Part shown: piece by piece, positions 1 through 64,000 of the stretch | Layout of the letters: each line of letters opens with the position of its first letter | How positions within the stretch are numbered: the first letter of the stretch is position 1 | Position numbers and translations under genes: made by a program | Notes under the pieces: model-generated | What the model was told of the DNA's origin: nothing | Seen by the model: only the letters and a program-made list of their open reading frames with translations | The model's database searches: none | Assembly (NCBI GenBank): GCA_021850805.1 | Contig: JAJZKO010000002.1 | Coordinates: 39,520-103,519 of the forward strand | Direction of reading: 5' to 3' | Length of the DNA: 64,000 bases | From: Candidatus Micrarchaeota archaeon | Lineage (GTDB): Archaea > Micrarchaeota > Micrarchaeia > Micrarchaeales > CABMGC01

Positions 1-124
1 CGGAGGAGTCTGCCAACTCGGCACGTGTCCTCCTGCGAACAGGTGCGAGACAGCAATATCTTGCTCTTCGGCCTGCATTTCTGCAGGCGCAACAACCTGC
101 GATGTATGTGTAAATCTGATCGTA

Positions 125-388
125 GTGCAGCTCTGCCAGCTAATAGAAAGGATAAGGCTCGCCGCTGGGTCGTTTGCATTGCTGCTCTTTATATTTGGCG
201 GCATGCTCTTCGCCGCAGCGCATATGCTTCCTCAAAATCTGCGCAACATGCTTCACGGATTTGCCGTAGCGATGATAGTAGCAAGCGTAATATCCTTGGC
301 CATAATGATACTTGCCGGACCAATAATTACTGCAATAGCAAACCCTGGAAATATTCCTGTGGCGTCATGCAGCACTGTTGCGCTTTAG
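125..388 (+). CDS. possible small membrane protein (two hydrophobic helices); uncertain
   Basis: The translation has two long hydrophobic stretches (FALLLFIFGGMLFAAA, FAVAMIVASVISLAIMILAGPII). The start is GTG, and the frame stays open to the left window edge. A minus-strand frame is also open to the edge, so coding status is ambiguous. Confidence 0.25.
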   Translation: MQLCQLIERIRLAAGSFALLLFIFGGMLFAAAHMLPQNLRNMLHGFAVAMIVASVISLAIMILAGPIITAIANPGNIPVASCSTVAL

Positions 389-1504
389 CTAATCAACCAG
401 CATGAACCTGTCCATCTTTCCTTCCAGATTCTTCTTCTTGGATGCGTGATCCGAAAGGAATCCATTAATCCTCTTTGCAAGATCTTTTTTATGCTCTCCT
501 GCAAGGAGGCTTCCGTCCCGCTCCATCTTAAGTATTTTCTCCAGCTTTGCATCGTCAGGTTCGAATAGGAACGTATAATATTTGCATACTGCACATTTTT
601 CCGGATCTCCGCCTAATTCTTTCTGCAGCTCTGCCGTAGACTGCTGCCCGGTTATTGCCATATTGACTTTTTTCCTCACAGTCTCCTCATTGTCGCTTAA
701 GTATATTGTGTTCTTCGGATCGCTCGATGACATCTTAGGTCTCCCGTCCAGGCCAGGCAGGAACTTGGAATGCATTATTGCAGGCTTGTAATAGCCAAGT
801 TTTGGGAGAACATCACGCGCAATACGAAAATGAACATCCTGGTCTATTCCTAGAGGGATAAGGCATGGTACATTCCTGCCCTTCTCCAGAGACCCGAGCA
901 TTGCTGGAACCGCCTGCATGCTCGTATAAAATATGGTGCCTACATTGGTCTCATTTTTGAATCCAAAAGCGTCCTTAACCATAGAAAACGTTATATGTTT
1001 TGCTATTCTTACCGCATTCGTGTAGAGCGTCTTTGCATAATCTGTATTTACGAAGATCTTTGTATTCTTCTCATCGAATCCCAGCGCCGCTATATCCATT
1101 GCGTCCTCGTATGCAAGCCTGTGCGTATCCTCAAAACCGATTCCGCTCCTTGCCAGTGCCTTCTCCTCGTCAGGTATCTCTATTATAACTTCCGCGCCAA
1201 ATTTCTTCTGCAGCCACTCTGCCATCAGAAACGGCACCAGGTGTCCGAGGGTCATCCTGCCTGATGGCGCAATGCCCGTATATACATAAAATTTCTCTCC
1301 GGCTTCATACCTGTCAAGCAACCATCCAAGGTCCCTATCGGCAAAGAAGATACCGCGATCAATCATAAAATTTGAGCTTCCAGCAAGTCTCTCAAGGCGT
1401 TTCCTGAGAGTCTCGCTTATCCTCTCCACGCCGAATCTGGCAATAAGCTTGTCATAGTCAACACTGCCCTCCACTTCGTACGGCGTAACACTGAATTCTG
1501 CCAT
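389..1504 (-). CDS. trpS: tryptophanyl-tRNA synthetase (archaeal/eukaryal type)
   Basis: 371 aa. Class I aaRS signatures are present: a PSG..TLGHL HIGH-like motif and the KMSSS variant of KMSKS. The N-terminal VDYDKLIARFG motif is typical of TrpRS. Confidence 0.85.
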   Translation of the reverse strand: MAEFSVTPYEVEGSVDYDKLIARFGVERISETLRKRLERLAGSSNFMIDRGIFFADRDLGWLLDRYEAGEKFYVYTGIAPSGRMTLGHLVPFLMAEWLQKKFGAEVIIEIPDEEKALARSGIGFEDTHRLAYEDAMDIAALGFDEKNTKIFVNTDYAKTLYTNAVRIAKHITFSMVKDAFGFKNETNVGTIFYTSMQAVPAMLGSLEKGRNVPCLIPLGIDQDVHFRIARDVLPKLGYYKPAIMHSKFLPGLDGRPKMSSSDPKNTIYLSDNEETVRKKVNMAITGQQSTAELQKELGGDPEKCAVCKYYTFLFEPDDAKLEKILKMERDGSLLAGEHKKDLAKRINGFLSDHASKKKNLEGKMDRFMLVD

Positions 1505-1668
1505 AATATATCAAATGGATTTCTATTAATTATTATATAAATATGCAATCATTACAATCATACGTGCATAGTATCCGCACAGTGGCGCTACACAAAGCCT
1601 CTGCATACTCAGCGGGTGCAATGCCGCACTTCTTGTTAACCTATATCCAGGGAAAGGGAAATCATAGC

Positions 1669-1680
1669 AAAATATATAAG
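1669..1680 (+). promoter_or_regulatory. TATA-box-like element upstream of rpoH operon
   Basis: The sequence aaaatatataag lies about 40-60 nt upstream of the candidate rpoH starts. It sits in the only sizeable non-coding gap before the rpo operon. Confidence 0.4.
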
Positions 1681-1717
1681 CTTTTCCTGAAAAAGGAGAT
1701 TTATCAACGCTAGCGAA

Positions 1718-1969
1718 TTGCTAATTTTAGGTGTAGCCTTGGCGCCGACGAGCGAGCACGAATTAGTACCTATACATGAACTACTGAATGAAGAAGAAGC
1801 TCAGAAACTTCTATCTGAACTTAAGGTAAAGCTACAGAACCTTCCGAAGATACTCGATACCGATCCACAGTCGAAGAAGCTTGGTGCCAAGCCAGGACAG
1901 ATAATAAAGATATCGCGCAACGATAGGGGAAACAAGTACACCTATTACAGGCTGGTTGTTGAGGAATAG
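1718..1969 (+). CDS. rpoH: DNA-directed RNA polymerase subunit H (Rpo5)
   Basis: The core HELVPIHELL...LPKI...DP......GAKPGQIIKISR....G...YYRLVV matches archaeal RpoH. The start is TTG at 1718, or possibly TTG at 1739. The gene is followed directly by the rpoB genes. Confidence 0.85.
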   Translation: MLILGVALAPTSEHELVPIHELLNEEEAQKLLSELKVKLQNLPKILDTDPQSKKLGAKPGQIIKISRNDRGNKYTYYRLVVEE

Positions 1970-1979
1970 GTGCGAATAA

Positions 1980-3452
1980 ATGGAACCGATAATGCTTAGG
2001 TCATATCTAGAGTCTAATTCTCTCGTACAGCATCAGATAGAGAGCTTCAACAGGTTTGTGGACTTCGGTGCACAGAAAATAGTCAACAGGCAGAGCACAA
2101 TAGAGCCAAGCGTGGAGGGATTCGCCTTAAGGCTTGGGAAAGTAAGGCTTGACAAGGCCTCAATAATAGAGGCAGACGGATCACGACGTACAATAATGCC
2201 AAACGAGGCGAGACTAAGAAATCTGAATTATTCGGCGCCTGTTTTTATAGAAGTAGTGCCTGTAATAAGAGGGATAGAGAAGACGGCCTCGTTCGGAGAG
2301 GTATTTGTAGGGGAGGTTCCGATAATGGTGCGCTCAAACCTCTGCCATCTCAAGCAGCTGCCGCAGTCACAGGCAATAGAATACGGGGAAGACCCTGAAG
2401 ACCCTGGCGGATATTTTATAATAAAAGGAGTCGAGAGAGTGCTCATAGGGCTTGAGGACATCGCATCAAACCGTATAATAACGACAAGGGAGAAGGGAGG
2501 CACCATTACAAAGAGCACTGTATTCTCAACTGCACCAGGATTCAGGGCCAAGTGTGTGGTCTCAAGGACCCAGTCAGGCATGTTCGCCGTCGACTTCCCT
2601 ACAATATCAAAGAGTGTTGACTTCGTACTGCTCCTCAGATCCTTGGGCATGGAGCCTGCGGACATAACCAAGTACTCAGAAGACAACCATTCATTCAAGA
2701 ATGACATAATACTTAACATGGAGCTGACGCAGTCCAAGGATATAGATCCAAAGACATTCCTGGTAGAGTTCGGGAAGCTATCTGCGCCAGGGCAGGCAAG
2801 CGAATATCAGCAGAAGAGAGCCGAGACGCAGATAGATAATTATTTGCTGCCACACCTCGGGAGCGGGACGGAGGACAGGTTTGAGAAGGCCAAGTATATA
2901 ATACAGATGGCAAAGAAGGCCACTCTCGTATCGAACAGGATGGCAAGAGAAGACGACAAGGACCATTACGGCAACAAACGCGTAAAGTTTTCCGGAGATC
3001 TCATGGAAGAGCTCTTCGCATACGCATTCAGATTTTTCGTAAAGGAGGTAAAATACCAGATAGAAAGGACAAGCGCAAGAGGAAGAAAACTCAGTATACA
3101 GTCCATAATCAACCCTGATACTATAACTGAAAAAGTGCTTTACGCGATGGGTACTGGGACATGGGTCGCAGGGCAGACAGGAATCTCGCAGGTACTGGAC
3201 AGGACAAACATGATAAGCACATATACGCATCTGAGAAGGATAAAGTCCCCGCTGGCGAAGAAGCATCCTCATTTCAAGGCAAGGGACGTCCACGGAACGC
3301 AGTGGGGTAAGATATGCCCTTCAGAGACTCCGGAAGGACAGGAGGTAGGCCTTACGAAGTATCTGGCTCTCATGGCAAAGATAACTGTAGGTGCGGATGA
3401 GTCTGCCACGGAGAAGAAGATACGCGAGCTTTACAATGTGAAAGAGGTATAA
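1980..3452 (+). CDS. rpoB2: DNA-directed RNA polymerase subunit B'' (N-terminal half of split Rpo2)
   Basis: 490 aa. The N-terminus HQIESFNRFV is typical of RpoB. The ORF ends 17 nt before the B' ORF, giving a split-B arrangement. Confidence 0.95.
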   Translation: MEPIMLRSYLESNSLVQHQIESFNRFVDFGAQKIVNRQSTIEPSVEGFALRLGKVRLDKASIIEADGSRRTIMPNEARLRNLNYSAPVFIEVVPVIRGIEKTASFGEVFVGEVPIMVRSNLCHLKQLPQSQAIEYGEDPEDPGGYFIIKGVERVLIGLEDIASNRIITTREKGGTITKSTVFSTAPGFRAKCVVSRTQSGMFAVDFPTISKSVDFVLLLRSLGMEPADITKYSEDNHSFKNDIILNMELTQSKDIDPKTFLVEFGKLSAPGQASEYQQKRAETQIDNYLLPHLGSGTEDRFEKAKYIIQMAKKATLVSNRMAREDDKDHYGNKRVKFSGDLMEELFAYAFRFFVKEVKYQIERTSARGRKLSIQSIINPDTITEKVLYAMGTGTWVAGQTGISQVLDRTNMISTYTHLRRIKSPLAKKHPHFKARDVHGTQWGKICPSETPEGQEVGLTKYLALMAKITVGADESATEKKIRELYNVKEV

Positions 3453-3469
3453 TACTCAAAGGTTTTCAA

Positions 3470-5296
3470 ATGGTCAAAAAAGATGCAAAGGCATACGTAT
3501 ACATAAACGGCAAGATAATGGGTTTTGTCGATAACCCTGCCGACTTCGCAAACGAGATACGCGCCTCGCGGAGGAAGGGTATACTCTCCGGGGAGGTAAA
3601 CGTCGCTTATATGGAGAAAACAAACGAGATACACATAAATACCGATAGCGGAAGGGTCAGGAAGCCGTACATTATAGTTGAGAATGAGAAGTCAAAGCTT
3701 ACTCAGGATCTTGCGCAGAAGCTCAAGAACAAGGAGATAAACTTCAACTACCTGCTCAGGAACGGCATAGTCGAATATCTTGATGCGGAGGAGGAAGAAA
3801 ATGCCATGGTTGTTTTCAACGAGAAGGATATAAACGAAAAGACGACGCACATAGAGAGCGATCTGAGTGGCATATTCGGCTTCACCATCAACGTATCTCC
3901 TTTCCCCGAGCACAACAGCCTTGCAAGGCATGCGATGCTTGCAAACTTCACAAAGCAGGCAGAGGGACTCTACGCTTCAAATTTTAACATACGCTTCGAC
4001 TCCAGGTCTTATCTTCTCTTCTATCCCCAGATGCCCATAGTAAAGACCGCCACGTATGATTCTATAAACATGAAATCGCATCCGAGCGGACAGAATTTTG
4101 TGGTGGCGCTTTCCACTTATTACGGATACAACATGGCAGATGCAATAGTAATAAACAAGGCCGCGGTAGACCGCGGAATGGGGAGAAGCGTTTTCTACAA
4201 GACCTATTCCGATGAAGAGCGCAGATACCCGGGAGGCCAGAAAGACAGGTTCAAGCTTCCTCCGGCAACCACCGAAGGATACATGGGCGAACACGTATAC
4301 TCAAAACTGAGCGAAGACGGAATAATAGAGCCTGAGATGTCCGTGGAGGAGGGCGAGGTAATAATAGGCAAGGTGGCCCCTCCAAGGTTCCTCGAAGAAA
4401 ACCTCGGCGCAGGTGGACTTGAAGAGAAAATGAGGGACGATTCAACAATCCTCAAAGCAGGCGAGAAAGGTGTTGTGGACAGTGTAGTATTCACAGAGAC
4501 TACAGGCGCCACAAAGATCGTCAAGGTGAGGATCAGGAGCCTCAAGGTTCCGGAGAAAGGCGATAAGTTTGCAAGCAGGCACGGACAGAAGGGAGTTGTT
4601 GCACTGATTGTTCCGCAGGAAGATATGCCATTCAACAGCGATGGAATAGTCCCGGACCTTCTCCTAAACCCGCACAGCATACCCACAAGGCTTACATTCG
4701 GTCACCTGCTTGAGACACTTGCTGGAAAGGCAGGCGCAGTATCCGGCAAGACAATAGACGGCACTGCATTTGCTGAAGAAGGACCAAAGAGAATAGAGGC
4801 ATACTCAAAGATGCTTGAGGAAAGGGGATTCGAAAAATACGGCAACGAGACCCTCTACGATGGCATAACTGGCAGGCCTTTCAAGGCGCAGATATTCAAC
4901 GGAGTGGTATACTACAACAGGCTGTACCATATGGTCAGCAACAAGATACAGGTAAGGAGCAGGGGCAAGGTGCAGATACTAACGCATCAGCCCACGGAAG
5001 GAAAGGCAAGGCAGGGCGCCCTGAGGTTCGGGGAAATGGAAAGGGACGCACTTATAGGATATGGGGCCAGCCTCCTCCTGAAGGAGAGGCTGCTTGATCA
5101 GAGCGATAAGACTACAATAGCCATCTGCAAGTCATGCGGCGGCATGGGCTATTATGATCACATAAAGAGGATAACGATATGCTCCCTGTGCGGCAAGAAC
5201 GACTTCGAGGATGTAGAGATAAGCTATGCGTTCAAGATACTCCTTGACGAGATAAAGTCGCTTCACATACTGCCGACAATAAAACTGAAGGAATGA
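3470..5296 (+). CDS. rpoB1: DNA-directed RNA polymerase subunit B' (C-terminal half of split Rpo2)
   Basis: 608 aa. It contains the GDKFASRHGQKGV motif and a C-terminal zinc ribbon, CKSCGG...CSLCG. Confidence 0.95.
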   Translation: MVKKDAKAYVYINGKIMGFVDNPADFANEIRASRRKGILSGEVNVAYMEKTNEIHINTDSGRVRKPYIIVENEKSKLTQDLAQKLKNKEINFNYLLRNGIVEYLDAEEEENAMVVFNEKDINEKTTHIESDLSGIFGFTINVSPFPEHNSLARHAMLANFTKQAEGLYASNFNIRFDSRSYLLFYPQMPIVKTATYDSINMKSHPSGQNFVVALSTYYGYNMADAIVINKAAVDRGMGRSVFYKTYSDEERRYPGGQKDRFKLPPATTEGYMGEHVYSKLSEDGIIEPEMSVEEGEVIIGKVAPPRFLEENLGAGGLEEKMRDDSTILKAGEKGVVDSVVFTETTGATKIVKVRIRSLKVPEKGDKFASRHGQKGVVALIVPQEDMPFNSDGIVPDLLLNPHSIPTRLTFGHLLETLAGKAGAVSGKTIDGTAFAEEGPKRIEAYSKMLEERGFEKYGNETLYDGITGRPFKAQIFNGVVYYNRLYHMVSNKIQVRSRGKVQILTHQPTEGKARQGALRFGEMERDALIGYGASLLLKERLLDQSDKTTIAICKSCGGMGYYDHIKRITICSLCGKNDFEDVEISYAFKILLDEIKSLHILPTIKLKE

Positions 5297-5297
5297 G

Positions 5298-7877
5298 GTG
5301 CTCAACATGCAGGCTGAATTTATAGATTATATAAGATTCGGGATACTCTCCCCTGAACAGGCAAAGAAGCTTAGTGTAGCAAAGCTAAATGTACCAGACA
5401 CATACAATGAAGACGGATATCCGATAGATGGCGGCCTTCTCGACCAGCGCCTCGGAGTTATAGACCCTGGACTCATATGCAAGACATGCGGAGGGAGGGC
5501 GAAGTCATGCCCCGGGCACTTTGGGCACATAGAGCTGGTCAGACCTGTGATTCACTCTGAATTCTCCAAGGTAATACATACGCTTCTAGATGCGGTCTGC
5601 TTCAATTGCAACAGGGTAATGATAAAGGAGGCTCCCCCGAGCCCCATACCTGTCAAGGTCGTGGAGAAGCTCATCTCATCCAAAGAGGAGGAGGCTGCTA
5701 TCCTTACAGTCCCGCAGCAGGCGGAGAGCAAGAAGGATGCATCTGCAAAGATAAAACTAAGCAAAAAGTGTCCATTCTGCGGAACTCCAAAGAAGAAGAT
5801 AAAATTCTCCAGCCCGACATACTTCTATGTAGACGACTACAAGCTAAAGCCTGATGAGATAAGGGATACGCTTTCAAAGATAAGTAACGATGATCTGGAA
5901 AAGCTTGGCATAAACTCGGAGACGAGCAGGCCGGAGTGGTTCATACTCAGCAACCTGCTGGTACCTCCCGTAAACGTAAGGCCTTCCATCACCCTGGAGA
6001 GCGGGGAGAGGAGCGAGGACGACCTCACCCACAAACTTGTCGATATAATGCGGATAAACCAGAGGCTTGAGCAGAACCTAAATGCAGGCGCGCCGCAGAT
6101 AATAATAGACGATCTGTGGGAGCTGCTGCAATATCATGTGACAGCATACTTCAACAACGAGACCGCAGGCATACCACCCGCAAGGCATAGGAGCGGAAGA
6201 GCATTGAAGACTCTGGCTCAGAGGCTCAAGGGAAAGGAGGGAAGGTTCAGATACAACCTGAGCGGCAAGAGGGTCAACTTCTCAGCAAGAACCGTCATAA
6301 GCGTTGATCCCAGGCTGGACATAGACCAGGTGGGCGTCCCATACGAGATAGCCTCAAAGCTTACGGTGCCATTCTATGTAACTTCGTGGAATATGCAGCA
6401 GGCTAAGGAATTCCTCGTCCGCAAAGAATACCCTACGGCTGTCAACGTAATAACGAAGGACGGCAAGCGCAAGCGCGTAATAGACACGAACAGGGAAGAG
6501 CTTTTGGCCGCGCTTCAGGTGGGAGACATAATAGAGAGGCAGCTGAAGGATGATGATATAGCCATATTCAACAGACAGCCTTCACTCCACAGAATATCGA
6601 TAATGGCGCACAGGGTCAAGGTCCTGCCAGGCAAGACATTCAGGCTTAATTACTGCGTAACTCCGCCTTACAACGCAGATTTCGACGGAGACGAGATGAA
6701 CCTGCACATACCACAGACGCTTGAGGCACAGGCAGAAGCTAAGTACCTTATGGAAGTCCAGTACCAGATATTCTCGCAGAGAGACGGAGACGTGATAATA
6801 ACAAACAACGAAGACGGGATAACCGGCATGTTCCTCCTTACCCAGGACAGCACCAGGCTCTCAAGGGACGAGGCATCATACCTCCTCTCGCTTGCAGATA
6901 TATACGACCTTCCCAAGGCGGAGAAGGACGGGACATATGCGGGCAAAGAGATATTCTCAATGCTTCTTCCAAAAGGTTTCAACTTCCAGACAAAGACATC
7001 AATGGGGACATTCAGCATAAAGAATGGCAAGCTTGTTGAAGGAATAGTCAACAAGGATACTTACGGAAGGGGTGAAAACAGGCTGCTCATAAAAATAGGC
7101 ATGGACTATGGCCTGGAGGAGCTCAAGAAGTTCATATTCGCCTCATCAAAACTCTCTGACGCTTACGTTACCCTCGCCGGAGTTACAGTAGGGGTCAAGG
7201 AGTACATTGCCAACGCCCGCGTAGAGGAAGAGAGGGTCAAGCTCCTCAGCGAAGTCTCGGCAAAGGTCTCAGGGCTCATAGAGGATTACAAGAACAGGAA
7301 GCTCGAGCCTCTCCTCGGATACAACCTCAAGGAGTCGCTTGAGAGGATGATAATCGCAGAACTAAACCTGGCCAGGGACAAGGCAGGGGAGATGCTCCTA
7401 AAATACGAGAACAAAGACAACAGCGCACTCCAGATGGCCTTTGCTGGATCAAGAGGAAGCGTGCTTAACATAGAACAGATGTCCATGTTTCTCGGGCAGC
7501 AGTCAACCCTTAGCGGAGGGAGAATAAGGAGAGGATACTACACGGGCAGGGTGCTGCCTCACATCGTGCCAAGGGACGTAAGCCCGACAGCCAGGGGATT
7601 CGTCACTACCAACTATACAGCAGGCCTCTCTGCTATAGACCTCTTCATGCATGCAGTAGGGTCTAGAGGGTCTGAGGTGTACAAGGCGCTCCTTACCGCA
7701 AGGAGCGGATACCTATACAGGCGTCTCTCAAATGCGCTTCAGGACCTGTCCATAAAAGAAGATCTCAGCGTAAGGGATACCTCAGGAAATCTGGTGCAGA
7801 CGATATACGGCGGAGACGGCATAAGCCCTGCAAACGTTAAGTTCCTCAAGCTCGCAGGCGACGAGGCAAAAGCGTGA
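5298..7877 (+). CDS. rpoA1: DNA-directed RNA polymerase subunit A' (Rpo1N)
   Basis: 859 aa. It contains the zinc motif CKTCGG..KSCPGHFGHIEL and the catalytic NADFDGDEMNLH. ATG at 5307, preceded by GAGGTG, is a likely alternative to the GTG at 5298. Confidence 0.95.
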   Translation: MLNMQAEFIDYIRFGILSPEQAKKLSVAKLNVPDTYNEDGYPIDGGLLDQRLGVIDPGLICKTCGGRAKSCPGHFGHIELVRPVIHSEFSKVIHTLLDAVCFNCNRVMIKEAPPSPIPVKVVEKLISSKEEEAAILTVPQQAESKKDASAKIKLSKKCPFCGTPKKKIKFSSPTYFYVDDYKLKPDEIRDTLSKISNDDLEKLGINSETSRPEWFILSNLLVPPVNVRPSITLESGERSEDDLTHKLVDIMRINQRLEQNLNAGAPQIIIDDLWELLQYHVTAYFNNETAGIPPARHRSGRALKTLAQRLKGKEGRFRYNLSGKRVNFSARTVISVDPRLDIDQVGVPYEIASKLTVPFYVTSWNMQQAKEFLVRKEYPTAVNVITKDGKRKRVIDTNREELLAALQVGDIIERQLKDDDIAIFNRQPSLHRISIMAHRVKVLPGKTFRLNYCVTPPYNADFDGDEMNLHIPQTLEAQAEAKYLMEVQYQIFSQRDGDVIITNNEDGITGMFLLTQDSTRLSRDEASYLLSLADIYDLPKAEKDGTYAGKEIFSMLLPKGFNFQTKTSMGTFSIKNGKLVEGIVNKDTYGRGENRLLIKIGMDYGLEELKKFIFASSKLSDAYVTLAGVTVGVKEYIANARVEEERVKLLSEVSAKVSGLIEDYKNRKLEPLLGYNLKESLERMIIAELNLARDKAGEMLLKYENKDNSALQMAFAGSRGSVLNIEQMSMFLGQQSTLSGGRIRRGYYTGRVLPHIVPRDVSPTARGFVTTNYTAGLSAIDLFMHAVGSRGSEVYKALLTARSGYLYRRLSNALQDLSIKEDLSVRDTSGNLVQTIYGGDGISPANVKFLKLAGDEAKA

Positions 7878-8926
7878 TTATTATGGCTAAAAAATATTCT
7901 GATGGAAGGGAAGAGTTCCATGTGGAGAAGGGAGACCCTGTAGGCATGATAGCTGCGCAGTCAATGGGCGAACCTGGAACGCAGATGGTCCTCAGGGCGT
8001 TCCACCTTGCAGGGATAGAATCAACCATATCCACATCTGGACTTCCGCGTATAGCAGAGCTTGTCGATGCGAAGAAGAGCCCCGCAACACCTATAACATA
8101 TGTCTATCTTGACAAGAGCATAAACAAGGATCTCGAGAAGGTAGTCGCACTCATGAAGAAGATAAACGAGGTGCGCATGTCTACAATAATGCGCCACGCC
8201 CCGATGGAGAATTTCGGGAAGGGTCTGATAAAGATCAGCCTCAGCGGGCAGGAACTTGAGTCTGAGCAGCTTACAGCCAAGCAGGTCGCGTCAAAGCTTG
8301 CCAAGGAGCTCGAGGTGGAAGCTTACGAGAAGGATGGTGCAGTATACATAAACGCCCATACAAAGGACGCAAAGAAGATAAGGGCACTCAGCACTAAAAT
8401 ATCAAAGATGGTTGTAAGCGGCATAGAGGGCGCAGGAAAGACTACAGTGCAGAAGGATAAGAATACCGGAGAGTTCTACATAATAGCCGCAGGCAGCAAC
8501 ATAGAGAGCATAATAAACGTCGATGGTGTGGACAAATCCCGCCTTACCACTAACGATGTATTTGCAATATACCGGCTCTTCGGGATAGAGGCTGCAAGGA
8601 ATTCGATAATAAAAGAGCTTAACCAGACGCTGAAGGAGCAGAAGATATCTGTCGATGAACGCCACCTGATGCTAATCGCAGACTCTATGACAAGCGCCGG
8701 CTCGATAAAAGGTGTCGGCAGGCACGGACTGAGCGGTCAGAAAAACTCTGTCCTTGCCAGGGCAGCATATGAAGAGACGGTAAAGCACCTGATACACGCA
8801 GCCGCTTTCGGCGAGATAGATCCGATGGAAGGAGTCACGGAGAACATACTCGTAGGCAAGCAGATACCGATAGGGACAGGTTCTGTGAAGCTCGGCATCA
8901 AGACAGAGCAGCCGAAAAAGAAATAG
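7874..8926 (+). CDS. rpoA2: DNA-directed RNA polymerase subunit A'' (Rpo1C)
   Basis: 350 aa. It overlaps the rpoA1 stop by 4 nt. Conserved GEPGTQM and the C-terminal ENILVGKQIPIGTG are present. ATG at 7883 is an alternative start. Confidence 0.93.
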   Translation: MIIMAKKYSDGREEFHVEKGDPVGMIAAQSMGEPGTQMVLRAFHLAGIESTISTSGLPRIAELVDAKKSPATPITYVYLDKSINKDLEKVVALMKKINEVRMSTIMRHAPMENFGKGLIKISLSGQELESEQLTAKQVASKLAKELEVEAYEKDGAVYINAHTKDAKKIRALSTKISKMVVSGIEGAGKTTVQKDKNTGEFYIIAAGSNIESIINVDGVDKSRLTTNDVFAIYRLFGIEAARNSIIKELNQTLKEQKISVDERHLMLIADSMTSAGSIKGVGRHGLSGQKNSVLARAAYEETVKHLIHAAAFGEIDPMEGVTENILVGKQIPIGTGSVKLGIKTEQPKKK

Positions 8927-8973
8927 CTAATAAAGGTATGCGTGTAATCATAAATGCTAAAAGCGGTGTATAA

Positions 8974-9198
8974 ATGAATCAGGAAAGACCATTCGATCTT
9001 CTGAACAAGGCTGTCGGCCAGCAGGTAATGATAAAACTAAAGAACGGAGACGACATAAGGGGAAAGGTGGTCTCGTTTGACATGCACATGAATATCGTGC
9101 TTGATAATGCGGAGCAGCTTGAGGAAGGAAACCTAAAGGCAAAGATAGGGACAATGCTGCTTAGGGGCGGAAACATACTATTTATATCTCCTGCGTAA
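8974..9198 (+). CDS. Sm-like (LSm/SmAP) RNA-binding protein
   Basis: 74 aa. Sm1/Sm2 pattern: V.IKLKNG..IRG.VVSFDMHMNIVLDNAE followed by LLRGGNILFISP. Confidence 0.85.
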   Translation: MNQERPFDLLNKAVGQQVMIKLKNGDDIRGKVVSFDMHMNIVLDNAEQLEEGNLKAKIGTMLLRGGNILFISPA

Positions 9199-9212
9199 TA
9201 TATACCTCTGTT

Positions 9213-9310
9213 GGGCTTCTGGCGCAACGGTAGCGCGCCTGCATGGCATGCAGGAGGTTGCGGGTTCGAAACCGGCGATTACCTCGCCTGAGAAAATCCC
9301 GCGAAGTCCA
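9213..9310 (+). tRNA. tRNA-Ala (anticodon GGC) with ~26-nt insert in the T-loop
   Basis: - Acceptor stem GGGCTTC/GAAGTCC with a G3:U70 pair and A73.
- D-arm GCGC-AACGGTA-GCGC.
- Anticodon arm CCTGC-ATGGCAT-GCAGG.
- The T-stem GCGGG (9260-9264) pairs with CCCGC (9298-9302), but 33 nt lie between them instead of 7.
- Removing about 9271-9296 restores the T-loop TTCGAAT. Confidence 0.8.
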
Positions 9311-9344
9311 TCACCTTTTCTGCACGACACATCAGAAGGCAACA

Positions 9345-10952
9345 TCAGTCCAGTGTAGTTATCCCCTTCTTCTCATATGCCACCTTCAACCCTGAGGCTA
9401 TTCCCCACGGATAGAAGAGCAGCACAGATACAACTACAACAATCGCCGATGCCTCTATAAATGGCACAGTATTATACAAACCTGTGCTCCCTATTGCGGT
9501 CATAAAGAGCAGGAACGCTATGTATACAATATACCATATTGAGTTGTTGAAGTGCTCCCGTACCTTGAACCAGTATGCGAATACCGCAACTGCAACAGCA
9601 AGTATCAATATCGCATAAGGCACAGACGGCCATCCGCTCCAGAAAACTATCAAAGATGCAGCTGCAAATGCAATTGGGGCTATCACAGGCCCTGCCCTGC
9701 CGAGAAGCGGTTTCCTTGTAGTCCCCTGCCTCCTTGATATGATCATTGCAACAGGGTTCGTTGAGAAGCCTATATAGCCTGCCACTACTGCATCTGTAAG
9801 AAGTCCGTAAATGGAAGGCAACGGTGCAGCTATAAAAGCAACCACGCTGCCAACTATTGCAAATATCACGAGTGATATATACGGTATCGCATAAGTCTCG
9901 TTCAGCTTTTTCATTGACTTATTCACTATCCCTGACCTTCCCATGGCAAAGAGCAGCCTTGATCCGCCGCCAAGATAGATATATCCTGTCACAAACGGGC
10001 CTATTATCCCTACAAAAGCCGCGATTACCAGCAGCCATAGAGCATTATAATTGCCTGCCAGATAAACGAATGGGTTGCCTACAAGGCTGGAAAGGCTTGA
10101 CCACTGCCCAGCGGCAGTTGCCCCGAGAGATGTTATCGCAGTGGAAGCCCAGTTTATCCCTCCGACGAAGACGGCATCGAAAAGCAGGTAGATGAGCGAC
10201 TGCCCTACTATCGTCAGTATTATGGCTTTCCACAAGAAACTCTTCGATTTGAGCTCCTCCGCGTAATCCGGTATCACCCTTATGCCTCCGAAGGCAAACA
10301 TCGCAAGTGGTATTGCAGAGAATATGCCTGCGAATCCAAACGGCGCGAACCCGCCGCTGTATCCTGTAAAGTTCTTCGCGTTGAAGAATACAAATGCAAG
10401 CCCAAGCGCAACGACAACATACGCTATAATCTTTATTACTCCAAATGCCGCTGTAGACCTTCCGAATTTTCTAACCCCGAAGTAGTTGAACGGCACGAAG
10501 AGCAGAAGCAGTACCACGCCTATAACTGCACCTACTAGCGTGGGCGCTCCCGATGAAGTTAGAAGCGTAGGGAAGAAGTAATCCAAGCCTTCCACAACCG
10601 CAAGAGCCTCGACAGGCGGTATAAAAAGATACCATATCAGGTCCGCGAACGCATTTATGAGATTGGTGAACCTTCCGTGAGTGTACAGGGAATACCTAGA
10701 AGGCCCTCCCGCTTCAGGATGCACGGCAGAGAGCTCGACATATGTAAGTCCTATCGTAGCGTAAAAGAGCGCCCCTATAATCCAGGCAAGTATACTGCCA
10801 GGGCCGGCTATCGCAGTCATTCCCGCCGGACTGAATAATGCCGCAGTTCCTACTGCACCAACGACTCCTATTATGAAAATCTGAAACAGGCTAAGTTCCT
10901 TCTTAAGCCCAGGTTTGCGTTTTGTATTTTTACTTGCCGTTCCAACACCCAC
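9345..10952 (-). CDS. amino acid/polyamine (APC superfamily) permease
   Basis: 535 aa. It is highly hydrophobic, with at least 12 predicted TM segments, and glycine-rich helices typical of APC transporters. The family-level call rests only on overall pattern. Confidence 0.6.
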   Translation of the reverse strand: MGVGTASKNTKRKPGLKKELSLFQIFIIGVVGAVGTAALFSPAGMTAIAGPGSILAWIIGALFYATIGLTYVELSAVHPEAGGPSRYSLYTHGRFTNLINAFADLIWYLFIPPVEALAVVEGLDYFFPTLLTSSGAPTLVGAVIGVVLLLLFVPFNYFGVRKFGRSTAAFGVIKIIAYVVVALGLAFVFFNAKNFTGYSGGFAPFGFAGIFSAIPLAMFAFGGIRVIPDYAEELKSKSFLWKAIILTIVGQSLIYLLFDAVFVGGINWASTAITSLGATAAGQWSSLSSLVGNPFVYLAGNYNALWLLVIAAFVGIIGPFVTGYIYLGGGSRLLFAMGRSGIVNKSMKKLNETYAIPYISLVIFAIVGSVVAFIAAPLPSIYGLLTDAVVAGYIGFSTNPVAMIISRRQGTTRKPLLGRAGPVIAPIAFAAASLIVFWSGWPSVPYAILILAVAVAVFAYWFKVREHFNNSIWYIVYIAFLLFMTAIGSTGLYNTVPFIEASAIVVVVSVLLFYPWGIASGLKVAYEKKGITTLD

Positions 10953-11103
10953 TTTCTCTTCTCTGCAAAAGTTTTAAATACTTACTAATCAAAAGCAACA
11001 TTCCCAGCCATGGCAGCCAATAAATATAGCAAATTGCTGTAAATTTCAGCTAATAATTGATATTTTCAATAAAAAGTTATAAAAAAACAAAACATATATA
11101 TAC

Positions 11104-11589
11104 ATGCATGCATATAATCTTAGCATGCAGAGTGTCGAGCGTATAGTTATACGCTACACAAGCACGCCGCAGATAAATGACCTCACAGAGCTTTCGGTAT
11201 GGCTATGCATGGTGTTTGGCCTATCCAACGGGCAGGATCGCAGTGAAGCGAGGATCCTAGAAAGCATAATACAGAAGAGCATAACTGGAGATGGAATAAC
11301 GAGCAAGGAGATAAGCGAGACTGTAAAAGTCCCAAGAAGCACGGTAATATACCACCTTAATAGGTTTCTATCTTCTGGCCTCATAGTGCGCAGCGGAAGG
11401 AAGTATTTCCTCAGGTCTAACGATATGGCAAGCACGATAGAGGAGATAGAGTCCGACATGCTACGCGAATTCAACAGGCTAATACACATGGCAGAAAGAT
11501 TTGACCAGATAATGGGTGAAAACTCTCATGGACGAGGAAAAGAACCAAAAGCAGGCCGACAGCGCCAAAGGGCAGTCGCAGGCAGATAA
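11104..11589 (+). CDS. winged-helix transcriptional regulator upstream of grpE
   Basis: HTH-like segment GITSKEISETVKVPRSTVIYHLNRFLSSGLIVRSGRKYFL. The N-terminal extent is uncertain because internal Met codons exist. The 3' end overlaps the grpE ORF by about 74 nt in another frame. Confidence 0.55.
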   Translation: MHAYNLSMQSVERIVIRYTSTPQINDLTELSVWLCMVFGLSNGQDRSEARILESIIQKSITGDGITSKEISETVKVPRSTVIYHLNRFLSSGLIVRSGRKYFLRSNDMASTIEEIESDMLREFNRLIHMAERFDQIMGENSHGRGKEPKAGRQRQRAVAGR

Positions 11590-12097
11590 ACAGCAACCGA
11601 AGGAGGAAGCTGCACGGGCTCAGGAGCAGCCAAAGCCTGCACAGGCAGGCAATCCCGCGGAAGAGCTGAAGGAGCTCAGCGACAGGCACCTCCGCCTAGC
11701 GGCAGAGTTTGACAATTACAAAAAGAGGACGGCGAAGGATATAGAAAACTCAAAGAATATAGGCAAGGCTGAGATGCTAAGCAAAATCCTGCCGATACTG
11801 GATGAGTTTGAGATAGCCATAGACGCAATGGCGAAGAAGGGAGAGACGGACAGAGGCATGGAACTGATATTCTCAAACTTCGTGAGTGCGCTTAAGGGCG
11901 CCGGCTTGCAGGAGATAACAGCGGAGGGCAGTTCAGATCCGTACAAGCACGAGATACTCATGGCACGAGAGTCTGAAGAGGAAGACGGGAAGATACTCGA
12001 GGTCGTGCGGAAAGGCTATACGTTCAACGGCATAATGATACGCCCCGCTTCAGTAATCGTATCGAAAAAACAGGAATCAAGAAAAGATGATAAATAG
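11516..12097 (+). CDS. grpE: nucleotide exchange factor GrpE
   Basis: 193 aa. It contains [13 protein letters not shown] and a low-complexity N-terminus. The start is GTG at 11516 or ATG at 11528. dnaK follows. Confidence 0.9.
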
Positions 12098-12105
12098 GTG
12101 AAAAT

Positions 12106-13974
12106 ATGAAGATCATAGGAATAGATCTGGGAACATCAAACTCTGCAGCTTCAGTTCTTGAAGGTGGCAGACCAGTGCTCATACCGAGCTCCGAGGGTAC
12201 GTCATTATATGGGAAGTCATTCCCAAGCTACGTAGCATTTACCAAAGACGGCCAGCGGCTTGTAGGCGAGCCCGCGAAGCGCCAGGCAGTGGCAAATCCG
12301 GATGGTACGGTAAATGCATTCAAGAGAAAGATGGGAACCAACTACAAGTATAAGATATTCGGGAAGGAGTATACCCCGCAAGAATTATCCGCAATGGTGC
12401 TCCAGAAGATAAAGAAGGATGCGGAAGCCTTCCTCGGCGAAGAGGTAAAGAAGGCGGTGATAACCGTGCCTGCGTACTTCGACGATAACCAGCGCCAGGC
12501 AACAAAAGATGCAGGCGAGATAGCAGGCCTTGAAGTAGTCAGGCTTGTAAACGAGCCAACAGCAGCCTCACTGGCATACGGCCTTGACAAGCAGTCCAAG
12601 GAGATGAAGATACTTGTATACGACTTCGGAGGAGGAACCCTCGACGTCACAGTGATGGAATTCGGCAACGGTGTGTTCGAGGTAAAGTCGACAAGCGGCG
12701 ATACCCAGCTTGGAGGTACTGATATGGATTTCGCAATAGTCAATTTCCTACTAGGCGAGATAAAGAAGCAGCATAACGTTGATATCTCAAAGGACAATCA
12801 AGCCATGCAGCGCTTGAGGGAGGCTGCTGAGAAGGCAAAGATAGAGCTCTCAACAGTCCTGAGCAGCGACATAAACCTTCCCTTCCTCACGATGGGACCT
12901 GGCAATGCGCCCATACACTTCACATACTCGCTGACCAGGGCGAAGCTTGAGGATATCGTGGTCAGCATCGTAGAAAAGACAACGAAGCCTGTAATGCAGG
13001 CGCTCAAGGATGCGAAGCTTGAACCTAATGACATAAGCAAGATAATACTAGTTGGCGGACCTACAAGGATGCCAATAGTGCAGAGATATGTAGAGCAGCT
13101 CCTCGGGAAGAAGATAGAGCGCGGAGTGGATCCGATGGAAGCAGTGGCGTTCGGCGCCGCCATACAGGGAGGTGTGCTGACTGGCGAGGTAAAAGACATA
13201 GTGCTCCTCGACGTGACACCGCTCTCGCTGGGCTTGGAGACCTACGGCGGAGTAATGACAAAACTCATAGAGAGGAACACCACGATACCTGTAAAGAAGA
13301 CGCAAATCTTCACCACTGCAGAGGACAATCAGCCTGCTGTTGACATAAACATACTCCAAGGCGAGCGTGCGATGGCCAAATCAAACATAGAGCTTGGTAA
13401 ATTCCAGCTTACCGGTCTTCCTCCATCCCCGCGCGGCACTCCACAGATAGAAGTAACCTTCGATATAGACGCAAACGGGATACTGCATGTGAGCGCAAAA
13501 GACAAAGCTACCGGCAAGGAGCAGTCAATGAAAGTTGCCGCGCCCAATAAGATGAGCAGGGAAGAAATCGACAAAAAGATAAAGGAAGCGGAGGAGGCGG
13601 CGGATCAGGACAAGAAAGATCTAGAGCGGATACAGATGAAGAATGAGGCTGAAGCCACCGTATACACTACTGAGAGAACAATAAAGGAATTTAAGGATAA
13701 GGTTCCAAAGGAAATAATAGAAAAGGTCGAGAATGCGAACAATGCCCTGAAAGAGGCAATAAAGGCTGATAATACGGAGAGCATCGAAGGCAAGCTTAAT
13801 GAGCTGAAGAGCGTGCTGCAGGAGATAGGCTCCAGCATATACAAGGGCGGTGGTCCAGGAGAGTCTCCTGATGGGCAGGCCCAGGCTCAAGGCCCAAGCT
13901 CAGATGGAGCTCCGGGTCCAGATGGAGGCCAGCCTGGTGACACTATAAACACCGACTTCCAAGTCAAAAAATAG
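12106..13974 (+). CDS. dnaK: Hsp70 chaperone DnaK
   Basis: 622 aa. It contains [18 protein letters not shown] and VGGPTRMP. Confidence 0.97.
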
Positions 13975-13982
13975 TGTAGCGT

Positions 13983-15110
13983 ATGGATAAAGACTACTAC
14001 GATGTCCTCGGAGTGCAGAAATCCGCCTCCCAGGAAGAGATAAAGAAGGCCTACAGGGAACTGGCCCTAAAATACCATCCCGACAGGAACAAAGCCCCTG
14101 ATGCCGAGGAGAAATTCAAGGAGATAAACGAAGCATATGCTGTCCTCAGCGACCCCCAAAAGAGGACGCAGTACGACACATACGGTCCGGATAAGTTCGG
14201 GCAGAGGTATTCACAGGAGGATATCTTCAGGGGCTTCAACTTCGAAGACATATTCAAGGATATGGGAATAAACATAAACTTCGGAGGTTTCGAGAGCAGC
14301 GAAATATTCGGCAATCTCTTCGGAATGCCGCAGGCGCATGCAAGGGGGGATATAGGCCAGAACATACTCTACCGCATGGACCTGTCCCTAGAGGAGGCAG
14401 TTCTCGGAACACAAAAGGAGATAAACATAAGGCATGTAAAGAAATGCCAGAGCTGCGGCGGCTCAGGAGGAGATAAAGGTGCGAAGATGGTGCAGTGCAG
14501 CGCATGCCACGGATCAGGATACATTGCCATAGTTAGGAACTCCATGTTCGGGCGAGTGCAGACAATGTCGGCATGTGCGCGCTGTGGTGGCAGAGGCAAG
14601 TACTACGATAAAAAATGCAAGGTGTGCTCCGGTAAAGGCGGCGTACCTGCAACCGAGACTGTAGAGGTAAGAATTCCTGAGGGTGTAGAGGACGGCATGC
14701 GCCTCCGTCTCCAAGGCATGGGCGATTTCGGGAAGGATGGGAGCGGCGACCTATACGTGGAGGTCCATACGCTCGAGAGCGATAGGTTCAAGCGTGACGG
14801 CGACGACATAATAAGCGAAGTCAGCTTGCCTTTCTATACGGCCATACTGGGCGGCATCGTGCAGGCGCAAACAATACGCGGAAAGCATGAGATAGAGATA
14901 AGCCCAGGTACAGAACCTGGAAAGCGCATAATCATTAAAGGCGCAGGATCAAAGAGATTCAGGCACGGTGGATATGGGGACCACGTGTTCATAATAAAAG
15001 TGGAGATACCAAAGTCGCTCTCACCGGAGGAGAAGGAACTGATAAGCAGGTATAAGGATCTCAACGAGAAGCATCACGACGAATCCCGAAAGAAGTTCGG
15101 CATATTCTAG
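13983..15110 (+). CDS. dnaJ: Hsp40 co-chaperone DnaJ
   Basis: 375 aa. The J domain carries DYYDVLGV and HPD. There are four CxxCxGxG zinc motifs: [24 protein letters not shown] and CKVCSGKG. Confidence 0.95.
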
Positions 15111-16111
15111 ATGCTCCTTCCCTCCTTGCCTATCCTTGACAGAGTAAAGAGGAGCACTGCCATAACCAGGATGCCCATCGCAAAGAACTCTGATGCTGTC
15201 ACAATGCTCATGCCCTTTGCCAAATACGCTATGCCAAGCGCAATGTTGACAAAGGCAAACAGTGGCGGTATAGCAGGCAGGCCTATCATATACTTCTTAA
15301 GCAGCACCATTGTGGCTATAAGCCCTGCAAAGGCACCCACCACAACGAAATCTCCAAAGAACGTGCTTGCGAATCCGACATAAGCACCTACAGCAACCAT
15401 CAGAGGCACGGCAAGATCTCCGCTTCCAAGCATAATCTGCGATACGACGGGAAATCTCCCTTCCCTTGCATAATCCCTTATTATCTTATCCTTGTACATG
15501 CCTTCCTTCTTGAGTCTGTTAAGTATCTCTCCCTTCTTTTCCTTGAAGTAGCCCTTTGGCATTATCTCCACCTCAGAAGACCCTATGAGGAAAGCCAGAT
15601 TGAGGTTCAGGGCACCCTTCGCAAGCGCAAGCATGTGCTTGGTAACGAACACTGCAATGTAATCGTAAAGGGCTATTATCGCCATAAATGCGTACGCAAA
15701 CTGGAAACCGGAGATGCCAAGCGCAAGCCCCACTCCCATGCTTGCAAGGACAGCTGCGGTATTTCTCAGCGACTGCTTTTTATTTTTTGCAATAACCAAG
15801 CCAACCGCTAGCGCAGCCGATACAAGCGCTGCATATGTGTAATCTGCGGGACTCACAACAGATCCGATAACAAGGAAGAAGAGGAAGGATGTGGCTATCA
15901 GTATCACCGCAGCCTCAAAGAGCCTGTAGAGTATCTGCCCCTTGACCCTCTTGAAGAGCCATATGAGGGCAAAACTCACGACAAAAAGATAGACAATGAA
16001 TATCAGGAAGAATCCAGGAGTCGCCTGCGGCGTACCTGCAGACTGCAGGTTTTGACCCAGCGCATATATTGGAAAGGCAAACTCCGCAACGAGCAGACCG
16101 CCAAACTGCAC
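15107..16111 (-). CDS. presenilin/signal-peptide-peptidase-like intramembrane aspartyl protease (A22 family)
   Basis: 334 aa polytopic membrane protein. It has [13 protein letters not shown] (YD motif), [10 protein letters not shown] (GxGD motif) and a PAL-like GLPAIPP near the C-terminus. Confidence 0.7.
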
Positions 16112-16185
16112 TATAAGGAAAAGCGTAATTATGTTTGCCAGCTGCCTATACTCTATTATCCTTTCCAGACCAACACCGAATGCAT

Positions 16186-18249
16186 CTACTCCTCATCCCT
16201 CCGTACAGTCTTATATACCCCTGGCTTCGGGCAGAAGATGTCTCCCGAGCGCTCAAGTTCATATATATACTTCTCTGCCTGCCCCTTCTCCACTCCCTGC
16301 TTCTCAGCCTCTTCAAGTATCCTCACTATTTTCGCGGACCCCCCTTCCTGGCTCTCGAGGCTCTTAACTATGCCCATGATTATATTTATCTTGTTTACCT
16401 TTTCCCTTGGCATGCCTGTTATCAGCGTGTCTATATCCTTCCTGCCTCCCCTATCAACCGCAAGGGTGTTAAGCATAGTCTCAAAGAGCGATATGGCGAG
16501 CTCAGCATCTTTAACCTCTACAGTATTGGCCAGCCTGGACTTGGCACTGGCCTCTGCCATCCTTACAAGCCCCTCTATCTGCCTTGGGGTCATGGGCACA
16601 GCACCTTCCTTTATCCCGAGCGTCCTGAGTTCCACATAATACTCTTCTATCCTCTTGCTGGATTCCTGCGTAAGCCTGGGCTTTACCATCTTCTTTGCAT
16701 ATGCTATGTACTTCCTCAATATCTCCGAATCAAGCGGCGGAAGAGCCACCTGCTCATAATCCTTCATGTCTGCAAGCTGCTCTGCAGCAGCCTTATGCTG
16801 TATTAATATATGCCTTGCTATCACCCTGTCCTCCTCAGGATCCATCACGTCCCTTATTGGGAATATTAAGTCAAACCTCGAGAGCAGTGCAGGAGGTATG
16901 TCAAACTGGTCAGCTGGATAGTCATTGGGGTTGAATCTCCCGTACTTTGGATTTGCAGCCGCAAGCACCGAAGTCTTTGCGTTAAATTTCGCGACTATTC
17001 CTGCCTTAGCAACGCTTATAGTCTGAGACTCAAGGGCCTCGAGAAGCCCTGACTTGTCATCTGCGGTTATCTTGTCGAATTCGTCTATGCTGACCTCCCC
17101 TCCGGCGCCAAGCACAAGAGCCCCGGCCTTAAGTGTCCATCCTCCCTCGGCAAATTCATCACGCTCAGCAGTTGCCGTAAGGCCTGCAGATGTGGTTGAT
17201 TTGCCGCTTACGTAGATTCCCTTCGGGACAAGTGCAGTAACTGCCTGAAGCAATCTTGTCTTAGCGCTTCCAGGGTCTCCAATCAGCATTATATGTATGT
17301 CGCTCCTTATGGGCCCTCCATCTATAAGCTTCTTGTCAGGTGTCCCGCTGAAGAGCTGCAGGGCCAGCGCCTTCTTTATATCCTCATGACCGTATATTGA
17401 AGGCGCTATGGATTTGGCTATCTTCTGGAATATCTGCGGATCCTTTGACATCTCTATTATCCGCGCCTCGTCCTCCTTGGTTATGTCTATCTCTGCAAAT
17501 TCCTTCTGCTTGTGTACTACCGAGATGCTGTCCAAGAACATGGTGAATAGCACTTTGTCCTCCTTGCCCCTGAATGTCTTCCTTGGCTTTATCCTGAGTA
17601 TCCCAGTTATGCTTATCCTGTCACCAGGTATAACCGTATTTACCATGTCGTCCTCGAGCCATACCTCAAGCTGCCACGTTGGGGTATTCCCGCGCAGCCT
17701 CTCGAGCGGATCCTGAACTGCTATCCTCTGGAGATTTATGAACTCGGATTCTTCATTGACCTGTTTCAGCGACCTGCGCCTGCACTGCGGGCATATCTCC
17801 TGAACGTTGTCCCTGTCTATCTTGACCTTGAGTACTGTGGAGCAGAACCCGCACCTGAATACGCCTACATTGACCTTTGGTGTTATCTCTGACCTCTTGA
17901 CCACCAGAGAGTCGAGGGTAAGGAGCTTACCTATATACTGGGATCCGACATCCTGTATAAGCGGCATTCCTGCATCAGAGCCAAAGAACCTTGCATATAC
18001 AGGTTCCGTAAGCTGCTGGCCAGGGCTGAAGGAGGAGAGTGCGGCATTTGCTATCGGAATGACCTCGTCAGGGTTGTCCACCATGCTATCTGCAAGCTCT
18101 ATGTCAAACTTCTGCAGGTCGCTTATGTTAGGATTCAGGCTCCTCTTTGTCGGGTAGGAAACGAAGAGCTCGTTTATTGCATCTATATAGTATAAATTGA
18201 AGAAATCGACAAATTTCTCCTTGAAGTGTTCCTTGACAATGTCGTCCAT
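16186..18249 (-). CDS. mcm: replicative helicase MCM
   Basis: 687 aa. It has a zinc motif CGFC...CPQC, Walker A GDPGSAKT, Walker B IDEFDK and the arginine finger SRFDL. Its length indicates there is no intein. Confidence 0.95.
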   Translation of the reverse strand: MDDIVKEHFKEKFVDFFNLYYIDAINELFVSYPTKRSLNPNISDLQKFDIELADSMVDNPDEVIPIANAALSSFSPGQQLTEPVYARFFGSDAGMPLIQDVGSQYIGKLLTLDSLVVKRSEITPKVNVGVFRCGFCSTVLKVKIDRDNVQEICPQCRRRSLKQVNEESEFINLQRIAVQDPLERLRGNTPTWQLEVWLEDDMVNTVIPGDRISITGILRIKPRKTFRGKEDKVLFTMFLDSISVVHKQKEFAEIDITKEDEARIIEMSKDPQIFQKIAKSIAPSIYGHEDIKKALALQLFSGTPDKKLIDGGPIRSDIHIMLIGDPGSAKTRLLQAVTALVPKGIYVSGKSTTSAGLTATAERDEFAEGGWTLKAGALVLGAGGEVSIDEFDKITADDKSGLLEALESQTISVAKAGIVAKFNAKTSVLAAANPKYGRFNPNDYPADQFDIPPALLSRFDLIFPIRDVMDPEEDRVIARHILIQHKAAAEQLADMKDYEQVALPPLDSEILRKYIAYAKKMVKPRLTQESSKRIEEYYVELRTLGIKEGAVPMTPRQIEGLVRMAEASAKSRLANTVEVKDAELAISLFETMLNTLAVDRGGRKDIDTLITGMPREKVNKINIIMGIVKSLESQEGGSAKIVRILEEAEKQGVEKGQAEKYIYELERSGDIFCPKPGVYKTVRRDEE

Positions 18250-18346
18250 TATAAAACCCTGAGATATAGAGCAAAGAGGTTTCTCATGGCAGGATAATAA
18301 ATGTTTCTACGAATATAAAGATACATAAAATAAGAAGGGAGCTCCA

Positions 18347-19804
18347 GTGCAGAAATTCTATATAACCACCCCGATATACTATGTAAACGACAAGCCGCAC
18401 ATAGGGCACGCGTACACTACTGTAGCTGCTGACGTTCTTGCAAGATGGCACAGGATACGGGGCGATGAAGTATTCTTCCTCACCGGAACGGATGAGCACG
18501 GTGAAAAGATAAGCGAAGCAGCCAGGAAAAACTCTACAACCCCGAAGGAGTTTGTTGACAGCGTGGTTAAAAAATACATTGACACGTGGAAGATTCTGCA
18601 GATATCCAATGACGATTTCATAAGGACAAGCCAGGAGAGGCACGAGAAAGCTGTGGCCGAGTTTATAAAAAGAATGGACAAATCAGGCGATATATATAAG
18701 GGAGAGTATGAGGGCTGGTACTGCACCCCGGATGAGACATTTGTCACAGAGACGCAGCTCAAAGACGGAAAGTGCCCGTTCTGCGGCAGGGAGGTAAGAC
18801 GGATAAAGGAGGAATCATATTTCTTCAGGATGAGCGGATACAGGGACAGGCTTCTAGAACTATATAAGTCGAACCCTTCATTCCTCTCTCCTGATTTCCG
18901 CTCTGAAGAGATACTCAATAGGATCAACGCGGGCCTTAAGGATCTGAGCATAACCCGCACTGCGGTAAGCTGGGGAATACCGTTTCCACTTGACACAAAA
19001 CACACCATATACGTATGGGTCGAGGCGCTGATAAATTACATAAGCGCCCTCGGCCTCGGCACGGAGAAGTTTAGCGCGTTTTGGCCCGCAGACGTACATC
19101 TGGTAGGAAAGGAGATAAACTGGTTCCATTCGGTCATATGGCCTGCAATGCTCATGTCCGCAGGATTCGATATCCCTGATATGGTATTTGCGCATGGCTG
19201 GTGGACAATAGAGGGCACCAAGATGTCTAAATCCCTCGGCAATGCCGTAGATCCGGTGGAGATGTCAAGAAAATATTCTTCAGATGCATTCCGCTATTTC
19301 CTCCTAAGGGAGATGCCCCTCGGGCAGGATGGCGATTTCTCAGAAAGGGCAATGAAAGCAAGGATAAACAGCGAACTTGCATCGGAGATGGGCAATCTGC
19401 TGCACCGCACAATATCCATAGCCGAAAAATACGACGGCAAGATAAGAGGCCGGCCTGAACTTGATAAAACCCTGAACATCAGTGAGATAGATAGAAAGGT
19501 ATGCACGCTTGATACGTTCGGGGCCCTGGAAGAGATATGGAGGTTTGTGAAGGAGGCGAACAAGTATGTTAACCAGAAAGAGCCGTGGCATCTGGAAGGG
19601 GAAGAGCTCAGTGAGGTGCTCTGCAACCTGCTTGAGGCCTGCAGGGTGATATCCATACTAATCTACCCATTCATGCCTTCCACATCAAGCGAGATGGCAA
19701 AACAGCTCTCATGCACAGAGAAGCCTGAGCTGAAAAACTGCAGTTTCAGGAATGAAGCTCCGAGGCCAAAGAAGGGCAGCCTCCTATTCAAAAAATACGA
19801 GTAA
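18347..19804 (+). CDS. metG: methionyl-tRNA synthetase (core enzyme, no C-terminal tRNA-binding domain)
   Basis: 485 aa. It contains PHIGHAY (HIGH), KMSKSLGN and the zinc knuckle CTPDE...CPFCG. Confidence 0.93.
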   Translation: MQKFYITTPIYYVNDKPHIGHAYTTVAADVLARWHRIRGDEVFFLTGTDEHGEKISEAARKNSTTPKEFVDSVVKKYIDTWKILQISNDDFIRTSQERHEKAVAEFIKRMDKSGDIYKGEYEGWYCTPDETFVTETQLKDGKCPFCGREVRRIKEESYFFRMSGYRDRLLELYKSNPSFLSPDFRSEEILNRINAGLKDLSITRTAVSWGIPFPLDTKHTIYVWVEALINYISALGLGTEKFSAFWPADVHLVGKEINWFHSVIWPAMLMSAGFDIPDMVFAHGWWTIEGTKMSKSLGNAVDPVEMSRKYSSDAFRYFLLREMPLGQDGDFSERAMKARINSELASEMGNLLHRTISIAEKYDGKIRGRPELDKTLNISEIDRKVCTLDTFGALEEIWRFVKEANKYVNQKEPWHLEGEELSEVLCNLLEACRVISILIYPFMPSTSSEMAKQLSCTEKPELKNCSFRNEAPRPKKGSLLFKKYE

Positions 19805-19832
19805 ATGTGGAAAAGCGCCTCTTTACCCAAGT

Positions 19833-20366
19833 CTAAGTATACTTTGCAGTTAGGCTGACTACCTGCTCTATCCTGTTTGAGAATCCGGAAGTGCCCTCTA
19901 TCGTGTAATTTAGCCATAAGTACCCTGTATAATAATTTCCAAGTGGCCCAGCAGCTATCCCTCCGCTGTTGAAGCAGTACACGTTGAATGTATCGTATGT
20001 ATCGGTATAAACAACAGGTGCGTTAAATGTTGCCGGATAGTAAAGTGAATTTGCGGTAACCCAGGAGTTGCCGTAGAGCGGACCATTACCTGATGAATTG
20101 AACTGGCTGGAGCAGGCAATCCCATTTATCTTCATATTTCCGCCAAGGGCCTGTGCCAGGTTTATGGCCAATACGCCATTGCTGCTAAGCGAGTAAAATC
20201 CGCAAGAAAAGCCAGGGACTGACGCACAGTTCGGGCTCGCCTGTGCCGGCGCATTCACGCTCACGCTGAATATTATGAAAAGGGATATGGAGAGTACCAG
20301 AATTCCGAAACCGAGGGAAACAAGGTAATCGACTGCAGATTGCAGCCTTAGATTGCCGCGCTTCAT
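19833..20366 (-). CDS. pilin-like secreted protein with class III (type IV prepilin-like) signal peptide
   Basis: From ATG 20366 the N-terminus is MKRGNLRLQSAVDYLVSLGFGILVL. This is a basic leader, then Q, then a hydrophobic helix, in the style of QxSxEYL. The ORF track start (TTG at 20387) is less likely. Confidence 0.6.
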   Translation of the reverse strand: MKRGNLRLQSAVDYLVSLGFGILVLSISLFIIFSVSVNAPAQASPNCASVPGFSCGFYSLSSNGVLAINLAQALGGNMKINGIACSSQFNSSGNGPLYGNSWVTANSLYYPATFNAPVVYTDTYDTFNVYCFNSGGIAAGPLGNYYTGYLWLNYTIEGTSGFSNRIEQVVSLTAKYT

Positions 20367-20387
20367 TGCGTTTCTTGAGAGATCCAA

Positions 20388-21002
20388 CTACTTCGCCTTC
20401 ATCTCCACTTTCGCTTCGAAATCGGAGACCTGATACTTGAATTCCTCGTTTGATTTTATTAATCCTTTCTCCTTCAGGAATTCCCTTGCAAGAAGGTAAT
20501 AAATCAGGGCCAATGCCCTTCTGCCCTTGTTGTTGCACGGTATAATCATATCAACAAACTTTACCCAGTTGTCAGTGTCGCAGAGCGCCACGAGTGGTAT
20601 GTTGGTCTTGTTCGCCTCCTTCACTGCCTGCTTCTCATTCCTTGTATCGCTGACAAGTATTATCTCGGGCTCAATGTAGTCTTCCCTGTTCGGGTTTGTG
20701 AATATCCCTGGCATTACCCTGCCCTTAAGGAGCGTTGCATTTGTTATCTCTGCGAATTTTGATGCAGCGGAAATGGCATATACTCTGGATGCAGTCACAA
20801 CAATATCCTTCGGCTCATACTGGGCAAGCATCTTTGCCGCGTCCTTTATCCTGCTGTCTATTGTGGAGAGGTCAAGCATATACAGCCCATCCTCCCTTAC
20901 TTTATAGACAAACCTCTTCATTCCCGGCGTCCTTATCTTCGTGCCTATATGTATCCCTACCTCCAGATACTCCGCCTGATCCACAAGAAAATTGTTCTCC
21001 AT
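20388..21002 (-). CDS. rps2: 30S ribosomal protein S2 (uS2)
   Basis: 204 aa. The pattern EYLEVGIHIGTK...DGLYMLDL...IVVTASRVY is typical of archaeal S2. Confidence 0.9.
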   Translation of the reverse strand: MENNFLVDQAEYLEVGIHIGTKIRTPGMKRFVYKVREDGLYMLDLSTIDSRIKDAAKMLAQYEPKDIVVTASRVYAISAASKFAEITNATLLKGRVMPGIFTNPNREDYIEPEIILVSDTRNEKQAVKEANKTNIPLVALCDTDNWVKFVDMIIPCNNKGRRALALIYYLLAREFLKEKGLIKSNEEFKYQVSDFEAKVEMKAK

Positions 21003-21026
21003 TAACCATACCTCTCAAAATGCATT

Positions 21027-21136
21027 CGGGGTCGCCGAGATTTTCATGGCATAAAGCCCTTTGAATTCCCTAATATTTTATACTCGGGTCATGTGCTCCC
21101 TAAGCACAGAGCCTAACCAGACTAGCAGACGACCCC
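21027..21136 (-). tRNA. tRNA-Pro-like gene (anticodon reads AGG) with 36 extra nt in the T-arm
   Basis: All elements are read on the minus strand.
- Acceptor stem GGGGTCG/CGACCCC.
- D-arm contains GG.
- Anticodon arm TGTGC-TTAGGGA-GCACA, with G37.
- The T-stem CCGAG/CTCGG encloses 43 nt.
- A canonical TTCAAAT loop appears only if TATAAAATATTAGGGAA and GGGCTTTATGCCATGAAAA are both removed.
- The position between rpoN and S2 is where a tRNA is found in other archaea. Confidence 0.6.
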
Positions 21137-21190
21137 GTCCGCAGCAATATATTGATACTAAATGCTTTTTATCCTTATCGCACCCCGTCT

Positions 21191-21391
21191 TTACTTCATG
21201 CTGAAATTTATAATCTCATCTATGAGATCGACATGGCTTATCAGCATGCGCCTGCAGCAATACCTGCTTACCTTCAGTTCTCCAAGAACCTTCTCCGGGT
21301 CTTCCTTGTTCTTGTTGACCCTCATGTCAAATTCCTCCCATCTGTCCGCTACTACCTGCCCGCAAGAAAAGCATCTTACCGGTATCATCAT
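21191..21391 (-). CDS. rpoN: DNA-directed RNA polymerase subunit N (Rpo10)
   Basis: 66 aa. It contains MMIPVRCFSCGQVV...YCCRRML, the zinc-binding Rpo10 signature. Confidence 0.92.
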   Translation of the reverse strand: MMIPVRCFSCGQVVADRWEEFDMRVNKNKEDPEKVLGELKVSRYCCRRMLISHVDLIDEIINFSMK

Positions 21392-21397
21392 AGGAAA

Positions 21398-21952
21398 TCA
21401 CCTATAGGACTTCTGGAACCTCGCCCTTGCCTTAGGACCCTTGAATTTCTTCGGTTCCACCCGCCTATAATCATCAACAAGAAGTGCTCTGTCATAATCC
21501 ATGTATTTCTTCCTGAGGGATTCGTCTCCAGCCGCAGCTACAATCGCCTTTGCCAGTGCGCTTCGTGCAGCCTGCGCCTGCCCACTGCTTCCCCCTCCCT
21601 TTACGAATATCTCTATATCCGATTTCGCAGCAAGTTCAGAAGCCTTCTCGCTTACGAGAAGAGGCTCAAGTATGATATTCCTGAGGTCACTTGGTTTGAT
21701 TAGATCGGCGTTTATCCTATTTACCCTGATTATGCCGCTGCCGGAGACTATGCTGGCCCTTGCTATAGCCCTCTTCCTCTTGCCCCTGACGGTTATAACG
21801 CTCTCCCTAACCTTGGCTGCAGGCTTCTTCTTGTGCCTCGCAGCCTTCTTTGGCGCTTCCTGTTTCTGTTTTGGACTCTCCTTTACCTGCGAGAATTCAT
21901 TAAGTTCCTTGTTAAGGCTATCTGTTTTTTCTTCTGCCATATAAATCATCAA
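21398..21952 (-). CDS. rps9: 30S ribosomal protein S9 (uS9) with lysine-rich N-terminal extension
   Basis: 184 aa. The S9 body begins at GKRKRAIARA and ends with the typical RFQKSYR. It is preceded by about 50 aa of K/E/Q-rich sequence. Confidence 0.9.
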   Translation of the reverse strand: MMIYMAEEKTDSLNKELNEFSQVKESPKQKQEAPKKAARHKKKPAAKVRESVITVRGKRKRAIARASIVSGSGIIRVNRINADLIKPSDLRNIILEPLLVSEKASELAAKSDIEIFVKGGGSSGQAQAARSALAKAIVAAAGDESLRKKYMDYDRALLVDDYRRVEPKKFKGPKARARFQKSYR

Positions 21953-22389
21953 ATCTTATATCCAAGCTTGCCGGAAAGCTCCTTTATGCTTATGCATGTC
22001 TCAAAGACGCTCTCCTCCCTCTTTGCCTCTATCTCGCTGTATTTGATATCCTTGAAATTCTCTGGCACGCCTATATACACCTTAAGCCTGCTGTATGCCG
22101 CCTTTCCTGTTGCCTTCTTATAAGGCAGCATGCCACGCACTATTCTTTTGACGAAGAAGTCTGGCCTTCTTGACCAGTAAGGAGAGTGTTCGGGATTTGC
22201 CTTGTCCTGAAGCTCTATGTGGTGCTTGTACTTGCCGTATATGCTCTTCAGATGGCCGCTTATTACGAGTTCCTCTGCATTGAATAGGTTTACCTTGTTG
22301 CCCTGGAGGAGCAGCTTAGCTACTCTTGTCGATAGCCTGCCAAGAACATAACCTCTGCAATCTATGTTGTATTCCTGCACAAAAATCAC
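21949..22389 (-). CDS. rpl13: 50S ribosomal protein L13 (uL13)
   Basis: 146 aa. It contains IDCRGYVLGRLSTRVAKLLLQG. It overlaps S9 by 4 nt and L18e by 4 nt. Confidence 0.9.
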   Translation of the reverse strand: MIFVQEYNIDCRGYVLGRLSTRVAKLLLQGNKVNLFNAEELVISGHLKSIYGKYKHHIELQDKANPEHSPYWSRRPDFFVKRIVRGMLPYKKATGKAAYSRLKVYIGVPENFKDIKYSEIEAKREESVFETCISIKELSGKLGYKI

Positions 22390-22733
22390 ATAATAACTTT
22401 TATCTTGTCCTTTTTAAGCATTTGCCCTATGTCGACTATCTCACATCCGCTGCGCTCAAGCTTCTCCTGTGCCGAAGCCGAGTAGCTTATGGCAGAGATC
22501 CTGAACTTCTTGCTTATGCTGCCAACACCAAGCACTTTTCCAGGGACTACTATATCCGAGCCGTCTTCGGCGAGCATATCTATCTTATCCAGATTTACCG
22601 CTACCATCTGCCTCTTCGGCCTTGAGGCGAGCTCTGCAATCCTCTTTGCTGTTTTGCTTGCCCTTCCCGCGCCTGAGGCTAAGCTTATCCATTCTGCCTT
22701 GTCCTTGTTTTCTATTCTCCTTGTTCCTGCCAT
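22386..22733 (-). CDS. rpl18e: 50S ribosomal protein L18e
   Basis: The start was moved to ATG 22733 (MAGTRRIENK) because the longer ORF (to 22775) would overlap the tRNA-Leu gene. The body VVPGKVLGVGSISKKFRISAISYSASA is L18e-like. Confidence 0.85.
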   Translation of the reverse strand: MAGTRRIENKDKAEWISLASGAGRASKTAKRIAELASRPKRQMVAVNLDKIDMLAEDGSDIVVPGKVLGVGSISKKFRISAISYSASAQEKLERSGCEIVDIGQMLKKDKIKVIM

Positions 22734-22750
22734 TGCAAAACCTTTCCATA

Positions 22751-22836
22751 TGCGGGGGGTGAGATTTGAACTCACGCAAGTGCTAAACTACTGACCCCTC
22801 AAGCCAGCGCATTTGACCATGCTCTGCCACCCCCGC
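22751..22836 (-). tRNA. tRNA-Leu (anticodon GAG)
   Basis: Read on the minus strand: GCGGGGG-TG-GCAGAGCATGGTCAAATGC-G-CTGGC-TTGAGGG-GTCAG, then a long variable arm, then GTGAG-TTCAAAT-CTCAC-CCCCCGC-A. This is a canonical class II tRNA with discriminator A73. Confidence 0.92.
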
Positions 22837-22837
22837 G

Positions 22838-23413
22838 TTAATATTTCTTTACCTCTTTGTATACTTCTTTTATGTCATCTGTTATTATACTTAACGCCTT
22901 TCTCAGCACCTCTTGGGGTGGCAGCTGTCCGAAACTCTCTATGTAAAACTCAAAATCTGTATCGGAGAGCGCCTTATAGGTAACCAGCGCAGGCTGGAAC
23001 TTTGCGCTCCTTGCCGCATTGTTCATAACCGCCTTGCCGTCAAGCCTTATGCTCTGCCCCTCCCTTAGCTTCATTATCGGTATGTTCTCGTTAGCTACCC
23101 TTACTTCCTTGTCACTGCTCCTGAGGTCCTTAGAATACACTACAGTAGGTCCCGAAGCATTCATTGAAAAGACTATCTGATCGTTCTTTGTATATCCGCT
23201 CAGCGGTGTATGTATTGGCACCAGCCCTATGCGGTGCGCAAGATATTCATCAAACATCGCACCTGAGTTTTCATACAGGGTAACACTGTCTATAGCAAAA
23301 GTATCAACGCTGTTTATTGCAATCCTTCTGAGCGAATTTGCAAAGTTAAAACTGATGCCACTCAACTTGAACCTAATCGAATTCTTATTAGACTCTATCA
23401 TTTCCAGCTTCAT
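22838..23413 (-). CDS. rpoD: DNA-directed RNA polymerase subunit D (Rpo3)
   Basis: 191 aa. It contains FANSLRRIAINSVDTFAIDSV...EYLAHRIGLVPI. It is shorter than many Rpo3 proteins and has no obvious Fe-S cysteine cluster. Confidence 0.88.
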   Translation of the reverse strand: MKLEMIESNKNSIRFKLSGISFNFANSLRRIAINSVDTFAIDSVTLYENSGAMFDEYLAHRIGLVPIHTPLSGYTKNDQIVFSMNASGPTVVYSKDLRSSDKEVRVANENIPIMKLREGQSIRLDGKAVMNNAARSAKFQPALVTYKALSDTDFEFYIESFGQLPPQEVLRKALSIITDDIKEVYKEVKKY

Positions 23414-23518
23414 GCAATCATAAAAGGCGTATTAATACTATATAGCGTAATATTCTTAAACCTTATTTATGTGTATGCTTTTCCGTGCAAAACCCATATA
23501 CCATGCAGAATCATGAAC

Positions 23519-24913
23519 CTAACCGGCAAAGCAGGATTCATACTGCAGCCCGCTAGGGAAGGAAGAGGTTGCAATCCAATTGCCAACACCGCTGGAAGTA
23601 AGCGCGGCGTAATATACGTTAGAAGTAAGTCCTGCAGGTGTGTACCCTCCGACGCAGTATATGTAGTTATTAACCACTGCGCATGACTCCCCACCAACTT
23701 GGAGAGGATAGCTGCTACTCTGTTTCCATGCTCCTATCCCGCCGCTTCCTACAGCTGCATAATAAACGTTTCCAGTCTCACCTACTGAAGCCCCACTGTT
23801 GGTGTACCCTCCGACGCAATAAACAATGTTTCCGCTTATCACGCACGGCTGCCCTGCTATGGTAATTGGATACGGCTGCGTAGCAAGCCAGTTTCCATCA
23901 GCGCCTGAAGCGATACTTGCATAATAAGTGTCTGTTGTGAATACACTTGCTCCATTGGATCCGCCTATGCAGTATAAATATCCAAGATATGTAACGCATG
24001 ATGTGCCTGTTATCTGCGCTATGGGATATGGGGTCCCTGCGCTCCATCCTCCAAGCCCCGAGGCTCCCGCAGAGGAGTAGAAGATATCATTTGTGTAAGC
24101 ACTGTCGTAATATCCTCCCACGCAATACAAATCACCAGTATAGCTTCCAAATGCGCACTCTTCCCCGACAACGCTTCCAGGATAACTGGCAGCTGTATCC
24201 CATCCTTGTACACCGGTATAAGCCGATGAGATTGGCGCGTAGTATACGGAATTTGAGGATGTGGATCCGCTTCCTCCCACGCAAAAGACCTCCGCGCCGT
24301 TAGAGGCACACGATTGGTCCTGCACATTAGCAGGATATGTTACCGGTGACTTCTTCCATGTCTGAAGCCCGTTCTGTGTCACACCGCCATAATAATCATA
24401 GGTGGTGCCTGTACTTCCAGTATCCCCTCCGACACAATATACAAAGCCCTGTGACGTAGTAGATACAGTTGCACTGATGCTTGCGATCATCTGGCTGAGG
24501 CCTGTCTGAGAGCCCTCAGAATATACAATCCATAAATATCCATTGAAGTGCGAACCTATTGCTGAATTACTCAATGGACACGAGAAAGAAAGGTTATACG
24601 TCTGCCCGGCAAGAAAATTAAGGGCAACAGGAGAGTAAGATGTCGGGGGTGTCTGGTTCGTGGTGCAAGCAATTCCCTGAACAGTGATTCCCGTACCTAC
24701 ATATCCTATGTCTGCGGTAAGTATTCCTCCGCTTGAAAGTTCCGGATTACCACACTTGAATCCTGAATATGCAACGCATGCTGTCGGCAGGCCCGATCCG
24801 CTAAAAACCCCCAGCTCAAAGAGCGCGCCCAGAACCACAGCAATGATTAGTATCGCCCATCCATACGTCATCAGGTACTCCATGGCGCTCTGGATCCTGA
24901 GGTAAGGAACCAT
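23519..24913 (-). CDS. class III signal peptide (pilin-like) protein fused to six Kelch-like beta-propeller repeats
   Basis: The N-terminus is MVPYLRIQSAMEYLMTYGWAILIIAVVLGALFELGVF. The C-terminal two thirds contain six repeats, each ending in [YF]C[VI]GG (FVYCVGG, VFCVGG, LYCVGG, LYCIGG, VYCVGG, IYCVGG). Each repeat also has a YYA...G...W....YP motif. Confidence 0.8.
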   Translation of the reverse strand: MVPYLRIQSAMEYLMTYGWAILIIAVVLGALFELGVFSGSGLPTACVAYSGFKCGNPELSSGGILTADIGYVGTGITVQGIACTTNQTPPTSYSPVALNFLAGQTYNLSFSCPLSNSAIGSHFNGYLWIVYSEGSQTGLSQMIASISATVSTTSQGFVYCVGGDTGSTGTTYDYYGGVTQNGLQTWKKSPVTYPANVQDQSCASNGAEVFCVGGSGSTSSNSVYYAPISSAYTGVQGWDTAASYPGSVVGEECAFGSYTGDLYCVGGYYDSAYTNDIFYSSAGASGLGGWSAGTPYPIAQITGTSCVTYLGYLYCIGGSNGASVFTTDTYYASIASGADGNWLATQPYPITIAGQPCVISGNIVYCVGGYTNSGASVGETGNVYYAAVGSGGIGAWKQSSSYPLQVGGESCAVVNNYIYCVGGYTPAGLTSNVYYAALTSSGVGNWIATSSFPSGLQYESCFAG

Positions 24914-24934
24914 TATTCTATATACCTATATAAT

Positions 24935-24943
24935 GATTTAAAT
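24935..24943 (-). promoter_or_regulatory. TATA box (ATTTAAATC) for the Kelch-pilin gene, leaderless geometry
   Basis: An ATTTAAAT element on the minus strand lies about 23 nt upstream of the ATG at 24913. The same ATTTAAAT element precedes the LamG-pilin gene. Confidence 0.45.
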
Positions 24944-24944
24944 C

Positions 24945-26195
24945 CTATCTCTTGATCCTGCCATGGCTCGAGGATAAATCCTTCGCAGCCTCAGCGCAGA
25001 GAAGGTTAAGCTCTCCTGCAAGGCAGACCGCAGCTATAACCTCAGCAAGCTGCAGTCTTGATGTTCCCTCAGGATCATTATCCCCGTACAGACCCATCAT
25101 CTTCAAAACTTCCATCTGTGTCTCTCTCTTAGTGCCGCCACCATAAGTCCCTACCTCTATTGAAGGCAGATAACACGAGATATACAGACCGCCTCTTACA
25201 GCAGTAGCATCGGTAAGAGCCTGCGCTCCTTCAACAACCTGTGCCATATCCTGCCCGAGGGCTAGATACAAAGAGGCAAGCATGTTTGCAACATGCCCGT
25301 TAAAACCATGTGAACCGGCAAGTGCCGAACCGCTCAGGTTCTTTGACTTGTTCAGATCTGCCACTGCTTCAGGCTTAAGTCCAAATCTCTTCTCAAGAAG
25401 CGCTGCAGGTATGAACATATCTACAATCACCGAAACTCCCCTGCCTTCTATAAAATTTATCAAAGCGGGTTTTTTGTCTGAGCACATGTTTCCCGACTCA
25501 CTTACTATCCCTGCCTCTATCCCCTTGCTCTTGCCGAACTCAATTACGATTGCATCAGATGCCATCTTGGAGGCTATGGTGACCATATTCATTCCCATCG
25601 CCGCCCCAGTTGTAGCCCTGAAACGGAGATGCACATCCCTTCCTGATGGGTAAGGCCTGCATTCTATAAACCTCCCATGCCTGGTGCTCCTGGAGAATGC
25701 CTTCCTGAGTATCTCCTGCCCTGCAGCGCTGGACACGAAAGCTGAGAATGCCGCAGCCTCCTTGACGTTTCCGGTCCTTATAAGCACATCTCTAGTCATA
25801 CCATCCCTTATTACTGCGGCATTTATCCCGCCTGCCTCATTCGATGCAGATATTCCCCTGGATATTCCCGCGACGAGTTTGCCCTCCGTAGTCGCAAGAA
25901 GTATGGGATAACTTCTCGAGGCATGCATACCATTGACCTTTATCTCCCCTGCATATCCAAGCGGTACGTGCACTGCTCCAACAGGGTTCTCTATATTCCT
26001 GTCAACAGCATCATTGAAGTCGAGGATTCCTGATCCTACGGCAGAGAGGCTGCATCCGAACTTCTTTTCCAGATAAACCCTCCTTATCATAGTTGCTGTA
26101 TTGCTGTCAATGCCAAGGGACTTCTCCAGGGCGTAAAGTTTTAATTCCCCGTTCTCCATCCTCTTCAACGCCTCATCAATATTTTTCTTATCCAT
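24945..26195 (-). CDS. hmgA: HMG-CoA reductase, class I type
   Basis: 416 aa. It contains ENPVG, LATTEGKLVAG (catalytic Glu), GAAMGMNM, CSDKKPA (catalytic Asp), VGTYGGGT and a C-terminal SSSHG (His). Confidence 0.9.
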   Translation of the reverse strand: MDKKNIDEALKRMENGELKLYALEKSLGIDSNTATMIRRVYLEKKFGCSLSAVGSGILDFNDAVDRNIENPVGAVHVPLGYAGEIKVNGMHASRSYPILLATTEGKLVAGISRGISASNEAGGINAAVIRDGMTRDVLIRTGNVKEAAAFSAFVSSAAGQEILRKAFSRSTRHGRFIECRPYPSGRDVHLRFRATTGAAMGMNMVTIASKMASDAIVIEFGKSKGIEAGIVSESGNMCSDKKPALINFIEGRGVSVIVDMFIPAALLEKRFGLKPEAVADLNKSKNLSGSALAGSHGFNGHVANMLASLYLALGQDMAQVVEGAQALTDATAVRGGLYISCYLPSIEVGTYGGGTKRETQMEVLKMMGLYGDNDPEGTSRLQLAEVIAAVCLAGELNLLCAEAAKDLSSSHGRIKR

Positions 26196-26204
26196 AAAAG
26201 CACC

Positions 26205-27650
26205 TCATATAAGTTTCTCTTTTGTATTTGCCAGCCCATCATTATAAGCCAGCCTGTGCTGATTCAGGCCTCCTGCAAGAGCCGCAGCCGCTGTAAATGC
26301 CGCAACACGGATAGAATTAGATCCAGGGGCTGCATCTCTGCGCAGACCCATTATCGCTTCGCATTCCTTTCTTGTCGGGGAGTCCAACCCTTCGCTCCCC
26401 CACTCGAAATTGGCAAGTGTAACAGAGTACATTATGCCTGATGCGCCATTCACCTTATAGGGCTCCGCATCAGTAACGCATGATGAAGATAATATCGGAG
26501 GAGAGCCCGCGACTGCAGCCATCACTCCAGCTATTATCTCCGGCTCCATTCCACACATATGCGCTCCAGCTCCCAATCTCTCCCTCCAGAGGTGATTCTT
26601 AGAGTAACTCATAATATGCATATCCTCCGCACCGCCGTGTCCTCCTCTTCCGGAGATTTCGTGCACTATATATGATTCTGGAAGGAAGACAGACGCTTTA
26701 ACCTTCCTGCCGCGTATGCTCTTGGCAGAAACTGCCATGTCCCCGTCTTCGCCTCCGGCCAGCCAGAGGCTCCTGTGGGGTATCTTTTCCGCATCAAGTT
26801 TCGCAGTAAGGAAGTTCCTCAGTAGTATGCCTGTAGCATAGGTAGCTATCTCATGCCCGTAAAAATCCCCGTGCATCCTGTATATGAAATTCACCGAGAG
26901 CTCATGCCTATCTCCATTCTTCGCATAAGAGCACGTTATCTCTCCAAGCACACCACCTTTCTGCGAGAGTATCCTGTTAGCAGCATCGTATATATCGGAT
27001 AGGAATTCCGCTGAAGTCATCGCTCTGCGCGCTGCCTCCGCATCTTCAAAATTTTCGAACATGAAAGTCGGCGATCTAGTCGCCACAGAATCCCTTTCCG
27101 CATAAACTTTCACCGTTCCGCTTGAACCGTAATCAACAAGCTTCTTAATCATCTTTATGCCAAAGCTCACTCCTTCAGTAACTCCACCCCTAAAATTACA
27201 CATCGGTATAAATTCCGAGGCGCCAAAACCAGCTTCCTTGTGCCCGTTTTCATTTACCTCAACCTCGATGCTTACCGGCCCCGCAATTGTTATCCTGTCC
27301 CCGCCTATGTATTGCACATATTCCGGTTTTCCTGACTCTGTGGCAAGATCCCAGTGGGCAGAATTCCTCAGGTAGTCAAGCCTGACTCCGTTTCCGGATG
27401 CTTCCATATGCCTCTCCACTCCCCGTCTAAGCACTTCTCCGGCGTAGTACTGATAAAAAGCGGCAATCTCATTCTCTGCGAATGCAGAAGTATATGCTCT
27501 TACCCTGCCCTGTTCGAACCTCTTCTCGATCTCCTGTGGAACCTTGTGGAGCGGCACACGCCCCCTGAAAACTCCCTCTGCAAGGGAGTCAAGGACGCCT
27601 TCAAGCTTCTTTCTCTGCGCAGGGTACCTTCTCTCTATCTCGTAAGCCAT
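26205..27650 (-). CDS. divergent HMG-CoA-reductase-fold paralogue lacking canonical catalytic residues; function unknown
   Basis: 481 aa. By eye it aligns along its length to the adjacent hmgA. Examples are VATRSPTFMFENFEDAEAA against the HMGR GMTR.P..RF motif, IRGRKVKASVFLPE against IEGRGVSVIVDMFIP, and EAIMGL...AAFTAAAALAGGLN against EVLKMMGL...IAAVCLAGELN. However, TTEG is replaced by NFRG, DAMGMNM by RMHGDFYG, and SDKK by VSAKS. Confidence 0.6.
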   Translation of the reverse strand: MAYEIERRYPAQRKKLEGVLDSLAEGVFRGRVPLHKVPQEIEKRFEQGRVRAYTSAFAENEIAAFYQYYAGEVLRRGVERHMEASGNGVRLDYLRNSAHWDLATESGKPEYVQYIGGDRITIAGPVSIEVEVNENGHKEAGFGASEFIPMCNFRGGVTEGVSFGIKMIKKLVDYGSSGTVKVYAERDSVATRSPTFMFENFEDAEAARRAMTSAEFLSDIYDAANRILSQKGGVLGEITCSYAKNGDRHELSVNFIYRMHGDFYGHEIATYATGILLRNFLTAKLDAEKIPHRSLWLAGGEDGDMAVSAKSIRGRKVKASVFLPESYIVHEISGRGGHGGAEDMHIMSYSKNHLWRERLGAGAHMCGMEPEIIAGVMAAVAGSPPILSSSCVTDAEPYKVNGASGIMYSVTLANFEWGSEGLDSPTRKECEAIMGLRRDAAPGSNSIRVAAFTAAAALAGGLNQHRLAYNDGLANTKEKLI

Positions 27651-27654
27651 TACA

Positions 27655-28530
27655 TCACATTTCCTCTTCTATAAGCCGAACGGTCTCCCTTGGCGTAGAT
27701 CCGAATGGTATTCCCGCCTTCTTGAATGCAGCGACCTTCTCTTCTATACTCCCGCCGCTTCCAGAGACTATTGCACCAGCATGGCCCATCTTCCTGCCCA
27801 TAGGCGCATACCTGCCTGCCATATATGCTACAACTGGCTTTTTTATCAATCCATCCAATACCATCGATGCTACTTCCTCCTCCTGCGAACCGCCTATCTC
27901 GCCTACGAGCAATATTGCTTTAGTATCACTATCTTCCTCGAAGAGCCTGCATATCTGCGAGAACCTCAAGCCCTGCACCGGATCTCCCCCAACTCCTACG
28001 CATGTGGATTCTCCAAGCCCTGCCTCAGACATTCGTGAAGCCATCTCATACATCAGCGTGCCGCTCCTTGAGGCTATCCCTATCTTTCCAGGAGAAAAAA
28101 CGGCATTAGGCACAAAGCCTATCTTAACCTTTAGCATGGGATCTATTATCCCTGCAGTATTAGGCCCTATAAGAACGGCTCCTGACCTTCTCGCAGCAGA
28201 GACCATCCGTACCTCGCTGTGCAACGGTATGTTTTCTGGAGGAGCCACAACCAGCTTTATCCCGGCGTTGAAGGCTTCAAGCGCCGCGTCGAGCGCAGCC
28301 GCAGGAGGCACAAAAAGAACAGAAGAATTTGCATCCGTAGCATCGACAGCTTCTGATACAGTATCGAATACCGGCACTCCATTGACATCCTTGCCTCCTG
28401 CACCAGGCCTCACCCCTCCTACTACGCGTGTGCCATACTCTAGCATGGTTATCGCATGCATGCTGCCTGCCCTGCCAGTTATACCCTGCACTATGACCTT
28501 CGTATCCTTATTTAGTATTATTCCCATCAA
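27655..28530 (-). CDS. succinyl-CoA synthetase alpha-subunit-like protein (CoA-binding, phosphohistidine subunit)
   Basis: 291 aa. It contains KVIVQGITGRAGSMH and GVPVFDTV, plus the phosphohistidine loop MGHAGAIVSG. It overlaps the beta-like gene by 4 nt. Confidence 0.8.
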   Translation of the reverse strand: MMGIILNKDTKVIVQGITGRAGSMHAITMLEYGTRVVGGVRPGAGGKDVNGVPVFDTVSEAVDATDANSSVLFVPPAAALDAALEAFNAGIKLVVAPPENIPLHSEVRMVSAARRSGAVLIGPNTAGIIDPMLKVKIGFVPNAVFSPGKIGIASRSGTLMYEMASRMSEAGLGESTCVGVGGDPVQGLRFSQICRLFEEDSDTKAILLVGEIGGSQEEEVASMVLDGLIKKPVVAYMAGRYAPMGRKMGHAGAIVSGSGGSIEEKVAAFKKAGIPFGSTPRETVRLIEEEM

Positions 28531-29597
28531 GCATCAACCGCCGCCTTCACCGCACTCTCCAGGTCTGCAAAATTACGTATGCCACACCTTAGCAGAACAT
28601 TCTCGCCGCTTCTAACCATGTTTCCAGCCATTCTGACGACAATCTTGAATCCTGGCTTCCTATCCTCTACAAATCTGCGCACGCCTTCCGCCATCTCGTC
28701 GCACCTGTTCAGCCCTGCAAATAGGTTCACCAGCATCGCCTTCATGGATCCGCGTTCGCTGAGAATGCAGCACGCTTCGTACAAGCCGTCCCCATCAACC
28801 TGCGCCAGGTCTAAGAAGTTCGCAGGTTTTCCACCGGCCATGCTTATCATATCCAGTGTGGCCATCGCAAGCCCTGCACCACTGCATACCAGACCTATAT
28901 CCCCGCCGATATCAACATAAGACCATCCCTTCTTCCACATCCTTGCTTCTATCCCATCCTTTACCTCATTGGTGCGTATCTGCGTACTATCAACCGATAT
29001 AACCGCATCAAGAGCTATCAGCTTCCCGCTGCGGTCCACCCCTGCAGGGTTTATCTCCACCGTCTCGGCGCCGTAATCACGGAATATCTTGTAAATTCCC
29101 ATAATAAGCCTGCCTGCCTCTTCCCTCTCGGCAATACCCGCTGCCTCTATAAGCCTGTGCGCTTCCTCAACACCAAACCCGTCATCAAGATCAAAATAGT
29201 GCCTTTCCAAGGAGGCCTTTCCATCCTCAACGTTGATGCCGCCATTACCGGCTATTGCAACTGCCTTCGCACTTGAGAAATCAAGCGAGAATGCGAAGTA
29301 ATATTCCTTAGAAGCATCCACGCGCTCCTCAATTATAAGGCTGTCTACAACATGCCCGTCCACGTTCAAACCTAGCATCCGTGCAGAGGCATCTGCAGCC
29401 TCATCCTCGGATGAGACAAAAGAGACAAGCCCGCGCTTTCCCCTTCCCTTTATCCCAATAGGTTTTATTACTGCACTACTTCCCAAAGCCCTGAATCTTT
29501 GAACTGCTTCTGCAACTGTGAATACCTCAAAGCCCATGGGAATGCGTATCCCTTCTTTCTTAAAAATCGCTTTTCCATCAGTCTCCTTTATATTCAC
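28527..29597 (-). CDS. succinyl-CoA synthetase beta-subunit-like ATP-grasp protein
   Basis: 356 aa. The N-terminus MNIKETDGKAIFKKEGIRIP...VIKPIGIKGRGKRG resembles the ATP-grasp domain of SucC/ADP-forming ligases. It is somewhat shorter than typical SucC. The substrate cannot be read from the sequence. Confidence 0.7.
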   Translation of the reverse strand: MNIKETDGKAIFKKEGIRIPMGFEVFTVAEAVQRFRALGSSAVIKPIGIKGRGKRGLVSFVSSEDEAADASARMLGLNVDGHVVDSLIIEERVDASKEYYFAFSLDFSSAKAVAIAGNGGINVEDGKASLERHYFDLDDGFGVEEAHRLIEAAGIAEREEAGRLIMGIYKIFRDYGAETVEINPAGVDRSGKLIALDAVISVDSTQIRTNEVKDGIEARMWKKGWSYVDIGGDIGLVCSGAGLAMATLDMISMAGGKPANFLDLAQVDGDGLYEACCILSERGSMKAMLVNLFAGLNRCDEMAEGVRRFVEDRKPGFKIVVRMAGNMVRSGENVLLRCGIRNFADLESAVKAAVDA

Positions 29598-29736
29598 CAG
29601 GCTTCACCCTACAGCGACATCAAGCATATTTGCTGCCAACGCGTATCTGACAGCATCAGATACATGCCCAAATCCCATATTTAATTAAGGATATGTGCAT
29701 CGTCATGTAACGTTGCATAGAAAATCTGCAGACAAG

Positions 29737-30774
29737 TCATACGCGGCCTTTCAGGAACGCTGCCCCTCCTCTCAGCGAGACGCTCACAGGTGTGCATTCA
29801 AATCCTTCCTTCCTAATACACCTGCAAGTTTCCTCATTGCATAGTATTATTGCCATTCCTCCTCCGCCGCCTCCGCTGAGCTTGGCTCCATACGCGCCGC
29901 AGGCCTTAGCGCAAGAGACTAGCCTGTCCAGACCATCGCTCGAGACCCCAAGCCTAACAAGTGCATCGTGATTTGCATACATCTCCTTGCCGACAGCATC
30001 AAAATCACCTACTCTAATCGCTTCTATGCCCCTCCTTGCACATGAGTCTATGCTATCAAACAGTCTCTCTGCATAAGGGGTATCATTTTCATGCAGCCTT
30101 GAGACTATTCCCACAGTCTCCGCTGTGCTCTTTTTAGGTCCTGTATCTACAATCGCAATGTCCATTCCTGCGCCGAGCTCTTCCCTGCGTACTCCGCTTC
30201 CCTTGCTGTAGCTTATGCATCCGCCGTAGAAAGAAGTGGGCACGTCTATCCTCCCGGCATTCTCATTTCTATGTATTATCCTGTCGCCGTCAAGCGCGCG
30301 CTCTATCACCTCGCCTTCAGTGTAAGAGCCTTCATAGAGATTTGCTGCAGCAACAGAGAGCGCAACAGAGCACGCAGCGCTGCTGGCCAGCCCCTTCTGC
30401 ACCGGTATCATAGAGCGTATCTCGAATCTTTTCGGGCCGATGCTGCCACCATCAGCACAGTACCTGCCAATGATAGTGGCGTAAGGCAGGAGCCTTGAAT
30501 CCACCCTTCGTTTAAAATTATCGACATACGCGTTTATCGAGTCACGTGCAGAATATTCCGATGCAATATCCAAGAGCTCTGCATCCGAGAATACTGTTTC
30601 CAATGAGAAATCCGGAAGGGATATGTGCACCTTGCCTTCATTGTCATTTGCATCTACCGAAACGCTTGAATACAAACTCACGGCTATCGCGGCAGAGAGC
30701 CTGCCATAAACTACTGCATGTTCACCAAACAGCTTGATTACGCCTGGAGCCTGCACAACGGCCAAAGGAACCAC
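29737..30774 (-). CDS. mvk: mevalonate kinase (GHMP kinase family)
   Basis: 345 aa. It contains APGVIKLFGEHAVVYG, the GHMP motif GLASSAA, and a C-terminal GAKLSGGGGGG. Confidence 0.8.
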   Translation of the reverse strand: MVPLAVVQAPGVIKLFGEHAVVYGRLSAAIAVSLYSSVSVDANDNEGKVHISLPDFSLETVFSDAELLDIASEYSARDSINAYVDNFKRRVDSRLLPYATIIGRYCADGGSIGPKRFEIRSMIPVQKGLASSAACSVALSVAAANLYEGSYTEGEVIERALDGDRIIHRNENAGRIDVPTSFYGGCISYSKGSGVRREELGAGMDIAIVDTGPKKSTAETVGIVSRLHENDTPYAERLFDSIDSCARRGIEAIRVGDFDAVGKEMYANHDALVRLGVSSDGLDRLVSCAKACGAYGAKLSGGGGGGMAIILCNEETCRCIRKEGFECTPVSVSLRGGAAFLKGRV

Positions 30775-30788
30775 CCGGAGGTGATTCC

Positions 30789-31313
30789 TTATTTCCTGGC
30801 TAACATTATATTTAGCTTTGCCTTTAGCCTGCCTGCTATCTCATCCAGCTCCTTGTTTCCCGAGGAGAAGCCTATGAGATCGACAGCAAAAGATGCAAAA
30901 TTAGCACGCTCATAAGTACCCATGCTGAACATATGCACACTAGACGCGCCCTCTTCTATGACTTTGATTAAGCTAATCTCTGCCTTGCGCAGGGAAGGCG
31001 AAACGGCAGAGCTATAGTTGCTCTTTTCCGTTTCTATCTTCTGGAAAAACTCTATCGCATATATCGGTGACATTCTTCCGGATTCGGAGAGCTCTTGCGC
31101 TCTTTTCATGGCAATGTCAAAGGTCTCCTCCCTGAGCCTTATGGACTTCTGATCATAGCCTCCGGTCTTCGACAATGCCCCTATCAATTTAAGCAACGCC
31201 AGCGCATCAGCCGAACAGGCAGTGTCCATCAACCTATTAAAATCCTCCTTCGGAGGGGATTTCAGATAAGGAGACTGTTGGATAAAACCATCCAATATAA
31301 CATCTCTTTTCAC
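30789..31313 (-). CDS. hypothetical protein (helical, no recognised motif)
   Basis: 174-aa ORF with no competing long ORF. It is divergent from the next hypothetical gene. Confidence 0.5.
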   Translation of the reverse strand: MKRDVILDGFIQQSPYLKSPPKEDFNRLMDTACSADALALLKLIGALSKTGGYDQKSIRLREETFDIAMKRAQELSESGRMSPIYAIEFFQKIETEKSNYSSAVSPSLRKAEISLIKVIEEGASSVHMFSMGTYERANFASFAVDLIGFSSGNKELDEIAGRLKAKLNIMLARK

Positions 31314-31445
31314 ATATTTATATCATCCCTAATCCTTATGGGTTAAATTTGCCACTCAAAAACATCAGCCAAGTACATGCGGTGAGTGCACCATCGGAGT
31401 TGATATCGAGTAAGCAGGCACATAAACACGAATTAATATGTTTCT

Positions 31446-32102
31446 GTGCAATTAAATTTCATGGACATGTGGCAGAGCTATGAGAAAAGGCGCTTGGCTA
31501 CTGATTTTGGGACCCGCCGCATCCTACTGTCCAGCGGAGAAAGGTGGAATGCCTCATTAAACCGGGTAGCGCCTAAAGCGGTGAGCCTTGAATCTAACGC
31601 AACAACCAAACTTAAATATACAGAGCAGGCAAGGTACATCATCGCCAAGGACATACTTGAAGATTTGCTGGTAACAGCATACGATGTAAACTCATTTTAC
31701 TGCTTTGCAGCAAGGATTACAGACGAGATGCCGCATAAGATAATCCGCGAACTAAACGCATTCAGGAAAGAGCTAAGGAACCCTAATGTGGAGATGAGGT
31801 TCATAGGCTTTCAGAATGGGGCAAGGAACCTTACCCAGCACATAGATTCCATAAAGAGGCTCAATATCGGCCATTCTGCAGAGTTTGACTTGTTTGGAGC
31901 AGACAGGAGGCATATAGTTATGGATACCAAGGTAGGCAAGCCCTATAATCTTCTTCTGCTAAACAGGCTATACCGCCCCGGGGAGCTATCTACAATAGTG
32001 TTAAAGCCGCAGCCGGCACCTTCGCCGCCCAGTTCCCAGCCGCCAAATTCCCCAAGGCAGCAGGACAAAGAAGCCCAGGCGCCGCCTACAAATAAAGCTT
32101 AA
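31446..32102 (+). CDS. hypothetical protein with proline-rich C-terminal tail
   Basis: 218 aa from GTG 31446 (ATG at 31461 is possible). The C-terminus is KPQPAPSPPSSQPPNSPRQQDKEAQAPP. I recognised no confident family. Confidence 0.5.
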   Translation: MQLNFMDMWQSYEKRRLATDFGTRRILLSSGERWNASLNRVAPKAVSLESNATTKLKYTEQARYIIAKDILEDLLVTAYDVNSFYCFAARITDEMPHKIIRELNAFRKELRNPNVEMRFIGFQNGARNLTQHIDSIKRLNIGHSAEFDLFGADRRHIVMDTKVGKPYNLLLLNRLYRPGELSTIVLKPQPAPSPPSSQPPNSPRQQDKEAQAPPTNKA

Positions 32103-32637
32103 AGCAGAAGACGTTGCTATAAACCGGACCTTCGCTATGGAGTTCGCTTTTCTTGATATAAAGCTTGTCCACCCTGAAGGTTCCGAATTCAGTATCCTTA
32201 TATGTCGATAACAGTGCATATATCTTATCCAAGCCCTCGAGGCTCTTTACCCTGCCAAGGGTCACATGCGGTACGAACTCCTCCTCATGCTTAACTTCTA
32301 TCCCATATGATTCCAGATATTTGCTGAAGTCCTCGTTTATCCTTCGTATGTTTTCCCCAGAATCATCTACATTCGCGTATACCACCCTGGGTATGCGCGT
32401 CCCGAAATAAGAGACGCCAGCGACACCTACTCCGAAGCTTTTTCGTAGCGATCCACTAGGCCTATAATTCTCGACAGACTTCAGGCTCTTATGTCCAAGA
32501 TCTCCTATAAACTGCACTGTTATGTGTATGTTCTCTTCCTTCACCGCAGAGAAGCCTTCAACATCAAATTCCTCGGCAACCCTGCTTAGCCTGGCCCTGA
32601 GTTCCACAGGAAGATCTATCGCAAGGAAAATCCTCAT
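32086..32637 (-). CDS. thpR: RNA 2',3'-cyclic phosphodiesterase / 2'-5' RNA ligase (2H phosphoesterase, LigT/ThpR)
   Basis: 183 aa with two HxT motifs (HITVQF and HVTLGR) at the spacing typical of the 2H superfamily. Confidence 0.8.
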   Translation of the reverse strand: MRIFLAIDLPVELRARLSRVAEEFDVEGFSAVKEENIHITVQFIGDLGHKSLKSVENYRPSGSLRKSFGVGVAGVSYFGTRIPRVVYANVDDSGENIRRINEDFSKYLESYGIEVKHEEEFVPHVTLGRVKSLEGLDKIYALLSTYKDTEFGTFRVDKLYIKKSELHSEGPVYSNVFCFKLYL

Positions 32638-32678
32638 AAAACCTTATAAATATTAAACAATTAAATACTGGTGTTTAT

Positions 32679-33008
32679 ATGGCCACTATAGCTCAATTCT
32701 CAGAAATTGATATAAGAGTTGGCCGCATAACAGAAGTTGAAGACCATCCCACAGCAAGGAAGCCGATGTACAAACTTTCCGTCGATTTTGGAGCAGATGT
32801 GGGGCGGAGGACGATAATAGCAGGAATAAAGGATTATTACAAGGGAGAGGAGCTTATAGGAAAGAAAGTAGTAGCCATAATAAATCTGGAGCCAAAAAGC
32901 ATAGCAGGTATAATATCAGAAGCAATGCTTCTCGCCGCGGAAGACGAATCTGCAGTCTCGTTGCTCACTACGGATAAAGAGATAAAGGAAGGAGGCAAAA
33001 TAAGATAA
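32679..33008 (+). CDS. stand-alone tRNA-binding domain protein (CsaA/Trbp111-like OB fold)
   Basis: 109 aa. The pattern IDIRVGRITEVEDHP.ARKPMYKLSVDFG....RTIIAGIKDYY..EELIGKKVVAIINLEPK is the pattern of the MetRS C-terminal/Trbp111 domain. Confidence 0.8.
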   Translation: MATIAQFSEIDIRVGRITEVEDHPTARKPMYKLSVDFGADVGRRTIIAGIKDYYKGEELIGKKVVAIINLEPKSIAGIISEAMLLAAEDESAVSLLTTDKEIKEGGKIR

Positions 33009-33019
33009 AGAGGTTTACC

Positions 33020-33604
33020 ATGCCGAAGACTAACCAGAAAACCGTAATAGGGATATGCGGCCTAGGCGGCGCAGGGAAAGATACTGCCATAAAAGAGATA
33101 TCAAAGATAAGAAAGATATCCGAGATACAGCTGAGAACGATAGTTGAAGACCAGCTCAAGCTCGAAGGCAAGGAGATCAACAACGAGAACCTGCGCCTCT
33201 GCGCTACAAAGCTCAGGGAGAAATACGGCCAGGATGTGATAGCCAAGAGGGCCGTGAAGAAGGTCAAGAAGATGCTTCTTGATACTGATTTCGTCATAAT
33301 AAACTCGATAAAATCCCTGGAAGAAGCAGACACATTCAGAAAGGGCCTCAAATCAAAGTTTATACTTCTATCTGTATATGCAAGCCCTAAGACGAGGTTC
33401 GGGAGGTTATCGAAGCGCGGTCTTGCATGGGACATGACTGATTACAAGAGCTTTGAATGGAGGGACAGGGTAGAGCTGAGCTGGGGCCTAGGCGGTGCAA
33501 TAGCCATGGCTGATTTTATAATATTAAACGAAGGAACAATAGCAGAGCTAAACAGGGACGTAATATCCCTTATAAAAAGAATGGAAAAACAAAAACGGCG
33601 CTGA
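33020..33604 (+). CDS. P-loop nucleotide/nucleoside kinase-like protein (dephospho-CoA-kinase-like, UPF0200-type)
   Basis: 194 aa. The Walker A motif is GICGLGGAGKDT. Size and layout fit small archaeal P-loop kinases. The substrate is unknown. Confidence 0.55.
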   Translation: MPKTNQKTVIGICGLGGAGKDTAIKEISKIRKISEIQLRTIVEDQLKLEGKEINNENLRLCATKLREKYGQDVIAKRAVKKVKKMLLDTDFVIINSIKSLEEADTFRKGLKSKFILLSVYASPKTRFGRLSKRGLAWDMTDYKSFEWRDRVELSWGLGGAIAMADFIILNEGTIAELNRDVISLIKRMEKQKRR

Positions 33605-33623
33605 GAGCATCAGGGAAGTGAAC

Positions 33624-33950
33624 CTACCCCCTCTGGTACACTACCCCCTCCTCCGCTCCACCTGTCATGCGCTTCATGTTGGCGCGAAGAACCAGGATCC
33701 CACTTTCCGTAAGGTGCAGAGGCCTTTCCTCTTCGCCTTTCTCAGTGAAATCCAGATGGCCCTCGCGCTTCAGTTTCTTCAGAGTATACCAAACCCCACT
33801 CACAGAAACTTCGTATTTTTCAGCGACAAGCTCTACGAACTCCGTAGCCGTAGGCATCTCACCCAGCCCGATCTCCGAGAGGATCGCTAACTCCTTCATG
33901 CTGAGGTGAGGAATTGTATAAACATTACTATCTCTATATAATAGTTGCAT
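33624..33950 (-). CDS. small winged-helix DNA-binding protein
   Basis: 108 aa. HTH-like segment TATEFVELVAEKYEVSVSGVWYTLKKLKREGHL. Confidence 0.55.
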   Translation of the reverse strand: MQLLYRDSNVYTIPHLSMKELAILSEIGLGEMPTATEFVELVAEKYEVSVSGVWYTLKKLKREGHLDFTEKGEEERPLHLTESGILVLRANMKRMTGGAEEGVVYQRG

Positions 33951-34154
33951 AAGAGCACCAAAAAAACTTTTTATTTTTTTATTCGCTCTTATGCAGCGGA
34001 TAATATATTGACTTGCCTATCAAGAAGAAGCAGTTCATTACTGTATTTACTGCTCCAGCTAGTACTACCGGCATTGTATTGGCGTCAAGCCCAACCCAAA
34101 CCGCACTACTAGCCTGCATACTAAACACAGTAATCTCTATTGTGGAGAGTCAGG

Positions 34155-34174
34155 TATTTAAATCTTTTCTACAA
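34155..34174 (+). promoter_or_regulatory. promoter-like element TATTTAAATCTTTTCTACAA (copy A)
   Basis: This is an exact 20-nt match to 60004-60023. The first 13 nt recur as TATTTAAACCTTT at 42173. The element begins with an archaeal TATA-like TTTAAAT. Confidence 0.45.
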
Positions 34175-34274
34175 ATGCGGCTCCAATCATAGTGCCATTG
34201 CAGGATACGTGCACGCAGATTCAAGGCACATAGAATATAAAGATTTGACGTGCATACCATAAGATGCAACCGCG

Positions 34275-35201
34275 GTGCATGGGCAACAGACCAATCTTCA
34301 GCATCGCATGCATACAAATCTGAAAAATGTGAATGACCATATGTTACCTGAATTCATACCTCTCTCGTTTCTTCTTGCAATATCAGTCATATATGCAGTA
34401 TTCGATGTCTTCAACAACCGCAACATACCAAATCTCTTCGTATACGTATGTCTTGCCGCAGGACTCATAATAACACTTACATATCCGTATCCTATTGCAA
34501 TAAACAGCATACTAATAGCATTCGTCATACTCTCCCTTGGCTACATACTATACAGAAGCGGCATACTCGGTGCAGGCGACGTCATGGAATTTGCTACGAT
34601 AAGCCTGATACTGCCACTTCAGGGCTCCGTAATACTTCATGTGCCGCAGCTTGGGCTTCCATTCATACTATCTGTATTCGTAGGCACTGGATATGCGGCA
34701 AGCATAGGCATACCAATATACTATGTCCTCATATCCGGTAAAAAAGCAGCCGGATTGAAGGCAAGAGCCGTACAGGCACACAGGAAAGCCACAGGAGTAG
34801 CGCTATTCGCCGCATACCTGGTGTTTGCCGCAATAATATATACTTATTCAAGCCTGACGCTATTGGGCGCAGTACTCATCCTTCTGATAGCCGTATCATC
34901 CTCTTCGATGATAATAATGGAGGATAAGATATATGCTGGAATGGTATCGCTGATAAGCACGTCCCAACTTCAGGAGGAAGACATGATAGCAACAAATATG
35001 CTGAGCAACAGCGAGAGGGCGTATTTCGAGAAAAAATATCCAAAATTTGGCAGGTTGGCCACAAGGAGCCTTATAAAAAGCATGAGATACGAGAAGAAGA
35101 AGATACCTGTCTACAAAAACGCAGCGCCTCTCTCACTCTTCATACTCATAGGCGTAATCGTCTCCTTGCTCCTAGGTAATCTCATCTTGCTGGTAATATA
35201 A
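34275..35201 (+). CDS. type IV prepilin/preflagellin peptidase (A24 family aspartyl protease)
   Basis: Polytopic membrane protein with the two catalytic Asp contexts AVFDVFNNRNIPN and GILGAGDVMEF. ATG at 34341 (MLPEF) is a likely alternative start. Confidence 0.75.
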   Translation: MHGQQTNLQHRMHTNLKNVNDHMLPEFIPLSFLLAISVIYAVFDVFNNRNIPNLFVYVCLAAGLIITLTYPYPIAINSILIAFVILSLGYILYRSGILGAGDVMEFATISLILPLQGSVILHVPQLGLPFILSVFVGTGYAASIGIPIYYVLISGKKAAGLKARAVQAHRKATGVALFAAYLVFAAIIYTYSSLTLLGAVLILLIAVSSSSMIIMEDKIYAGMVSLISTSQLQEEDMIATNMLSNSERAYFEKKYPKFGRLATRSLIKSMRYEKKKIPVYKNAAPLSLFILIGVIVSLLLGNLILLVI

Positions 35202-35220
35202 CGCACATATGTAGCTGCGG

Positions 35221-35964
35221 CTAATCAACTTCCGATAGAAATTCTGAAAGTACTTCGGCAACTTCGATATGATTTGTGTAATGCGGACTATGCCCTGCCC
35301 CATTTATAACATAAAGCCTGCTTCCAGGTATCCTTTCACTGAATAGCCTCCCATATGCCAACGGTATCCTCTTGTCTTCGGACCCCCATATTATAGCGGT
35401 CGGCTTCTTTATCATCGCAAGGGATCTGGAATCTAAGGTATCTGCAGATGTCAGCGAATCTAGGAAGCTATCCACAACCATCTTGTCTGATCCCAATACC
35501 CTCGAAGCCCTCACCAATTCTTCCTTGTTTGCCGCAGGGTCTCTACCCGACGCAAGCTCTGTCATGTACTCCTCAAGCCCCGCAGAATCCTCAAGTATCA
35601 GGCCAGAATATGCATTATTTCTTGCAGCATAGAGCGCGGCGACCCACCCTCCATAAGAATGCCCGAATACGAATGGAGCGCCTATCTTAAGCTTTCTTAT
35701 TGCCTCTTCAAGCATCAATACCTGCATATCTACGTCGTAGCTTCCTTCAGGCGCTGAAGTTTTTCCATGACCAAGAAGATCAAATAAATATATCTCAATC
35801 TCGTCCTCAAGATCCGCGACCAGCCTTGTCCATACTTTTGTGCTGCCGGACAAGCCGTGCAGGAATATTATCTTCTTTCCCGAGCCCGCATGGAGCCTGT
35901 AATGCACTTCCGCATGCTTTGTCTGAATATATTCATCAGAAAATGATTCATTGTAATCAGGCAT
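35221..35964 (-). CDS. alpha/beta-fold hydrolase
   Basis: 247 aa. It has the oxyanion region IIFLHGLSGS, the nucleophile elbow GHSYGG, and a C-terminal GAGHSPH. Confidence 0.8.
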   Translation of the reverse strand: MPDYNESFSDEYIQTKHAEVHYRLHAGSGKKIIFLHGLSGSTKVWTRLVADLEDEIEIYLFDLLGHGKTSAPEGSYDVDMQVLMLEEAIRKLKIGAPFVFGHSYGGWVAALYAARNNAYSGLILEDSAGLEEYMTELASGRDPAANKEELVRASRVLGSDKMVVDSFLDSLTSADTLDSRSLAMIKKPTAIIWGSEDKRIPLAYGRLFSERIPGSRLYVINGAGHSPHYTNHIEVAEVLSEFLSEVD

Positions 35965-36025
35965 AAACCTACTTTAAAAGAAAAATTTATAAAGAAAGAA
36001 GCACACATCTCTATTAGATGGTTCC

Positions 36026-36679
36026 TTGCCTGATAAAAACTCACAGACAGGTATTACATACCTGATAGCCGCGCTCCTGATACTTATAGCGATACTCCTC
36101 GCAGAGCAGGACGCCGCACTATCATCTCTTAGGGCGCAACTCGTGTCATCTACCATGCTATCATCCGGGGCGAGCGCGCAGAACACATCCGCCGAGATAA
36201 ATGCAACAACGCATAAAAGCCCAACACCCGCAGCGATGCTTCAGATAAATCTATACGCATCTCCACTGCGCACAGTGCAAAACCTTCACATAAATGTTTC
36301 CGGCCCGGGCCTCTCTTTCTCGCTGCCGCTAAACTATACAGGCACGTATCCGTATCTGGCAGCCAACGCACTTGAGCAGAACAGCACCTATAACTCTACG
36401 ATGGCGATTAACTCCTCGCAAACGCAAATCTCCGCGAATGGAAGCGCAACCACTGGGTCATATCCTGCGATAATACCATACTTCTATCCTGAGCGGTATT
36501 CTCTGATTTTTGCAAATCTCAGGGAATACTCCTACTATAACGTTACTATAAGCGGATATTCGCGTCCATACTGCTACCGCGGTGTGGCGTGTCCAATGTT
36601 CATATCCCTTATACACATGAATTACACAATAGAGACAGGAGGACCGGGAAGCATATCTGAACTCAACATAAGTGCCTGA
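36026..36679 (+). CDS. secreted/anchored sequon-rich protein, possibly pilin-like
   Basis: TTG start. The N-terminus KNSQTGITYLIAALLILIAILLAE is a basic segment, then Q, then a hydrophobic helix. About eleven N-x-S/T sequons follow (NTS, NAT, NVS, NYT, NST, NSS, NGS, NVT, NIS and others). Confidence 0.5.
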   Translation: MPDKNSQTGITYLIAALLILIAILLAEQDAALSSLRAQLVSSTMLSSGASAQNTSAEINATTHKSPTPAAMLQINLYASPLRTVQNLHINVSGPGLSFSLPLNYTGTYPYLAANALEQNSTYNSTMAINSSQTQISANGSATTGSYPAIIPYFYPERYSLIFANLREYSYYNVTISGYSRPYCYRGVACPMFISLIHMNYTIETGGPGSISELNISA

Positions 36680-36722
36680 AGGATATAAATCGAGCATGCA
36701 TATGCGGTCATCTGACAACATA

Positions 36723-37613
36723 TCATGGATGCTGATAATTAGACTCCCAGTCAGTTAGGTATACCATATTCACAGCGTTGCCGTTATTGCCATTTCCGCT
36801 GTAGTCATTCCCGTTTCCATTCAGCGGCCACCACGCCAGCAAGCCATGCAGGTCTATGGGATCACCCCCTATCCCTTCAGCATAGAGCGCTGATATTCCA
36901 TTTGAAGATAGCATTGTGTTATAGACCTGCACGTTCGATATATATCCGTCTATCCCATCGTTGGGGCATCCGCCGCTACCCATGTCGCATCCTATGTATG
37001 TATCGTAAAAAGTCGGGGTTATTATCGGATCCGAGACAGTCTCCGTACCCACCTGCGTGCCATTTATATACCAATAAATATGGTTGTCCTGTGAAGAAAT
37101 TGCAAGAAAGACCCACTTGTGCATAGGGAAACTTCCGTATTGATTGAAATTATACCCCAAGGACGCTTCCAGGCCGCAATTGCCTGATGAAGGGTTGCAG
37201 TGAAGCTCCATTCCATAGCTATTCTCCCTGTCTATGACATCCTGCGACTGTGATGTGCTCTGCGAGCCGTTCACGTAAACCCATGCTGTTATAGTTATGT
37301 TGTTTGTAGTCAGGTTCAGCATGCTGCTTTTGGATTCGGAATTAATCTCCACATAACCATCTGTTATCATCGAGACATATTTTGGAAGTCCATTATTGCA
37401 TGTGCCCTGCAGACTTATCTGCTCTGTAGTTCCCGGGCCGTATGGCCGCTGCACTATGCAAGATCCCGGGTTAACTGTAGGTACAAAAGCAGAGCCGCTG
37501 AAGACCCCAAGCTCAAACAACGCACCTAAGACTATGGCAATTATGAGTATGGCCCACCCATATGTAGTAAGATACTCCATTGCTGACTGATTTTTGGCCT
37601 GAATCATGATCAT
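36723..37613 (-). CDS. class III signal peptide (pilin-like) protein with LamG/concanavalin-like lectin domain
   Basis: The N-terminus is MIMIQAKNQSAMEYLTTYGWAILIIAIVLGALFELGVFSGS. The body has LamG-like strands: ITITAWVYVNG, WVFLAISSQDNHIYWYINGTQVG and DGYISNVQVYNTMLS. Confidence 0.75.
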   Translation of the reverse strand: MIMIQAKNQSAMEYLTTYGWAILIIAIVLGALFELGVFSGSAFVPTVNPGSCIVQRPYGPGTTEQISLQGTCNNGLPKYVSMITDGYVEINSESKSSMLNLTTNNITITAWVYVNGSQSTSQSQDVIDRENSYGMELHCNPSSGNCGLEASLGYNFNQYGSFPMHKWVFLAISSQDNHIYWYINGTQVGTETVSDPIITPTFYDTYIGCDMGSGGCPNDGIDGYISNVQVYNTMLSSNGISALYAEGIGGDPIDLHGLLAWWPLNGNGNDYSGNGNNGNAVNMVYLTDWESNYQHP

Positions 37614-37628
37614 ATATATAAAAGCTAA

Positions 37629-37636
37629 ATTTAAAT
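37629..37636 (-). promoter_or_regulatory. TATA box (ATTTAAAT) for LamG-pilin gene
   Basis: ATTTAAAT lies 16-25 nt upstream of the two candidate ATGs (37613 and 37607), suggesting a leaderless transcript. Confidence 0.4.
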
Positions 37637-37662
37637 GCTTGCTAACGCCAACCTATTTTTCA

Positions 37663-39078
37663 TCACGCAGTACAGCAGCTTAACCTTGACACGTCCTCAT
37701 AAAAAGACTGTGCAGCAAGTTTGAAGCTCTCGCTGAGAGTAGGGAAGACATGCACAGTATCTATTATGTCATCTATAGTAAGGCCGAATTTCACCGCTAA
37801 CACGCCTTCATGTATCATATCCGCAGCGTGAGATGCAAGCATATGCACACCAAGTATCTTCTTGGTCTTGTGGTCAATTACTATCTTAACTACTCCCCTA
37901 TAATCTCCTACAATCTTTGCCTTAGGAACAAGGGCAAGGTTCAAAGGGCTGCAAGCGCACCGTATCCCGTCTTTCACTACTTGCTCTTCAGTCATCCCGA
38001 CCATCGCCGCTTCTGGATATGTAAATATGGCACTTGGTATCTCATTCAAATTTATTCTTTTCTTAGCATGCTGGAAGATATTTGACGTTGCTACATTTCC
38101 CTCTTTCGCTGCGAGGGTCTCAAGCATCGGCTGCCCAGTTACGTCACCAGCTGCATATATCACCTTTGATGATGTCCTTAGGGTCTTGTCCACAATTACG
38201 AACTTCTTACCATCAAGCCTGATTCCTGCCGCTGTTGCATTGAGCTTTTCAGTATTCGCAGCCCTTCCAGTCGCAAACAAGACCTCATCCGCTTCGTAAT
38301 AAAACGTCCTTTCCCCTATCTTCGCTTTCAGGATCTTCCGTCCCCTGTTTTTGTCTATGCCAACCGGTTCTGCATCTGTTACTATCTTAACCCCTCCTTT
38401 CTCCAGGTAACTTTTAAGATACTCGCTTATCTCAGGCTCCCAGTTAGGTATTATCCTGCTGCTCCTCTGGAGCAACGTAACCTTAACCCCAAAATCTGAG
38501 AACATCTGCGCAAATTCAAGCCCTATAGCTCTCCCGCCGATTATTAAGATAGAGTCTGGCAGCTTCCTCAAGGATAGTGCATCCTCGCTTGTCAGATAAT
38601 CCACTTTTGACAAACCTTCGAGCTCCGGGACCATGGCACGCGCTCCTGTAGCTACAAGCGTATTTTTTGCGGCAATCTCCATTCTGCCTGCCTTGATCGT
38701 ATCCTCGTCTATAAAAGATCCGAAAGAATTGATGTACGTCACATTCTCAAGTGATTCTAGAACAGTGCCGTACTTCTCATTCCTAAGCTTCTCCACGAGC
38801 CGCTTCTTCTCCTGGAAAATCTCTTCATAGTCAATTCCGTTAACATGATAATCGACCCCGCGGAATCTTCTCTCGCCAAGCTCCCTGAAGAATGTGCTTA
38901 CGGTGAGTAGCCTCTTACTCGGAACGCATCCTACATTGATGCATGTACCACCAAGAATTGTGCCTTTGGTCGCATTCCTCCCTATCATAACCGTGCGCAC
39001 TCCTAAGCTATTTGCCTTTATAGCCGCAGAGAAGGCGGCCGAACCTTGGCCTATTATGGCATAATCAAATTTCTCTAT
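37663..39078 (-). CDS. merA: mercuric reductase MerA (core enzyme without NmerA domain); start codon non-canonical or unresolved
   Basis: It has the redox-active CINVGCVPSK and a C-terminal vicinal pair SRLSCCTA. The Rossmann motif FDYAIIGQGSAAFSAA is encoded in frame at 39016-39069, upstream of the first ATG/GTG. Between the in-frame TGA (39079-39081) and that motif, the only start-like codon is ATA at 39076-39078. Confidence 0.75.
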   Translation of the reverse strand: MEKFDYAIIGQGSAAFSAAIKANSLGVRTVMIGRNATKGTILGGTCINVGCVPSKRLLTVSTFFRELGERRFRGVDYHVNGIDYEEIFQEKKRLVEKLRNEKYGTVLESLENVTYINSFGSFIDEDTIKAGRMEIAAKNTLVATGARAMVPELEGLSKVDYLTSEDALSLRKLPDSILIIGGRAIGLEFAQMFSDFGVKVTLLQRSSRIIPNWEPEISEYLKSYLEKGGVKIVTDAEPVGIDKNRGRKILKAKIGERTFYYEADEVLFATGRAANTEKLNATAAGIRLDGKKFVIVDKTLRTSSKVIYAAGDVTGQPMLETLAAKEGNVATSNIFQHAKKRINLNEIPSAIFTYPEAAMVGMTEEQVVKDGIRCACSPLNLALVPKAKIVGDYRGVVKIVIDHKTKKILGVHMLASHAADMIHEGVLAVKFGLTIDDIIDTVHVFPTLSESFKLAAQSFYEDVSRLSCCTA

Positions 39079-39407
39079 TCAATCGCCCTGTAAATATAGT
39101 CCTTATCTGCTATGTTGCACGAGATTATATCCTTCTTATACTTATCTATGTGCCCTATTATGTCCCTGATTATCGGTCTGACTTCGCCATTAAGCCCATA
39201 GATCCTCTCCTTGCCTTCCTTCCTTGCGCTTACGAATCCGCAGTTGAGAAGGCAGACCATATGGTGTGAGACATTGCTCTGCTCTATCCCAGTGGATGAT
39301 ACTATATCACTAACCCTGAGCTCCTTGTCAAGCAAAGCCGCAAGTATGCTGAACCTGCTGTAATCGCCTATTGCGAAGAAGAAAGTCTTAACTGCTATCT
39401 TATCCAT
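39075..39407 (-). CDS. ArsR/SmtB-family metalloregulator
   Basis: 110 aa. HTH segment LRVSDIVSSTGIEQSNVSHHMVCLLNCGFVSARKEGKERIY, with cysteines in the recognition region. It lies immediately upstream of merA. Confidence 0.8.
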   Translation of the reverse strand: MDKIAVKTFFFAIGDYSRFSILAALLDKELRVSDIVSSTGIEQSNVSHHMVCLLNCGFVSARKEGKERIYGLNGEVRPIIRDIIGHIDKYKKDIISCNIADKDYIYRAIE

Positions 39408-39411
39408 AAAA

Positions 39412-39975
39412 TCACTCTATAGAAGCATTTATCGCATCCTTAAGCTGCGGCAAGGTAACTGAGGGCGAGCCATTTATGTATAATACGGTGCCGTTTGCAG
39501 AAACTAAGTAATATATATCCAGGTATCCCTCCGGATCGTAAGCAGCAGTAATATTATAGCCCGCTACTCCTGGTGTTATGGTGCCGTTTGCATAAGCATC
39601 AGGTGCATAAGAGCTAACAAACTCACCTATTGGCTGGCCTGCATAGCCAAGGTCCTTGTAAAGTTCCAGCTCCACTATCTTCACGCCTCTCTTCCTGAAA
39701 AAGCTATAGTTTCCATTCAATGCAGAGTTCCCCTGCGCACACGTCGGGCACCATGTGGCAACAAACCAAAAAAGAACCTCATGCCCCCTATATGATGAGA
39801 CATTAGCCTCTGAGCCGTTTTCAAGAAGGAAGGAATAGTTTGGCGCCTTCATTCCTACAGTAATATTCCGAATGCCTGGGCTGCTATGACTATTCCCCTG
39901 AAAAACAGAGTAGAGAATGACCAAAGCAATTATCCCTAGAATAAGCACAGCAGGAACGATATATTTTAGTCTCAT
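39412..39975 (-). CDS. membrane-anchored thioredoxin-fold protein (TlpA/redoxin-like)
   Basis: It has an N-terminal TM anchor and then FWFVATWCPTCAQG (CxxC). ATG at 39975 forms an ATGA overlap with the stop of the upstream membrane-protein gene. The ORF track start at 39993 is also possible. Confidence 0.75.
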   Translation of the reverse strand: MRLKYIVPAVLILGIIALVILYSVFQGNSHSSPGIRNITVGMKAPNYSFLLENGSEANVSSYRGHEVLFWFVATWCPTCAQGNSALNGNYSFFRKRGVKIVELELYKDLGYAGQPIGEFVSSYAPDAYANGTITPGVAGYNITAAYDPEGYLDIYYLVSANGTVLYINGSPSVTLPQLKDAINASIE

Positions 39976-40499
39976 TTTTTCACCATGCAGCATCTCCCAA
40001 CTTTCATGGCCTCCATCAATACGCTTATCACAAGAAGTGCAGCAGATGCAAGCATAATCGGAATCTCGTAAGTCGCAAAAGGCCCCTGCAGCTTCCCCGT
40101 AACTCCTATTATAGTAGATGTCGATGCGCCAATTGCGGCAAGCAGTGCAGGTATAACTGAGGTGCAGCAGAGGGCTCCGGGGATTGCAATGGCTATTGCA
40201 GCTCCAAGACCTGATTTAGTGCTCATCTTCACACTATTCGAGAATGCGAAAGCATTGATGACTATTGATAGTGACAACAGCACTCCAATAATTGCAGCAA
40301 AAGAAATTGCATAAAGACCAAGCCCAAGAGCAAGATGCGGTGCAGCGAGGTTTAACGAGGAGCCACGCAGCAGATACGAATAAGCGAAGAAGAAAAGTAT
40401 TGCAAGGAATGCAAACGCCGCAAGGTATGCCCTGCGCCCAAGAACCATGCGTATTCCATTAGACGCCTCAGTCCGCATAACATATGAATGGCCATTCAT
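39972..40499 (-). CDS. small polytopic membrane protein with two vicinal cysteine pairs (candidate Hg(II)/thiol transporter)
   Basis: 175 aa with four to five hydrophobic segments. One CC pair sits inside a helix (IPGALCCTSVIPALL) and one at the C-terminus (VGRCCMVKK). This is the first gene of the merA-containing operon. Confidence 0.55.
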   Translation of the reverse strand: MNGHSYVMRTEASNGIRMVLGRRAYLAAFAFLAILFFFAYSYLLRGSSLNLAAPHLALGLGLYAISFAAIIGVLLSLSIVINAFAFSNSVKMSTKSGLGAAIAIAIPGALCCTSVIPALLAAIGASTSTIIGVTGKLQGPFATYEIPIMLASAALLVISVLMEAMKVGRCCMVKK

Positions 40500-40597
40500 A
40501 TTTATATTCTTTACTACACTTAATGCATCTGCGGTGTTATAGAGTCATGCATACCATTATACTGTCTGGGCCTCTATACAAAACCCAAAATTACATT

Positions 40598-40672
40598 TGC
40601 TCCCATCGGGATTTGAACCCGAGTTGCGGGGTTGAAAGCCCCACGTCCTTGGCCGGACTAGACGATAGGAGC
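40598..40672 (-). tRNA. tRNA-Glu (anticodon UUC)
   Basis: Read on the minus strand: GCTCCTA-TC-GTCT-AGTCCGGCCA-AGGAC-G-TGGGG-CTTTCAA-CCCCG-CAAC-TCGGG-TTCAAAT-CCCGA-TGGGAGC-A. This is a canonical cloverleaf. Confidence 0.92.
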
Positions 40673-40675
40673 GCA

Positions 40676-41266
40676 TTAAATTTTATCCTCAATCACAGAT
40701 AAAATACTATCCCTGATGCTGCTCTCGTCTCTCGAAGCATCAATCATGACAAATCCGCCATATCTCTTTGAGAGCATAAGGTAGCCTTCTCTAACCCTCC
40801 TAAGAAAGTCAAGCTTCTCAAAGAACTCTCCTCTCTCATTCCGCTTCCCTATCCTCTGAACAGCCGCTTCTGGATCAATGTCCATCAGGAATGTTATATC
40901 CGGAATCCTGAACCTGGAATTAAGCTTCTCTATCCATTCCACCTCGAGCCCAGCGCCGTATCCGTAAGCCAGGGTTGAGAAGAGATACCTGTCAGTTATA
41001 ACTCCGTGCCCTTCCTTTAGCATCGGCTCGACGAATGTCTCCATGTGATACGCCCTGTCCGCCGTGAAGAGTAGCTGTATAGTATCCTGGCTGAGCTCTT
41101 GCTCCTTGAGGAGCTCTTTTATGAACATCCCTATCCTGCTCTCCGTGGGCTCCTTGGTGAGTACGAACCCCTTTCCTTTCAGGCTTTCGTAGAGAAGGCG
41201 TGCAACAGTGCTCTTTCCGGAGCCATCTATGCCCTCTAAGGCTACGAACATAATATCACAGGACAA
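40676..41266 (-). CDS. tmk: thymidylate kinase
   Basis: 196 aa. It has the P-loop ALEGIDGSGKST, plus TDRYLFSTLAYG. Confidence 0.85.
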   Translation of the reverse strand: MSCDIMFVALEGIDGSGKSTVARLLYESLKGKGFVLTKEPTESRIGMFIKELLKEQELSQDTIQLLFTADRAYHMETFVEPMLKEGHGVITDRYLFSTLAYGYGAGLEVEWIEKLNSRFRIPDITFLMDIDPEAAVQRIGKRNERGEFFEKLDFLRRVREGYLMLSKRYGGFVMIDASRDESSIRDSILSVIEDKI

Positions 41267-41316
41267 GAGTTAATCGGGTTACTGGTTTTAATATTTTATG
41301 CAAGCATCTTGGTAGT

Positions 41317-41856
41317 ATGATACTTTCAGACTTTGACCTTGAGAGCCTTATAAAGGAGAAGAGGCTTGTGATAAAGCCATTCAAGAAGGACATTATAAGG
41401 GAAAACGGCCTTGACCTGCGCCTCTCGAACGAGATAGCAAAGCACATCAAGCGTCCGGCAGGGTTTGTACTGGATCCTTCCAACCCAAAACACGTCAACA
41501 ACGAATACGTATCTGAGAAGAACAGCCGAGAACTTATAATAGAGTCCGGATCGCAGGTGCTTCTCTCTACTATAGAGAATGTGAAGCTCCCAGAAAATCT
41601 TATAGGATTCGTTGAACTGAGGAGCACATGGGCACGCCACGGCCTCATAATGCCGCCCACAATCATAGATGCAGGTTTCGCAGGCAATATAACGCTTGAG
41701 GTGTTCAATGCCGCAAGCAGCGGCATACTTCTAAGGCCTGGAACAAGATTTGCGCACGTTATATTTGCCACTACACTGAATAGGGTACGCAATCCTTACA
41801 AGGGCACGTACCTCAATCAGAAGGGGATAAAATTCCCCAAAGTAATAGGAAAGTAG
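41317..41856 (+). CDS. dcd: dCTP deaminase (dUTPase superfamily)
   Basis: 179 aa. It contains MILSDFDL...LVIKPF, ENGLDLRL and the pattern IDAGFAGNITLE. Confidence 0.8.
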   Translation: MILSDFDLESLIKEKRLVIKPFKKDIIRENGLDLRLSNEIAKHIKRPAGFVLDPSNPKHVNNEYVSEKNSRELIIESGSQVLLSTIENVKLPENLIGFVELRSTWARHGLIMPPTIIDAGFAGNITLEVFNAASSGILLRPGTRFAHVIFATTLNRVRNPYKGTYLNQKGIKFPKVIGK

Positions 41857-41860
41857 GAAA

Positions 41861-42139
41861 TTACCTTGTAAGGTCTTCCACTTCGTCTTTTCTCGCTTCC
41901 TGGGATCCTGGGACAGGTGCTGATACCAGAACCACGTCGCCTACATTCTTTACGCTCTTGTAGAGTATGCTCTTCTGCCTCAAGGCACCCTTTGCGTCTC
42001 CGCGTATGTTCTTCCAAGGAACCATAAGAAGCCTGCTCACTTCGCCCTTCTCAAGATCCACTATAACATCCTGCACTTCACCAAGATACTGACCGGAATC
42101 GCTGTATATATCCATGCTATATATTTCAGAGATCTTCAT
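41861..42139 (-). CDS. PRC-barrel domain protein
   Basis: 92 aa. The motif DIYSDSGQYLGEVQDVIVDLEKGEVSRLLM is typical of archaeal PRC-barrel proteins. Confidence 0.65.
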   Translation of the reverse strand: MKISEIYSMDIYSDSGQYLGEVQDVIVDLEKGEVSRLLMVPWKNIRGDAKGALRQKSILYKSVKNVGDVVLVSAPVPGSQEARKDEVEDLTR

Positions 42140-42172
42140 GCCATCGCCTATGAATAGTATTCATGAGGCATG

Positions 42173-42189
42173 TATTTAAACCTTTGTAG
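42173..42189 (+). promoter_or_regulatory. promoter-like element TATTTAAACCTTTGTAG (related to the 20-mer at 34155/60004)
   Basis: It shares TATTTAAAYCTTT with the other two copies. It lies about 90 nt upstream of the ATP-grasp gene start at 42278. Confidence 0.35.
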
Positions 42190-42277
42190 AGGGAAAGCGC
42201 CACCATATATCAGCGATGCTCTTACGCCAAACAACCCTAATATAAATTACCGCTTCCGATAAGTATACGCGATTGGG

Positions 42278-43174
42278 ATGGAAATAGGCGTTATATCATC
42301 ATCAGAAGGCTACTCGAACGAAGAGCTCAGGGACCTCAAGAAGGCGATATCCAAGAGCGGCGCAGAGTACATAAACATAAACCTCTCAGAGTCGTTTGTC
42401 AGGATAGAGAAAGGTGCGGTTGCTGTAATGCACACAGATGGCGGCAAGGCGGAACGCATAACCCCAGAAGCTGCGGTAATGAGGAGCATAGGGATAATAA
42501 GGGATTATGAGCAGTTTAGCCACAGGCTCTGGCTCGCGCAGGCAATGGAACTAAATGGCATGACCATATCAAACAAGATATCTTCATGGGTATCTGCAAG
42601 CGACAAGCTCGGCACTCTCGTAATCCTCTCAAAGCACAAAATACCTGTGCCAGATACCACATCAAGCGAGAACTTCTTCCACGGATATGCCGCAGTCAGG
42701 AAATATGCCGATACGGTGATAAAGCCGCTAAGGAGCGGCAAGGGCATAGGCGTCTTCCGCATAAGCGATCCTGATGCGGCAATGCATATATTCAGTTATT
42801 TCACCAACCTGAGCAAGCCAATATACGTACAGCGATTTCTGGAGAAGAAAGGCAGCGGCGACTTCAGGGTGGTGGTAGTTAATGGCGAGGTGATAGGCGC
42901 AGAGTTCAGGAAGGCAAAAAGCTGGAAGAGCAACGTCGCCCAGGGCGCCGAGCCTAGAAAGGCACACATAAATGCGGAAATGAGAGAGATTGCGATAAAA
43001 GCTACTGGGGCGCTTAAGCTGGATTACGCAGGGATAGACATAGCAGATACAAAAGACGGATATTACGTGCTCGAGGCCAACCCTACCATATCCTGGTCGG
43101 GGTTCAGGAGAGTTACCGGAGTTAACCCTGCGCCCTATATAATAAAAAACCTGATCTCAAAGGCAAGGAACTAG
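42278..43174 (+). CDS. RimK-family ATP-grasp ligase (alpha-L-glutamate/amino-acid ligase type)
   Basis: 298 aa. ATP-grasp layout: VIKPLRSGKGIGVFR, YVQRFLEK..GDFRVVVVNGEVIG, and AGIDIADTKDGYYVLEANPT. Confidence 0.75.
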   Translation: MEIGVISSSEGYSNEELRDLKKAISKSGAEYININLSESFVRIEKGAVAVMHTDGGKAERITPEAAVMRSIGIIRDYEQFSHRLWLAQAMELNGMTISNKISSWVSASDKLGTLVILSKHKIPVPDTTSSENFFHGYAAVRKYADTVIKPLRSGKGIGVFRISDPDAAMHIFSYFTNLSKPIYVQRFLEKKGSGDFRVVVVNGEVIGAEFRKAKSWKSNVAQGAEPRKAHINAEMREIAIKATGALKLDYAGIDIADTKDGYYVLEANPTISWSGFRRVTGVNPAPYIIKNLISKARN

Positions 43175-43182
43175 CATGCGCT

Positions 43183-44337
43183 TTATGGCTGCATCCAGTC
43201 TATCTCATAGTATTCGTTCTTGCTTCCCGAGATTTTTATCTGCCTTACCTTGTAATATGTAACCGAAGTCTCCCTGTCAGCTATGGCAACTATAAGTTCC
43301 ATCTTCTTCTCTTTGGCAGCCTTTATTGCTCCTGCAAATTCTGCCCCGCCTATGTACTCCTCCTCGCTCAGCGAGAGCATGCAGTATCGCGGAGCCGCGC
43401 TGTCAGGGTTTTCCGCATCGCCTCCCTTCCTATGGTAAAGTATAAAGTCTATACCCACCTTTTTCGCCACCGTGCCTCCGGTAACGGCCAGTATGAACGT
43501 CTTCCTCACAGAATGTGCAACCCTTATTACCCTCGCCCATTCCGATATAAGCAGCCTAGACTCACGCGGGAATACGTGTATCACATGCTTTGAGTGTATC
43601 CAGTCCTTTGCCCCCTCCTTAACCGGCTTTGCGCCTGGAAAATACAGTCTGAAATGAGTGCCGAACTTGAAGCCTGTCTTTATCACGTAACCTTTCTCCC
43701 TCCAGTCCCTGTAGACTTCGTATAAGCTTAGGAAATCAGCCCTCCTTGCCTTGGCAAGACGGATCAGCTCCTGCTTGCTTATATTAAGCTTCAGCATGCC
43801 CATCTCCATCAGGAAGAGGCTCTCGTATACATCAAGTTTGTTGAGCTGCCCTCTCTCGGCAGCTTTGTAAGATCCGTACTGTCCGAACCAGAGAGTCTCA
43901 TAAAGCTCCTTACCTTTCTCATTATCGTCCACTATTGATATGAGGTCGCTCTTGAAGAAAATCCCTGATACAGAGTAATCAGGAAGCGATAACCCCGCTT
44001 TCGGGTAGGATTTCACAGGGGTCTTGTCAGGCGGCTTATATTCCGATGCAGTCCCTCTTACTACCAGCCCCCTGTCCCTCCAATCCTTATATGTGAAGTA
44101 TCTCGCAGTGAATTTCTTGTCGCTCCAGAATCTTGCTGCGATATCATTAAAGGAGACGCCTCTGCCCATACTGGTGCATTTTGCGTTCCTTACGTCTATA
44201 AGATACAGCGCCTCTTCAGGGATGAGCATTGTGCGCCTGCCTGCCTCTTCCCCGAAGAATCCTTTCTTAAGCAGATCCTTGGATGACTGGTCGCTTGCAA
44301 ATATGCTCTTCCTTGACTTAAACTCTATCTCAAGCAT
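43183..44337 (-). CDS. endA: tRNA-splicing endonuclease EndA, long multi-unit form
   Basis: - Catalytic unit: YEVYRDWREKGYVIKTGFKFGTHFRLYFPG...HSKHVIHV...AHSVRKTFILAV, carrying the Y/H/K triad.
- N-terminal side: a partial EndA-like unit (YFTYKDWRDRGLVVRG).
- C-terminal side: a structural-unit-like segment (ELIVAIADRETSVTYYKV).
- The start was set at ATG 44337, 4 nt after the GT4 stop. The ORF is open up to 44490. Confidence 0.8.
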   Translation of the reverse strand: MLEIEFKSRKSIFASDQSSKDLLKKGFFGEEAGRRTMLIPEEALYLIDVRNAKCTSMGRGVSFNDIAARFWSDKKFTARYFTYKDWRDRGLVVRGTASEYKPPDKTPVKSYPKAGLSLPDYSVSGIFFKSDLISIVDDNEKGKELYETLWFGQYGSYKAAERGQLNKLDVYESLFLMEMGMLKLNISKQELIRLAKARRADFLSLYEVYRDWREKGYVIKTGFKFGTHFRLYFPGAKPVKEGAKDWIHSKHVIHVFPRESRLLISEWARVIRVAHSVRKTFILAVTGGTVAKKVGIDFILYHRKGGDAENPDSAAPRYCMLSLSEEEYIGGAEFAGAIKAAKEKKMELIVAIADRETSVTYYKVRQIKISGSKNEYYEIDWMQP

Positions 44338-44341
44338 CCAA

Positions 44342-45505
44342 TCATTTCCCGGGATTTGCATTATCTTCTTCCTTCCCCTTTTTAATCCTTTCCAGCTCGG
44401 CATCGAAGAGCGAGAAAAACCTTTCCCAGGTGTACTTCCTTTCCACTTCCCTTCTTCCTTCCTTTCCCATGCGCTCGGCACTCTTAGCATCCTTGGCCAG
44501 AAGAAGCATCTTCTCCGCCATCTCCTGAGGTGAGTTTACAAGGAAGCCAGTCTTACCATCCCTTATCGTCTCCGTCGGGCCTCCTTCATTGACGGATATT
44601 ACGGGCTTCGAAGAAGCCATGGCCTCAAGGGGTATAAATCCAAAGTCCTCATTTATTGCAGCGAACATCACAGCCATGGCTCCGCTGTAAAGTTTGGTGA
44701 GCTTGCTCTCATCGACATTAGTCATTATCTGTATCTTGTAACCTTCAGCCATCTTCTTTATGCGGTTCATGTAAGCCTGGTGCTCCGGATCCTTGGAGAG
44801 GGTGCCGGCTATTACCAGCTTGAACTTCCCTCTTCCGTCCTTCTTCTCAAAACGCTTGAAGGCGTCTATAACATAATCCTGCCTCTTATTTACCAGTATC
44901 CTCGAAGGATAAAAAAAGTAGTCTTCGTAAGAGGAGTTCTTATACTTCTCGACGTCTACACCTGGGTTTATAACCGTTGCCTCTCTGCCGTAATACTTGC
45001 GTATCCTGCCCCTTGTCGTCTCGCTGTTTGTTGCAATGCCCTCAAGATCCTTCACTATCTTGTTGGCTATCATCTTGTACGCCCTGGCAAAAGTTGCATA
45101 TATTATCTTGTCCCCGTATCCCCTCCCCTTCATCCTTGTGGAATAGAGATCGTACACTTCCCTCGGAGGCGTATGGCAGTACCACAGGACACGCTCGTTC
45201 TTGTGCCGTATCCATTCGCTCGGGGATATATGCGGGTTGAGAACATCATAGTCCTCATCTATCCGTATGTTGTAAAAATTATATCCATACTTAAGCCCCT
45301 GCGAAGCCCTATACGGGAGCCTGCCCTGGAGCGGCACATCCTTGCCTATCTTCCTTATATCGAGCTTCCCGAAGTCTTCAAAGGAAGAACCCTTCTCATA
45401 TTCGAGGGTGTATATGGGCGCCTTGTAGTGCTCTGCTATCTTCAGGAGCACCCTGTCGACACCGCCTCTAAGGTTGATATACGGCTGAAGTACAATTAGC
45501 TTCAT
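44342..45505 (-). CDS. GT4-family glycosyltransferase
   Basis: 387 aa. It has the C-terminal Ex7E region EDFGFIPLEAMASSKPVISVNEGGPTETI. Confidence 0.85.
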   Translation of the reverse strand: MKLIVLQPYINLRGGVDRVLLKIAEHYKAPIYTLEYEKGSSFEDFGKLDIRKIGKDVPLQGRLPYRASQGLKYGYNFYNIRIDEDYDVLNPHISPSEWIRHKNERVLWYCHTPPREVYDLYSTRMKGRGYGDKIIYATFARAYKMIANKIVKDLEGIATNSETTRGRIRKYYGREATVINPGVDVEKYKNSSYEDYFFYPSRILVNKRQDYVIDAFKRFEKKDGRGKFKLVIAGTLSKDPEHQAYMNRIKKMAEGYKIQIMTNVDESKLTKLYSGAMAVMFAAINEDFGFIPLEAMASSKPVISVNEGGPTETIRDGKTGFLVNSPQEMAEKMLLLAKDAKSAERMGKEGRREVERKYTWERFFSLFDAELERIKKGKEEDNANPGK

Positions 45506-45522
45506 ATCGACGCTGACCCGCT

Positions 45523-48500
45523 TTATCCAGGAATGGAATAATTATTATGTATCCAGCTCGGCTTAGGCACCACATAAGGTAGCGTGCCTGTGAAATTGTC
45601 AAGCTTGAATATCATTATATGATTACCAGTATTATTCACATAATTGACTCCTGTCACGTTTGAAGGATACACCAAAGTGAATCCGGGAAGCTTCCCAAGG
45701 AAGAACCCCCTATAGTAATTCGACTGGTAGAACTCGGAGGGTGCATTGGTGATCGTGTCATTCGGCCCGTTTGGCATGTATATGGCCATGAAGCTTAGGA
45801 ACGTCTGGTTATTGCTCGTAGGCACCGCTCCCTCAAAGAAGCTATCAGATACTGCTATATTGGTCTCCGTGCCGTTCTGGTAAAAGAGACGCACTGGCGC
45901 TCCTGTAGAGAGGAACGATTCGGGCATGCAATACGTAGTATTTCCTACAGTTCCGAATGGGAAACTGCCAGTGAACTGCAGGGCTTTTATGTAAACGTTT
46001 GTACTATTTGAGATCGAGCAATAATCGCCTATGCTTGACCCTGTGCTGGTCAAGACCGATTCCGGTATCATTATATATGACGGGTCGTGAGCAAGCTCGC
46101 ATCTGGAAGTTCCAAGCACATAAGACTGACCATACTGCTGCCCTGCGCTTATTGCAAAAGTCCTGGTGGTCTCATTAACACCTACGCAAGCCAGGAAATC
46201 CAGCGCACCCCACTTGGGTACAAGCTGATCATCGAAAAGCACATAGCCCGCCTGCGCAGAGTCCATGAAATGCGCAAGTTCCGTATAATTATATCCATCA
46301 GCAGGACCTAAGACGTACTGGGCCGCAACCTTGTAATCATATGTAGGCACCGCATTGTCGCCCCTTATAACCGCGTTGCTGTTTCCAAACCAGTTAATCC
46401 AATCCCCGTAATCCCACCATGAGAGTATCCTTGGTGCGTTAGGCCCGACGTTTGCCCTCATCCAATCCGTGGCCGCTATCCAGCTTGGCGATATTGTATT
46501 GCAATACAGGAAATTGCCAATCTGATTATTGCTATTCTGTATGGTAGTGCAGTTGGGGTTAAGGGCTGCCGCAGAAGCAGAATAAAGTACAGGTATGAAT
46601 ATTGACATAGCCAGCAGGCCTATCAGCGCATATGCCGTATAAACGTAAATCTTATCCTTAAGCCCCTTCTCTGCTATGATTATTATCTCCCCTATTATAA
46701 CCGATAACGCTATGGCATATGCCACTGCGAAATGCGGAAGATACTTGACCTCGCTGAACCCTGCAAAAGCAAGCACGATTATTACAGACACTGCAAGTAT
46801 GCTTGTCTGCGAGTTCTTGTAAAAGATATTCATTGCAGATATGATAAGGAAGATCGCCAGTACACCAAGGACGAGAAGATTGCCTGGCAGATGCAGCGCA
46901 ACCGAACCCATGCCTGCGCTGTCAAAGTTGAAGTTCAGCCCTGTCGGTGCAAACTCCTGCACCGTCATGAAAAGCGGCGTATTAGGGGTTGTAAAATGCG
47001 CGCCTATGCTCAAGTAATTCAATATTGGCTTACCTAACGGAGTAAAGAAAGTAACGAGCAGGCCGATTACTATTATTGCTGCAAGCATAGCTATTCTTGT
47101 TATTAAGAGATCCTTCTCCGGTACATCGATACTCATAACCTTGCTTGTGTATTTCCTTATGCTCTTGGGCAGATCATCTGTCCTTGGCAGGTAGTCCAAG
47201 AGGAATATGACTGCAAGAGCAAAGACAGGTATTGCTATAATTATAGGAATGCCTGCTACGCTCGGTGTCCTGTTCGTAAGTGATGCTCCGTATGGCGCAT
47301 AGAGCAGGTAAGTTATTATTATTACCCCTATAACGATTGCATTCATTATGTAGAAATCAGTGTTATCCTTCTCCCTTAGTAGATTAACAGCTCCTTGCAG
47401 GAATATGTAAAGCCCTATGATTGCCGCAGGTACAAAGTAATAGTGTGCACCTAGGAAGTTGGAGGCAAACGCTATTCCAGCAAGTACTGCATAGCGCTTC
47501 TCCTTCATGTTCCTTATCGCAACGATATAAGTGGCAAAGAAGAAGAAGAGCGCAAATATGCCCCACGGTTCGAGAAGCTGCTCCCCAGCTATGAACGGCT
47601 GGTAGATAACCGGCATCGCGGCAACAAGCGTAGCGCCAAACAGGGCAGCTTTCTCCCCGTAATCATATTTTATGAAGATGAATACCACGAATACAAGGAG
47701 CGCGGCAACAAGGGGCGGATAAAGGCTGCTCACCTGGCTAAGGAGCGTATTATTCAGATATTTATAGTGGAAATTGGTATTTGCAAGGTCATACCAGTAT
47801 ACCTCCAGATACGGCACAAGAGGCTGTATCCTGTGATTGACTCCCTGCACAACAGACGGCCACGCGGCATGGTCAAACGGTATCTGATAGCCGTAAGTAA
47901 GTATATACTGCGCGCTTACCATGTCAAAATAAGGATCGAACTCGAAGTATTTCGGCGCTACTCCAAAGCTGAGCATACGGCTCGTAAAAGTGAATATTAG
48001 AAGAAGAACAAAAAGGAAAGTTATTATGTTGCTGGTGCTCAGAAGCGGCTTCTTACTGCGGTGCGCATGTACTTTGTCTCCATGAGCATCTCTGGTAAAG
48101 GCGATCTCACGGTGAAGATGACGTTCTTCAAGGCGTCTCTTCTCCTCCTTGTGCGATTCGGAGATGCGCTTCCTCTCCTCTTCGCTTGAATCCTTGAGAA
48201 GAGCCATCTCGCGTTCGTGTTCCTCTTCAAGTTCCTTCTCCTTCTTCCTATGCTCCTCAAGCATCGCAGCTCCTTCCTCGCCTCCATGCTCATGTATCCA
48301 CTTCCTTACGGAGTGTATGCTTGACGAATCGAGATCAGCAGGCAGAGCTCCTGTTCCTGCACTGCCTTTTAACATGCCCAAGCCAGAGTTCAGGTCAAGC
48401 ACTCCCTGCTTAATGCAGAGCACAAGGCCTATCAATGAAAGAATTATTACATTGGCGTTGTACAGCCATATCGAGTACGAAAAGAAATGCAGATATGGTA

Positions 48501-48672
48501 TCAGGTACGCCTCAAGCCACTGTAGTGTAGGGGGAAAGATGAGTCCGAATATTACGCCTATCGAATATATCTCCACCCTTGGCATTCTTGTTTTTCCCAG
48601 CAGCGCAAAGGCAAGGAGGAAACCTGGCACAATGACAGCCAGTATGCCAAATAGTATTACCAAAAATAGCAC
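45523..48672 (-). CDS. aglB: archaeal oligosaccharyltransferase AglB (STT3 family) with long N-terminal extension
   Basis: 1049 aa, GTG start. It contains FEFDPYFD (first acidic loop motif) and WWDYGDWI (WWDYG motif). About 210 extra N-terminal residues include three hydrophobic helices and a highly charged E/K/R/H segment. Confidence 0.9.
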   Translation of the reverse strand: MLFLVILFGILAVIVPGFLLAFALLGKTRMPRVEIYSIGVIFGLIFPPTLQWLEAYLIPYLHFFSYSIWLYNANVIILSLIGLVLCIKQGVLDLNSGLGMLKGSAGTGALPADLDSSSIHSVRKWIHEHGGEEGAAMLEEHRKKEKELEEEHEREMALLKDSSEEERKRISESHKEEKRRLEERHLHREIAFTRDAHGDKVHAHRSKKPLLSTSNIITFLFVLLLIFTFTSRMLSFGVAPKYFEFDPYFDMVSAQYILTYGYQIPFDHAAWPSVVQGVNHRIQPLVPYLEVYWYDLANTNFHYKYLNNTLLSQVSSLYPPLVAALLVFVVFIFIKYDYGEKAALFGATLVAAMPVIYQPFIAGEQLLEPWGIFALFFFFATYIVAIRNMKEKRYAVLAGIAFASNFLGAHYYFVPAAIIGLYIFLQGAVNLLREKDNTDFYIMNAIVIGVIIITYLLYAPYGASLTNRTPSVAGIPIIIAIPVFALAVIFLLDYLPRTDDLPKSIRKYTSKVMSIDVPEKDLLITRIAMLAAIIVIGLLVTFFTPLGKPILNYLSIGAHFTTPNTPLFMTVQEFAPTGLNFNFDSAGMGSVALHLPGNLLVLGVLAIFLIISAMNIFYKNSQTSILAVSVIIVLAFAGFSEVKYLPHFAVAYAIALSVIIGEIIIIAEKGLKDKIYVYTAYALIGLLAMSIFIPVLYSASAAALNPNCTTIQNSNNQIGNFLYCNTISPSWIAATDWMRANVGPNAPRILSWWDYGDWINWFGNSNAVIRGDNAVPTYDYKVAAQYVLGPADGYNYTELAHFMDSAQAGYVLFDDQLVPKWGALDFLACVGVNETTRTFAISAGQQYGQSYVLGTSRCELAHDPSYIMIPESVLTSTGSSIGDYCSISNSTNVYIKALQFTGSFPFGTVGNTTYCMPESFLSTGAPVRLFYQNGTETNIAVSDSFFEGAVPTSNNQTFLSFMAIYMPNGPNDTITNAPSEFYQSNYYRGFFLGKLPGFTLVYPSNVTGVNYVNNTGNHIMIFKLDNFTGTLPYVVPKPSWIHNNYSIPG

Positions 48673-48884
48673 TATAAAGACCCAGATAACATATCTTTTT
48701 CAGCATATATTTTTAAATAGCTATCTAAATATAACGGTGGTGAAAACTTGTTGCACAAAAACAGCACGCATATAACCTATATCATTATTGCAACTGGGCG
48801 CAACGCCTCTCAAAACCTAATGATTGCACAAGCTCTAAATATAAGGCGCAACAAGACAAACTGACCTATCTGGGATGCTTTAGA

Positions 48885-49991
48885 ATGCAAAGAAAAGTCA
48901 ATGTTGTAGGAGCCGGAAATGCAGGATTAATGGCCGCAAAGACCATAGCAAGATACGGCATAGACGTAACCATATACGACCAGAAGCGGAAGCCCGGCTA
49001 TCCGATAAGGGCTTCTGGAATCGTATCTGCAAACGGGCTCTCGCGCCTTGGCGTTAACTGCTCCAAAGCGCTTACCAATTCATTATCAGGAGCACGGATA
49101 CACGCAGGCAATTCGGTACTGGAGGTAAAGGCGAAGGCTCCGGTAGCAAAGGTGCTTGACAGGGGAATTCTCAACGAGATATGCATGGGCGAGGCGGCAA
49201 GCGAGGGCGCATCCATAGTAGTAGGCAAGAGGCTCTCCGCTGCCGAAATTATAGCAATGTCAAAGAATGATATAATAATAGGCGCAGACGGCGCAGTATC
49301 AGAAGTTGCAAAGGCATTCCACATGGGAGCAGTCAAGAGATACGTCCTAACATATAGGGTCGAATACAACACAGAGCCGCAGGACATCGAGAGCGTCGAC
49401 ATATACCTTAACAACAGCATCTCCCCCGGGTTATTCTCATGGGTATGCCCGAACGGGAAAGACGTCCTTGAAGTCGGCATAGGCGTATCCTCCTCGCATG
49501 GGAACAGCAAGAGGGCATTCGACAGGTTCGTAAGCCATTACGGAATCACCAAAATAATATCCGGGGCAAAGATAATTTCCGAAGGCGCAAGCATAATACC
49601 AATAGGACTGCGGCAGAGGATAGTAGATGATAGAAACCAGGTACTCCTTGCAGGCGATGCTGCAGGGCAGACAAAAGCCACGACAGGAGGAGGAATAGTA
49701 TTCGGCTCGCAGGGCGGGATCATGGCCGGCGAGGCAGTGGCAGACCATATAATACACGGATCAAAACTCTCCTCTTATGAAAGCAAGTTCAGGAGAAAGA
49801 ATAGGCTGGATCTTGCCATGCACTCAATGATAAGCAGAGCATACGGATCCCTAGGCGAGAGGGAGATTGGGATGGTGATAAGCATGCTGAATAAAGCCGG
49901 CATTGGCAAAGTCCTGGGGGACTACGGCGATATGGACAGACCAACAGAGATTATAAAGCGCTTTATCCTGCGCAGGAAGATAGTCTCTTAG
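48885..49991 (+). CDS. geranylgeranyl reductase-family flavoprotein
   Basis: 368 aa. It has the N-terminal FAD motif VVGAGNAGLMAAKTIARYGIDVTIYDQ, and later LLAGDAAGQTKATTGGGI. Confidence 0.8.
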   Translation: MQRKVNVVGAGNAGLMAAKTIARYGIDVTIYDQKRKPGYPIRASGIVSANGLSRLGVNCSKALTNSLSGARIHAGNSVLEVKAKAPVAKVLDRGILNEICMGEAASEGASIVVGKRLSAAEIIAMSKNDIIIGADGAVSEVAKAFHMGAVKRYVLTYRVEYNTEPQDIESVDIYLNNSISPGLFSWVCPNGKDVLEVGIGVSSSHGNSKRAFDRFVSHYGITKIISGAKIISEGASIIPIGLRQRIVDDRNQVLLAGDAAGQTKATTGGGIVFGSQGGIMAGEAVADHIIHGSKLSSYESKFRRKNRLDLAMHSMISRAYGSLGEREIGMVISMLNKAGIGKVLGDYGDMDRPTEIIKRFILRRKIVS

Positions 49992-50494
49992 CTGCTGCCT
50001 TCCTTCTTTCCCAATATCTGCTTGCCTATCTCCTCGCGCGACTTCATATTCTCCTGTATGCGCTTATACTCATCCTCATTAAGCACCCTGCTCAGTATGT
50101 AATTGGAATATTCGATTGATATCTGTGCAAGATCGAGCATAAGGGACTGCATCATGGGCATCTTGATTACATACTCGTTCTCAGGTCTGAGTATGTTTAT
50201 GCCTACAGGCGCGAAGTTGAATGATATCTCCACAAGCGCCTTTATATCCTTGAACAATATCTCTACGGTAGCTGCAGTGGAATAACCATCGCCGAGCGCT
50301 ATAGGCGACTCTACGCTTCCATGGCAGTAGACAACGCCCCTTGTCTTCAGAAGCCTGTTGTTTATAAGATCCACCATGAGCGGCTGAAGTTCTTCCTTGT
50401 TCTTACCGTGTATGTCAAAATAAAGCACTGCAAGTACACCGCCGCTGCGCAGGGTCTTCTCCGTTACCTCATCAACTTCGCTGTTTCTGGCCAT
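49988..50494 (-). CDS. hypothetical protein
   Basis: 168-aa ORF packed directly after hisS (its start at 50494 abuts the hisS stop at 50495). It overlaps the reductase gene end by 4 nt. No motif recognised. Confidence 0.5.
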   Translation of the reverse strand: MARNSEVDEVTEKTLRSGGVLAVLYFDIHGKNKEELQPLMVDLINNRLLKTRGVVYCHGSVESPIALGDGYSTAATVEILFKDIKALVEISFNFAPVGINILRPENEYVIKMPMMQSLMLDLAQISIEYSNYILSRVLNEDEYKRIQENMKSREEIGKQILGKKEGSS

Positions 50495-51772
50495 CTAACC
50501 ACCGCCAAGCTTACTTATGGCCTCCTGCAGATCAAGGAGCTCCTCAGTCCCGCTTGACATGTTCCTGAGCTTTACCTTATTCAGCTCTATTTCCTTCTTA
50601 CCTATTATTAAACCATTGGATATCCCCATTCCGTTCGCATACTCGAGGTTCTTCGAGATGCCTCTCTCGATTATCGCAAGATCCGTGCATATGCCAGCTG
50701 CCCTCAGCCTATTTGCAATACCAAGGGCGTACCTGAATTCATCCTTAGTCACTGGTATAACTATAACTTTGGCATAAGTCTTCTCGCGCGCTTCCAGTCC
50801 AAGCATGCTCACTACCCTGTCTATGCCTATCGAAGATCCAACTGCCGGAATCTCCCTTCCGGAGTAGCTTCCTATCAGCTTGTCGTACCTTCCTCCCCCT
50901 CCGAGGCTTGGGAGCACGGTCCCATCCTTAATCGCAATAAATTCCCATACCGCACCTGTATAATAATCAAGCCCCCTGGCAAGCGAGGGATCAAATCTCA
51001 ACTGGCCTGCTACGCCGTAGCTTGCAACCAGCTCCATGATCTCTGAGAATGCCTTTATCTCTTCCTTCAGGCCAGGGAGCATGGCAGACACTTTTTCCAG
51101 CGTGCTTCCTCCCTCGCCATCCCCTTCTAGAAATGCCACGATGGATTCCGCCTTCCCGCGCTCTACACCAATTCCGGTTATTCCATCGACTACTGCAGCC
51201 CCTCCTATCTTCGCCTTCTTGTCTATGATACGTATTGCCTGGCTATGGTCCTTCTCCGGGATCGAGAAGTAATCGAGAAGCCCTCCGAGCAGCTTCCTGT
51301 CATTCATCCTTATCTCGTAATTCCCAACTCCCGCATCTTCGAGAGCAAGGGCAGTAGCCGCTATTACCTCAGCATCCGCCGCAGGAGCGCCGCATCCAAC
51401 TATATCTACATCTGCCTGCGTGAATTCCCTGAATCGCATATGCTGCGGCTCGTCCCTTCTCCATATATCCCCTATCTGGTACCTCTTGAAGGGCATCTGC
51501 AGGCTCTTGTCCGAGGAGACGTATCTTGCCAGCGGCACTGTCATATCATATCTGAGGCCGATGTCGCCGTTGTCAAGAAAGAATATTTCCTTCTCTGCAT
51601 CATCACCATAAGTCTTGGCCAGAAGGGTGTCCTTCTTTTCCAAAGCAGGCGTCTTCAGCGGGTAAAATCCAAATCTCTTGAATATTGCCTCTACCTTATC
51701 AGCAATAGATTTCGATATTATGGCTGCATTAGGCGGGAAATCCCTCATGCCGCGAGCAAGCTCAAAGGGCAT
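50495..51772 (-). CDS. hisS: histidyl-tRNA synthetase
   Basis: 425 aa. It contains ARGMRDFPP, FKRYQIGDIWRRDEPQ..RFREFTQ and GGGGRYD. Confidence 0.92.
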   Translation of the reverse strand: MPFELARGMRDFPPNAAIISKSIADKVEAIFKRFGFYPLKTPALEKKDTLLAKTYGDDAEKEIFFLDNGDIGLRYDMTVPLARYVSSDKSLQMPFKRYQIGDIWRRDEPQHMRFREFTQADVDIVGCGAPAADAEVIAATALALEDAGVGNYEIRMNDRKLLGGLLDYFSIPEKDHSQAIRIIDKKAKIGGAAVVDGITGIGVERGKAESIVAFLEGDGEGGSTLEKVSAMLPGLKEEIKAFSEIMELVASYGVAGQLRFDPSLARGLDYYTGAVWEFIAIKDGTVLPSLGGGGRYDKLIGSYSGREIPAVGSSIGIDRVVSMLGLEAREKTYAKVIVIPVTKDEFRYALGIANRLRAAGICTDLAIIERGISKNLEYANGMGISNGLIIGKKEIELNKVKLRNMSSGTEELLDLQEAISKLGGG

Positions 51773-51784
51773 CGCAACAACGCA

Positions 51785-52111
51785 TTACAGGTTCTTATCG
51801 AGCCATTTCTTGAATGTATCCTCAGGAAGAGCGCCCACTGACATTGACTTAACTTTGCCATCTTCAAAAATCAGGACTGTAGGTATGCTCATTATGTTGT
51901 ACTCCTGTGCTATCTTGTTGTTCTCATCTACATTCAGCTTCCCGAAATTGACTTTGCCATCATAGGCCTTGGATACCTTCTCTATGACTGGAGAGAATAT
52001 CCTGCAAGGACCGCACCATTCAGCCCAGAAGTCTACAACGACAGGGAGCTTGGATTTTATTACGCTGCCTTCAAAATTTCCTTCATTCAATTCCATCATA
52101 TAATACACCAA
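51785..52111 (-). CDS. trxA: thioredoxin
   Basis: 108 aa. It contains VVDFWAEWCGPCR. Several closely spaced Met codons leave the exact start uncertain. Confidence 0.9.
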   Translation of the reverse strand: MVYYMMELNEGNFEGSVIKSKLPVVVDFWAEWCGPCRIFSPVIEKVSKAYDGKVNFGKLNVDENNKIAQEYNIMSIPTVLIFEDGKVKSMSVGALPEDTFKKWLDKNL

Positions 52112-52166
52112 TTAGTAATCGCAATAGATATTACACATTATTAATATAAAAATCAATCCTATGCTG

Positions 52167-53084
52167 CTATAGGGCCTTCTTCAGTTCCTCTATAAGGCTC
52201 ACGTCTGTAGGGTTGACTCCGCGCATCTTTCCAAGATGGTAGGATAAGTAATCCCCGTAATGTATCATATAAAAGAGCCTCGCTGCAAGGCTCTTCCCTT
52301 CAACTTCTATAAAATTGAACTTCGTCTGCGTAAGCCTTGAGGTTATCGCTATCCTTTCCTTTATCTCTTTCCTGTCCGAGTCAAATACCATGATGTAAAA
52401 TTCATCCTTCCTGTAAGTCTCAGCAAGAGCCATAGTATCATTATGATTTAATTCAGGAAAGCTGCTGCAATACGACAGGACCTTTGCGTTTTCGTTGAAC
52501 TGCGTCTTCCATCTGTACGCTACGCTGCTGAGAGGGTACGCGCCGTACACTACCGGTATCTTCTTGTTCCTCGATATCCTCTTTGCGTGCGTAAAGCATT
52601 CCTGGTTGTTGCGGTCAAGGCTCCCTATAACCCTATGTGCTTCTCTAATCCCTGCGGAATCAACGAGCCCAAAGCCGTTCATGAAAGGCATGAGCATGTA
52701 TCCTATTGCGGATCTCGGCTGCAGATCGGATCTAGGTATGCGTATCTTCTGGTCGCCGTATTCTTCTAGTGCGCCGCCAGAAGAGATGGTAACAACTCTG
52801 CATCCTTTCTGCACAGCACGTTTTGCCGCCTTTATAGTCTCTTCAGTATTGCCGGAATAGCTTACTGCAATGAAGAGCGTATCATTAGATAGATGCGCAG
52901 GCATGTTATACCCGTCTATAAGCGTTACTGGTTTCTCCGTGTATATCTCGCTGAATATCTTTCCGACTATGCCGGAGCCCCCCATTCCTGCAACAGCCAC
53001 ATTCCTGAATCTCTTTCCCGCATATATCTTCTCGCCAAAAAGCACCTGCTCCTTGAGAAAACCCAATTCCTCTGCAAATTCCAT
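52167..53084 (-). CDS. bifunctional phosphoglucose/phosphomannose isomerase (SIS domain, archaeal PGI/PMI type)
   Basis: 305 aa. It has the SIS motif VAGMGGSGIVG, plus FIAVSYSGNTEET. The size is typical of the PGI/PMI family. Confidence 0.7.
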   Translation of the reverse strand: MEFAEELGFLKEQVLFGEKIYAGKRFRNVAVAGMGGSGIVGKIFSEIYTEKPVTLIDGYNMPAHLSNDTLFIAVSYSGNTEETIKAAKRAVQKGCRVVTISSGGALEEYGDQKIRIPRSDLQPRSAIGYMLMPFMNGFGLVDSAGIREAHRVIGSLDRNNQECFTHAKRISRNKKIPVVYGAYPLSSVAYRWKTQFNENAKVLSYCSSFPELNHNDTMALAETYRKDEFYIMVFDSDRKEIKERIAITSRLTQTKFNFIEVEGKSLAARLFYMIHYGDYLSYHLGKMRGVNPTDVSLIEELKKAL

Positions 53085-53092
53085 AAGAAAAC

Positions 53093-54616
53093 CTATTTCA
53101 TTACCGTCTTCAGCACCTTCCTGCTAAGATCGAATACCCTAAGCATATGATTATTTGTATCTGTTATATATAGCTGACCGCGATAAACTTTTACGTCGTT
53201 AGGTTCGTAAAGCCCAAAGGCATCGCACTCCTTGTCTCCAAACCTGCACTCGGATCCTGCATGCGGTCTGCCTACAAGCCTGGTCACATTCTTCCTCTCT
53301 TCGTCTATGACCTTTACTGCACCGTTATAGGTATCTGCAACGTAGATATTCTTCCCTTCCTTGCAAATCCCCATGGGATGCTGGAGCATTGCATCAGGCA
53401 GCTGGCCTGCTTTGTCCCCATAAACGAAAAGCCCCCTGCCAATTATGGTACTCACGAAATCGAGATCAAGCGGAATGCTTCTTATCGATGAAGACTCGCT
53501 ATCTGCCGTATACACCCTCTTCCCATATGCAAAGATTCCGCTTGGCTGTGCAAACTCCGCGTTCCTTCTTCTGTCGTCGATAAGATTCTCATATCCATTC
53601 CCCGCAAAGACCTCAAGATAACCATTTTCAAGATCCAAAGTCCATATCTGGTGAAGCCCTGCCATGGCTATGAATGCCAATCCCTCCCACTCGCTGAAAG
53701 TAACATCCCATGGCGAATTCATATCGGTCTTAAGGCCCTCCATCCTTCTTCCAAATCTTACATATTGGCCTTTCTTTCCCGTCCCTGCTACAGTCTGGAC
53801 ACCTTTTTTGCTGCCTATGGATATGGCCTTTAGACTATGGTTACCCGTATCCGATACAAGAATCCTCCCGTCAGACAGCCAGCATAACCCCTGCGGATTG
53901 GCAAACGACGCGCTTTTCATCGGCTTTCCATTAAACCTCCCGTTTCCTATGATGTCCGATACCTCTGCCTTATTCCCCTTTATCCATCCTATGAGAATGC
54001 GTCCATTGCCAGAGTCGCTCAATGCAAATGCTCCTCCATGTCCCCCGCGGAAAGAGATCTTCGAAGGAAAGTTGAGGAAGGACTCTCTATTCCTCACCGC
54101 ACTCTTCCTCACCCAACTTATTCTGGACAATCTCCTGCCCGATGCAGGATACTTCCTCACCCTAATCTCTATCTTCCTGATTTCTTCCTCAAGCTGCGCT
54201 TCAGACTGTTCGCCGGCCTTCCTGTACCTTACGATCCCATCTGAATCTACGATAACTATTGTTGGCCATGCGTTGACAGAGTAGGCCTTCCATATCCTGC
54301 GATCCTTGTCCAGCACTACAGGGTGGGAGATGCCATACCTTGCAATTGCCTCTGCTACATTTGCCTCATCATTCTCCCCATCGAACTTTGCAGAATGTAT
54401 GCCTATGAAGACAACTCTTCCATCCATGCGTCTATCCTCTACACGCTTAAATACAGGGACCATATGCATGCAGTTTATGCAGCAATAGGTCCAGAAATCA
54501 AGGACCACTATCCTGCCGCGTAGAGCATCCATTGAGATACTTCCACTGAAGTTCACGAATTTTGTGTTATCTGGAAAAGCAGGTGCCATCCTCCCGGCAA
54601 ATCCCCCAAGCATCAA
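53093..54616 (-). CDS. thioredoxin-like domain fused to NHL-repeat beta-propeller
   Basis: 507 aa. The N-terminus VVLDFWTYCCINCMH is redoxin-like. It is followed by repeated NHL-like units (ADTGNH/ADSESS/ADTYNG/TDTNNH contexts). Confidence 0.75.
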   Translation of the reverse strand: MMLGGFAGRMAPAFPDNTKFVNFSGSISMDALRGRIVVLDFWTYCCINCMHMVPVFKRVEDRRMDGRVVFIGIHSAKFDGENDEANVAEAIARYGISHPVVLDKDRRIWKAYSVNAWPTIVIVDSDGIVRYRKAGEQSEAQLEEEIRKIEIRVRKYPASGRRLSRISWVRKSAVRNRESFLNFPSKISFRGGHGGAFALSDSGNGRILIGWIKGNKAEVSDIIGNGRFNGKPMKSASFANPQGLCWLSDGRILVSDTGNHSLKAISIGSKKGVQTVAGTGKKGQYVRFGRRMEGLKTDMNSPWDVTFSEWEGLAFIAMAGLHQIWTLDLENGYLEVFAGNGYENLIDDRRRNAEFAQPSGIFAYGKRVYTADSESSSIRSIPLDLDFVSTIIGRGLFVYGDKAGQLPDAMLQHPMGICKEGKNIYVADTYNGAVKVIDEERKNVTRLVGRPHAGSECRFGDKECDAFGLYEPNDVKVYRGQLYITDTNNHMLRVFDLSRKVLKTVMK

Positions 54617-54679
54617 ACCAAAATTGATTTGGAGTAAACCCTTTTAACCCTTCCCAGGAACAGCTAAAGTGGTGAATAT

Positions 54680-54967
54680 ATGGGGGCAGAAGAGGAAAGA
54701 CGAACAAGACGCAGAGAGACAAGGAGAAATGCAAGGGAAGCCGTAGACGAAGCGCGTCTGCAGGAGGTTCTCAAGGCAGCAGGAGCAAGGAGAGTGAACC
54801 CCGAAGCCGCACGTGCGTTGCGCGCAGTTACTGAGGAGGAAGCCGCAAGGCTTGCCGAAGAAGCAGTTGCTGTTGCTGAGGAAAGGGAAGAAGCGCAGGA
54901 AGTGCAGGCACAGCACGTTGCAGTAGCAGCAGCGAGGTTGAGGCAGCGGGCAAGGGAGGAAAGGTAA
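54680..54967 (+). CDS. histone-fold protein with Arg-rich N-terminal tail (atypical archaeal histone candidate)
   Basis: 95 aa. GGTGA lies 4 nt upstream of the ATG. The core LKAAGARRVNPEAARALRAVTEEEAARLAEEAVAVA...VQAQHVAVAAARL aligns position by position with the archaeal histone pattern KDAGAERVSDDA...L...EE....IA.EA...A....RKTI.AEDI.LA. The N-terminus is EEERRTRRRETRRNAR. Confidence 0.5.
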   Translation: MGAEEERRTRRRETRRNAREAVDEARLQEVLKAAGARRVNPEAARALRAVTEEEAARLAEEAVAVAEEREEAQEVQAQHVAVAAARLRQRAREER

Positions 54968-55081
54968 AAACCATCGTAAGTAAAGATTTGGGGGCGACCC
55001 CACTTTCATTATTTCCTATTATACGATAGTACACAACCTAATTGCAGGCATAAATTACTCACCACCAGCCCATGGAACAGT

Positions 55082-55855
55082 TCAGTATCCGCGTATCCCA
55101 GCAGCCACAAGCGCTTCCTTTTCCGCGAATGATATTGAGGCAGGCACAATTATGCAGAGTGCCTTTCCTGCAAGTCTGCTGCCGTCGTAAATCCTCATCT
55201 CATCAAGAGTGGCAGAGAACCTTACCGCACTATCCTTTCCGGCATCGGCCATTACTATGAACCTAATAGTCTCCAGCCTATTCCCACCGGACGCCTTGAT
55301 TGCATTCCCAAGTATCTCCGCAGCTTCTGCAAGCGTCATCGGGGTCCCTGGTTTGCGTATGTCAAGCAGAAGTAGCGTATGCTCTCCATTCTCAAGATTC
55401 CTCTCCACGTTCTTCAGGAAAGATATCGGCCTATAATTCTCCGACCAGAAGGGCAGGGTAACCGTAGGTCCGAACCTGTAGAAATCGAGGCCGCTCTCCC
55501 CTATCGCAGCAGAAAATACAGATGAAGAATGAAGAACGACAGTTTCTATCCCATGCCTCTGCGCTTCTGCGATTATTATCTTATGTGTCGTGGCTATAAG
55601 CGGATCCCCTCCTACGAGAATGCCTATGTCGCTGTTCTTGGCAGCCTTAATCGTATCCCACACCCTGTCCTCCAGGGCATTTCTCTCAATAGGCAATATT
55701 GCCTTGCCTAGCATATCGCTTAAGAAGGAGAGGTATTCGCCTGATACAAAAGAAGTATACGAATCAAAATATATGGCACCGCAGCGCTTCAGGTAATCCA
55801 AGGACCTCAGCGAGATATCCCCCTTCTCCAGCCCGAGACCTGCCAGTACGAGCAT
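55082..55855 (-). CDS. dph5: diphthine synthase
   Basis: 257 aa. It is a tetrapyrrole-methylase-fold protein with MLVLAGLGLEKGDISLRSLDYLKRCGAIYFDSYTS and VGGDPLIATTH. Confidence 0.85.
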   Translation of the reverse strand: MLVLAGLGLEKGDISLRSLDYLKRCGAIYFDSYTSFVSGEYLSFLSDMLGKAILPIERNALEDRVWDTIKAAKNSDIGILVGGDPLIATTHKIIIAEAQRHGIETVVLHSSSVFSAAIGESGLDFYRFGPTVTLPFWSENYRPISFLKNVERNLENGEHTLLLLDIRKPGTPMTLAEAAEILGNAIKASGGNRLETIRFIVMADAGKDSAVRFSATLDEMRIYDGSRLAGKALCIIVPASISFAEKEALVAAGIRGY

Positions 55856-55862
55856 CGAAACA

Positions 55863-56813
55863 CTAATCCTTTATGCCGTTGGTCGTAATCTTTATTACCG
55901 CCTCGCCTTCAGGCATATTTGGCGAGTCCACAAGCCTTACTATCCTCTTCTCCTCCTTGCTCTTGCGCATGTATAACCTTGTAGTTGCTGCGTGCGCTAT
56001 TACATTCCCCCCTACCGGTGTTGTCGGATCCCCAAAAAGTATTGCTGGATTGTCCATTACCTGGTTTGTTATGTAAACCGCAAGGCCGTACGTATCTGCA
56101 AGCATCTGCAGCTTGTGGATATGGCTGTTAAGTTTCTGCTGCCTCTCCCCAAGCGCCCCCCTGCCCATGAACTCTGACCTGAAGAGGGCCATCATCGAAT
56201 CCACTACGATAAGCTTTATGTTATTCTCCCTTATCAGTTTGTCGGCCCTTTCTATTGTAAGTATCTGCTGGGAAGTCGTGAGCGCCCTGACGAAATATAT
56301 CCTGCTCAGCGCATCTTTAGGGTCCATTCCCGCAGCCTTGGCTATTGATTCTATCCTCTCCGGCCTGAAGGTTCCTTCGGTATCAAGGAAGAGGATGCTT
56401 CCATCCAGTCCTCCTTTTCCCACGGGAAGCTGCACGTTGACGCATAGCTGGAAACCCAACTGTGTCTTACCAGATGCGAACTTTCCGTAAGCTTCGGTTA
56501 TGGCGCTAGTCTCTACCCCTCCGCCAAGGAGTTCATCCAAAGCCTCAGATCCTGTATTTATCTTTCCAAGGGCCTTCCTCTTTTCGTAGGCATCGTATCC
56601 AGTAGTAAAATCCACAGTGGTGGCCTGCCTAGCCGCCTCCACAGCTTTTTTAGCAGCCTCTGAACTCATGCCTGTAAGCTCTGCAATCTCGTATGGCGAA
56701 GCTGCAGCTATCTTCTCTATATCATCATATCCCTTCTCCTTGAGCTTATCCGCAGTAGCTGGTCCTATTCCTGGCAGGTCCTCAACGCCGTGTATGCCTT
56801 TTTCCTTAGCCAT
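55863..56813 (-). CDS. radA: DNA repair and recombination protein RadA
   Basis: 316 aa. It has an N-terminal HhH (LPGIGPATADKL), Walker A GKFASGKTQ and Walker B LIVVDS. Confidence 0.95.
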   Translation of the reverse strand: MAKEKGIHGVEDLPGIGPATADKLKEKGYDDIEKIAAASPYEIAELTGMSSEAAKKAVEAARQATTVDFTTGYDAYEKRKALGKINTGSEALDELLGGGVETSAITEAYGKFASGKTQLGFQLCVNVQLPVGKGGLDGSILFLDTEGTFRPERIESIAKAAGMDPKDALSRIYFVRALTTSQQILTIERADKLIRENNIKLIVVDSMMALFRSEFMGRGALGERQQKLNSHIHKLQMLADTYGLAVYITNQVMDNPAILFGDPTTPVGGNVIAHAATTRLYMRKSKEEKRIVRLVDSPNMPEGEAVIKITTNGIKD

Positions 56814-56900
56814 AAGAAATCACAAAATTAGCTCCTTAGACGTTATGGCTCTAAAATTATATAAACCTGCGCAGGGAGGCGCCGCCGAAGGCGATATCAT

Positions 56901-57599
56901 TCAATTCCGCTTCAGCTCGAAGATTGCAACATCGTACTCTACACCAGTCCTTCCCTCAGGTGCAAGCTCCGCATTTATCGAAGGAACATAGGCAAGCGGC
57001 GTATCCTGCACCCATGTGAACCTGCTTACCTCCCTCGCACTTCTGCGTGAACCTTCTATTACTTCCCCGATATCAAAGTACTCTCTTGATTCCGTAAACG
57101 GCTCCCTTCCATTTACCAGAATGGTGGTGGTTCTAGATATGGTATCAATCGCAAAGAGCCTCCCGTCCTCTTTCAGGACCCTGCACGCTTCTTTGTACGC
57201 TGCAATACTGTCCCCTATATCGCCTTTTCTGCCCCCGACTCCTGTTCTCTGCAGCTGCGAAAGAATGAGGGAGAGCACTGCCGAATCAAATTGCATGTCC
57301 TGTAACGGAAGTGCAACCGCATTTGCATTAACCGCCTTTGCATGTGTATGGAGCCTTGCTGCGTTGGCAACCGCTTCTTTATTAAGATCAACGAGCGTAC
57401 CACTAAACCCTGCTGGAAGCTCAAATCCATACCCGCACCCGATAACAAGCGCACCACTACCCGCTAAATTTTTATCACGGTAAAATTCCCTAAGTGGCGA
57501 ATAAAGGGTTGCATCCCATCTGGCAGAGTCTCCCATACTTATAAAAGTTCCGGCAAACCTGCCGGCATAACGCTGCACCATATGCCAATCAGCCATCAA
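56901..57599 (-). CDS. class I SAM-dependent methyltransferase
   Basis: 232 aa. It has motif I (ALVIGCGYGFE), followed by LVDLN and FDSAVLSLIL. It overlaps the upstream amidohydrolase gene by 11 nt. Confidence 0.6.
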   Translation of the reverse strand: MMADWHMVQRYAGRFAGTFISMGDSARWDATLYSPLREFYRDKNLAGSGALVIGCGYGFELPAGFSGTLVDLNKEAVANAARLHTHAKAVNANAVALPLQDMQFDSAVLSLILSQLQRTGVGGRKGDIGDSIAAYKEACRVLKEDGRLFAIDTISRTTTILVNGREPFTESREYFDIGEVIEGSRRSAREVSRFTWVQDTPLAYVPSINAELAPEGRTGVEYDVAIFELKRN

Positions 57600-58341
57600 G
57601 CTTCAGGAGCTTCGATATGTTTCCTCCAAGGACCTTCCTCTCGTCAGACCTGGAAAGTCCCGCCTTCTTTATCTTAAGCAGCTCTATCTCCTGATCCGAG
57701 TATGGGGCATCAGAGCCGAATATCACTTTATCAGCCCCTACCACCTTCTTCGTGACATAACCTATTAGGTAATTGCTAGAGAGCACAGAGGTCTCAACAT
57801 ACAGGTTGCGCCGTGCGGCTATCTCACCGAACGCGACATTTGACGCGCCGGCGAAGTGCCCTATTATTATATTCATCCTTGGGAAGAGTGCCGCGAGCTT
57901 GACTATCCTGTCAGGGTCGCTATTCGGGTTGTTCTCCTTTCTCGTATGGAATATTACCGGCTTGCGCGAATCCTCAATCATCTTATACACCCAGAAATAC
58001 TTCTTGTCAAGAGGGTCGAAGTTCTGGCTTCTCGGATGCAGCTTAACTCCCCTGAAAAGCGGCAGGTGCTCCTCCAAAGTATCCTTCGTTATTCTCTTGG
58101 GGTCGAATCTCAGGAAGTTTATGAACCTCCTATCCTTTCCGCATTTGCCAAGGAGCTCAATGCTCTTCTCGAGCACGTTTCCCTTTTCATTGAACGGGAA
58201 GACCACGGCCTTATCTATCTTATTGGCCTTCATGGAGAGCAGGAGCTCCTCCTTGCTCTGCATCGCACCGTCCAGATCTCCGCCTATATGCGTATGGACA
58301 TCAACTATCATGCCAACACTACTGATATCTTCCCTAATCAA
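57589..58341 (-). CDS. metal-dependent amidohydrolase (TIM-barrel, amidohydrolase_2-like)
   Basis: 250 aa. It has the N-terminal VDVHTHIG metal motif, an internal IIGHFAG, and a C-terminal FGSDAPY. Confidence 0.7.
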   Translation of the reverse strand: MIREDISSVGMIVDVHTHIGGDLDGAMQSKEELLLSMKANKIDKAVVFPFNEKGNVLEKSIELLGKCGKDRRFINFLRFDPKRITKDTLEEHLPLFRGVKLHPRSQNFDPLDKKYFWVYKMIEDSRKPVIFHTRKENNPNSDPDRIVKLAALFPRMNIIIGHFAGASNVAFGEIAARRNLYVETSVLSSNYLIGYVTKKVVGADKVIFGSDAPYSDQEIELLKIKKAGLSRSDERKVLGGNISKLLKLDG

Positions 58342-58357
58342 TTTAACTGCTTATGCA

Positions 58358-59776
58358 TCAGCCCCTGAACCTCATGCTCTCGACCAGTGCAGCCCTCACC
58401 TTTGCATCGTCACCTCCAGAGACCTTCACAAGATCGTCGTAAAGCCTGCGTGTCCTAACAGCCGGGTTCTCCATTGCGTCGAGGTTGTCGTATAAAGGTT
58501 TCAGGTAGGAAGGATCCTCGCCGCTCCTCTCAAGCCCGCGCCGTGCAATGTCAAGCATGTCCCTCGCCAGCTCCTCCACAGGCTCCTTCCCTACATGTGC
58601 GCCAAACCCTTCTCTGAGCGCCTCCTCCCTGCCACGCCTGAGCTCTTCTAAAGTATACCTGCTTACACGCTCCTCCGCTTCCACCCTGTTCTCCGCAATA
58701 CCTTTCGTAACCGCAGCTATTGCCATTATCTCCGCAGTGGAACCCTGGAACGCGCATGCACGTGACTCTACAGTGCCGTATGCGCTCTTAGCCCTGGCCT
58801 CATGCCATACTGTTCCTTCGAGGAATGCAAGATCTACATGGTTAAGCTCTACTACAAACGCCCTGTCCCCAAATATCAGCGATACCTCCGCCTGGCCTTC
58901 CGAGAGATGCTCGGCCATGCTCCTGAGCTTGTTGTATGCAACATACTCGCCCTCCCTTTTCGTCAGGAACGGGACAAACCTGGCAATCAGCTCAAAAGCA
59001 CCATCTTCACCAGAAAGCCTTGGAGCTACGCCAACGCGATCGCTCTCGAGCTTTCCCTCCGCTACAATATTGTCCCATGCGACACCCCTGAACTCCAGAT
59101 AGCCGCTCTTTCTACCCTCAACTATTGTGGAATTTGCTGTAAGCGCTATCATCGCAGGCGCAAAGCCGTTCAGGGCATTTATCACTCCGCTTACCTCCCC
59201 CTTACTTACATCTATATGACACTGTGCGGCTGCGGTGAGAGTCATGTTAAGGAGGTTGTCACCCATTACTCTATGCATGTGTGAATACCTCTCCTTAGGC
59301 ATCATGACATCAACTGAAGGAGGGGTAAATGGCTGCACACCCACGCCTAAGAGGTATAAGCCCCTCGCCTCCGCTGCCTCGGATACCATTCCAAGCAGCG
59401 ACCTTACGTACTCTTCGCTCTTTCTGAGCGTAGTGGCAGGCGGTATTGTTATCTCTACAGTCCCCTTGCCCAGATCTGTAGTTACAGTAGCCTTATACCC
59501 GCCGATTTCCTTCTCTACCGCTGTGCACATCTCTCTCTCTGTGCCGTTTACCATAAGTTTTTCCTTGACTAGCGTCCAGGATCCGTCTCTGGCATTCATG
59601 CTCTCAAAGAGGCCAGTTATCTCCCTAAGGCGCGGTGCCATACCGTCAGAAGCCCTTACCAGTATGCCTTCTATCTCCGGCCCTACCTTGCGCACCGCTA
59701 CGTTATCTACGAAGCCGTTCCTATAGGCTTCCTTCATCTTCTCGTAAAGACCTCCGCCTCTCACAACTCGTTCCAT
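58358..59776 (-). CDS. glutamate-cysteine-ligase-family (GCS2/carboxylate-amine ligase) protein
   Basis: It shows the pattern VGPEIEGILV, ERYSHMH, TAAAQCHID, ALTANSTIVEGRKSGYLEFRGVAWD and WHEARAK...VESRACAFQ. The start is taken as ATG 59776. The ORF track extends to TTG at 59818. Confidence 0.65.
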   Translation of the reverse strand: MERVVRGGGLYEKMKEAYRNGFVDNVAVRKVGPEIEGILVRASDGMAPRLREITGLFESMNARDGSWTLVKEKLMVNGTEREMCTAVEKEIGGYKATVTTDLGKGTVEITIPPATTLRKSEEYVRSLLGMVSEAAEARGLYLLGVGVQPFTPPSVDVMMPKERYSHMHRVMGDNLLNMTLTAAAQCHIDVSKGEVSGVINALNGFAPAMIALTANSTIVEGRKSGYLEFRGVAWDNIVAEGKLESDRVGVAPRLSGEDGAFELIARFVPFLTKREGEYVAYNKLRSMAEHLSEGQAEVSLIFGDRAFVVELNHVDLAFLEGTVWHEARAKSAYGTVESRACAFQGSTAEIMAIAAVTKGIAENRVEAEERVSRYTLEELRRGREEALREGFGAHVGKEPVEELARDMLDIARRGLERSGEDPSYLKPLYDNLDAMENPAVRTRRLYDDLVKVSGGDDAKVRAALVESMRFRG

Positions 59777-60003
59777 ATATATTACCAATTCCCTGCGCTC
59801 CCGAAATCCGCTGAGCAAAAAGCATTAAACATACTGCATCTCATACAAAGCACCAAAGCAAAAGAAGGTTTTACCTTGACGCTTACGCCAATATGGCAAA
59901 CAAGCGCATTACTATGGCAGCTATGCTAAATGCGCTGGAAGCAGGAAAAGTGATTGCATCTTCAAATGCCCATTCTGCCATACATCTCTTGCCCTTTCCA
60001 ATC

Positions 60004-60023
60004 TATTTAAATCTTTTCTACAA
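60004..60023 (+). promoter_or_regulatory. promoter-like element TATTTAAATCTTTTCTACAA (copy B)
   Basis: This is an exact 20-nt repeat of 34155-34174. An ATG at 60031 lies at the distance expected for a leaderless transcript. Confidence 0.4.
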
Positions 60024-60312
60024 CGCAAGGATGTTTGCAAAAATAGCGGATTATGAATTAGACGTCTTAAATACAGAGCTGAAACACCGAAGCGCATTAG
60101 AAAAGTATTTATACCTTTACTGCCATAACGATATGGCTATAAGTCGCTATTACAATATTTCTCCTAAAATCTATTGTAGCGGGTGGTCTCTCAGGAGTTG
60201 ATAGCTCTTGTTGAAGGGGTTCAGCATATAACATAAAAATAACGCTTCAAACAACTGTAAAAAACTTGCAAAAATCAAAAGACAAAACTAATGCTTAAAT
60301 ATAGGTGAATTT

Positions 60313-61977
60313 ATGGCAGAAAATCAATTAGGAGGACAACAGTATCTGGTATTGCCGGAAGGCGCGAGCAGGCTAATAGGCAAGGAAGCTCAGAGGACCA
60401 ATATAGCAGTAGGCTATGCGGTAGCAAGTATAGTCCGCTCAACCCTCGGCCCGAAGGGGATGGATAAGATGCTTGTCAGCGAGCTTGGCGACATCGTAAT
60501 AACAAACGACGGCGCAACAATACTCGAGGAGATGAATGTAGAGCATCCGATAGCAAAGATCCTATCCGAAGTGGCAAAGACACAGGACAAGGAAGTAGGA
60601 GACGGCACAACTACTGCGGTAATAATAGCAGGCGACCTTCTCAAGAACGCAGGCAACCTGCTGGATCAGGGAGTGCCTCCTGCATCGATAATAAAGGGAT
60701 ACGAGATGGCAAAGGAGCGCGCGATAGCCGCTCTCAGGGCAATAGCCACTGACATATCCATTGAAGATGACGATAAGCTTGACAAGGTAGCCAGAGTATC
60801 AGTAGGCTCCAAGAACATAGGAAGCGACGCCACAAAGAAGTACCTCACAAAGCTCGCCATACAGGCTGTGAAGCAGGTAGCAACCAAGGAAGGCTCCAAG
60901 TCCCACGTAGACAGGGATTTCATAAAGATAGAGAAGAAGGAGGGCGGAAGCATAGAGGACACGCAGCTGATAAACGGAGTTCTCATAGACAAGGAGATAT
61001 CCCATCCTGGCATGCCAAAGCAGATAAAGAATGCATCAATAGCCCTGTTGGACATAGCTCTTGAGATAGAGAAGACCGAGACAGATGCGAAGATAGAGAT
61101 AACATCCCCGGAGCAGATGCAGGCATTCCTCGAACAGGAGGAGAAGATGCTTAAGGAAATGGTCGAGAAGATAGTGAAGAGCAAGGCCAACGTGATATTC
61201 GTGCAGAAGGGAATAGACGACGTGGCGCAGCACTACCTCTCAAAGAACGGGATAACCGCGGTAAGGAGGGTGAAGAAGAGCGACATGGAGAAGCTCTCAA
61301 AGGCAACAGGCGCACGCCTGGTAACAAGCCTGGACGATCTCTCGCAGGCAGACTTGGGCTTCGCGGGCATGGTCGAGGAGCGCAAGATATCAGGAGAACA
61401 GATGGTCTTCGTGGAGAAGTGCAAGGATCCTAAGAGCGTAACGCTATTCATACGCGGAGGCACAAAGCAGACCGTGGATGAAGTCGAGAGGGCAATTGTG
61501 GACGTAATAGGCGCGCTGATGAGCGCAATAGAGGACGGCAAGTGCGTAACCGGAGGAGGAAGCACCGAAGTCGATGTCGCTATGAGGCTCAGGGACGCAG
61601 CCACGGATGTGGGCGGAAGGGAGCAGCTCGCCATACAGGCATTCGCTGACGCCTTGGAGATAATACCGAAGTCACTCGCTGACAGCGCGGGAATGGATCC
61701 AATAGAGACCCTCGTCCAGCTGAGGAACAAGCATAAGTCAAAGGACGGGAAGAACTTCGGCATAGATGTATTCAAGAATTCCATATCCGATACAGACAAG
61801 CTTGGCATAATAGAGCCGCTGAAGGTAAAGATCCAGGCAATATCAAGTGCTACGGAGGCTTCTGTCTCTATTCTAAGAATAGATGACATGATAAGCTCGA
61901 AGGGCACCAGAGGCATGGGCGGCGGACAGGGCGGAATGCCTGGCGGCCCAGGCGGAATGGGCGGAATGGAGGAGTAA
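60313..61977 (+). CDS. ths: thermosome subunit (group II chaperonin)
   Basis: 554 aa. It contains [17 protein letters not shown] and VGDGTTTAV, and ends in a GGM-type tail [20 protein letters not shown]. Confidence 0.97.
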
Positions 61978-62002
61978 TGCCTCTGCACACAGAAGGATAA
62001 GA

Positions 62003-62033
62003 GAGGGCGTCATCGCCCTCATTTGATTTTTTT
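62003..62033 (+). terminator. hairpin plus oligo-T terminator after thermosome gene
   Basis: The hairpin GAGGGCG-TCAT-CGCCCTC is followed by ATTTGATTTTTTT and begins 26 nt after the stop codon. Confidence 0.6.
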
Positions 62034-62103
62034 GCCTTTTCAGGATTTTCTGGCAAAGTAATAAATATGGGATAAAGCATAAACGTATTATACTGCTGTT
62101 TCA

Positions 62104-62670
62104 ATGACCAAGCTTATAATATTCACAGGCACCCCTGGCTCCGGCAAGAGCACTGTCCTCGCAGAGCTTGCAAAGAATGGTGTCAAGGTCGTAAACCTGG
62201 GAAGCGAGATGCTCAAAGTCGCGCAGAGGAAGGGGGTCACTGACAGGGACAAGCTAAGGTACATGAGCGATGATGATATAATAGAGACAAGAGTCGAGGC
62301 CCTCAAAGGCATAATAGAGGCGAAGGAGGACACCATAATAGATACGCATGCTACTGTAAAGCAGGGCAGCAGATATGTGCCGGGGCTCTCGATAACAGAG
62401 CTTACCAATATACGGATAAAAGCCGTGGTCTATATAGATGCGACGTCAAAAGAGGTTCTCAGGCGCAGGCAGAATGACACCACGAGGAAGCGCGAGCAGG
62501 AGACAGAGGGGGACATAGACGAGCAGCGCAGCGTTAATATAGCAATAATATCCGCATTCGCGCTTCATTACAACATACCCATTTACATAATAGACAACAA
62601 GGAGGACAAGGTTGCAGATACTGTAAGCGAGATAAGCAAAATAGTCGCAGAACTATTCTCTGGCGAATAA
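62104..62670 (+). CDS. adkA: archaeal-type adenylate kinase
   Basis: 188 aa. It has the P-loop FTGTPGSGKST. Size and gene order (adk-DUF106-L34e-cmk) are as in archaeal spc-operon tails. Confidence 0.85.
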   Translation: MTKLIIFTGTPGSGKSTVLAELAKNGVKVVNLGSEMLKVAQRKGVTDRDKLRYMSDDDIIETRVEALKGIIEAKEDTIIDTHATVKQGSRYVPGLSITELTNIRIKAVVYIDATSKEVLRRRQNDTTRKREQETEGDIDEQRSVNIAIISAFALHYNIPIYIIDNKEDKVADTVSEISKIVAELFSGE

Positions 62671-62671
62671 T

Positions 62672-63142
62672 ATGGATCCCGCAATAATAATACTGGTGGC
62701 TCTTGCAATAGGCTATGTGGCACTCTCCACGTTCCTCCAGAGGAAACTCGCGAACTCGAAGAGGCTCATAGAGATAGACGCCATAATGAAGAAGAAAATG
62801 GCAGAGCTGAAGGAGCATGCAAAGAACGAGGAGCACGAGCTGATGATGGCGAAGAACAAGGAGCTCGCCGCACTTATGAAGGAGAGCACTACCGCACGGC
62901 TCAAGCCTACATTGGTGATACTGCCAGTTTTCTTTATATTGATATATGTGATACTCCCTGCGCTGATACCATCAAACAGCTTCAGCGTAACGATAATGTC
63001 CTTTAAGTTTACCGCTGAGACCTTCTTCGTTGCCGTAGCCTTTGTCATAGGCTTTCCATCATCAATGGTGATACTTGCAATGGACAGGAAAAAGGCAGCA
63101 AAAATCAACAAAGATAATATAAACCTTAACAAACAAGTATGA
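62672..63142 (+). CDS. DUF106/EMC3-TMCO1-like membrane protein (archaeal Oxa1-superfamily insertase candidate)
   Basis: 156 aa. It consists of a TM helix, then a charged coiled segment (IDAIMKKKMAELKEHAKNEEHELMMAKNKEL), then two TM helices. It occupies the conserved position after adk. Confidence 0.7.
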   Translation: MDPAIIILVALAIGYVALSTFLQRKLANSKRLIEIDAIMKKKMAELKEHAKNEEHELMMAKNKELAALMKESTTARLKPTLVILPVFFILIYVILPALIPSNSFSVTIMSFKFTAETFFVAVAFVIGFPSSMVILAMDRKKAAKINKDNINLNKQV

Positions 63143-63160
63143 TGACATAACGGTGCTCAT

Positions 63161-63487
63161 ATGCCAAAACCTATGCACAGATCAAGAAGTTTTAGGCGCT
63201 TAGACCGCGTAACACCAAAAGGGAAGCACGTAATACATTATGCGCGGAGGCGCGGAAGCCTTCCTAAATGCTCAATATGCAGCAAAGAGCTGAACGGTTT
63301 AAAGACTGATCAGCTAAACAGGCCAAAGACCCAGAAAACAAACGCGAGGATATTCGGTGGAGTCCTCTGTTCAAGATGCACGTCAGAGGTGGTAAAGCTC
63401 GCAAGCCGGATAGAGAATGGGGAGATGAAGCTAAACGATATAAGCATAAGGCAGAGAAACTACATACTCCAGATGACTTCGCACTAG
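63161..63487 (+). CDS. rpl34e: 50S ribosomal protein L34e
   Basis: 108 aa. It begins MPKPMHRSRSFRR and has the zinc motif CSIC...CSRC. Confidence 0.88.
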   Translation: MPKPMHRSRSFRRLDRVTPKGKHVIHYARRRGSLPKCSICSKELNGLKTDQLNRPKTQKTNARIFGGVLCSRCTSEVVKLASRIENGEMKLNDISIRQRNYILQMTSH

Positions 63488-63503
63488 TTTCTGGCGGGTT
63501 CTC

Positions 63504-64000
63504 ATGATGTCCATAGTCATATGCGGTATGGCTGCCACAGGTAAGACCACAGTCGCAAGCATAATAAGCAGGAAACTCTCCCTTCCCCTGATCGGAGGAG
63601 GAGATATACTGAAAGAGATGGCTCAGGAAAGGGGCTACAGCCCAAGCGGGGATAACTGGTGGGATACCGAAGAGGGAGTCAAGTTTCTCATGGAGAGGCA
63701 GAAGAATCCGGAATTTGACAAAGAAGCGGACAGGAAGCTTGTCGAGAAGATAAAGAAAGGCAACATAGTAGTTACAAGCTGGACGGCTCCATGGATAACC
63801 GGCGCAGGATTCAAGGTGTGGCTCTCCGCCTCGGAAGAGACACGCGCCAAGAGGATGTCGCTAAGGGACAAGACCAATATAAAAGAAAGCTCAGAGATGA
63901 TAAGGATAAGGGACAGGGAGAACTACAGCTTATACAAGGAGATGTACAACATAAACCTCGGCAAGGACAAGACCCCATTCAACCTAATAATAAATACGGA
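63504..64000 (+). CDS. cmk: cytidylate kinase, archaeal type (3' end beyond window)
   Basis: My own translation is MMSIVICGMAATGKTTVASIISRKLSLPLIGGGDILKEMAQERGY...VVTSWTAPW...KVWLSASEETRAKRM. The frame is open to the window end. It is absent from the ORF track because there is no stop within the window. Confidence 0.85.
   Translation, partial: MMSIVICGMAATGKTTVASIISRKLSLPLIGGGDILKEMAQERGYSPSGDNWWDTEEGVKFLMERQKNPEFDKEADRKLVEKIKKGNIVVTSWTAPWITGAGFKVWLSASEETRAKRMSLRDKTNIKESSEMIRIRDRENYSLYKEMYNINLGKDKTPFNLIINT

Follow-up and report, generated by a model that had tools for sequence, protein, structure and literature searches.

The tRNA-Ala(GGC) gene at positions 9213-9310 (+ strand) of the window (the whole 64,000-nt stretch of DNA that was analyzed) carries 26 extra nt in its T-loop, which raises the question of whether these nucleotides are spliced out of the transcript or stay in the tRNA. 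The host is a tiny, ARMAN-like member of the Micrarchaeota and is represented by a metagenome-assembled bin of 882 kb (83.7% complete). The acceptor stem of 7 bp (9213-9219 with 9303-9309) includes the G3:U70 pair, the D stem has 4 bp, the anticodon stem has 5 bp with the anticodon GGC at 9245-9247, and the two halves of the T-stem (9260-9264 and 9298-9302) lie 33 nt apart. All coordinates that an earlier note, made from the sequence alone, had given for these arms were correct, as were those for the insert (9271-9296) and its inner hairpin (9274-9278 with 9284-9288). The 5' exon (9213-9270, tRNA positions 1-59) supplies the 5' strand of the acceptor stem, the D arm, the anticodon, the 5' strand of the T-stem and T-loop positions 54-59, and the 3' exon (9297-9310, positions 60-73) supplies the 3' strands of the T-stem and acceptor stem and the discriminator A73; CCA is not encoded. 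The exons are collinear and adjacent, so that this is not a split or permuted tRNA gene.

Standard tools do not recover the intact gene. ARAGORN makes no call, returning only noise when run at a low threshold with introns allowed, and the Rfam model RF00005 matches 9213-9284 only (39.8 bits), with the acceptor and T stems mispaired with the insert. Because the stems of this match are broken, the covariance-model check proposed in the earlier note found no intact uninterrupted alternative fold for 9213-9310. The minimum free energy fold of the complete gene is a full cloverleaf with an enlarged T-loop that contains the 5-bp hairpin (z -2.35). When the 26 nt are excised in silico, ARAGORN calls the remaining 72 nt as tRNA-Ala(GGC); the fold of this sequence is a clean cloverleaf and its T-loop is the one found in intron-less orthologues, as expected from the claim that removal of the insert leaves a canonical loop. 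Genomes of this kind look as if they lacked tRNA-Ala(GGC) when annotated with ARAGORN, which overlooks the gene, or with Rfam, which cuts it short, and the value of recognizing the insert thus lies mainly in annotation.

Where the insert would be cut is fixed by geometry rather than by the mature product. Owing to runs of A, excision in any of three frames (9269-9294, 9270-9295 or 9271-9296, corresponding to positions 57/58, 58/59 and 59/60) leaves an identical mature loop, a slide of 2 nt and not of the 1 nt given in the earlier note. Only the 59/60 frame forms a bulge-helix-bulge (BHB), the other two having no such motif. The junction favored in that note was therefore the right one, and its view that the exact junction could not be fixed is superseded, since BHB geometry places it at 59/60 both here and across 92 homologous introns. 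In this motif the 5-bp T-stem is the outer helix h, and the central helix H pairs U54 U55 C56 G57 (9265-9268) with the intron strand AGAA (9291-9294), giving three Watson-Crick pairs and a G57.A9291 mismatch. The 5' splice-site bulge, AAA, consists of A58, A59 and the first intron base (9269-9271), and the 3' splice-site bulge, AAU, of the last two intron bases and U60 (9295-9297), which is the standard arrangement of two 3-nt bulges around a 4-bp central helix. The intron-internal helix h' (9272-9290) is also present and comprises one pair, a C.U mismatch and the 5-bp hairpin. Because the mismatch leaves the central helix short of the four standard pairs of a strict hBHBh' motif, this copy is a slightly relaxed form. 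Folded in isolation, the BHB structure is less stable than the open-loop fold by 1.1-2.2 kcal/mol, with a pair probability for H of ~0.15; many homologues with perfect central helices score equally low, suggesting that enzyme binding probably stabilizes the BHB fold.

Examination of 61 related genomes yielded 59 readable Ala(GGC) genes: the loop is exactly 7 nt long in 18 of them, and the other 41 contain an insert (13-44 nt). The exons are nearly invariant across these orthologues (the 5' exon is identical or nearly so in all 59) and the insert interiors cannot be aligned. Across the 41 inserts, the central helix at 59/60 is 96% paired, with all four pairs present in 34, versus at most 54% at the other eight registers from 54/55 to 62/63, which were rejected on that basis. 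Addition of loci from a pattern search extended the set to 92 distinct introns (L188, the same gene as L031, was left out); matches to the exon-derived pattern were almost confined to Micrarchaeota records. In the wider set, bases -6 to -3 are 95% paired with T-loop positions 54-57; every intron has at least three of the four pairs and 75 have all four. The 5' bulge reads AAN in every homologue and the 3' bulge AAT in 76 of 93 rows. Insert lengths range from 13 to 48 nt with one exception, an Ala(GGC) homologue (L120) whose 94-nt T-loop insert is far longer than the others. Across the homologue set the motif is conserved and the intron interior is free. Complementarity kept at a single register against a freely varying interior, combined with precise absence of the insert from some orthologues, is the strong comparative evidence for an excised intron. 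The earlier note had regarded introns outside 37/38 as rare; in this lineage they are common, given the 41 of 59 orthologues with an insert and the T-loop introns of five further tRNA genes in this genome.

The window itself encodes a candidate for the cleaving enzyme, a 384-aa tRNA splicing endonuclease EndA (43183-44337, - strand; PF01974 and PF02778). The earlier note had taken this gene to encode a broad-specificity endonuclease, in keeping with which residues 4-384 align over the full length with residues 7-387 of the epsilon2 enzyme of ARMAN-2 (4FZ2; 9W2K) at an E value of 6e-153; other EndA types match only in part (E 4e-26 at best). The chain is thus a three-unit protein of ~390 aa collinear with ARMAN-2 EndA, and the alignment shows the key residues to be identical: the catalytic triad Y236/H251/K282 corresponds to Y232/H248/K279, the ASL residues Y160/K161 (numbering from PMC12397907) to Y157/K158, and the dimer residues K224 (pocket Lys) and D357 (L10 Asp) (numbering from PMC3239211) to K220 and D354. 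The genome also contains RtcB and RNase P RNA. Near-full-length EndA homologues were found in 58 of the 61 genomes searched, and intron presence showed no relation to endonuclease type, the intron-less relatives also carrying a near-full-length epsilon2 gene.

Taken together, we consider it about 95% probable that this locus is a functional tRNA-Ala(GGC) gene of a Micrarchaeales archaeon with a protein-spliced archaeal intron at position 59/60. We infer that the precursor is transcribed, cleaved and ligated. In the precursor, the T-stem would serve as the outer helix, and the central helix would form between T-loop positions 54-57 and intron bases 9291-9294. The two 3-nt bulges would contain the bonds to be cut, with the intron hairpin closing the motif. 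The epsilon2 EndA is predicted to cut at 9270/9271 and 9296/9297, and RtcB would then join the exons to restore the 7-nt T-loop, following the known pathway of EndA and then RtcB (PMC4090602); RNase P, a 3' nuclease and the CCA enzyme would finish the ends of the tRNA.

The outermost central-helix pair, that of position 57, is A-U in 58 of the 92 introns, G-C in 17, G-U in 4 and a purine-purine combination in 13 (A.G in 7, G.A in 4 and G.G in 2), and A.C in none; columns 54-56 barely vary. A tree-aware covariation analysis of position 57 gave four independent pairs, two agreeing and none disagreeing; with related genomes not independent and only four contrasts available, this covariation is not significant by itself. 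We suggest, tentatively and as something of a long shot, that at this place in the 59/60 introns of Micrarchaeales purine-purine combinations are allowed and A.C is always excluded, a preference that would amount to a hitherto undescribed rule for substrates of the epsilon2 enzyme, and that the fixed G57.A of this genus could tune the rate of Ala(GGC) splicing. A stronger version, in which the intron is real but is spliced slowly or conditionally on account of G57.A and so restricts how much tRNA-Ala(GGC) is available, as a regulatory or rate-limiting intron, we consider very unlikely. Fixation of the mismatch in all three species of the genus, its presence in a distant genome (G051) and the marginal stability of the isolated BHB fold would fit such a role, but the frequency of purine-purine pairs among the homologues, together with a similar pair in the 53/54 intron of a tRNA-Pro gene in the window, looks like simple tolerance; moreover, the ARMAN-2 epsilon2 enzyme cuts even an hBH motif without h' (PMC3239211), and 18 relatives live without the intron.

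Retention of the insert, whether in a pseudogene or in a working tRNA with an enlarged T-loop, with GCC codons read by tRNA-Ala(UGC), is very unlikely. This genome has intact Ala(UGC) and Ala(CGC) genes, and the failure of standard scanners to call Ala(GGC) would agree with a defective gene, but in relatives from two families the exons are the same or deviate by 1-3 bases with no decay, the gene can be read in 59 of 61 genomes, and the insert keeps its complementarity at just those bases that have to pair in a BHB. In addition, the D-loop/T-loop elbow of established tRNA structure would be disrupted by a T-loop of 33 nt. The earlier note had pointed out that another intact Ala(GGC) gene would speak against splicing of this one; ARAGORN, Rfam, an insertion-tolerant profile scan and an exact search found none in the 83.7%-complete assembly. 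An assembly artefact or the scar of an integrated element has next to no probability: the genome is a metagenome-assembled bin and integrating elements have been suggested as a remote source of such introns (Fujishima 2011, PMC3239211), but two congeners carry the same intron in independent assemblies with only one change, in the hairpin loop (9282), which rules out assembly error, and neither a duplicated 3' tRNA end or integrase beside the gene nor another copy of the insert of at least 13 nt in the genome was found.

On an RpoA' tree of the 59 genomes the intron state changes at least 13 times, in both main families and always precisely; shuffled states gave a mean of 15.9 changes, and 13 of 300 shuffles were as low as the observed value. 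Several intron-less tips are nested among intron-bearing tips, a pattern consistent with an old intron that was lost exactly on several occasions, but the number of changes does not distinguish loss from gain. Since its interior varies freely and it has been gained or lost repeatedly, the intron probably has no function beyond being removable. The locus can be used to study the exact loss or regain of tRNA introns, and the homologues form a ready-made series of natural substrates for the epsilon2 enzyme. Two routes of spread were considered and rejected for this genome. No match to LAGLIDADG_3 (PF14528, the one homing-endonuclease family searched) was found in the 84%-complete assembly or beside the gene, and the absence of a shared stretch of at least 13 nt spoke against intron transposition within the genome. 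In one relative (G015), the Ala(GGC) and Ala(UGC) genes (L015 and L059) both have similar 25-nt introns at 59/60, a pair that suggests copying of introns between isoacceptor genes.

The gene lies between an Sm-like (LSm) protein gene (8974-9198, + strand; PF01423, E 5e-22) and an amino-acid permease gene. The Sm gene is the last of the rpoB-rpoA run, and Ala(GGC) adjoins rpoA' downstream in most relatives whether or not the intron is present. Because the tRNA starts 14 nt after the Sm stop codon, it probably shares a transcript with the rpo-Sm run. A sigma-70 promoter scan, a model not suited to archaea, gave nothing above chance, and comparison of positions 8900-9500 with three mine-drainage metatranscriptome contig sets from the same study returned only a partial match, to the tRNA-Ala of another organism, which speaks neither for nor against splicing.

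T-loop introns also occur in five further tRNA genes of this genome (G000). Arg(UCU) (C19:36808-36896) has a 14-nt intron at 59/60 with a perfect central helix, Arg(CCU) (C16:23416-23503) a 13-nt intron at 59/60, Leu(CAA) (C4:40354-40450) a 12-nt intron whose only four-pair helix is at 58/59, and Ser(CGA) (C13:36591-36712) a 24-nt intron at 59/60 and a second insert, apparently at 30/31. The fifth, tRNA-Pro(AGG), lies in the window (21027-21136, - strand), is missed by ARAGORN and Rfam, and has two T-loop introns, one of 17 nt at 53/54 with G.A at the end of H and one of 19 nt at 59/60. The anticodon of this tRNA-Pro, with A34, is AGG in all 31 family-f1 genomes read, and UGG in the best match from nine genomes belonging to the other two families. 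By pattern search, four near-complete f1 genomes have only AGG and CGG tRNA-Pro genes, which would leave the reading of CCA to A34 or I34; a PF00383 deaminase was not found in G000.

The remaining unusual loci include a tRNA-Leu(UAA) (C21:10123-10229) with a D-loop insert of ~21 nt and a Leu-like tRNA with a long variable arm (C25:86000-86084), whose loop reads UAC, whose anticodon stem is weak and which scores 33 bits with Rfam; the latter is perhaps a degenerate gene or an integration remnant. A tRNA-Ile(UAU) gene (C4:44065-44152, - strand) has a 13-nt canonical intron, and no match to TiaS was found in the assembly; ARMAN-2 likewise has tRNA-Ile(UAU) without TiaS (PMC3239211). Identical tRNA copies occur at contig ends, Pro(CGG) three times and Trp and Ser(UGA) twice (C2, C3 and C24; C6 and C10; C16 and C25). 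C2 and C3, which both end in tRNA-Pro(CGG), resemble near-duplicates of 26 kb; they may represent an integrated element in its strain variants, or overlaps in the assembly. A 1049-aa ORF in the window (45523-48672, - strand) has no Pfam match.

Judged by its sequence, the Ala(GGC) intron has every testable feature of an archaeal BHB intron except four standard pairs in the central helix. The combination of a 59/60 intron and an epsilon2 enzyme in Micrarchaeota has been known since 2011, when Fujishima et al. described such introns in Candidatus Micrarchaeum acidiphilum ARMAN-2 (PMC3239211). In that organism 56% of tRNA genes are disrupted, pre-tRNA-Pro(GGG) has introns at 53/54 and 59/60, and pre-tRNA-Cys(GCA) has a 13-nt relaxed 59/60 intron (hBH) that recombinant epsilon2 EndA cuts in vitro (PMC3239211). 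Since an intron of this kind had already been described and shown to be cut in the lineage, the present case is an ordinary one. It resembles the ARMAN-2 examples in phylum, 59/60 position, epsilon2 enzyme type and a short, protein-spliced BHB-type intron, and differs from them in the host tRNA-Ala(GGC), the 26-nt length, the inner helix h' and the central helix ending in G57.A. Non-canonical sites in Thermoproteales and other Crenarchaeota include 53/54, 56/57 and 59/60 (reviewed in PMC4090602), and those introns share the motif, class of position and chemistry (EndA, then RtcB) seen or predicted here; however, they are cut by (alpha-beta)2 enzymes with a CSL loop, whereas the enzyme here is epsilon2 with an ASL loop, and the intron transposition between tRNA genes known from Thermoproteales (PMC4033280) is not evident for the Ala(GGC) intron within this genome. 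Finally, the canonical 37/38 introns, present in seven genes of this genome, have the same hBHBh' architecture, but build it on the anticodon stem as the outer helix where the Ala(GGC) intron uses the T-stem.

Follow-up and report, generated by a model that had tools for sequence, protein, structure and literature searches.

The window, by which we mean the whole 64,000-nt stretch of DNA analysed here, derives from a tiny acid-mine archaeon of the ARMAN type belonging to DPANN. Its minus strand carries a tRNA-like gene in which the T stem encloses 43 nt and the anticodon reads AGG, with adenosine at the wobble position. How can a regular T loop be obtained from this gene, and what would such an anticodon read? 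A preliminary description, made from the letters alone, had proposed that two introns are removed from the T loop. We compared the locus with its relatives, examined the folding of the junctions and inspected the RNA-processing genes encoded nearby. According to our best overall explanation, it is very probable that the locus represents a functional pre-tRNA-Pro(AGG) gene of Micrarchaeota. The features of the locus are listed in Table 1.

Table 1. Positions of the tRNA-Pro(AGG) gene, its parts and the splicing endonuclease gene in the window. Arrows in sequences in the text mark junctions.
Feature	Position	Strand	Remarks
pre-tRNA-Pro(AGG) gene	21027..21136	-	110 nt; 74 nt when spliced; CCA not encoded
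5' exon, tRNA positions 1-53	21083..21136	-	acceptor 5' strand, D arm, anticodon arm, 4-nt variable region, CCGAG
Anticodon A34-G35-G36	21099..21101	-	A34 = 21101; loop TTAGGGA with G37
Intron 1, position 53/54, TATAAAATATTAGGGAA	21066..21082	-	17 nt; relaxed BHB; missing at the exact junction in many relatives
Middle exon TTCAAA (T54-A59), T loop	21060..21065	-	invariant in all homologues
Intron 2, position 59/60, GGGCTTTATGCCATGAAAA	21041..21059	-	19 nt; near-strict hBHBh'; missing at the junction in L023 and 9 metagenome contigs
3' exon: T60, CTCGG, CGACCCC, discriminator G73	21027..21040	-	based on sequence, ARAGORN on the spliced form and covariation
A/T-rich box GATAAAAAG, candidate archaeal TATA box	21165..21173	-	29-37 nt ahead of the 5' end of the tRNA
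Three-unit epsilon2-type tRNA splicing endonuclease (EndA)	43183..44490	-	PF01974 (catalytic domain) and two stretches of PF02778 (N-terminal type); expected to excise both introns

Architecture and detection of the gene

Read on the minus strand, the gene has the layout GGGGTCG-TC-TGCT-AGTCTGGTTA-GGCT-C-TGTGC-TTAGGGA-GCACA-TGAC-CCGAG-[43 nt]-CTCGG-CGACCCC-G. All cloverleaf elements named in the preliminary description can be recognised, including the acceptor stem (GGGGTCG/CGACCCC), the anticodon arm (TGTGC-TTAGGGA-GCACA) and the T stem (CCGAG/CTCGG) around the 43 nt. It had also been stated that no single excision would yield a T loop with T54-T55-C56, and enumeration bears this out: none of the 8 possible joins of TATAAAA... 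to ...TGAAAAT starts with TTC. After excision of both segments ARAGORN called a tRNA-Pro(agg) with the T arm CCGAG-TTCAAAT-CTCGG and exactly the 74 nt predicted earlier for the mature form. The unspliced gene was missed by ARAGORN, and Rfam searches, run both at the gathering threshold and with E<=10, returned no tRNA match at the locus, only chance matches to snoRNAs. No other tRNA-Pro was found by ARAGORN or Rfam in the 64-kb window. Running ARAGORN with intron options and lowered thresholds produced noise, and we rejected the resulting 'tRNA-Pro(ggg)' at 55456-55580, which is located within an ORF of 257 aa and lacks the features of a tRNA.

The spliced form contains the conserved tRNA residues U8, A14, G18G19, U33 and U54U55C56. 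Of the features expected of a tRNA-Pro, G35 G36, G37 and the pairs G1:C72-G3:C70 are present and invariant in 18 distinct homologues. The usual discriminator of archaeal tRNA-Pro is A73. In the window this base is G73 (21027), as had been read before. Since the discriminator varies among clearly orthologous, conserved genes, we do not regard G73 as an argument against proline identity. Within the clade of genes carrying A34, many have G and others have A (L005-L012 and some metagenome contigs); in genomes of the G34 clade it is almost always A. Such variation across orthologous tRNA-Pro genes is unusual.

The D arm (21110-21127) is weak as well. Its stem has two Watson-Crick pairs (U10.U25, G11-C24, C12-G23, U13.G22), and this weak stem is kept in all orthologues. 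It echoes the weak, single-pair D arms of tRNA-Pro(CGG/UGG) from ARMAN-2 (PMC3239211).

The gene is part of a conserved archaeal cluster of minus-strand genes in the order rpoD (22838-23413), tRNA-Leu(GAG) (22751-22836), L18e, L13, S9, rpoN (21191-21391), tRNA-Pro and S2 (20388-21002). A/T boxes comparable to the candidate TATA box are present at about -28..-38 in most homologues.

Homologous genes and single-intron alleles

We compared the locus with a further 15 assemblies of this species (NCBI MAGs, JGI, ENA and Logan); 11 hold the gene whole, and in 2 it is truncated by the end of a contig. The 110-nt pre-tRNA is identical throughout, the only exception being an A>T SNP in intron 1 that occurs in 4 assemblies. 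For a wider comparison the S2 protein was searched against GTDB species genomes, giving 46 loci, nearly all labelled Candidatus Micrarchaeota or Micrarchaeia and two of them 99% identical. An orthologous tRNA-Pro lies upstream of S2 in 37 of these 46 genome loci, and a metagenome scan added 37 contigs with the tRNA-Pro.

The resulting set of about 70 syntenic homologues contains genes with both introns, with the first only or with the second only, and the junctions are always the same. In alleles missing intron 1, CCCGAG↓TTCAAA is contiguous and only the 59/60 intron is kept. In alleles missing intron 2 (Table 1), TTCAAA↓TCTCGG is contiguous and only the 53/54 intron is kept. These natural alleles prove the two junctions that the preliminary description had derived from the sequence. 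T60 is invariant like the middle exon, and the introns vary in length between 11-22 nt (intron 1) and 12-33 nt (intron 2), with free sequence except for the boundary motifs. The presence of intron 1 is patchy in both the A34 and the G34 clade; intron 2 is near-universal.

We also assessed covariation in 18 distinct spliced sequences. Standard pairs make up 95.5%, with compensatory changes at 8 pairs; this level was reached in 0 of 500 shuffles, and slid controls were 36-48% paired. Covariation, invariant exons and single-intron alleles together lead us to regard as excluded that the locus is a pseudogene, that it has a single intron or that it forms an unspliced giant loop. The decayed pseudogene that the preliminary description had named as a possible refutation is thus at odds with exons conserved, with covariation, across Micrarchaeota.

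Each of the introns alone appears to have been lost or gained repeatedly among the orthologues. Among the roughly 70 orthologues (L002-L046 and L062-L098) none lacks both T-loop introns, which might reflect selection to keep at least one of them or just slow loss. In two metagenome contigs (L094 and L070; Ga0081529_109254 and Ga0074075_13628) intron 1 contains an internal duplication, ATTAAACGGGAA-TTAACGGGAA, so that two candidate 3' splice motifs, each reading CGGGAA, follow one another in tandem.

Splicing motifs of the two introns

Sequence alone leaves the junctions ambiguous, as 53/54 could also be 54/55 and 59/60 could also be 56/57, 57/58 or 58/59. A BHB consists of a 4-bp central helix and 3-nt bulges and is cut after the second bulge nucleotide. 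The BHB register picks 53/54 and 59/60, and this cutting rule is in accord with the intron-less alleles, from which the junctions follow independently. Both introns, folded as had been suggested earlier, lie in BHB-type motifs (for motif classes see PMC6379350), that of intron 1 being relaxed.

For intron 2 the T stem serves as outer helix, followed by the 3' bulge AA↓T, the central helix TTCA/TGAA, the 5' bulge AA↓G and an inner helix GGC/GCC that is offset by one extra A. This BHB is the MFE fold (-12.3 kcal/mol) once intron 1 is removed in silico. The central helix has 4 bp in all 34 distinct genome-derived homologues, where U54-A57 pairs with intron UGAA (or with UGAG/UGGA including G.U). 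As bulges these homologues have AA↓N and AA↓U, or GC↓U in combination with a UGAG helix.

The motif of intron 1 has a 4-bp central helix in 18 of 19 distinct genome-derived sequences (C48-G51 with CGGG; CUCG/CGGG in L027), a 3' bulge AA↓U54 and a short outer helix formed by positions 44/45-46 with 55-57. The sole exception is the species of the window, whose motif is the weakest of all homologues. Here the outer helix is TGA/TCA, the 3' bulge AA↓T and the central helix CCC/GGG plus G.A: the intron reads AGGG instead of CGGG, and G.A replaces the closing C-G pair. In the MFE fold the 5' site, instead of occupying a clean bulge, lies inside an A/U helix, and the energy of the designed BHB-1 conformer exceeds the MFE by 4.4 kcal/mol. 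All metagenome copies with intron 1 end in CGGGAA and none shares AGGGAA. The two introns are only 6 nt apart in one loop, and their motifs share U55-A57.

A second tRNA with a T-loop intron is present in the window, a tRNA-Ala(GGC) at 9213-9310 on the plus strand with G3:U70 and a 26-nt intron (9271-9296) at 59/60. ARAGORN called this gene only after excision of the intron, and the Rfam match at 9213-9284 is a mis-modelled partial one. The central helix of its intron, TTCG/AGAA, has 3 bp plus G.A, the same relaxed variant as in intron 1 of the tRNA-Pro. A likeness between the 3' boundaries of both genes (ATGAAAA↓T and GAGAAAA↓T) had been noticed previously. It is accounted for by the BHB constraint, which requires the 3' end of the intron to pair with T54-N57 and a 2-nt bulge to remain ahead of the cut.

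The splicing endonuclease of the host

A gene for an epsilon2-type tRNA splicing endonuclease is located in the same window, 22 kb from the tRNA-Pro. The ORF comprises 435 aa; the likely start is Met44, giving a protein of 392 aa, and the 43-residue basic N-terminal extension is probably untranslated. The protein aligns end to end with PDB 4FZ2, the EndA of ARMAN-2, with E=7e-153 and 58% identity over 381 positions. Conserved are the ASL lysine Lys161, the triad Y236/H251/K282 and the dimerisation residues K224 and D357 (for the roles of these residues see PMC3488258, PMC3239211). From its sequence, the enzyme with its ASL lysine appears specialised for relaxed motifs. In vitro, ARMAN-2 EndA cuts strict as well as relaxed BHBs, among them the relaxed 59/60 T-loop intron of tRNA-Cys; the substrates used were tRNA-Ile and tRNA-Cys only (PMC3239211, PMC3488258). 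A 2025 paper on EndA structure makes no mention of tRNA-Pro.

Because its EndA is only 58% identical, the host is not ARMAN-2 itself; no ARMAN-2 record occurs among the S2-bearing contigs, the GTDB loci and the best 120 S2 homologues. The host is possibly ARMAN-1-like, as suggested by the figures published for ARMAN-1 EndA (62% identity, 390 aa; PMC3239211).

RtcB was not identified among the 10 of the 64 window ORFs that were scanned. The window also encodes a LigT-like 2H phosphoesterase of the 2'-5' RNA ligase family (32086-32637, minus strand; PF02834, PF13563). This family acts on RNA 2',3'-cyclic phosphate ends, which are of the kind made by the endonuclease.

The AGG anticodon and proline codon usage

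The preliminary description had pointed to AGG as an anticodon unexpected in archaea. The anticodon is real, and A34 is fixed in a clade. The register of the anticodon loop is the same as in the G34 orthologues (TTAGGGA versus TTGGGGT), with covarying 5-bp stems, and by synteny the A34 gene stands where other genomes have the G34 gene. A34 was found in 14 species-level genomes as well as in 37 of 37 metagenome contigs, which were collected with a pattern of this clade's tRNA body that permitted either A or G as base 34. In a neighbour-joining tree of S2, which as a single-gene tree is indicative only, the A34 genomes form one clade, together with L023 on a long basal branch, and the G34 genomes form its sister clade. 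The tRNA-Leu of the window keeps G34 (GAG), so the switch to A34 is proline-specific.

Codon usage shifts along with the anticodon. The ratio CCT/(CCT+CCC) is 0.76 in the window, 0.82 in the other A34 genomes and 0.63 in G34 genomes. The difference from G34 genomes has a Fisher p=3e-5 for the window and p=1e-10 for the window and the other A34 genomes pooled, although the contrast is between two clades and thus amounts to one evolutionary event. No difference between the window and G34 genomes was observed for the T/C ratio of the seven other four-fold boxes (p=0.43). A34 genomes are depleted in CCC, without enrichment of CCA. Among the 700 proline codons of the window CCT is the most frequent, with 251.

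According to reviews, Archaea have neither ANN anticodons nor A34 deaminases (PMC8007984). Unmodified A34 in AGG has been reported to read CCU and CCC (PMC11066159; Chen et al. 2002, cited there). None of the 64 ORFs in the window, which covers about 6% of the genome, carries a CDA zinc motif. Since AGG reads both codons without modification, no archaeal deaminase is known, the window has no CDA ORF and codon usage points in the same direction, A34 most likely stays an unmodified adenosine.

Proposed maturation and alternative explanations

We propose that the primary transcript carries both T-loop introns, at 53/54 and 59/60, and that the host's own epsilon2-type EndA would cut each BHB between the second and third nucleotides of its 3-nt bulges. 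The exons would then be joined by a ligase, and CCA would be added. Most likely intron 1 would leave first, as its motif uses C48-C50 and U55-A57 and thereby competes with the T stem; its removal should let the T stem form and create the near-perfect BHB of intron 2. The model assumes that intron 1 is cut efficiently. The mature tRNA-Pro would read CCU and CCC, and unmodified A34 is expected to favour CCU over CCC, in keeping with the depletion of CCC, specific to proline, in A34 genomes.

Other explanations concern the fate of the transcript. The C-to-A change that turned CGGGAA into AGGGAA may have crippled splicing of intron 1, leaving a decaying copy while another tRNA reads CCU and CCC. 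The unique helix of 3 bp plus G.A, a change shared by no metagenome copy, and the 4.4 kcal/mol by which the BHB-1 conformer lies above the MFE would agree with this. The exons are intact, however, the pre-tRNA is invariant in the sampled assemblies of the species bar the one SNP in the intron loop, and the frequency of CCT in the window speaks against decay; moreover, the same helix in the tRNA-Ala(GGC) intron is evidently tolerated, and an EndA apparently specialised for relaxed motifs is at hand. We therefore give the decaying copy only a slim chance. Far less credible is that the 43-nt insert holds one intron whose removal leaves a T loop of non-canonical form, or that the T loop is kept in an expanded state in the mature RNA. 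RNAfold predicts a stable two-hairpin structure for the unspliced T region, yet single-intron relatives build the same TTCAAAT loop from the same pieces, TTCAAA and T60 stay invariant next to flanks that vary in length and sequence, and a T54-T55-C56 loop is out of reach of any single excision. An assembly or sequencing artefact, whether at position 34 or in 21040-21082, where the preliminary description had allowed for an error, has practically no probability at all: the sequence is identical in independent NCBI MAG, JGI, ENA and Logan assemblies, and about 70 other genomes and contigs have the homologous structure.

Given two introns and a functional gene, A34 could be converted to inosine by an unrecognised archaeal deaminase, and the tRNA would then read CCU, CCC and CCA like eukaryotic tRNA-Pro(IGG). 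A34 in bacteria and eukaryotes is nearly always deaminated (PMC11066159, PMC8007984), it is stably fixed in the clade studied here, and Fujishima et al. saw a parallel to the strategy of eukaryotes in the A34 tRNAs of ARMAN-4/-5 (PMC3239211). We nevertheless consider inosine unlikely. An A34-specific deaminase is not known in Archaea (PMC8007984), and the missing CDA-motif ORF points the same way, if weakly in view of the small share of the genome in the window. Depletion of CCC without enrichment of CCA fits an adenosine preferring A:U better than I34, and a deaminase would be unnecessary for a tRNA that already reads CCU and CCC unmodified (PMC11066159). Somewhat more doubtful still is the specific case of an archaeal wobble inosine made in DPANN by an unrecognised deaminase independent of TadA/ADAT. 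If true, both the wobble inosine and the A34 deaminase would be firsts for Archaea.

Comparison with known systems

The architecture of the gene is of a published kind: two T-loop introns at 53/54 and 59/60 were described for pre-tRNA-Pro(GGG) of ARMAN-2 (Candidatus Micrarchaeum acidiphilum), and an A34 tRNA-Pro for ARMAN-4/-5 (Fujishima et al. 2011, NAR 39:9695, Fig. 1C; PMC3239211). With ARMAN-2 the present gene has in common the phylum, the family of CCY readers, the intron positions, the BHB-type motif and the epsilon2 type of EndA. It differs in the anticodon, AGG instead of GGG, in the lineage, with an EndA of only 58% identity, and in intron 1, which by the published description is a strict hBHBh' in ARMAN-2 and is relaxed here by a G.A. 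ARMAN-4/-5 (Parvarchaeota) likewise have an archaeal tRNA-Pro with wobble A but belong to another phylum. They possess tRNA-Pro(AGG) and tRNA-Leu(AAG) and lack the G34 genes (PMC3239211), in contrast to the window with its tRNA-Leu(GAG), where the switch affects proline only.

Multiple-intron tRNAs are also found in Thermoproteales and other archaea with (alpha-beta)2 EndA (Sugahara 2007/2008; reviewed in PMC4033280, PMC6379350). There too, several BHB or relaxed introns occupy non-canonical positions including the T loop, and intron content co-evolves with a broad-specificity endonuclease. That enzyme is a heterotetramer, as opposed to epsilon2 here, and the present introns differ in their close spacing within one loop and in the exon nucleotides shared by their motifs. 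Regarding the anticodon, eukaryotic tRNA-Pro(AGG), for which the G34 gene was lost, likewise encodes A34 in the proline box. Eukaryotes deaminate it to IGG by ADAT2/3, whereas codon usage here argues for unmodified A. Unmodified A34 reading CCU and CCC is known from a Salmonella proL mutant and from an orthogonal tRNA(AGG) derived from M. jannaschii (Chen et al. 2002; Schmitt et al. 2024, PMC11066159). These are laboratory constructs or mutants, whereas AGG is the natural, clade-fixed state here.

The current understanding is thus unchanged, and our results extend the work of Fujishima et al. 2011. New are a Micrarchaeota clade that joins the two-intron architecture with A34, the fixation of A34 together with a proline-specific codon shift from CCC to CCU, the patchy and repeated presence or absence of intron 1 in both clades as opposed to the near-universal intron 2, and the relaxed G.A variant of intron 1 specific to the species of the window. 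The locus illustrates how far tRNA genes can fragment given a splicing endonuclease of broad specificity, and removal of one intron appears to build the recognition motif of the other. With both or either intron, strict or relaxed motifs and an internal duplication, the about 70 orthologues represent a possible substrate panel for epsilon2 EndA specificity and splicing order. The A34 switch provides a rare natural archaeal ANN anticodon and a simple test of whether unmodified A34 serves a family box. As standard tRNA finders miss both the tRNA-Pro and the tRNA-Ala of the window, annotations of Micrarchaeota MAGs will under-count tRNAs.

Additional observations

Three genomes labelled Micrarchaeota or 'Marsarchaeota' (L026, L029 and L031) have no tRNA-Pro between rpoN and S2. 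The gap is filled by an A/T-rich spacer of ~230 nt with a conserved hairpin, CAGGGTTTATGCCCTG.

In the window the tRNA-Leu(GAG) gene overlaps the start of the mechanically called L18e ORF (22386-22775, minus strand) by 25 nt, and the true start of L18e is probably a downstream ATG (MAGTRR...). Further along the minus strand, the ORF at 24945-26195 resembles HMG-CoA reductase by eye. The adjacent ORF at 26205-27650, also on the minus strand and encoding 481 aa, gave a weak match to PF00368 (E=3e-8) and may be a divergent paralogue of this HMG-CoA reductase-like gene.

Follow-up and report, generated by a model that had tools for sequence, protein, structure and literature searches.

A divergent succinyl-CoA-synthetase-like ligase linked to HMG-CoA reductase and to a catalytically degraded HMGR paralogue in Micrarchaeota and Aenigmatarchaeota: a candidate HMG–CoA ligase

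Textbook entry into the mevalonate pathway runs from thiolase through HMG-CoA synthase (HMGS) to HMG-CoA reductase (HMGR). In the stretch of Micrarchaeota DNA analyzed here (64,000 nucleotides, hereafter the window), a ligase resembling succinyl-CoA synthetase (SCS) lies among mevalonate genes, and neither a thiolase nor HMGS nor a second SCS was found within these 64 kb. Which acid does this ligase activate? The five genes lie on the minus strand. Mevalonate kinase (MVK; 345 aa, 30774..29737) is upstream and is followed by the SCS-beta-like ATP-grasp subunit, our proposed HMG–CoA ligase beta (356 aa, 29597..28527, GTG start), the SCS-alpha-like CoA-binding phosphohistidine subunit (291 aa, 28530..27655), an HMGR-like paralogue predicted to be a pseudo-reductase or an enzyme of new function (481 aa, 27650..26205) and hmgA, which encodes a canonical class I (NADPH-type) HMGR (416 aa, 26195..24945). 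The observed open reading frames match the gene order of a preliminary description exactly. Its junctions also stood, with one exception: the 4-nt gap between alpha and the HMGR-like gene (TGTA), the 9-nt gap before hmgA (GGTGCTTTT), the 139 nt between MVK and the ligase (29598..29736, minus strand) and the beta/alpha overlap were all found, but the overlap is not the literal ATGA that had been claimed. The junction reads ...GCT TGA TGG..., which gives a 4-nt overlap (TTGA) with a TTG start for alpha, or 1 nt (TGATG) if alpha begins at the next ATG. The 139-nt spacer contains an AT-rich box, TTAATTAAATAT, that is possibly an archaeal promoter; this assignment is unverified. A sigma-70 promoter and terminator scan, a model unsuited to an archaeon, gave promoter-like counts equal to the shuffle mean and terminator-like counts ≈ 2 sd above it.

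HMGR matched PF00368 with 339.8 bits and M. thermolithotrophicus HMGR (6hr7) with 298 bits, and scored 391 bits against TIGR00533, just below the cut-off of 441.8. Its catalytic tetrad is intact: E69, K241, D316 and H411 match the human catalytic residues. MVK, with GHMP_kinases_N and GHMP_kinases_C domains, passed TIGR00549 (182.4 bits, cut-off 163).

The ligase alpha subunit consists of CoA_binding and Ligase_CoA domains (PF02629, PF00549). It passed the SucD equivalog NF004230 (354.9 bits, cut-off 336), and among solved structures SCS was closest (M. jannaschii SCS alpha, 2yv1; 299 bits). SRSGTL, GEIGG and MGHAGAIV are present, the last containing the phosphohistidine loop GHAGA that the preliminary description had seen. 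Judged by its sequence, alpha is canonical-like. The beta subunit carries ATP-grasp_2 and Ligase_CoA (PF08442, PF00549). It did not reach the cut-offs of the SucC equivalog NF001913 (221.9 bits, cut-off 370), of TIGR01016 (206 bits, cut-off 375.6) or of the MtkA equivalog NF010647 (187 bits, cut-off 604). The solved structures closest to beta were those of SCS (170 bits); the citryl-CoA synthetase/ATP-citrate lyase structures 6hxq_B and 6hxj_A scored 64 to 66 bits only. Phylogenetic placement of beta had been proposed earlier as a check, and it separated the beta clade from SCS and malate–CoA ligase in 100/100 bootstraps (NJ trees only; sequences drawn from the best matches to the query).

The C-terminal-domain loops of SCS (NGAGLAM, FGGI(T/V)RC, D(I/V)GGGA and GTN) are not kept in the window's beta subunit, which reads SGAGLAM, FAGLNRCD, FLDLAQVD and RMAGN. 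The changes NGAG to SGAG, FGGITRC to FAGLNRC, GGGA to AQxD and GTN to GN are clade-wide. We take the altered loops to be a putative lining of the acid-binding (succinate) site; Huang and Fraser reportedly described, in 2016, the SCS loops that line it. The acid substrate is set by the beta subunit. Beta had also been called shorter than usual, and at 356 aa (other clade members, 353 to 381 aa) it is, because of a 10-aa and a 4-aa deletion in linker regions that are specific to the window's species group. As far as can be told from these comparisons, beta is not a canonical SCS subunit; the databases name the clade members succinate–CoA ligases.

To place the locus in context, we compared about 100 related loci, with 10-kb flanks of the relatives. 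The ligase pair adjoins an HMGR-like gene in every locus with readable flanks (L001–L019, L032 and L082). Most of these loci also contain HMGR and MVK, MVD, PMK or IDI; MVK adjoins the module in most related loci, and polyprenyl synthase is among the anabolic genes around it. L017 has the ligase and the HMGR-like gene without an adjacent HMGR, and the conserved core therefore consists of these three genes. The arrangement recurs in about 10 independent lineages of Micrarchaeota and Aenigmatarchaeota whose HMGR-like proteins are just 29–38% identical. The linkage, whose conservation in relatives had been named as a test of its meaning, is more than chance.

Could the pair still be an SCS of the TCA cycle, lying beside a decaying HMGR duplicate? 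SCS is reported absent from most Micrarchaeota (PMC8975820, PMC8407392), so the pair is not simply a standard TCA-cycle gene. Their TCA cycles are near-complete without SCS (PMC8975820), and the pair could fill that gap; the alpha score, the closest solved structures and the database names would fit, and one lineage (L020) holds a decayed HMGR-like pseudogene. We consider this explanation highly improbable. The linkage is kept across two phyla at 29–38% identity, and beta lies far under the equivalog cut-off, its clade standing apart from SCS and having altered loops. Outside the module, the clade is found in catabolic or HMG-CoA-related contexts and not in those of the TCA cycle. The HMGR-like gene is itself intact; 40 columns are invariant in its family, and its fold is predicted with confidence.

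The HMGR-like protein scored 33.4 bits against PF00368 (cut-off 27) and is 15–20% identical to canonical HMGR, which was absent from its phmmer matches at E<1e-3. hhalign paired it with HMGR at 99.65% probability. With the AF2 model (pLDDT 84, pTM 0.87), the top Foldseek matches were human and archaeal HMGR (1hw8, 1dqa and 6hr8; E = 4e-18 to about 1e-17), and TM against class I HMGR was 0.6–0.7. Residues were mapped with hhalign and MAFFT L-INS-i, which agree. Catalytic Glu559, Lys691, Asp767 and His866 (human numbering) correspond to V112, M305, G382 and K477. Across the family, position 559 is variable, K691 is replaced by L or M, D767 by P, G or A, and H866 by K, S or A; S684 and H752 are also replaced, and N755 has become an invariant Glu. 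The NAD(P)H motifs are degraded (DAMGxN to GDxYGHE, GTxGGGT to EWGxEG(L/P/I)x), the M-N of DAMGMN being an invariant His-Glu. The HMG-pocket residues R590, D690 and K735 are invariant in the family, and the GRG motif is retained. On the model and these alignments, the protein keeps the class I HMGR fold and has lost all residues that hydride transfer requires. It should therefore not be a second reductase.

The family is very rare (13 matches among 1.84 billion representatives), and all matches with known taxonomy are from Micrarchaeota or Aenigmatarchaeota. Its members have 40 invariant columns at 29–38% identity and invariant residues of their own (H266, E267, E371, D302, R313, R315, E416 and E420). 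The preliminary description had missed the loss of the catalytic residues. We also considered a mixed dimer of HMGR and the HMGR-like protein, the latter acting as a 'prozyme', and rated it unlikely. The active site of class I HMGR combines residues from both monomers, as in the human structure, so that neither site of a mixed dimer would have its full set of catalytic elements. Moreover, the gene is tied to the ligase and not to HMGR (L017).

Other genomes indicate what the ligase clade acts on. The bacterial operons have the order regulator, ligase, TRAP, TTT or ABC transporter, HMG-CoA lyase. Flanks of 4 kb or more were available for 42 clade loci, and HMG-CoA lyase was found in 15 of them. 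Six copies, that of L023 and five of eight further ones tested, scored 365 to 422 bits against NF004283 (cut-off 246); the other three of the eight lyase-like proteins fell under the HMG-CoA lyase cut-off. In the archaeal loci L027–L029 the ligase is followed directly by canonical HMGR, without an HMGR-like subunit, and bacterial clade members also occur without any such subunit. In L050 the ligase precedes an archaeal HMGS (528 bits, cut-off 244) and a thiolase. HMG-CoA is the sole metabolite common to HMG-CoA lyase, HMGR and HMGS. These links therefore favor free 3-hydroxy-3-methylglutarate (HMG) among the acids suggested earlier (HMG, acetoacetate or acetate), and we infer that the ligase represents an uncharacterized SCS-family clade whose physiological substrate is most likely free HMG. 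The preliminary description had left two readings, an ordinary TCA-cycle SCS or a ligase that activates a different acid to feed HMGR. Our results support the second: beta falls outside canonical SCS, the linkage is conserved and the contexts are those of HMG-CoA enzymes. Neither a grouping of the pair with canonical SCS nor a linkage lost in relatives, which would have refuted that reading, was observed. Eleven of the 42 loci have neither an HMG-related nor a transporter neighbor, and the clade may therefore comprise enzymes for several acids, succinate among them. A tblastn search of PLSDB plasmids with a bacterial clade member returned canonical sucC and mtkA only (≤ 37.5% identity) and no cultured annotated example.

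The same neighborhoods bear on a different acid. The ligase might activate acetoacetate (or acetate), supplying acetoacetyl-CoA or acetyl-CoA to HMGS and skipping the unfavorable thiolase step. HMGS lies inside the cluster, without a thiolase, in L014 and L019; L050 places the ligase beside HMGS and thiolase, and acetoacetate is a product of HMG-CoA lyase in the bacterial operons. Yet those transporter–ligase–lyase operons would then have no source of HMG-CoA. Moreover, L006, L013 and L018 contain the ligase and the steps from HMGR onward with no HMGS within the sequenced flanks, L027–L029 join the ligase directly to HMGR, and FAGLNRC resembles the motif of malate–CoA ligase, a hydroxy-dicarboxylate enzyme. 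Activation of acetoacetate thus seems quite unlikely.

We propose that the SCS-like pair is a heteromeric ADP-forming HMG–CoA ligase feeding HMGR, with the HMGR-like protein as a non-reductase accessory; this is a comparative inference without biochemical data, and we regard it as evenly poised between right and wrong. In a mechanism analogous to that of SCS, the alpha histidine in MGHAGAIV would be phosphorylated by ATP. HMG bound to beta would then receive the phosphoryl group, which CoA would displace to form HMG-CoA. Reduction of HMG-CoA to mevalonate would fall to the class I HMGR next to the ligase module, and phosphorylation of the mevalonate to the neighboring MVK, so that isoprenoid lipid synthesis would gain a salvage or auxiliary entry driven by ATP. 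The HMGR-like protein is most likely an accessory subunit of the ligase that binds HMG or HMG-CoA and might serve as adaptor, channeling device or regulator; both this role and a physical complex are inferred. No source of free HMG has been established, which is a point against an HMG–CoA ligase. Nor need the ligase replace de novo synthesis of HMG-CoA, since HMGS accompanies it in L014, L019 and L050 and shares the cluster in one Aenigmatarchaeota lineage, and since several Micrarchaeota orders are reported to possess the whole mevalonate pathway, ACAT and HMGCS included (PMC12892359).

The direction of the reaction is likewise inferred. In reverse, HMGR would take mevalonate (scavenged from a host, for instance) and oxidize it to HMG-CoA; the ligase would then release HMG and form ATP by substrate-level phosphorylation. 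SCS-family reactions are reversible, class II HMGRs are known to run oxidatively, and DPANN archaea have few routes of energy conservation. Nevertheless, we find a reverse module scarcely tenable: the neighbors MVK, MVD, PMK, IDI and polyprenyl synthase are anabolic and the HMGR is of the class I, biosynthetic NADPH type. In bacteria the ligase shares its operons with uptake systems and a lyase, which implies the direction of ligation.

A wider form of the HMG–CoA ligase proposal, which we put forward only tentatively and think somewhat doubtful, would cover the whole clade. In bacteria the ligase would serve catabolism, with HMG taken up, converted to HMG-CoA and passed to the lyase. Its role in archaea, DPANN and others alike, would be a new entry into the mevalonate pathway, either by salvage of HMG from the environment or a host or by recovery of HMG from spontaneous hydrolysis of HMG-CoA, a chemically labile compound. 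In Micrarchaeota and Aenigmatarchaeota the dead HMGR paralogue would have become a third subunit, giving an assembly on the plan of ATP-citrate lyase from which HMGR receives its HMG-CoA.

The three-gene core could also be complete in itself, an enzyme resembling ATP-citrate lyase in which the ligase converts HMG (or a related acid) to its CoA ester and the HMGR-like subunit carries out a new, non-reductive reaction with its own invariant residues. Candidate reactions would be selection or inversion of the pro-R/pro-S arm, thioester transfer or hydrolysis. The HMGR-like gene co-occurs strictly with the ligase and not with HMGR (L017; gene order in L009), 40 columns are invariant at 29–38% identity, and the invariant Glu at N755 and His-Glu in DAMGMN would suit such an enzyme, as does the parallel with ATP-citrate lyase, a citryl-CoA synthetase joined to a citrate-synthase-like module. 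We hold it to be unlikely, however: bacterial members and L027–L029 pair the ligase with lyase or HMGR and have no such subunit, the sequence names no reaction, and spatial clustering of the invariant residues has not been shown.

The only enzyme that we found listed for conversion of free HMG to HMG-CoA is the CoA-transferase EC 2.8.3.13 (table in PMC8085960). Our literature searches found no report of an HMG–CoA ligase, of a DPANN HMGR paralogue or of a ligase–transporter–HMG-CoA lyase operon, and they suggest that a route by which a ligase brings free HMG as HMG-CoA into the mevalonate pathway has not been described. If our proposal is true, an ATP-driven HMG–CoA ligase would be a new enzyme activity and would open a new salvage or repair branch of archaeal lipid synthesis, which bears on the debate over how far hosts must supply DPANN archaea with membrane lipids. 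A second outcome of the analysis is a widespread bacterial regulator–ligase–transporter–HMG-CoA lyase operon for which we found no characterization and whose ligase genes are annotated as succinyl-CoA synthetase. A third is the very rare family of pseudo-HMGRs, whose strict coupling to a ligase calls for an explanation.

Among known systems, SCS (SucCD) shares the two-subunit plan, with CoA binding and the GHAGA loop in alpha and ATP-grasp plus Ligase_CoA in beta. It differs in that the module's beta subunit is below the cut-off and in its own clade, with SGAG/FAGLNRC/AQxD/GN in place of NGAG/FGGITRC/GGGA/GTN, and in that genes of the clade occur with those of the mevalonate pathway or with HMG-CoA lyase rather than with the TCA cycle. 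Malate–CoA ligase (MtkAB) is an SCS-family enzyme that diverged to a hydroxy-dicarboxylate and has the FAG(I/L)NRCD loop in common with the window's beta subunit (FAGINRC in malate–CoA ligase); unlike the latter, it retains NGAG and GGGA and groups with SCS, and beta reaches only 187 of the 604 bits required. Chemically, HMG has its closest analogue in citrate (3-hydroxy-3-methylglutarate versus 3-hydroxy-3-carboxyglutarate). Citryl-CoA synthetase/ATP-citrate lyase couples an SCS-like ligase to a modified homologue of a CoA-ester enzyme, as the ligase and the HMGR-like protein may do, but it matches beta with only about 65 bits, the third part of the module is a homologue of HMGR and not of citrate synthase, and evidence of a complex is lacking. 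Class I HMGR shares with the HMGR-like protein its predicted fold, the equivalents of R590, D690 and K735 and the GRG motif, whereas E559, K691, D767, H866, S684, H752 and N755 are replaced in the paralogue and DAMGMN and GTxGGGT are degraded. Finally, succinate–hydroxymethylglutarate CoA-transferase (EC 2.8.3.13) would give the same product, HMG-CoA from free HMG; it belongs to an unrelated family and transfers CoA from succinyl-CoA, whereas the proposed enzyme would use ATP-dependent ligation.

The minus strand carries mevalonate kinase (MVK; 30774..29737) followed by genes for an SCS-beta-like subunit (356 aa; 29597..28527), an SCS-alpha-like subunit (291 aa; 28530..27655), an HMGR-like protein (481 aa; 27650..26205) and HMGR itself, hmgA (416 aa; 26195..24945). 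This order, obtained from a six-frame ORF list with domains assigned by Pfam and NCBIfam, is the one given in the preliminary description. The intergenic distances reported there were also reproduced, except that the beta/alpha overlap is not literally ATGA: it reads TTGA or TGATG according to the start codon. The alpha and HMGR-like genes are separated by 4 nt (TGTA), the HMGR-like gene and hmgA by 9 nt (GGTGCTTTT), and MVK and the beta gene by 139 nt with an AT-rich box inside. A nearly identical counterpart of this locus (91% identity) occurs in a Candidatus Micrarchaeota MAG.

The rest of the window encodes archaeal housekeeping functions (split RpoB, RpoA, ribosomal proteins, MCM, RadA, thermosome). 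Neither a thiolase nor an HMG-CoA synthase (HMGS) was found within the 64 kb. A second lipid-related gene, for a geranylgeranyl-reductase-like flavoprotein (GGR_cat; 48885-49991, plus strand), lies ≈ 19 kb from the mevalonate cluster. On the same strand as hmgA and 31 nt downstream of it, a gene at 23519-24913 encodes a 464-aa protein whose hydrophobic N-terminus resembles that of archaeal type IV pilins and precedes Kelch repeats; it is kept in the close relatives L001-L005. We also observed a 1049-aa ORF without a Pfam match (45523-48672, minus strand) and, in this DPANN genome, bacterial-type DnaK and DnaJ chaperones (12106-15110, plus strand) and a dihydrolipoamide-dehydrogenase-like flavoprotein (37663-39000, minus strand).

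AlphaFold2 yielded a confident model of the HMGR-like protein (pLDDT 84, pTM 0.87; 10-sequence family alignment). The structures closest to it were the class I HMGRs of human and Methanothermococcus (E ~1e-17, 15-19% identity). Profile–profile alignment with the cluster's canonical HMGRs gave a probability of 99.65% over 400 columns, and the residue mapping derived from it was matched by an independent MAFFT L-INS-i alignment. The position of human Glu559 is variable in the family (V in the window). Lys691 is replaced by Leu/Met, Lys692 by Arg/Ala, Asp767 by Pro/Gly within a PPSPP loop, His866 by Lys/Ser/Ala, Ser684 by Ala, His752 by Met and Asn755 by an invariant Glu; GDxYGHE and EWGxEG stand where HMGR has DAMGMN and GTxGGGT. 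All four catalytic residues are present in the window's true HMGR. The HMGR-like protein cannot be a conventional reductase.

Arg590, Asp690 and Lys735 are invariant in the family. In complexes of human HMGR, the free carboxylate of bound HMG (3-hydroxy-3-methylglutarate) is paired with Lys735, and Asp690 is part of the cis-loop, which touches the HMG moiety. The HMGR-like protein probably still recognises an HMG-like moiety. Its family alignment contains 40 invariant columns; the paralogue is therefore constrained. We favour the view that it serves the ligase as an accessory subunit that binds HMG or HMG-CoA, complex formation being inferred. Nearly as likely, its own invariant residues confer a new catalytic function.

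The family is rare. A word-indexed search returned five clusters, and exhaustive phmmer against 1.84 billion representatives gave 13 matches (10 with E < 1e-10) and no canonical HMGR at E < 1e-3. Only 5 of 185,579 species genomes contain the gene, and all matches in the genome collection belong to Micrarchaeota or Aenigmatarchaeota. We compared the contexts of all full-length members that could be looked up, together with metagenome-scan loci L032 and L082. In every locus with readable flanks, the ligase pair adjoins the HMGR-like gene, so that the sucCD-like/HMGR-like linkage noted in the window is conserved in relatives from both phyla; canonical HMGR then follows in all loci but one. Since these proteins share only 29-38% identity with the window's HMGR-like protein, the linkage to the ligase must have been maintained by selection. 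Frequent further neighbours are MVK, MVD, a PMK-like kinase, NUDIX/IDI and polyprenyl synthase.

The gene order is HMGR-like, beta, alpha, HMGR in L009, and L017 has beta, alpha and HMGR-like without an adjacent HMGR. The conserved core therefore consists of the ligase and the HMGR-like gene. MAGs with these three genes include GCA_041825655.1, JAJZOF01, JAJZIU01, JAVHRC01, JACQIB01 and GCA_038730225.1. In L017 (6848-11401), the core and a gene for a PIG3-type quinone oxidoreductase of the zinc-ADH family are divergently transcribed, with a type II restriction–modification fusion gene nearby. In L032, which likewise carries the HMGR-like gene, AMP-binding-like and LuxC/aldehyde-dehydrogenase-like (acyl-CoA reductase type) genes lie directly upstream of the ligase (2242-4771). 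One lineage (L010:2571-2822; also L011 and L012) has an 83-aa ORF without a Pfam match between the alpha and HMGR-like genes. A Micrarchaeaceae hot-spring MAG (L020:737-1463) contains only frameshifted remnants of the HMGR-like gene, which appears to be a decaying pseudogene, and no ligase alongside.

On an Aenigmatarchaeota contig (L014 and L019), the module lies inside a complete isoprenoid supercluster that includes HMGS. This region (L014:2700-18394) comprises polyprenyl synthase, HMGS, two NUDIX genes, MVD, a HAD hydrolase, the ligase, HMGR-like, HMGR, two MVK-like genes, a PMK-like gene and IDI2. Its HMGS (470 aa) has HMG_CoA_synt_N/C domains and scores under the cut-off of every HMGS model. 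At the supercluster's end lies a bacterial-type NAD-dependent glycerol-3-phosphate dehydrogenase, making G3P and not archaeal G1P.

The alpha subunit of the ligase is canonical-like, with 354.9 bits against a SucD cut-off of 336 and 299 bits against the M. jannaschii SCS alpha subunit; its phosphohistidine loop is intact, as originally noted. In the SCS family, nucleotide and acid are bound by the beta subunit. The window's beta subunit scored 222 bits against a SucC cut-off of 370 and 187 bits against an MtkA cut-off of 604. It is indeed shorter than usual, owing to deletions in linkers that are specific to its species group. Database matches fell into a top tier of ≈ 25 clusters (204-312 bits) and, below it, a plateau at 165-185 bits made up of canonical SCS and malate-CoA ligases (several hundred clusters or sequences). 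The top tier formed a clade separate from both enzymes in a neighbour-joining tree of 126 sequences (100/100 bootstraps; branching within the clade was unresolved). Four loop differences in the beta C-terminal domain are fixed in the clade: NGAGLAM to S(S/C)GAGL(T/S/A)M, FGGI(T/V)RC to FAGLNRC, FLD(I/V)GGGA to FLDxAQxD, and RLxGTN to RMxGN. The first two of the loops so altered are those that we take to contact succinate in SCS structures.

Further contexts of this clade came from four look-ups and from 80 loci recovered by scanning metagenomes for the clade signature; all were annotated with purpose-built profiles, Pfam and NCBIfam. Its members are mostly bacterial, and the named MAGs are Thermodesulfobacteriota/'Deltaproteobacteria', Desulfarculus among them. 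In the bacterial operons, a regulator gene (XRE-cupin or IclR) precedes beta and alpha, and a transporter and then HMG-CoA lyase come after them; the transporter is of the TRAP DctPQM, TAXI-TRAP, TTT TctCBA or Liv-type ABC kind (e.g. L040, L056 and L087). Such loci also include L023, L053, L057, L070, L081 and L095, with the ligase at ~8001-10030 in most; these ligase genes are now annotated as succinyl-CoA synthetase. Of the 42 clade loci flanked by 4 kb or more, 26 had a transporter, 24 a regulator, 15 an HMG-CoA lyase-like gene, 4 HMGR and one HMGS as neighbour; 11 had none of these. The lyase of L023 and five of eight further copies tested reached 365-422 bits against an HMG-CoA lyase cut-off of 246; the other three were divergent. 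These operons resemble a catabolic module, so far undescribed, whose substrate would be HMG or a related hydroxy-dicarboxylate.

On three archaeal contigs (L027-L029), canonical HMGR directly follows beta and alpha, and the paralogue is absent; the neighbours there (e.g. L028:8001-11384) are FtsZ, ribosomal protein L10e and diphthamide synthase. In L050 (7887-12399), beta and alpha are immediately followed by an archaeal-type HMGS (528 bits; cut-off 244) and acetoacetyl-CoA thiolase. That contig is 533 kb long, with a divergent biotin carboxylase gene upstream. One ligase clade is therefore tied, depending on the organism, to HMG-CoA lyase, reductase or synthase, and the simplest common denominator is interconversion of HMG and HMG-CoA, the substrate being inferred. 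The bacterial operon, with uptake, ligation and lyase cleavage, would be a catabolic unit complete in itself. The window's ligase would supply HMG-CoA to HMGR and then MVK. For a quarter of the clade loci the surroundings give no clue to function; members of the clade may therefore differ in specificity.

Two readings had been proposed for the window's pair: an ordinary TCA-cycle SCS, and a ligase that activates another acid to feed HMGR. Two papers report that most Micrarchaeota lack SCS (PMC8975820, PMC8407392), which argues against the pair being merely a TCA-cycle enzyme. Comparative evidence supports the second reading, with free HMG as the acid, although substrate, direction and complex formation are inferred. 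No source of free HMG is established; HMG-CoA might give rise to it by hydrolysing spontaneously. Mevalonate pathways are reportedly complete in several Micrarchaeota orders (PMC12892359). Together with the HMGS of the Aenigmatarchaeota cluster, this indicates that the ligase probably supplements de novo HMG-CoA synthesis, as an auxiliary, salvage or repair entry, and does not replace it.

A literature search found nothing on the ligase clade, the bacterial operon or the HMGR paralogue. The arrangement, in which a pseudo-HMGR is tied to a ligase of the SCS family, shows real novelty. As for known enzymes, malate-CoA ligase has FAGINRC at the loop where the clade has FAGLNRC, and for activation of free HMG we found only the CoA-transferase EC 2.8.3.13 listed (PMC8085960).

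Follow-up and report, generated by a model that had tools for sequence, protein, structure and literature searches.

An HMG-CoA reductase-fold protein with replaced reductase residues is linked to an SCS-like CoA ligase upstream of HMG-CoA reductase in DPANN archaea

The 481-aa protein encoded at 26205..27650 (-) of the window, the 64,000-nt stretch of DNA analysed here, has the fold of class I HMG-CoA reductase (HMGR), and its reductase residues are replaced by another set that is just as conserved. The gene comes from a tiny-celled DPANN archaeon and lies directly upstream of a normal HMGR gene, and its link to a specialised SCS-like ligase together with HMGR is the decisive context. As the best explanation, to which we give slightly less than an even chance, we propose that this HMGR-like protein, derived from the class I HMGR fold, would no longer be a reductase but a non-redox enzyme, paired with an ADP-forming CoA ligase dedicated to it, immediately upstream of HMGR. 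The constant company of the modified SCS-like ligase points to an undescribed step in the synthesis of archaeal membrane-lipid precursors.

Almost all archaea make their membrane lipids through the mevalonate pathway alone, and its early steps (thiolase, HMG-CoA synthase (HMGCS), HMGR) are regarded as settled. HMGR, the statin target, has a fold that ranks among the most studied in biochemistry. As a conserved unit under strong selection, the four genes for both ligase subunits, the rewired HMGR-fold protein and HMGR would bring a new enzyme family to this fold and would indicate another, ATP-driven way into the mevalonate pathway.

Results

Gene organization and linkage

The genes of the unit are closely spaced in the window. 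The SCS-beta-like ATP-grasp subunit (28527..29597 (-), 356 aa) overlaps the start of the SCS-alpha-like subunit (27655..28530 (-), 291 aa, with a CoA-binding domain) by 4 nt. The stop of the latter is followed after a gap of 4 nt by the HMGR-like gene and then, after the 9-nt spacer that had been reported before and was confirmed from the ORF coordinates, by the downstream gene of the canonical class I HMGR (24945..26195 (-), 416 aa). A mevalonate kinase gene (29737..30774 (-), 345 aa; TIGR00549 182.4 bits, above the cut-off of 163) precedes the ligase genes by 139 nt on their strand, a position repeated in L003-L007.

The HMGR-like family is very rare, with about 10 lineages from Micrarchaeota and Aenigmarchaeota in billions of proteins; a repeat of the word-indexed protein search with a wider alignment gained one further protein. 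Wherever the contig reaches far enough, the SCS-beta-like and SCS-alpha-like genes adjoin the HMGR-like gene and form a trio with it (the window, L002, L003-7, L008, L010, L011, L012, L015, L016, L019 and L020). The canonical HMGR is directly adjacent at these loci except L008, where the trio lies beside a Zn-ADH/MDR gene; the contig of L020 ends before that point. The order is rearranged in L011, with the ligase genes between the HMGR-like gene and HMGR. Many trio loci also carry MVK, MVD, PMK, IDI and polyprenyl synthase. Trio-bearing MAGs include GCA_041825655.1, GCA_038730225.1, those with contigs JAJZOF010000020.1 and JAJZIU010000006.1, and the Aenigmarchaeota MAG that encodes MBI4015160.1. 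The co-occurrence with HMGR and the SCS-like genes, which the original prediction had proposed to profile, was found as linkage across about 10 lineages, and from this gene linkage we propose that ligase, HMGR-like protein and HMGR form one module.

The HMGR-like protein belongs to the HMG-CoA reductase superfamily

The HMGR fold of the 481-aa protein had been recognized by eye in the original prediction, and three kinds of comparison agreed with it. Pfam HMG-CoA_red (PF00368) matched residues 127-467 with 33.4 bits (E=3.3e-8), above the gathering cut-off of 27 bits, and some family members score under this threshold. When the family was compared with 25 class I HMGRs by hhalign, residues 20-481 of the query were placed on HMGR 6-415 over 394 aligned columns (probability 99.1%, E=1e-18). 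An AlphaFold2 model reached pLDDT 91 and pTM 0.92 with a 46-row input alignment that included HMGRs, and the model from 6 family sequences alone was not usable (pLDDT 52). The best Foldseek matches of the former model were archaeal and human class I HMGR structures (6HR7, 1HWI), with E about 2e-19, TM 0.70-0.75 and 16-20% identity. The protein belongs to the HMG-CoA reductase superfamily by profile and by its three-domain fold, having the N, L and S domains in common with class I HMGR (EC 1.1.1.34; PF00368; PDB 6HR7, 1DQA), which is likewise encoded in mevalonate operons.

This kinship is detectable to Pfam, profile-profile and structure comparison only. BLASTP against the adjacent HMGR gave a marginal match of the C-terminal block alone (E=0.007), a search of PDB sequences with the family profile by hmmsearch recovered no HMGR, and the NCBIfam profiles gave no match to the protein. 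The alignment by eye was at the limit of detection because of this marginal BLASTP result; hhalign nevertheless paired all four of its blocks identically. The about 110 extra N-terminal residues of that alignment did not hold. The N-terminus is an expanded helical N-domain that can be aligned from residue 20. On balance the protein is 65 aa longer, and its N-domain is larger by about 45 residues. "Paralogue", the term used at first, is loose: at about 19% identity to the adjacent HMGR the protein represents a deep-branching family. A recent duplicate of that HMGR is ruled out by the 19% identity and by the age of the family.

Reductase residues are replaced and the HMG-carboxylate grip is retained

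In human numbering, the catalytic tetrad of HMGR is Glu559/Lys691/Asp767/His866 (PMC11948995), HMG is contacted by R590, S684, D690, K691, K692 and N755 with a salt bridge from K735 (PMC9500038), and the NADPH motifs are DAMGMNM and GTVGGGT (PMC6872958). These positions were mapped with sequence alignments by hhalign and MAFFT, which disagree around Lys691. The neighbouring canonical HMGR (Pfam 339.8 bits; TIGR00533 391 bits) keeps E104, D240-K241-K242, N304, D316 and H411 in invariant alignment columns. In the HMGR-like protein, E559 corresponds to R154 (Arg in 10/12 family members), N755 to E371 (Glu in 12/12), D767 to G382 (Gly or Pro across the family), H866 to K477 (Lys in 9/12) and S684 to Ala. 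Both NADPH motifs are lost: DAMGMNM reads GDFYGHE with H266 invariant, and GTxGGGT reads GSEGLDS with E420 invariant. The S/T-R 2'-phosphate site is also rewritten, and acidic residues occupy the glycine loop.

The original prediction that all catalytic residues are changed stands for the Glu, for Asp767, for His866 and for the NADPH motifs. It is less clear at Lys691, where MAFFT places M/L305 and keeps D690 as D304, while hhalign places A309 with K310 at K692. The context of the C-terminal His, which had been described as not alignable, can be aligned (LAGGLNQHRL...TK with LAGELNLL...SSH). With the Glu, Asp and His and both NADPH motifs replaced, the protein is predicted not to be a functional class I HMGR (EC 1.1.1.34), and reduction of HMG-CoA is unlikely, as had been concluded before.

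The grip on the HMG carboxylate is retained, with Arg590 as R192 (Arg in 12/12 family members), Lys735 as K351 (Lys in 10/12) and probably Asp690 as D304. R702/G703 and several structural glycines are kept as well. The conserved polar set of the family consists of R154, H266/E267, D302, D304, R313, R315, K351, E371, E416, E420 and K477. On the alignments, a conserved cluster of acidic, His, Arg and Lys residues (R154, H266/E267, D302, E371, E420, K477) would now sit at the point of contact between thioester and nicotinamide ring in HMGR.

As a scaffold, the HMGR fold is dedicated to the four-electron reduction of thioesters, and pairs of an SCS-like ligase and an acyl-CoA reductase are known from sulfoacetate degradation. 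The HMGR-like protein might accordingly still reduce a thioester, either HMG-CoA or the product of the ligase, with another catalytic set or hydride donor, since its scaffold was built for this reaction and pathways commonly have a reductase act after a ligase. That the substrate of the fold can change is shown by FcrA, a fatty acyl-CoA reductase that derives from HMGR and occurs in Halobacteriales and bacteria (PMC11948995). However, FcrA keeps all four catalytic residues (Glu, Lys, Asp, His) and NADPH dependence (PMC11948995), whereas E559, N755, D767 and H866 are replaced in the HMGR-like protein. Neither NADPH motif nor the 2'-phosphate site is preserved, acidic residues stand in the glycine loop, and the gene that follows after 9 nt encodes a fully canonical HMGR. 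We consider continued thioester reduction highly improbable.

FcrA was the single relevant find in the literature on HMGR off-shoots and the only characterised HMGR homologue found that does not reduce HMG-CoA. Like the HMGR-like family, it is a second HMGR-family gene in archaea. In contrast to this family, which keeps the anchor and drops the catalytic and NADPH residues, FcrA has replaced the HMG-anchoring lysine of the salt bridge by a small residue, and it often carries an N-terminal lipid-carrier domain (PMC11948995). FcrA was rejected as the identity of the HMGR-like protein on the replaced tetrad and the retained anchoring lysine. Literature searches covering an HMGR-like/SCS-like link, upper-pathway gaps in DPANN archaea and ADP-forming acetoacetate activation found no publication on the family, and public records label all of its proteins 'hypothetical'. 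The earlier statement that no described family has these features agrees with this result.

The former active site is the most conserved part of the protein

The dN/dS of the HMGR-like gene was 0.083, compared with 0.067 for HMGR and 0.10-0.17 for other operon genes, and the value of 0.08 rules out a pseudogene or decay. Among 10 members at 29-38% identity, 37 residues are invariant. They include 11 of the 20 former active-site positions versus 26 of the 461 positions elsewhere (20-fold enrichment, p=1.3e-8), and no Cys is among them. The core residues H266, D302, D304, R313, R315 and E371 are invariant even in a distant bacterial clade ('clade B'), whose members have no SCS or HMGR neighbours and gave no clear lead when they were examined for functional clues. 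The original prediction had left the choice between a regulatory pseudo-enzyme, a scaffold and an enzyme with new chemistry. Because the pocket is the most conserved part and the dN/dS is 0.08, new chemistry is favoured over a passive pseudo-enzyme or scaffold.

A non-catalytic protein could bind HMG-CoA, HMG, mevalonate or CoA without turnover and tether or regulate the ligase, HMGR or both, for example through a hetero-oligomer. DUF35, which scaffolds thiolase and HMGCS, is a model for such a role. The loss of the catalytic tetrad and NADPH motifs with the carboxylate-anchoring R590 and K735 kept would fit it, the HMGR-like gene is always encoded alongside partner enzymes, and the expanded helical N-domain could serve as a docking surface. 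On the other hand, conserved charges inside the old pocket (R154, H266, D302, D304, E371, E420) typically mark catalysis or metal binding, not a docking surface, and the same core is invariant in the bacterial clade that has neither partner as neighbour. The HMGR active site spans the dimer interface, so a heterodimer with HMGR would carry two hybrid, defective sites. In addition, HMGR is not adjacent in L008, and the ligase genes intervene in L011. These results make a scaffolding role unlikely in our view.

The ligase is SCS-like with altered loops at the putative acid site

The SCS-alpha-like subunit is canonical. It scored 354.9 bits with NF004230 (cut-off 336) and 299 bits against archaeal SCS alpha structures, and it contains the phospho-histidine motif GHAGA. 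The SCS-beta-like subunit scored 221.9 bits, under the SCS equivalog cut-off of 370. Its loops read CSGAGL for GNGAGL, FLDL-AQVDG for FLDIGGGA and LFAGLNRCD for IFGGI[VT]RxD, and the same substitutions in all three were present in 10/10 linked beta subunits. By analogy with SCS and ACLY structures, these three altered loops would form the acid-binding site.

As in SucCD, the beta subunit combines ATP-grasp and CoA-ligase domains, and the alpha subunit passes the SCS-alpha equivalog; the beta subunit, however, fails its equivalog, carries lineage-wide loop substitutions and is encoded in a mevalonate operon. The ordinary SCS of the TCA cycle was rejected as the identity of the ligase. SCS is absent from most Micrarchaeota genomes (PMC5864196); therefore the SCS-like genes are not the TCA enzyme of the phylum, and 'sucCD' calls in trio genomes should not be taken as evidence of TCA-cycle enzymes.

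ATP-citrate lyase and the pair of citryl-CoA synthetase and lyase have the same modular logic and gene order as the trio, with an SCS-beta-like subunit, an SCS-alpha-like subunit and an acyl-CoA-processing partner. This partner binds the 3-hydroxy-dicarboxylyl-CoA product, and the only difference between citryl-CoA and HMG-CoA is a carboxylate where the latter has its methyl group. However, the partner has the citrate-synthase fold in these systems and the HMGR fold in the trio. The beta and alpha subunits scored 170 and 299 bits against SCS, and 64-66 and 88-158 bits against ACL/CCS; a match to Pfam Citrate_synth_N (47.8) was under its cut-off of 83. ATP-citrate lyase was rejected as the identity of the trio because of the HMGR-fold partner and because the ACL/CCS scores are far below those of SCS.

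Relation of the trio to the upper mevalonate pathway

The archaeal complex of thiolase, HMGCS and DUF35 delivers HMG-CoA to HMGR and uses no ATP. It has no sequence or fold kinship with the trio, which contains an ATP-dependent ligase, and in related DPANN genomes its genes take the equivalent place immediately before HMGR. Two relatives with an HMGR of 60-62% identity lack the trio; there, HMGR is immediately preceded by a POR-HMGCS-thiolase-DUF35 operon, and DUF92, RadA, TP-methylase and tRNA endonuclease genes lie downstream. L011 has the same downstream genes, but the HMGR-like, SCS-beta-like and SCS-alpha-like genes are upstream of HMGR. Neither thiolase nor archaeal HMGCS, DUF35 or POR was found in the window or any trio locus, and they may be encoded elsewhere in the genome. 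From this gene order, the trio probably takes over some or all of the work of the thiolase/HMGCS/DUF35 system in these genomes. In L016, from Aenigmarchaeota, a bacterial/eukaryotic-type HMGCS gene lies beside the trio; here the module can therefore be no simple substitute for HMGCS, and would at most replace the thiolase step or add a parallel route.

The HMGCS in the L016 cluster, the L008 trio with a Zn-ADH/MDR gene and no HMGR beside it, and the closest similarity of the ligase to true SCS would also fit a trio unrelated to mevalonate synthesis. Such a trio would serve another dicarboxylate or hydroxy-acid CoA ester (succinyl-, malyl-, citramalyl- or citryl-CoA) or the harvest of ATP from acyl-CoA, and the adjacency to HMGR would reflect ancestry by duplication. 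However, the adjacency is kept in at least 8 lineages at 29-38% identity of the HMGR-like protein, including the rearranged L011, and outlasts by far any remnant of duplication. The clusters are otherwise purely mevalonate/isoprenoid operons, the HMG-specific anchors K735 and R590 are retained, and the acid loops of the beta subunit are unlike those of SCS. A function outside mevalonate synthesis is thus distinctly unlikely.

In the favoured mechanism, the HMGR-like protein would complete a three-gene module whose other two genes encode a dedicated SCS-type CoA ligase that forms ADP. The ligase, with a remodelled acid site in beta and a phospho-His loop in alpha, would spend ATP on the CoA thioester of a carboxylic acid other than succinate. 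The HMGR-like protein would carry out a non-redox step on or with this thioester. This step, either aldol/Claisen-type C-C chemistry or CoA transfer, would involve no covalent Cys. The product, for which (S)-HMG-CoA is the most plausible candidate, would pass to the adjacent canonical HMGR and into the mevalonate pathway. We infer the catalysis, the substrate and this direction of flux, as we do the replacement of the upper pathway. In its most specific form, the trio could be an ATP-dependent upper mevalonate pathway yielding (S)-HMG-CoA without thiolase, HMGCS and DUF35, in which the HMGR scaffold has become a metal- or acid-base-dependent enzyme of C-C-bond formation or CoA transfer. In this form, which is possible but rather doubtful, candidate reactions include the formation of HMG-CoA from acetyl-CoA and either acetoacetate or acetoacetyl-CoA, and the stereospecific activation of free HMG.

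Such a module would bear on the supply of isoprenoid precursors in symbiotic, genome-reduced DPANN archaea, and on whether C4-C6 acids are scavenged from hosts. For enzyme evolution, it would be a natural case of an oxidoreductase scaffold reused for non-redox chemistry. The genes of the trio and HMGR are small and soluble and are open to direct testing in E. coli.

Lineage-specific features of the loci

At L001 the upstream side of the HMGR-like gene is cut after 27 nt, and a class I HMGR ORF directly follows the gene. In L012-14, an 83-aa ORF lies between the SCS-alpha-like and HMGR-like genes. It is lineage-specific, and a split-off N-terminus of the HMGR-like protein was rejected as its origin. 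The sequence of this ORF resembles a winged-helix regulator.

An HMGR relative within a mevalonate gene run

The ORF at window 26205..27650 (-) is intact, encodes 481 aa and is the third member of a tight minus-strand run formed by two succinyl-CoA synthetase (SCS)-like genes, the HMGR-like gene and HMGR. Mevalonate kinase (MVK, 30774..29737, (-)) is followed after a 139-nt gap by the SCS-beta-like ATP-grasp subunit (29597..28527, (-)), whose gene overlaps by 4 nt that of the SCS-alpha-like subunit (28530..27655, (-)). A 4-nt gap then leads to the HMGR-like gene (27650..26205) and a 9-nt gap to the canonical class I HMGR (26195..24945, (-)). The genes around it are archaeal (ribosomal proteins S2, S9 and L13, RNA polymerase subunits, MCM, RadA, thermosome). 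A 174-aa ORF (30789-31313 (-)) lies directly upstream of MVK; it has no Pfam match and a single NCBIfam match at chance level (E=0.004). It is conserved in L003-L007, the orthologous loci (75-76% identity), and no counterpart was found in more distant trio loci.

The 481-aa protein is an HMGR relative that is visible to sensitive methods only. BLASTP against the neighbouring HMGR gave E=0.007 in a C-terminal block, an NCBIfam search gave no match, and the family profile recovered no HMGR from PDB sequences. In the profile search proposed with the original prediction, Pfam HMG-CoA_red matched residues 127-467 with 33.4 bits, above the GA of 27 (E=3.3e-8). Profile-profile alignment by hhalign between the family and 25 class I HMGRs gave 99.1% probability (E=1e-18, 394 columns, query 20-481 to HMGR 6-415) and paired the same blocks as had been matched by eye. 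The AlphaFold2 model (46-sequence alignment, pLDDT 91, pTM 0.92) best matched the M. thermolithotrophicus and human class I HMGRs in the PDB (E ~2e-19, 16-20% identity, target-normalised TM 0.70-0.75). HMGRs were part of its input alignment, so this model cannot count as separate evidence for the homology, whereas the hhalign result can. Profile, hhalign and predicted structure bear out the proposed HMGR-fold relationship and place the protein in the HMGR fold superfamily. The C-terminus, previously called not alignable, does align to HMGR, and the supposed 110 or so extra N-terminal residues are instead an expanded helical N-domain, aligned from residue 20, with a net extra length of 65 aa.

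The former active site is re-specified

The HMGR catalytic tetrad consists of Glu559, Lys691, Asp767 and His866 (PMC11948995). HMG is contacted by Arg590, Ser684, Asp690, Lys691, Lys692 and Asn755, with a Lys735 salt bridge (PMC9500038), and the NADPH motifs are DAMGMNM and GTVGGGT (PMC6872958). Residues were mapped by hhalign and an independent MAFFT alignment, in human HMGR numbering. E559 is replaced by R154 (10/12 family members), D767 by G/P and H866 by K477 (9/12). Further changes are R568 to F/Y/M/A, M657-N658 to H266-E267, S684 to A298, H752 to M368 and N755 to E371 (12/12), and the family's version of the glycine loop includes E420. R590 is kept as R192 (12/12) and K735 as K351 (10/12). 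The cis-loop is 3-5 residues shorter than in HMGR, and the two alignments disagree there: in MAFFT, D690 survives as the invariant D304 and M/L stands at K691, whereas hhalign places A309 at K691 and a mostly conserved K310 at K692. Tetrad scoring therefore covers E559, D767 and H866, with Lys691 the sole member left unscored. The claim that the catalytic residues are replaced holds for these three. The protein thus falls outside the functional definition of HMGR (tetrad and NADPH motifs). Our results showed that it has no hydride-transfer apparatus and retains the HMGR fold, and that a new conserved polar cluster sits at the thioester/nicotinamide junction with the HMG carboxylate anchors retained. 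That it is a reductase with a new catalytic set is very improbable, as both NADPH motifs were lost wholesale with an intact HMGR alongside.

The family is rare and maintained. A search of 5.8 billion proteins gave five clusters (three at 86-98% identity, two at 33-36%), and among 1.84 billion cluster representatives, searched exhaustively with a profile, no more than 8 reached E<1e-30. Scanning one genome per species (185,579 species) for a pattern found two Micrarchaeota MAGs, and a JGI metagenome scan two further core loci. The HMGR-like dN/dS was 0.083 against a 90%-identical orthologue, comparable to HMGR (0.067) and below SCS-alpha (0.098), SCS-beta (0.133) and MVK (0.165). Ten members at 29-38% identity have 37 invariant residues in common, with no invariant Cys among them. 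Invariant residues occupy 11/20 HMGR catalytic/ligand-equivalent positions versus 26/461 elsewhere (odds ratio 20, p=1.3e-8), and at 6 of the 11 the conserved residue is not that of HMGR. The old pocket is therefore the most constrained part of the protein, yet re-specified. Its cluster comprises R154, H266, E267, D302, D304, E371, E416, E420 and K477, beside the anchors R192 and K351. With conservation centred on this pocket, a binding-only scaffold or regulator is an unlikely reading.

FcrA, the HMGR-derived fatty acyl-CoA reductase, keeps the tetrad and has lost the carboxylate anchor (PMC11948995); the HMGR-like family does not fit that definition. The original prediction was aware of no such family, and no publication or curated model was found for the family or the trio module, and public records read 'hypothetical protein' (Micrarchaeaceae MEM0201550.1; Aenigmarchaeota MBI4015160.1).

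Linkage to a CoA ligase and to HMGR

Gene context is the strongest clue to the HMGR-like protein. The SCS-beta-like and SCS-alpha-like genes adjoin its gene wherever the contig reaches far enough (the window and the core-family loci L002, L003-L007, L008, L010, L011, L012-14, L015, L016/17, L019 and L020). Canonical HMGR is directly adjacent in all of these but L008, the L020 contig stopping short of that point; L001 also has an adjacent canonical HMGR. In their other genes the trio clusters are mevalonate or isoprenoid operons. In L002 the trio and HMGR are followed by MVK, an MVD-like gene, a third GHMP kinase and a Nudix gene. The Aenigmarchaeota cluster L016 (2700-18394), with trio and HMGR, adds polyprenyl synthase, a bacterial/eukaryotic-type HMGCS (PF01154/PF08540), MVD, three GHMP kinases and type-2 IDI. 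L011 has a different arrangement (HMGR-like, beta, alpha, HMGR); rearrangement has thus not broken the linkage. These results showed that linkage to an ATP-grasp/phospho-His CoA ligase is obligatory and HMGR adjacency near-obligatory. That HMGR adjacency persists across deep divergence weighs against a module unrelated to mevalonate, a reading somewhat less likely still than a scaffold.

Some loci carry additional genes. L016:2700-18394 also contains two Nudix genes, a HAD hydrolase and a bacterial-type NAD-dependent glycerol-3-phosphate dehydrogenase (GpsA), which is unusual in an archaeon given the G1P/G3P lipid divide. L008, the one lineage with the trio not beside HMGR, has a zinc-type alcohol dehydrogenase/MDR oxidoreductase (6848-7810 (-)) divergent from the SCS-beta gene, and a 335-aa AsnC-type HTH protein downstream on the opposite strand. 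In a single lineage (L012:2571-2822, also L013 and L014) an 83-aa ORF that the window lacks stands between the SCS-alpha and HMGR-like genes; its sequence resembles a winged-helix regulator.

The ligase alpha subunit is canonical (354.9 bits against an SCS-alpha equivalog cut-off of 336; GHAGA present; 299 bits against archaeal SCS-alpha structures). The beta subunit scored 222 bits, below the 370 cut-off, and three otherwise invariant loops carry identical substitutions in all ten linked lineages: [CS]SGAGL instead of GNGAGL, FLDx-[AT]Q[VM]D instead of FLDIGGGA, and FAGLNRCD (L011: FAGLNDCG) instead of FGGI[VT]RxD. An ordinary SCS was rejected on these grounds. ACL (ATP-citrate lyase) and CCS (citryl-CoA synthetase) structures were far weaker matches than SCS, and the ligase fits neither the SCS beta-subunit nor the ACL/CCS criteria. 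We take the three loops to line the carboxylate, phosphate and phospho-His site, as in SCS and ACLY structures, so a change of acid substrate from that of SCS is likely. A 43-genome survey reported SCS to be absent from all Micrarchaeota genomes except one (PMC5864196), so the trio ligase genes do not encode the TCA enzyme of the phylum.

A possible entry into the mevalonate pathway

Two DPANN relatives (L048 and the P0014 locus), whose HMGRs are 60-62% identical to that of the window, have no HMGR-like gene. In both, a divergently transcribed five-gene POR(alpha/gamma, beta)-HMGCS-thiolase-DUF35 operon (L048:4631-9893) lies directly upstream of HMGR and links the supply of acetyl-CoA with the canonical upper part of the mevalonate pathway; DUF92, RadA, TP-methylase and tRNA-splicing endonuclease lie downstream. 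L011 has the same downstream genes, with HMGR-like, SCS-beta and SCS-alpha upstream of HMGR. Searching with the L048 thiolase, HMGCS, DUF35 and POR by tblastn found nothing in the 64-kb window or any trio locus; L016 carries HMGCS, yet no thiolase. It is suggestive that the trio takes the position of the canonical upper pathway at the loci searched, while these genes may lie elsewhere in the genomes.

In our view the family is a branch of the HMGR fold that has become neofunctionalised and has its own dedicated ligase. The ligase would convert an acid other than succinate into the activated CoA ester. The HMGR-like protein would catalyse a non-redox step whose product, probably (S)-HMG-CoA, would feed HMGR. 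We hold this general model tentatively, at slightly less than even confidence; that the module is a new route into the mevalonate pathway is a realistic prospect, though a less likely one. The trio architecture mirrors ACL and CCS with citryl-CoA lyase (CCL), where the enzyme that handles a 3-hydroxy-dicarboxylyl-CoA is coupled with beta and alpha subunits of the SCS-like type. Three candidate chemistries would suit the pocket; each is speculative and far less secure than the general model. One candidate is aldol-type HMG-CoA formation from acetyl-CoA and acetoacetate or acetoacetyl-CoA, in which D304 (D690, the 3-OH contact in HMGR) would act on the 3-OH, and polarisation of the thioester would fall to R154, K477 or a metal. 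Alternatively, free HMG might be activated and CoA transferred between its two prochiral arms. It could also be imagined that ATP drives a bypass around the endergonic thiolase reaction, which would account for the HMGCS beside the trio in L016. Thiolase- or HMGCS-style covalent catalysis is ruled out because there is no conserved Cys.

Distant relatives and other genes in the window

A second clade of divergent HMGR-like proteins (L021-L047, e.g. L027:9659-11014 and L028:10004-11362) is more distant and more abundant (~450 aa, 22-28% identity), with neighbouring genes that look bacterial. Its aligned members P0133, P0134 and P0137 have a CxxC...CxxC insert in the N-domain and the invariant core H266, D302, D304, R313, R315 and E371 in common; P0133 and P0134 are without R154 and K351. 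No SCS or HMGR neighbours were found at L021-L047. Some of these loci adjoin a GHMP kinase, a 582-aa esterase-like protein and an ABC transporter, others radical-SAM and PilZ genes.

In the window, two proteins (23519-24913 (-) and 19833-20387 (-)) have N-termini resembling archaeal pilin (class III) signal peptides, and on this basis may be cell-surface or attachment proteins of the symbiont. The former (464 aa) is encoded immediately downstream of HMGR; weak Kelch-repeat matches occur in its orthologues. A RimK-like ATP-grasp ligase (42278-43174 (+)), a GCS2-type glutamate-cysteine ligase (58358-59818 (-)) and a thioredoxin-NHL repeat protein (53093-54616 (-)) hint at low-molecular-weight thiol metabolism. 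A geranylgeranyl-reductase-like flavoprotein (48885-49991 (+)) fits an organism making or modifying its own isoprenoid lipids.
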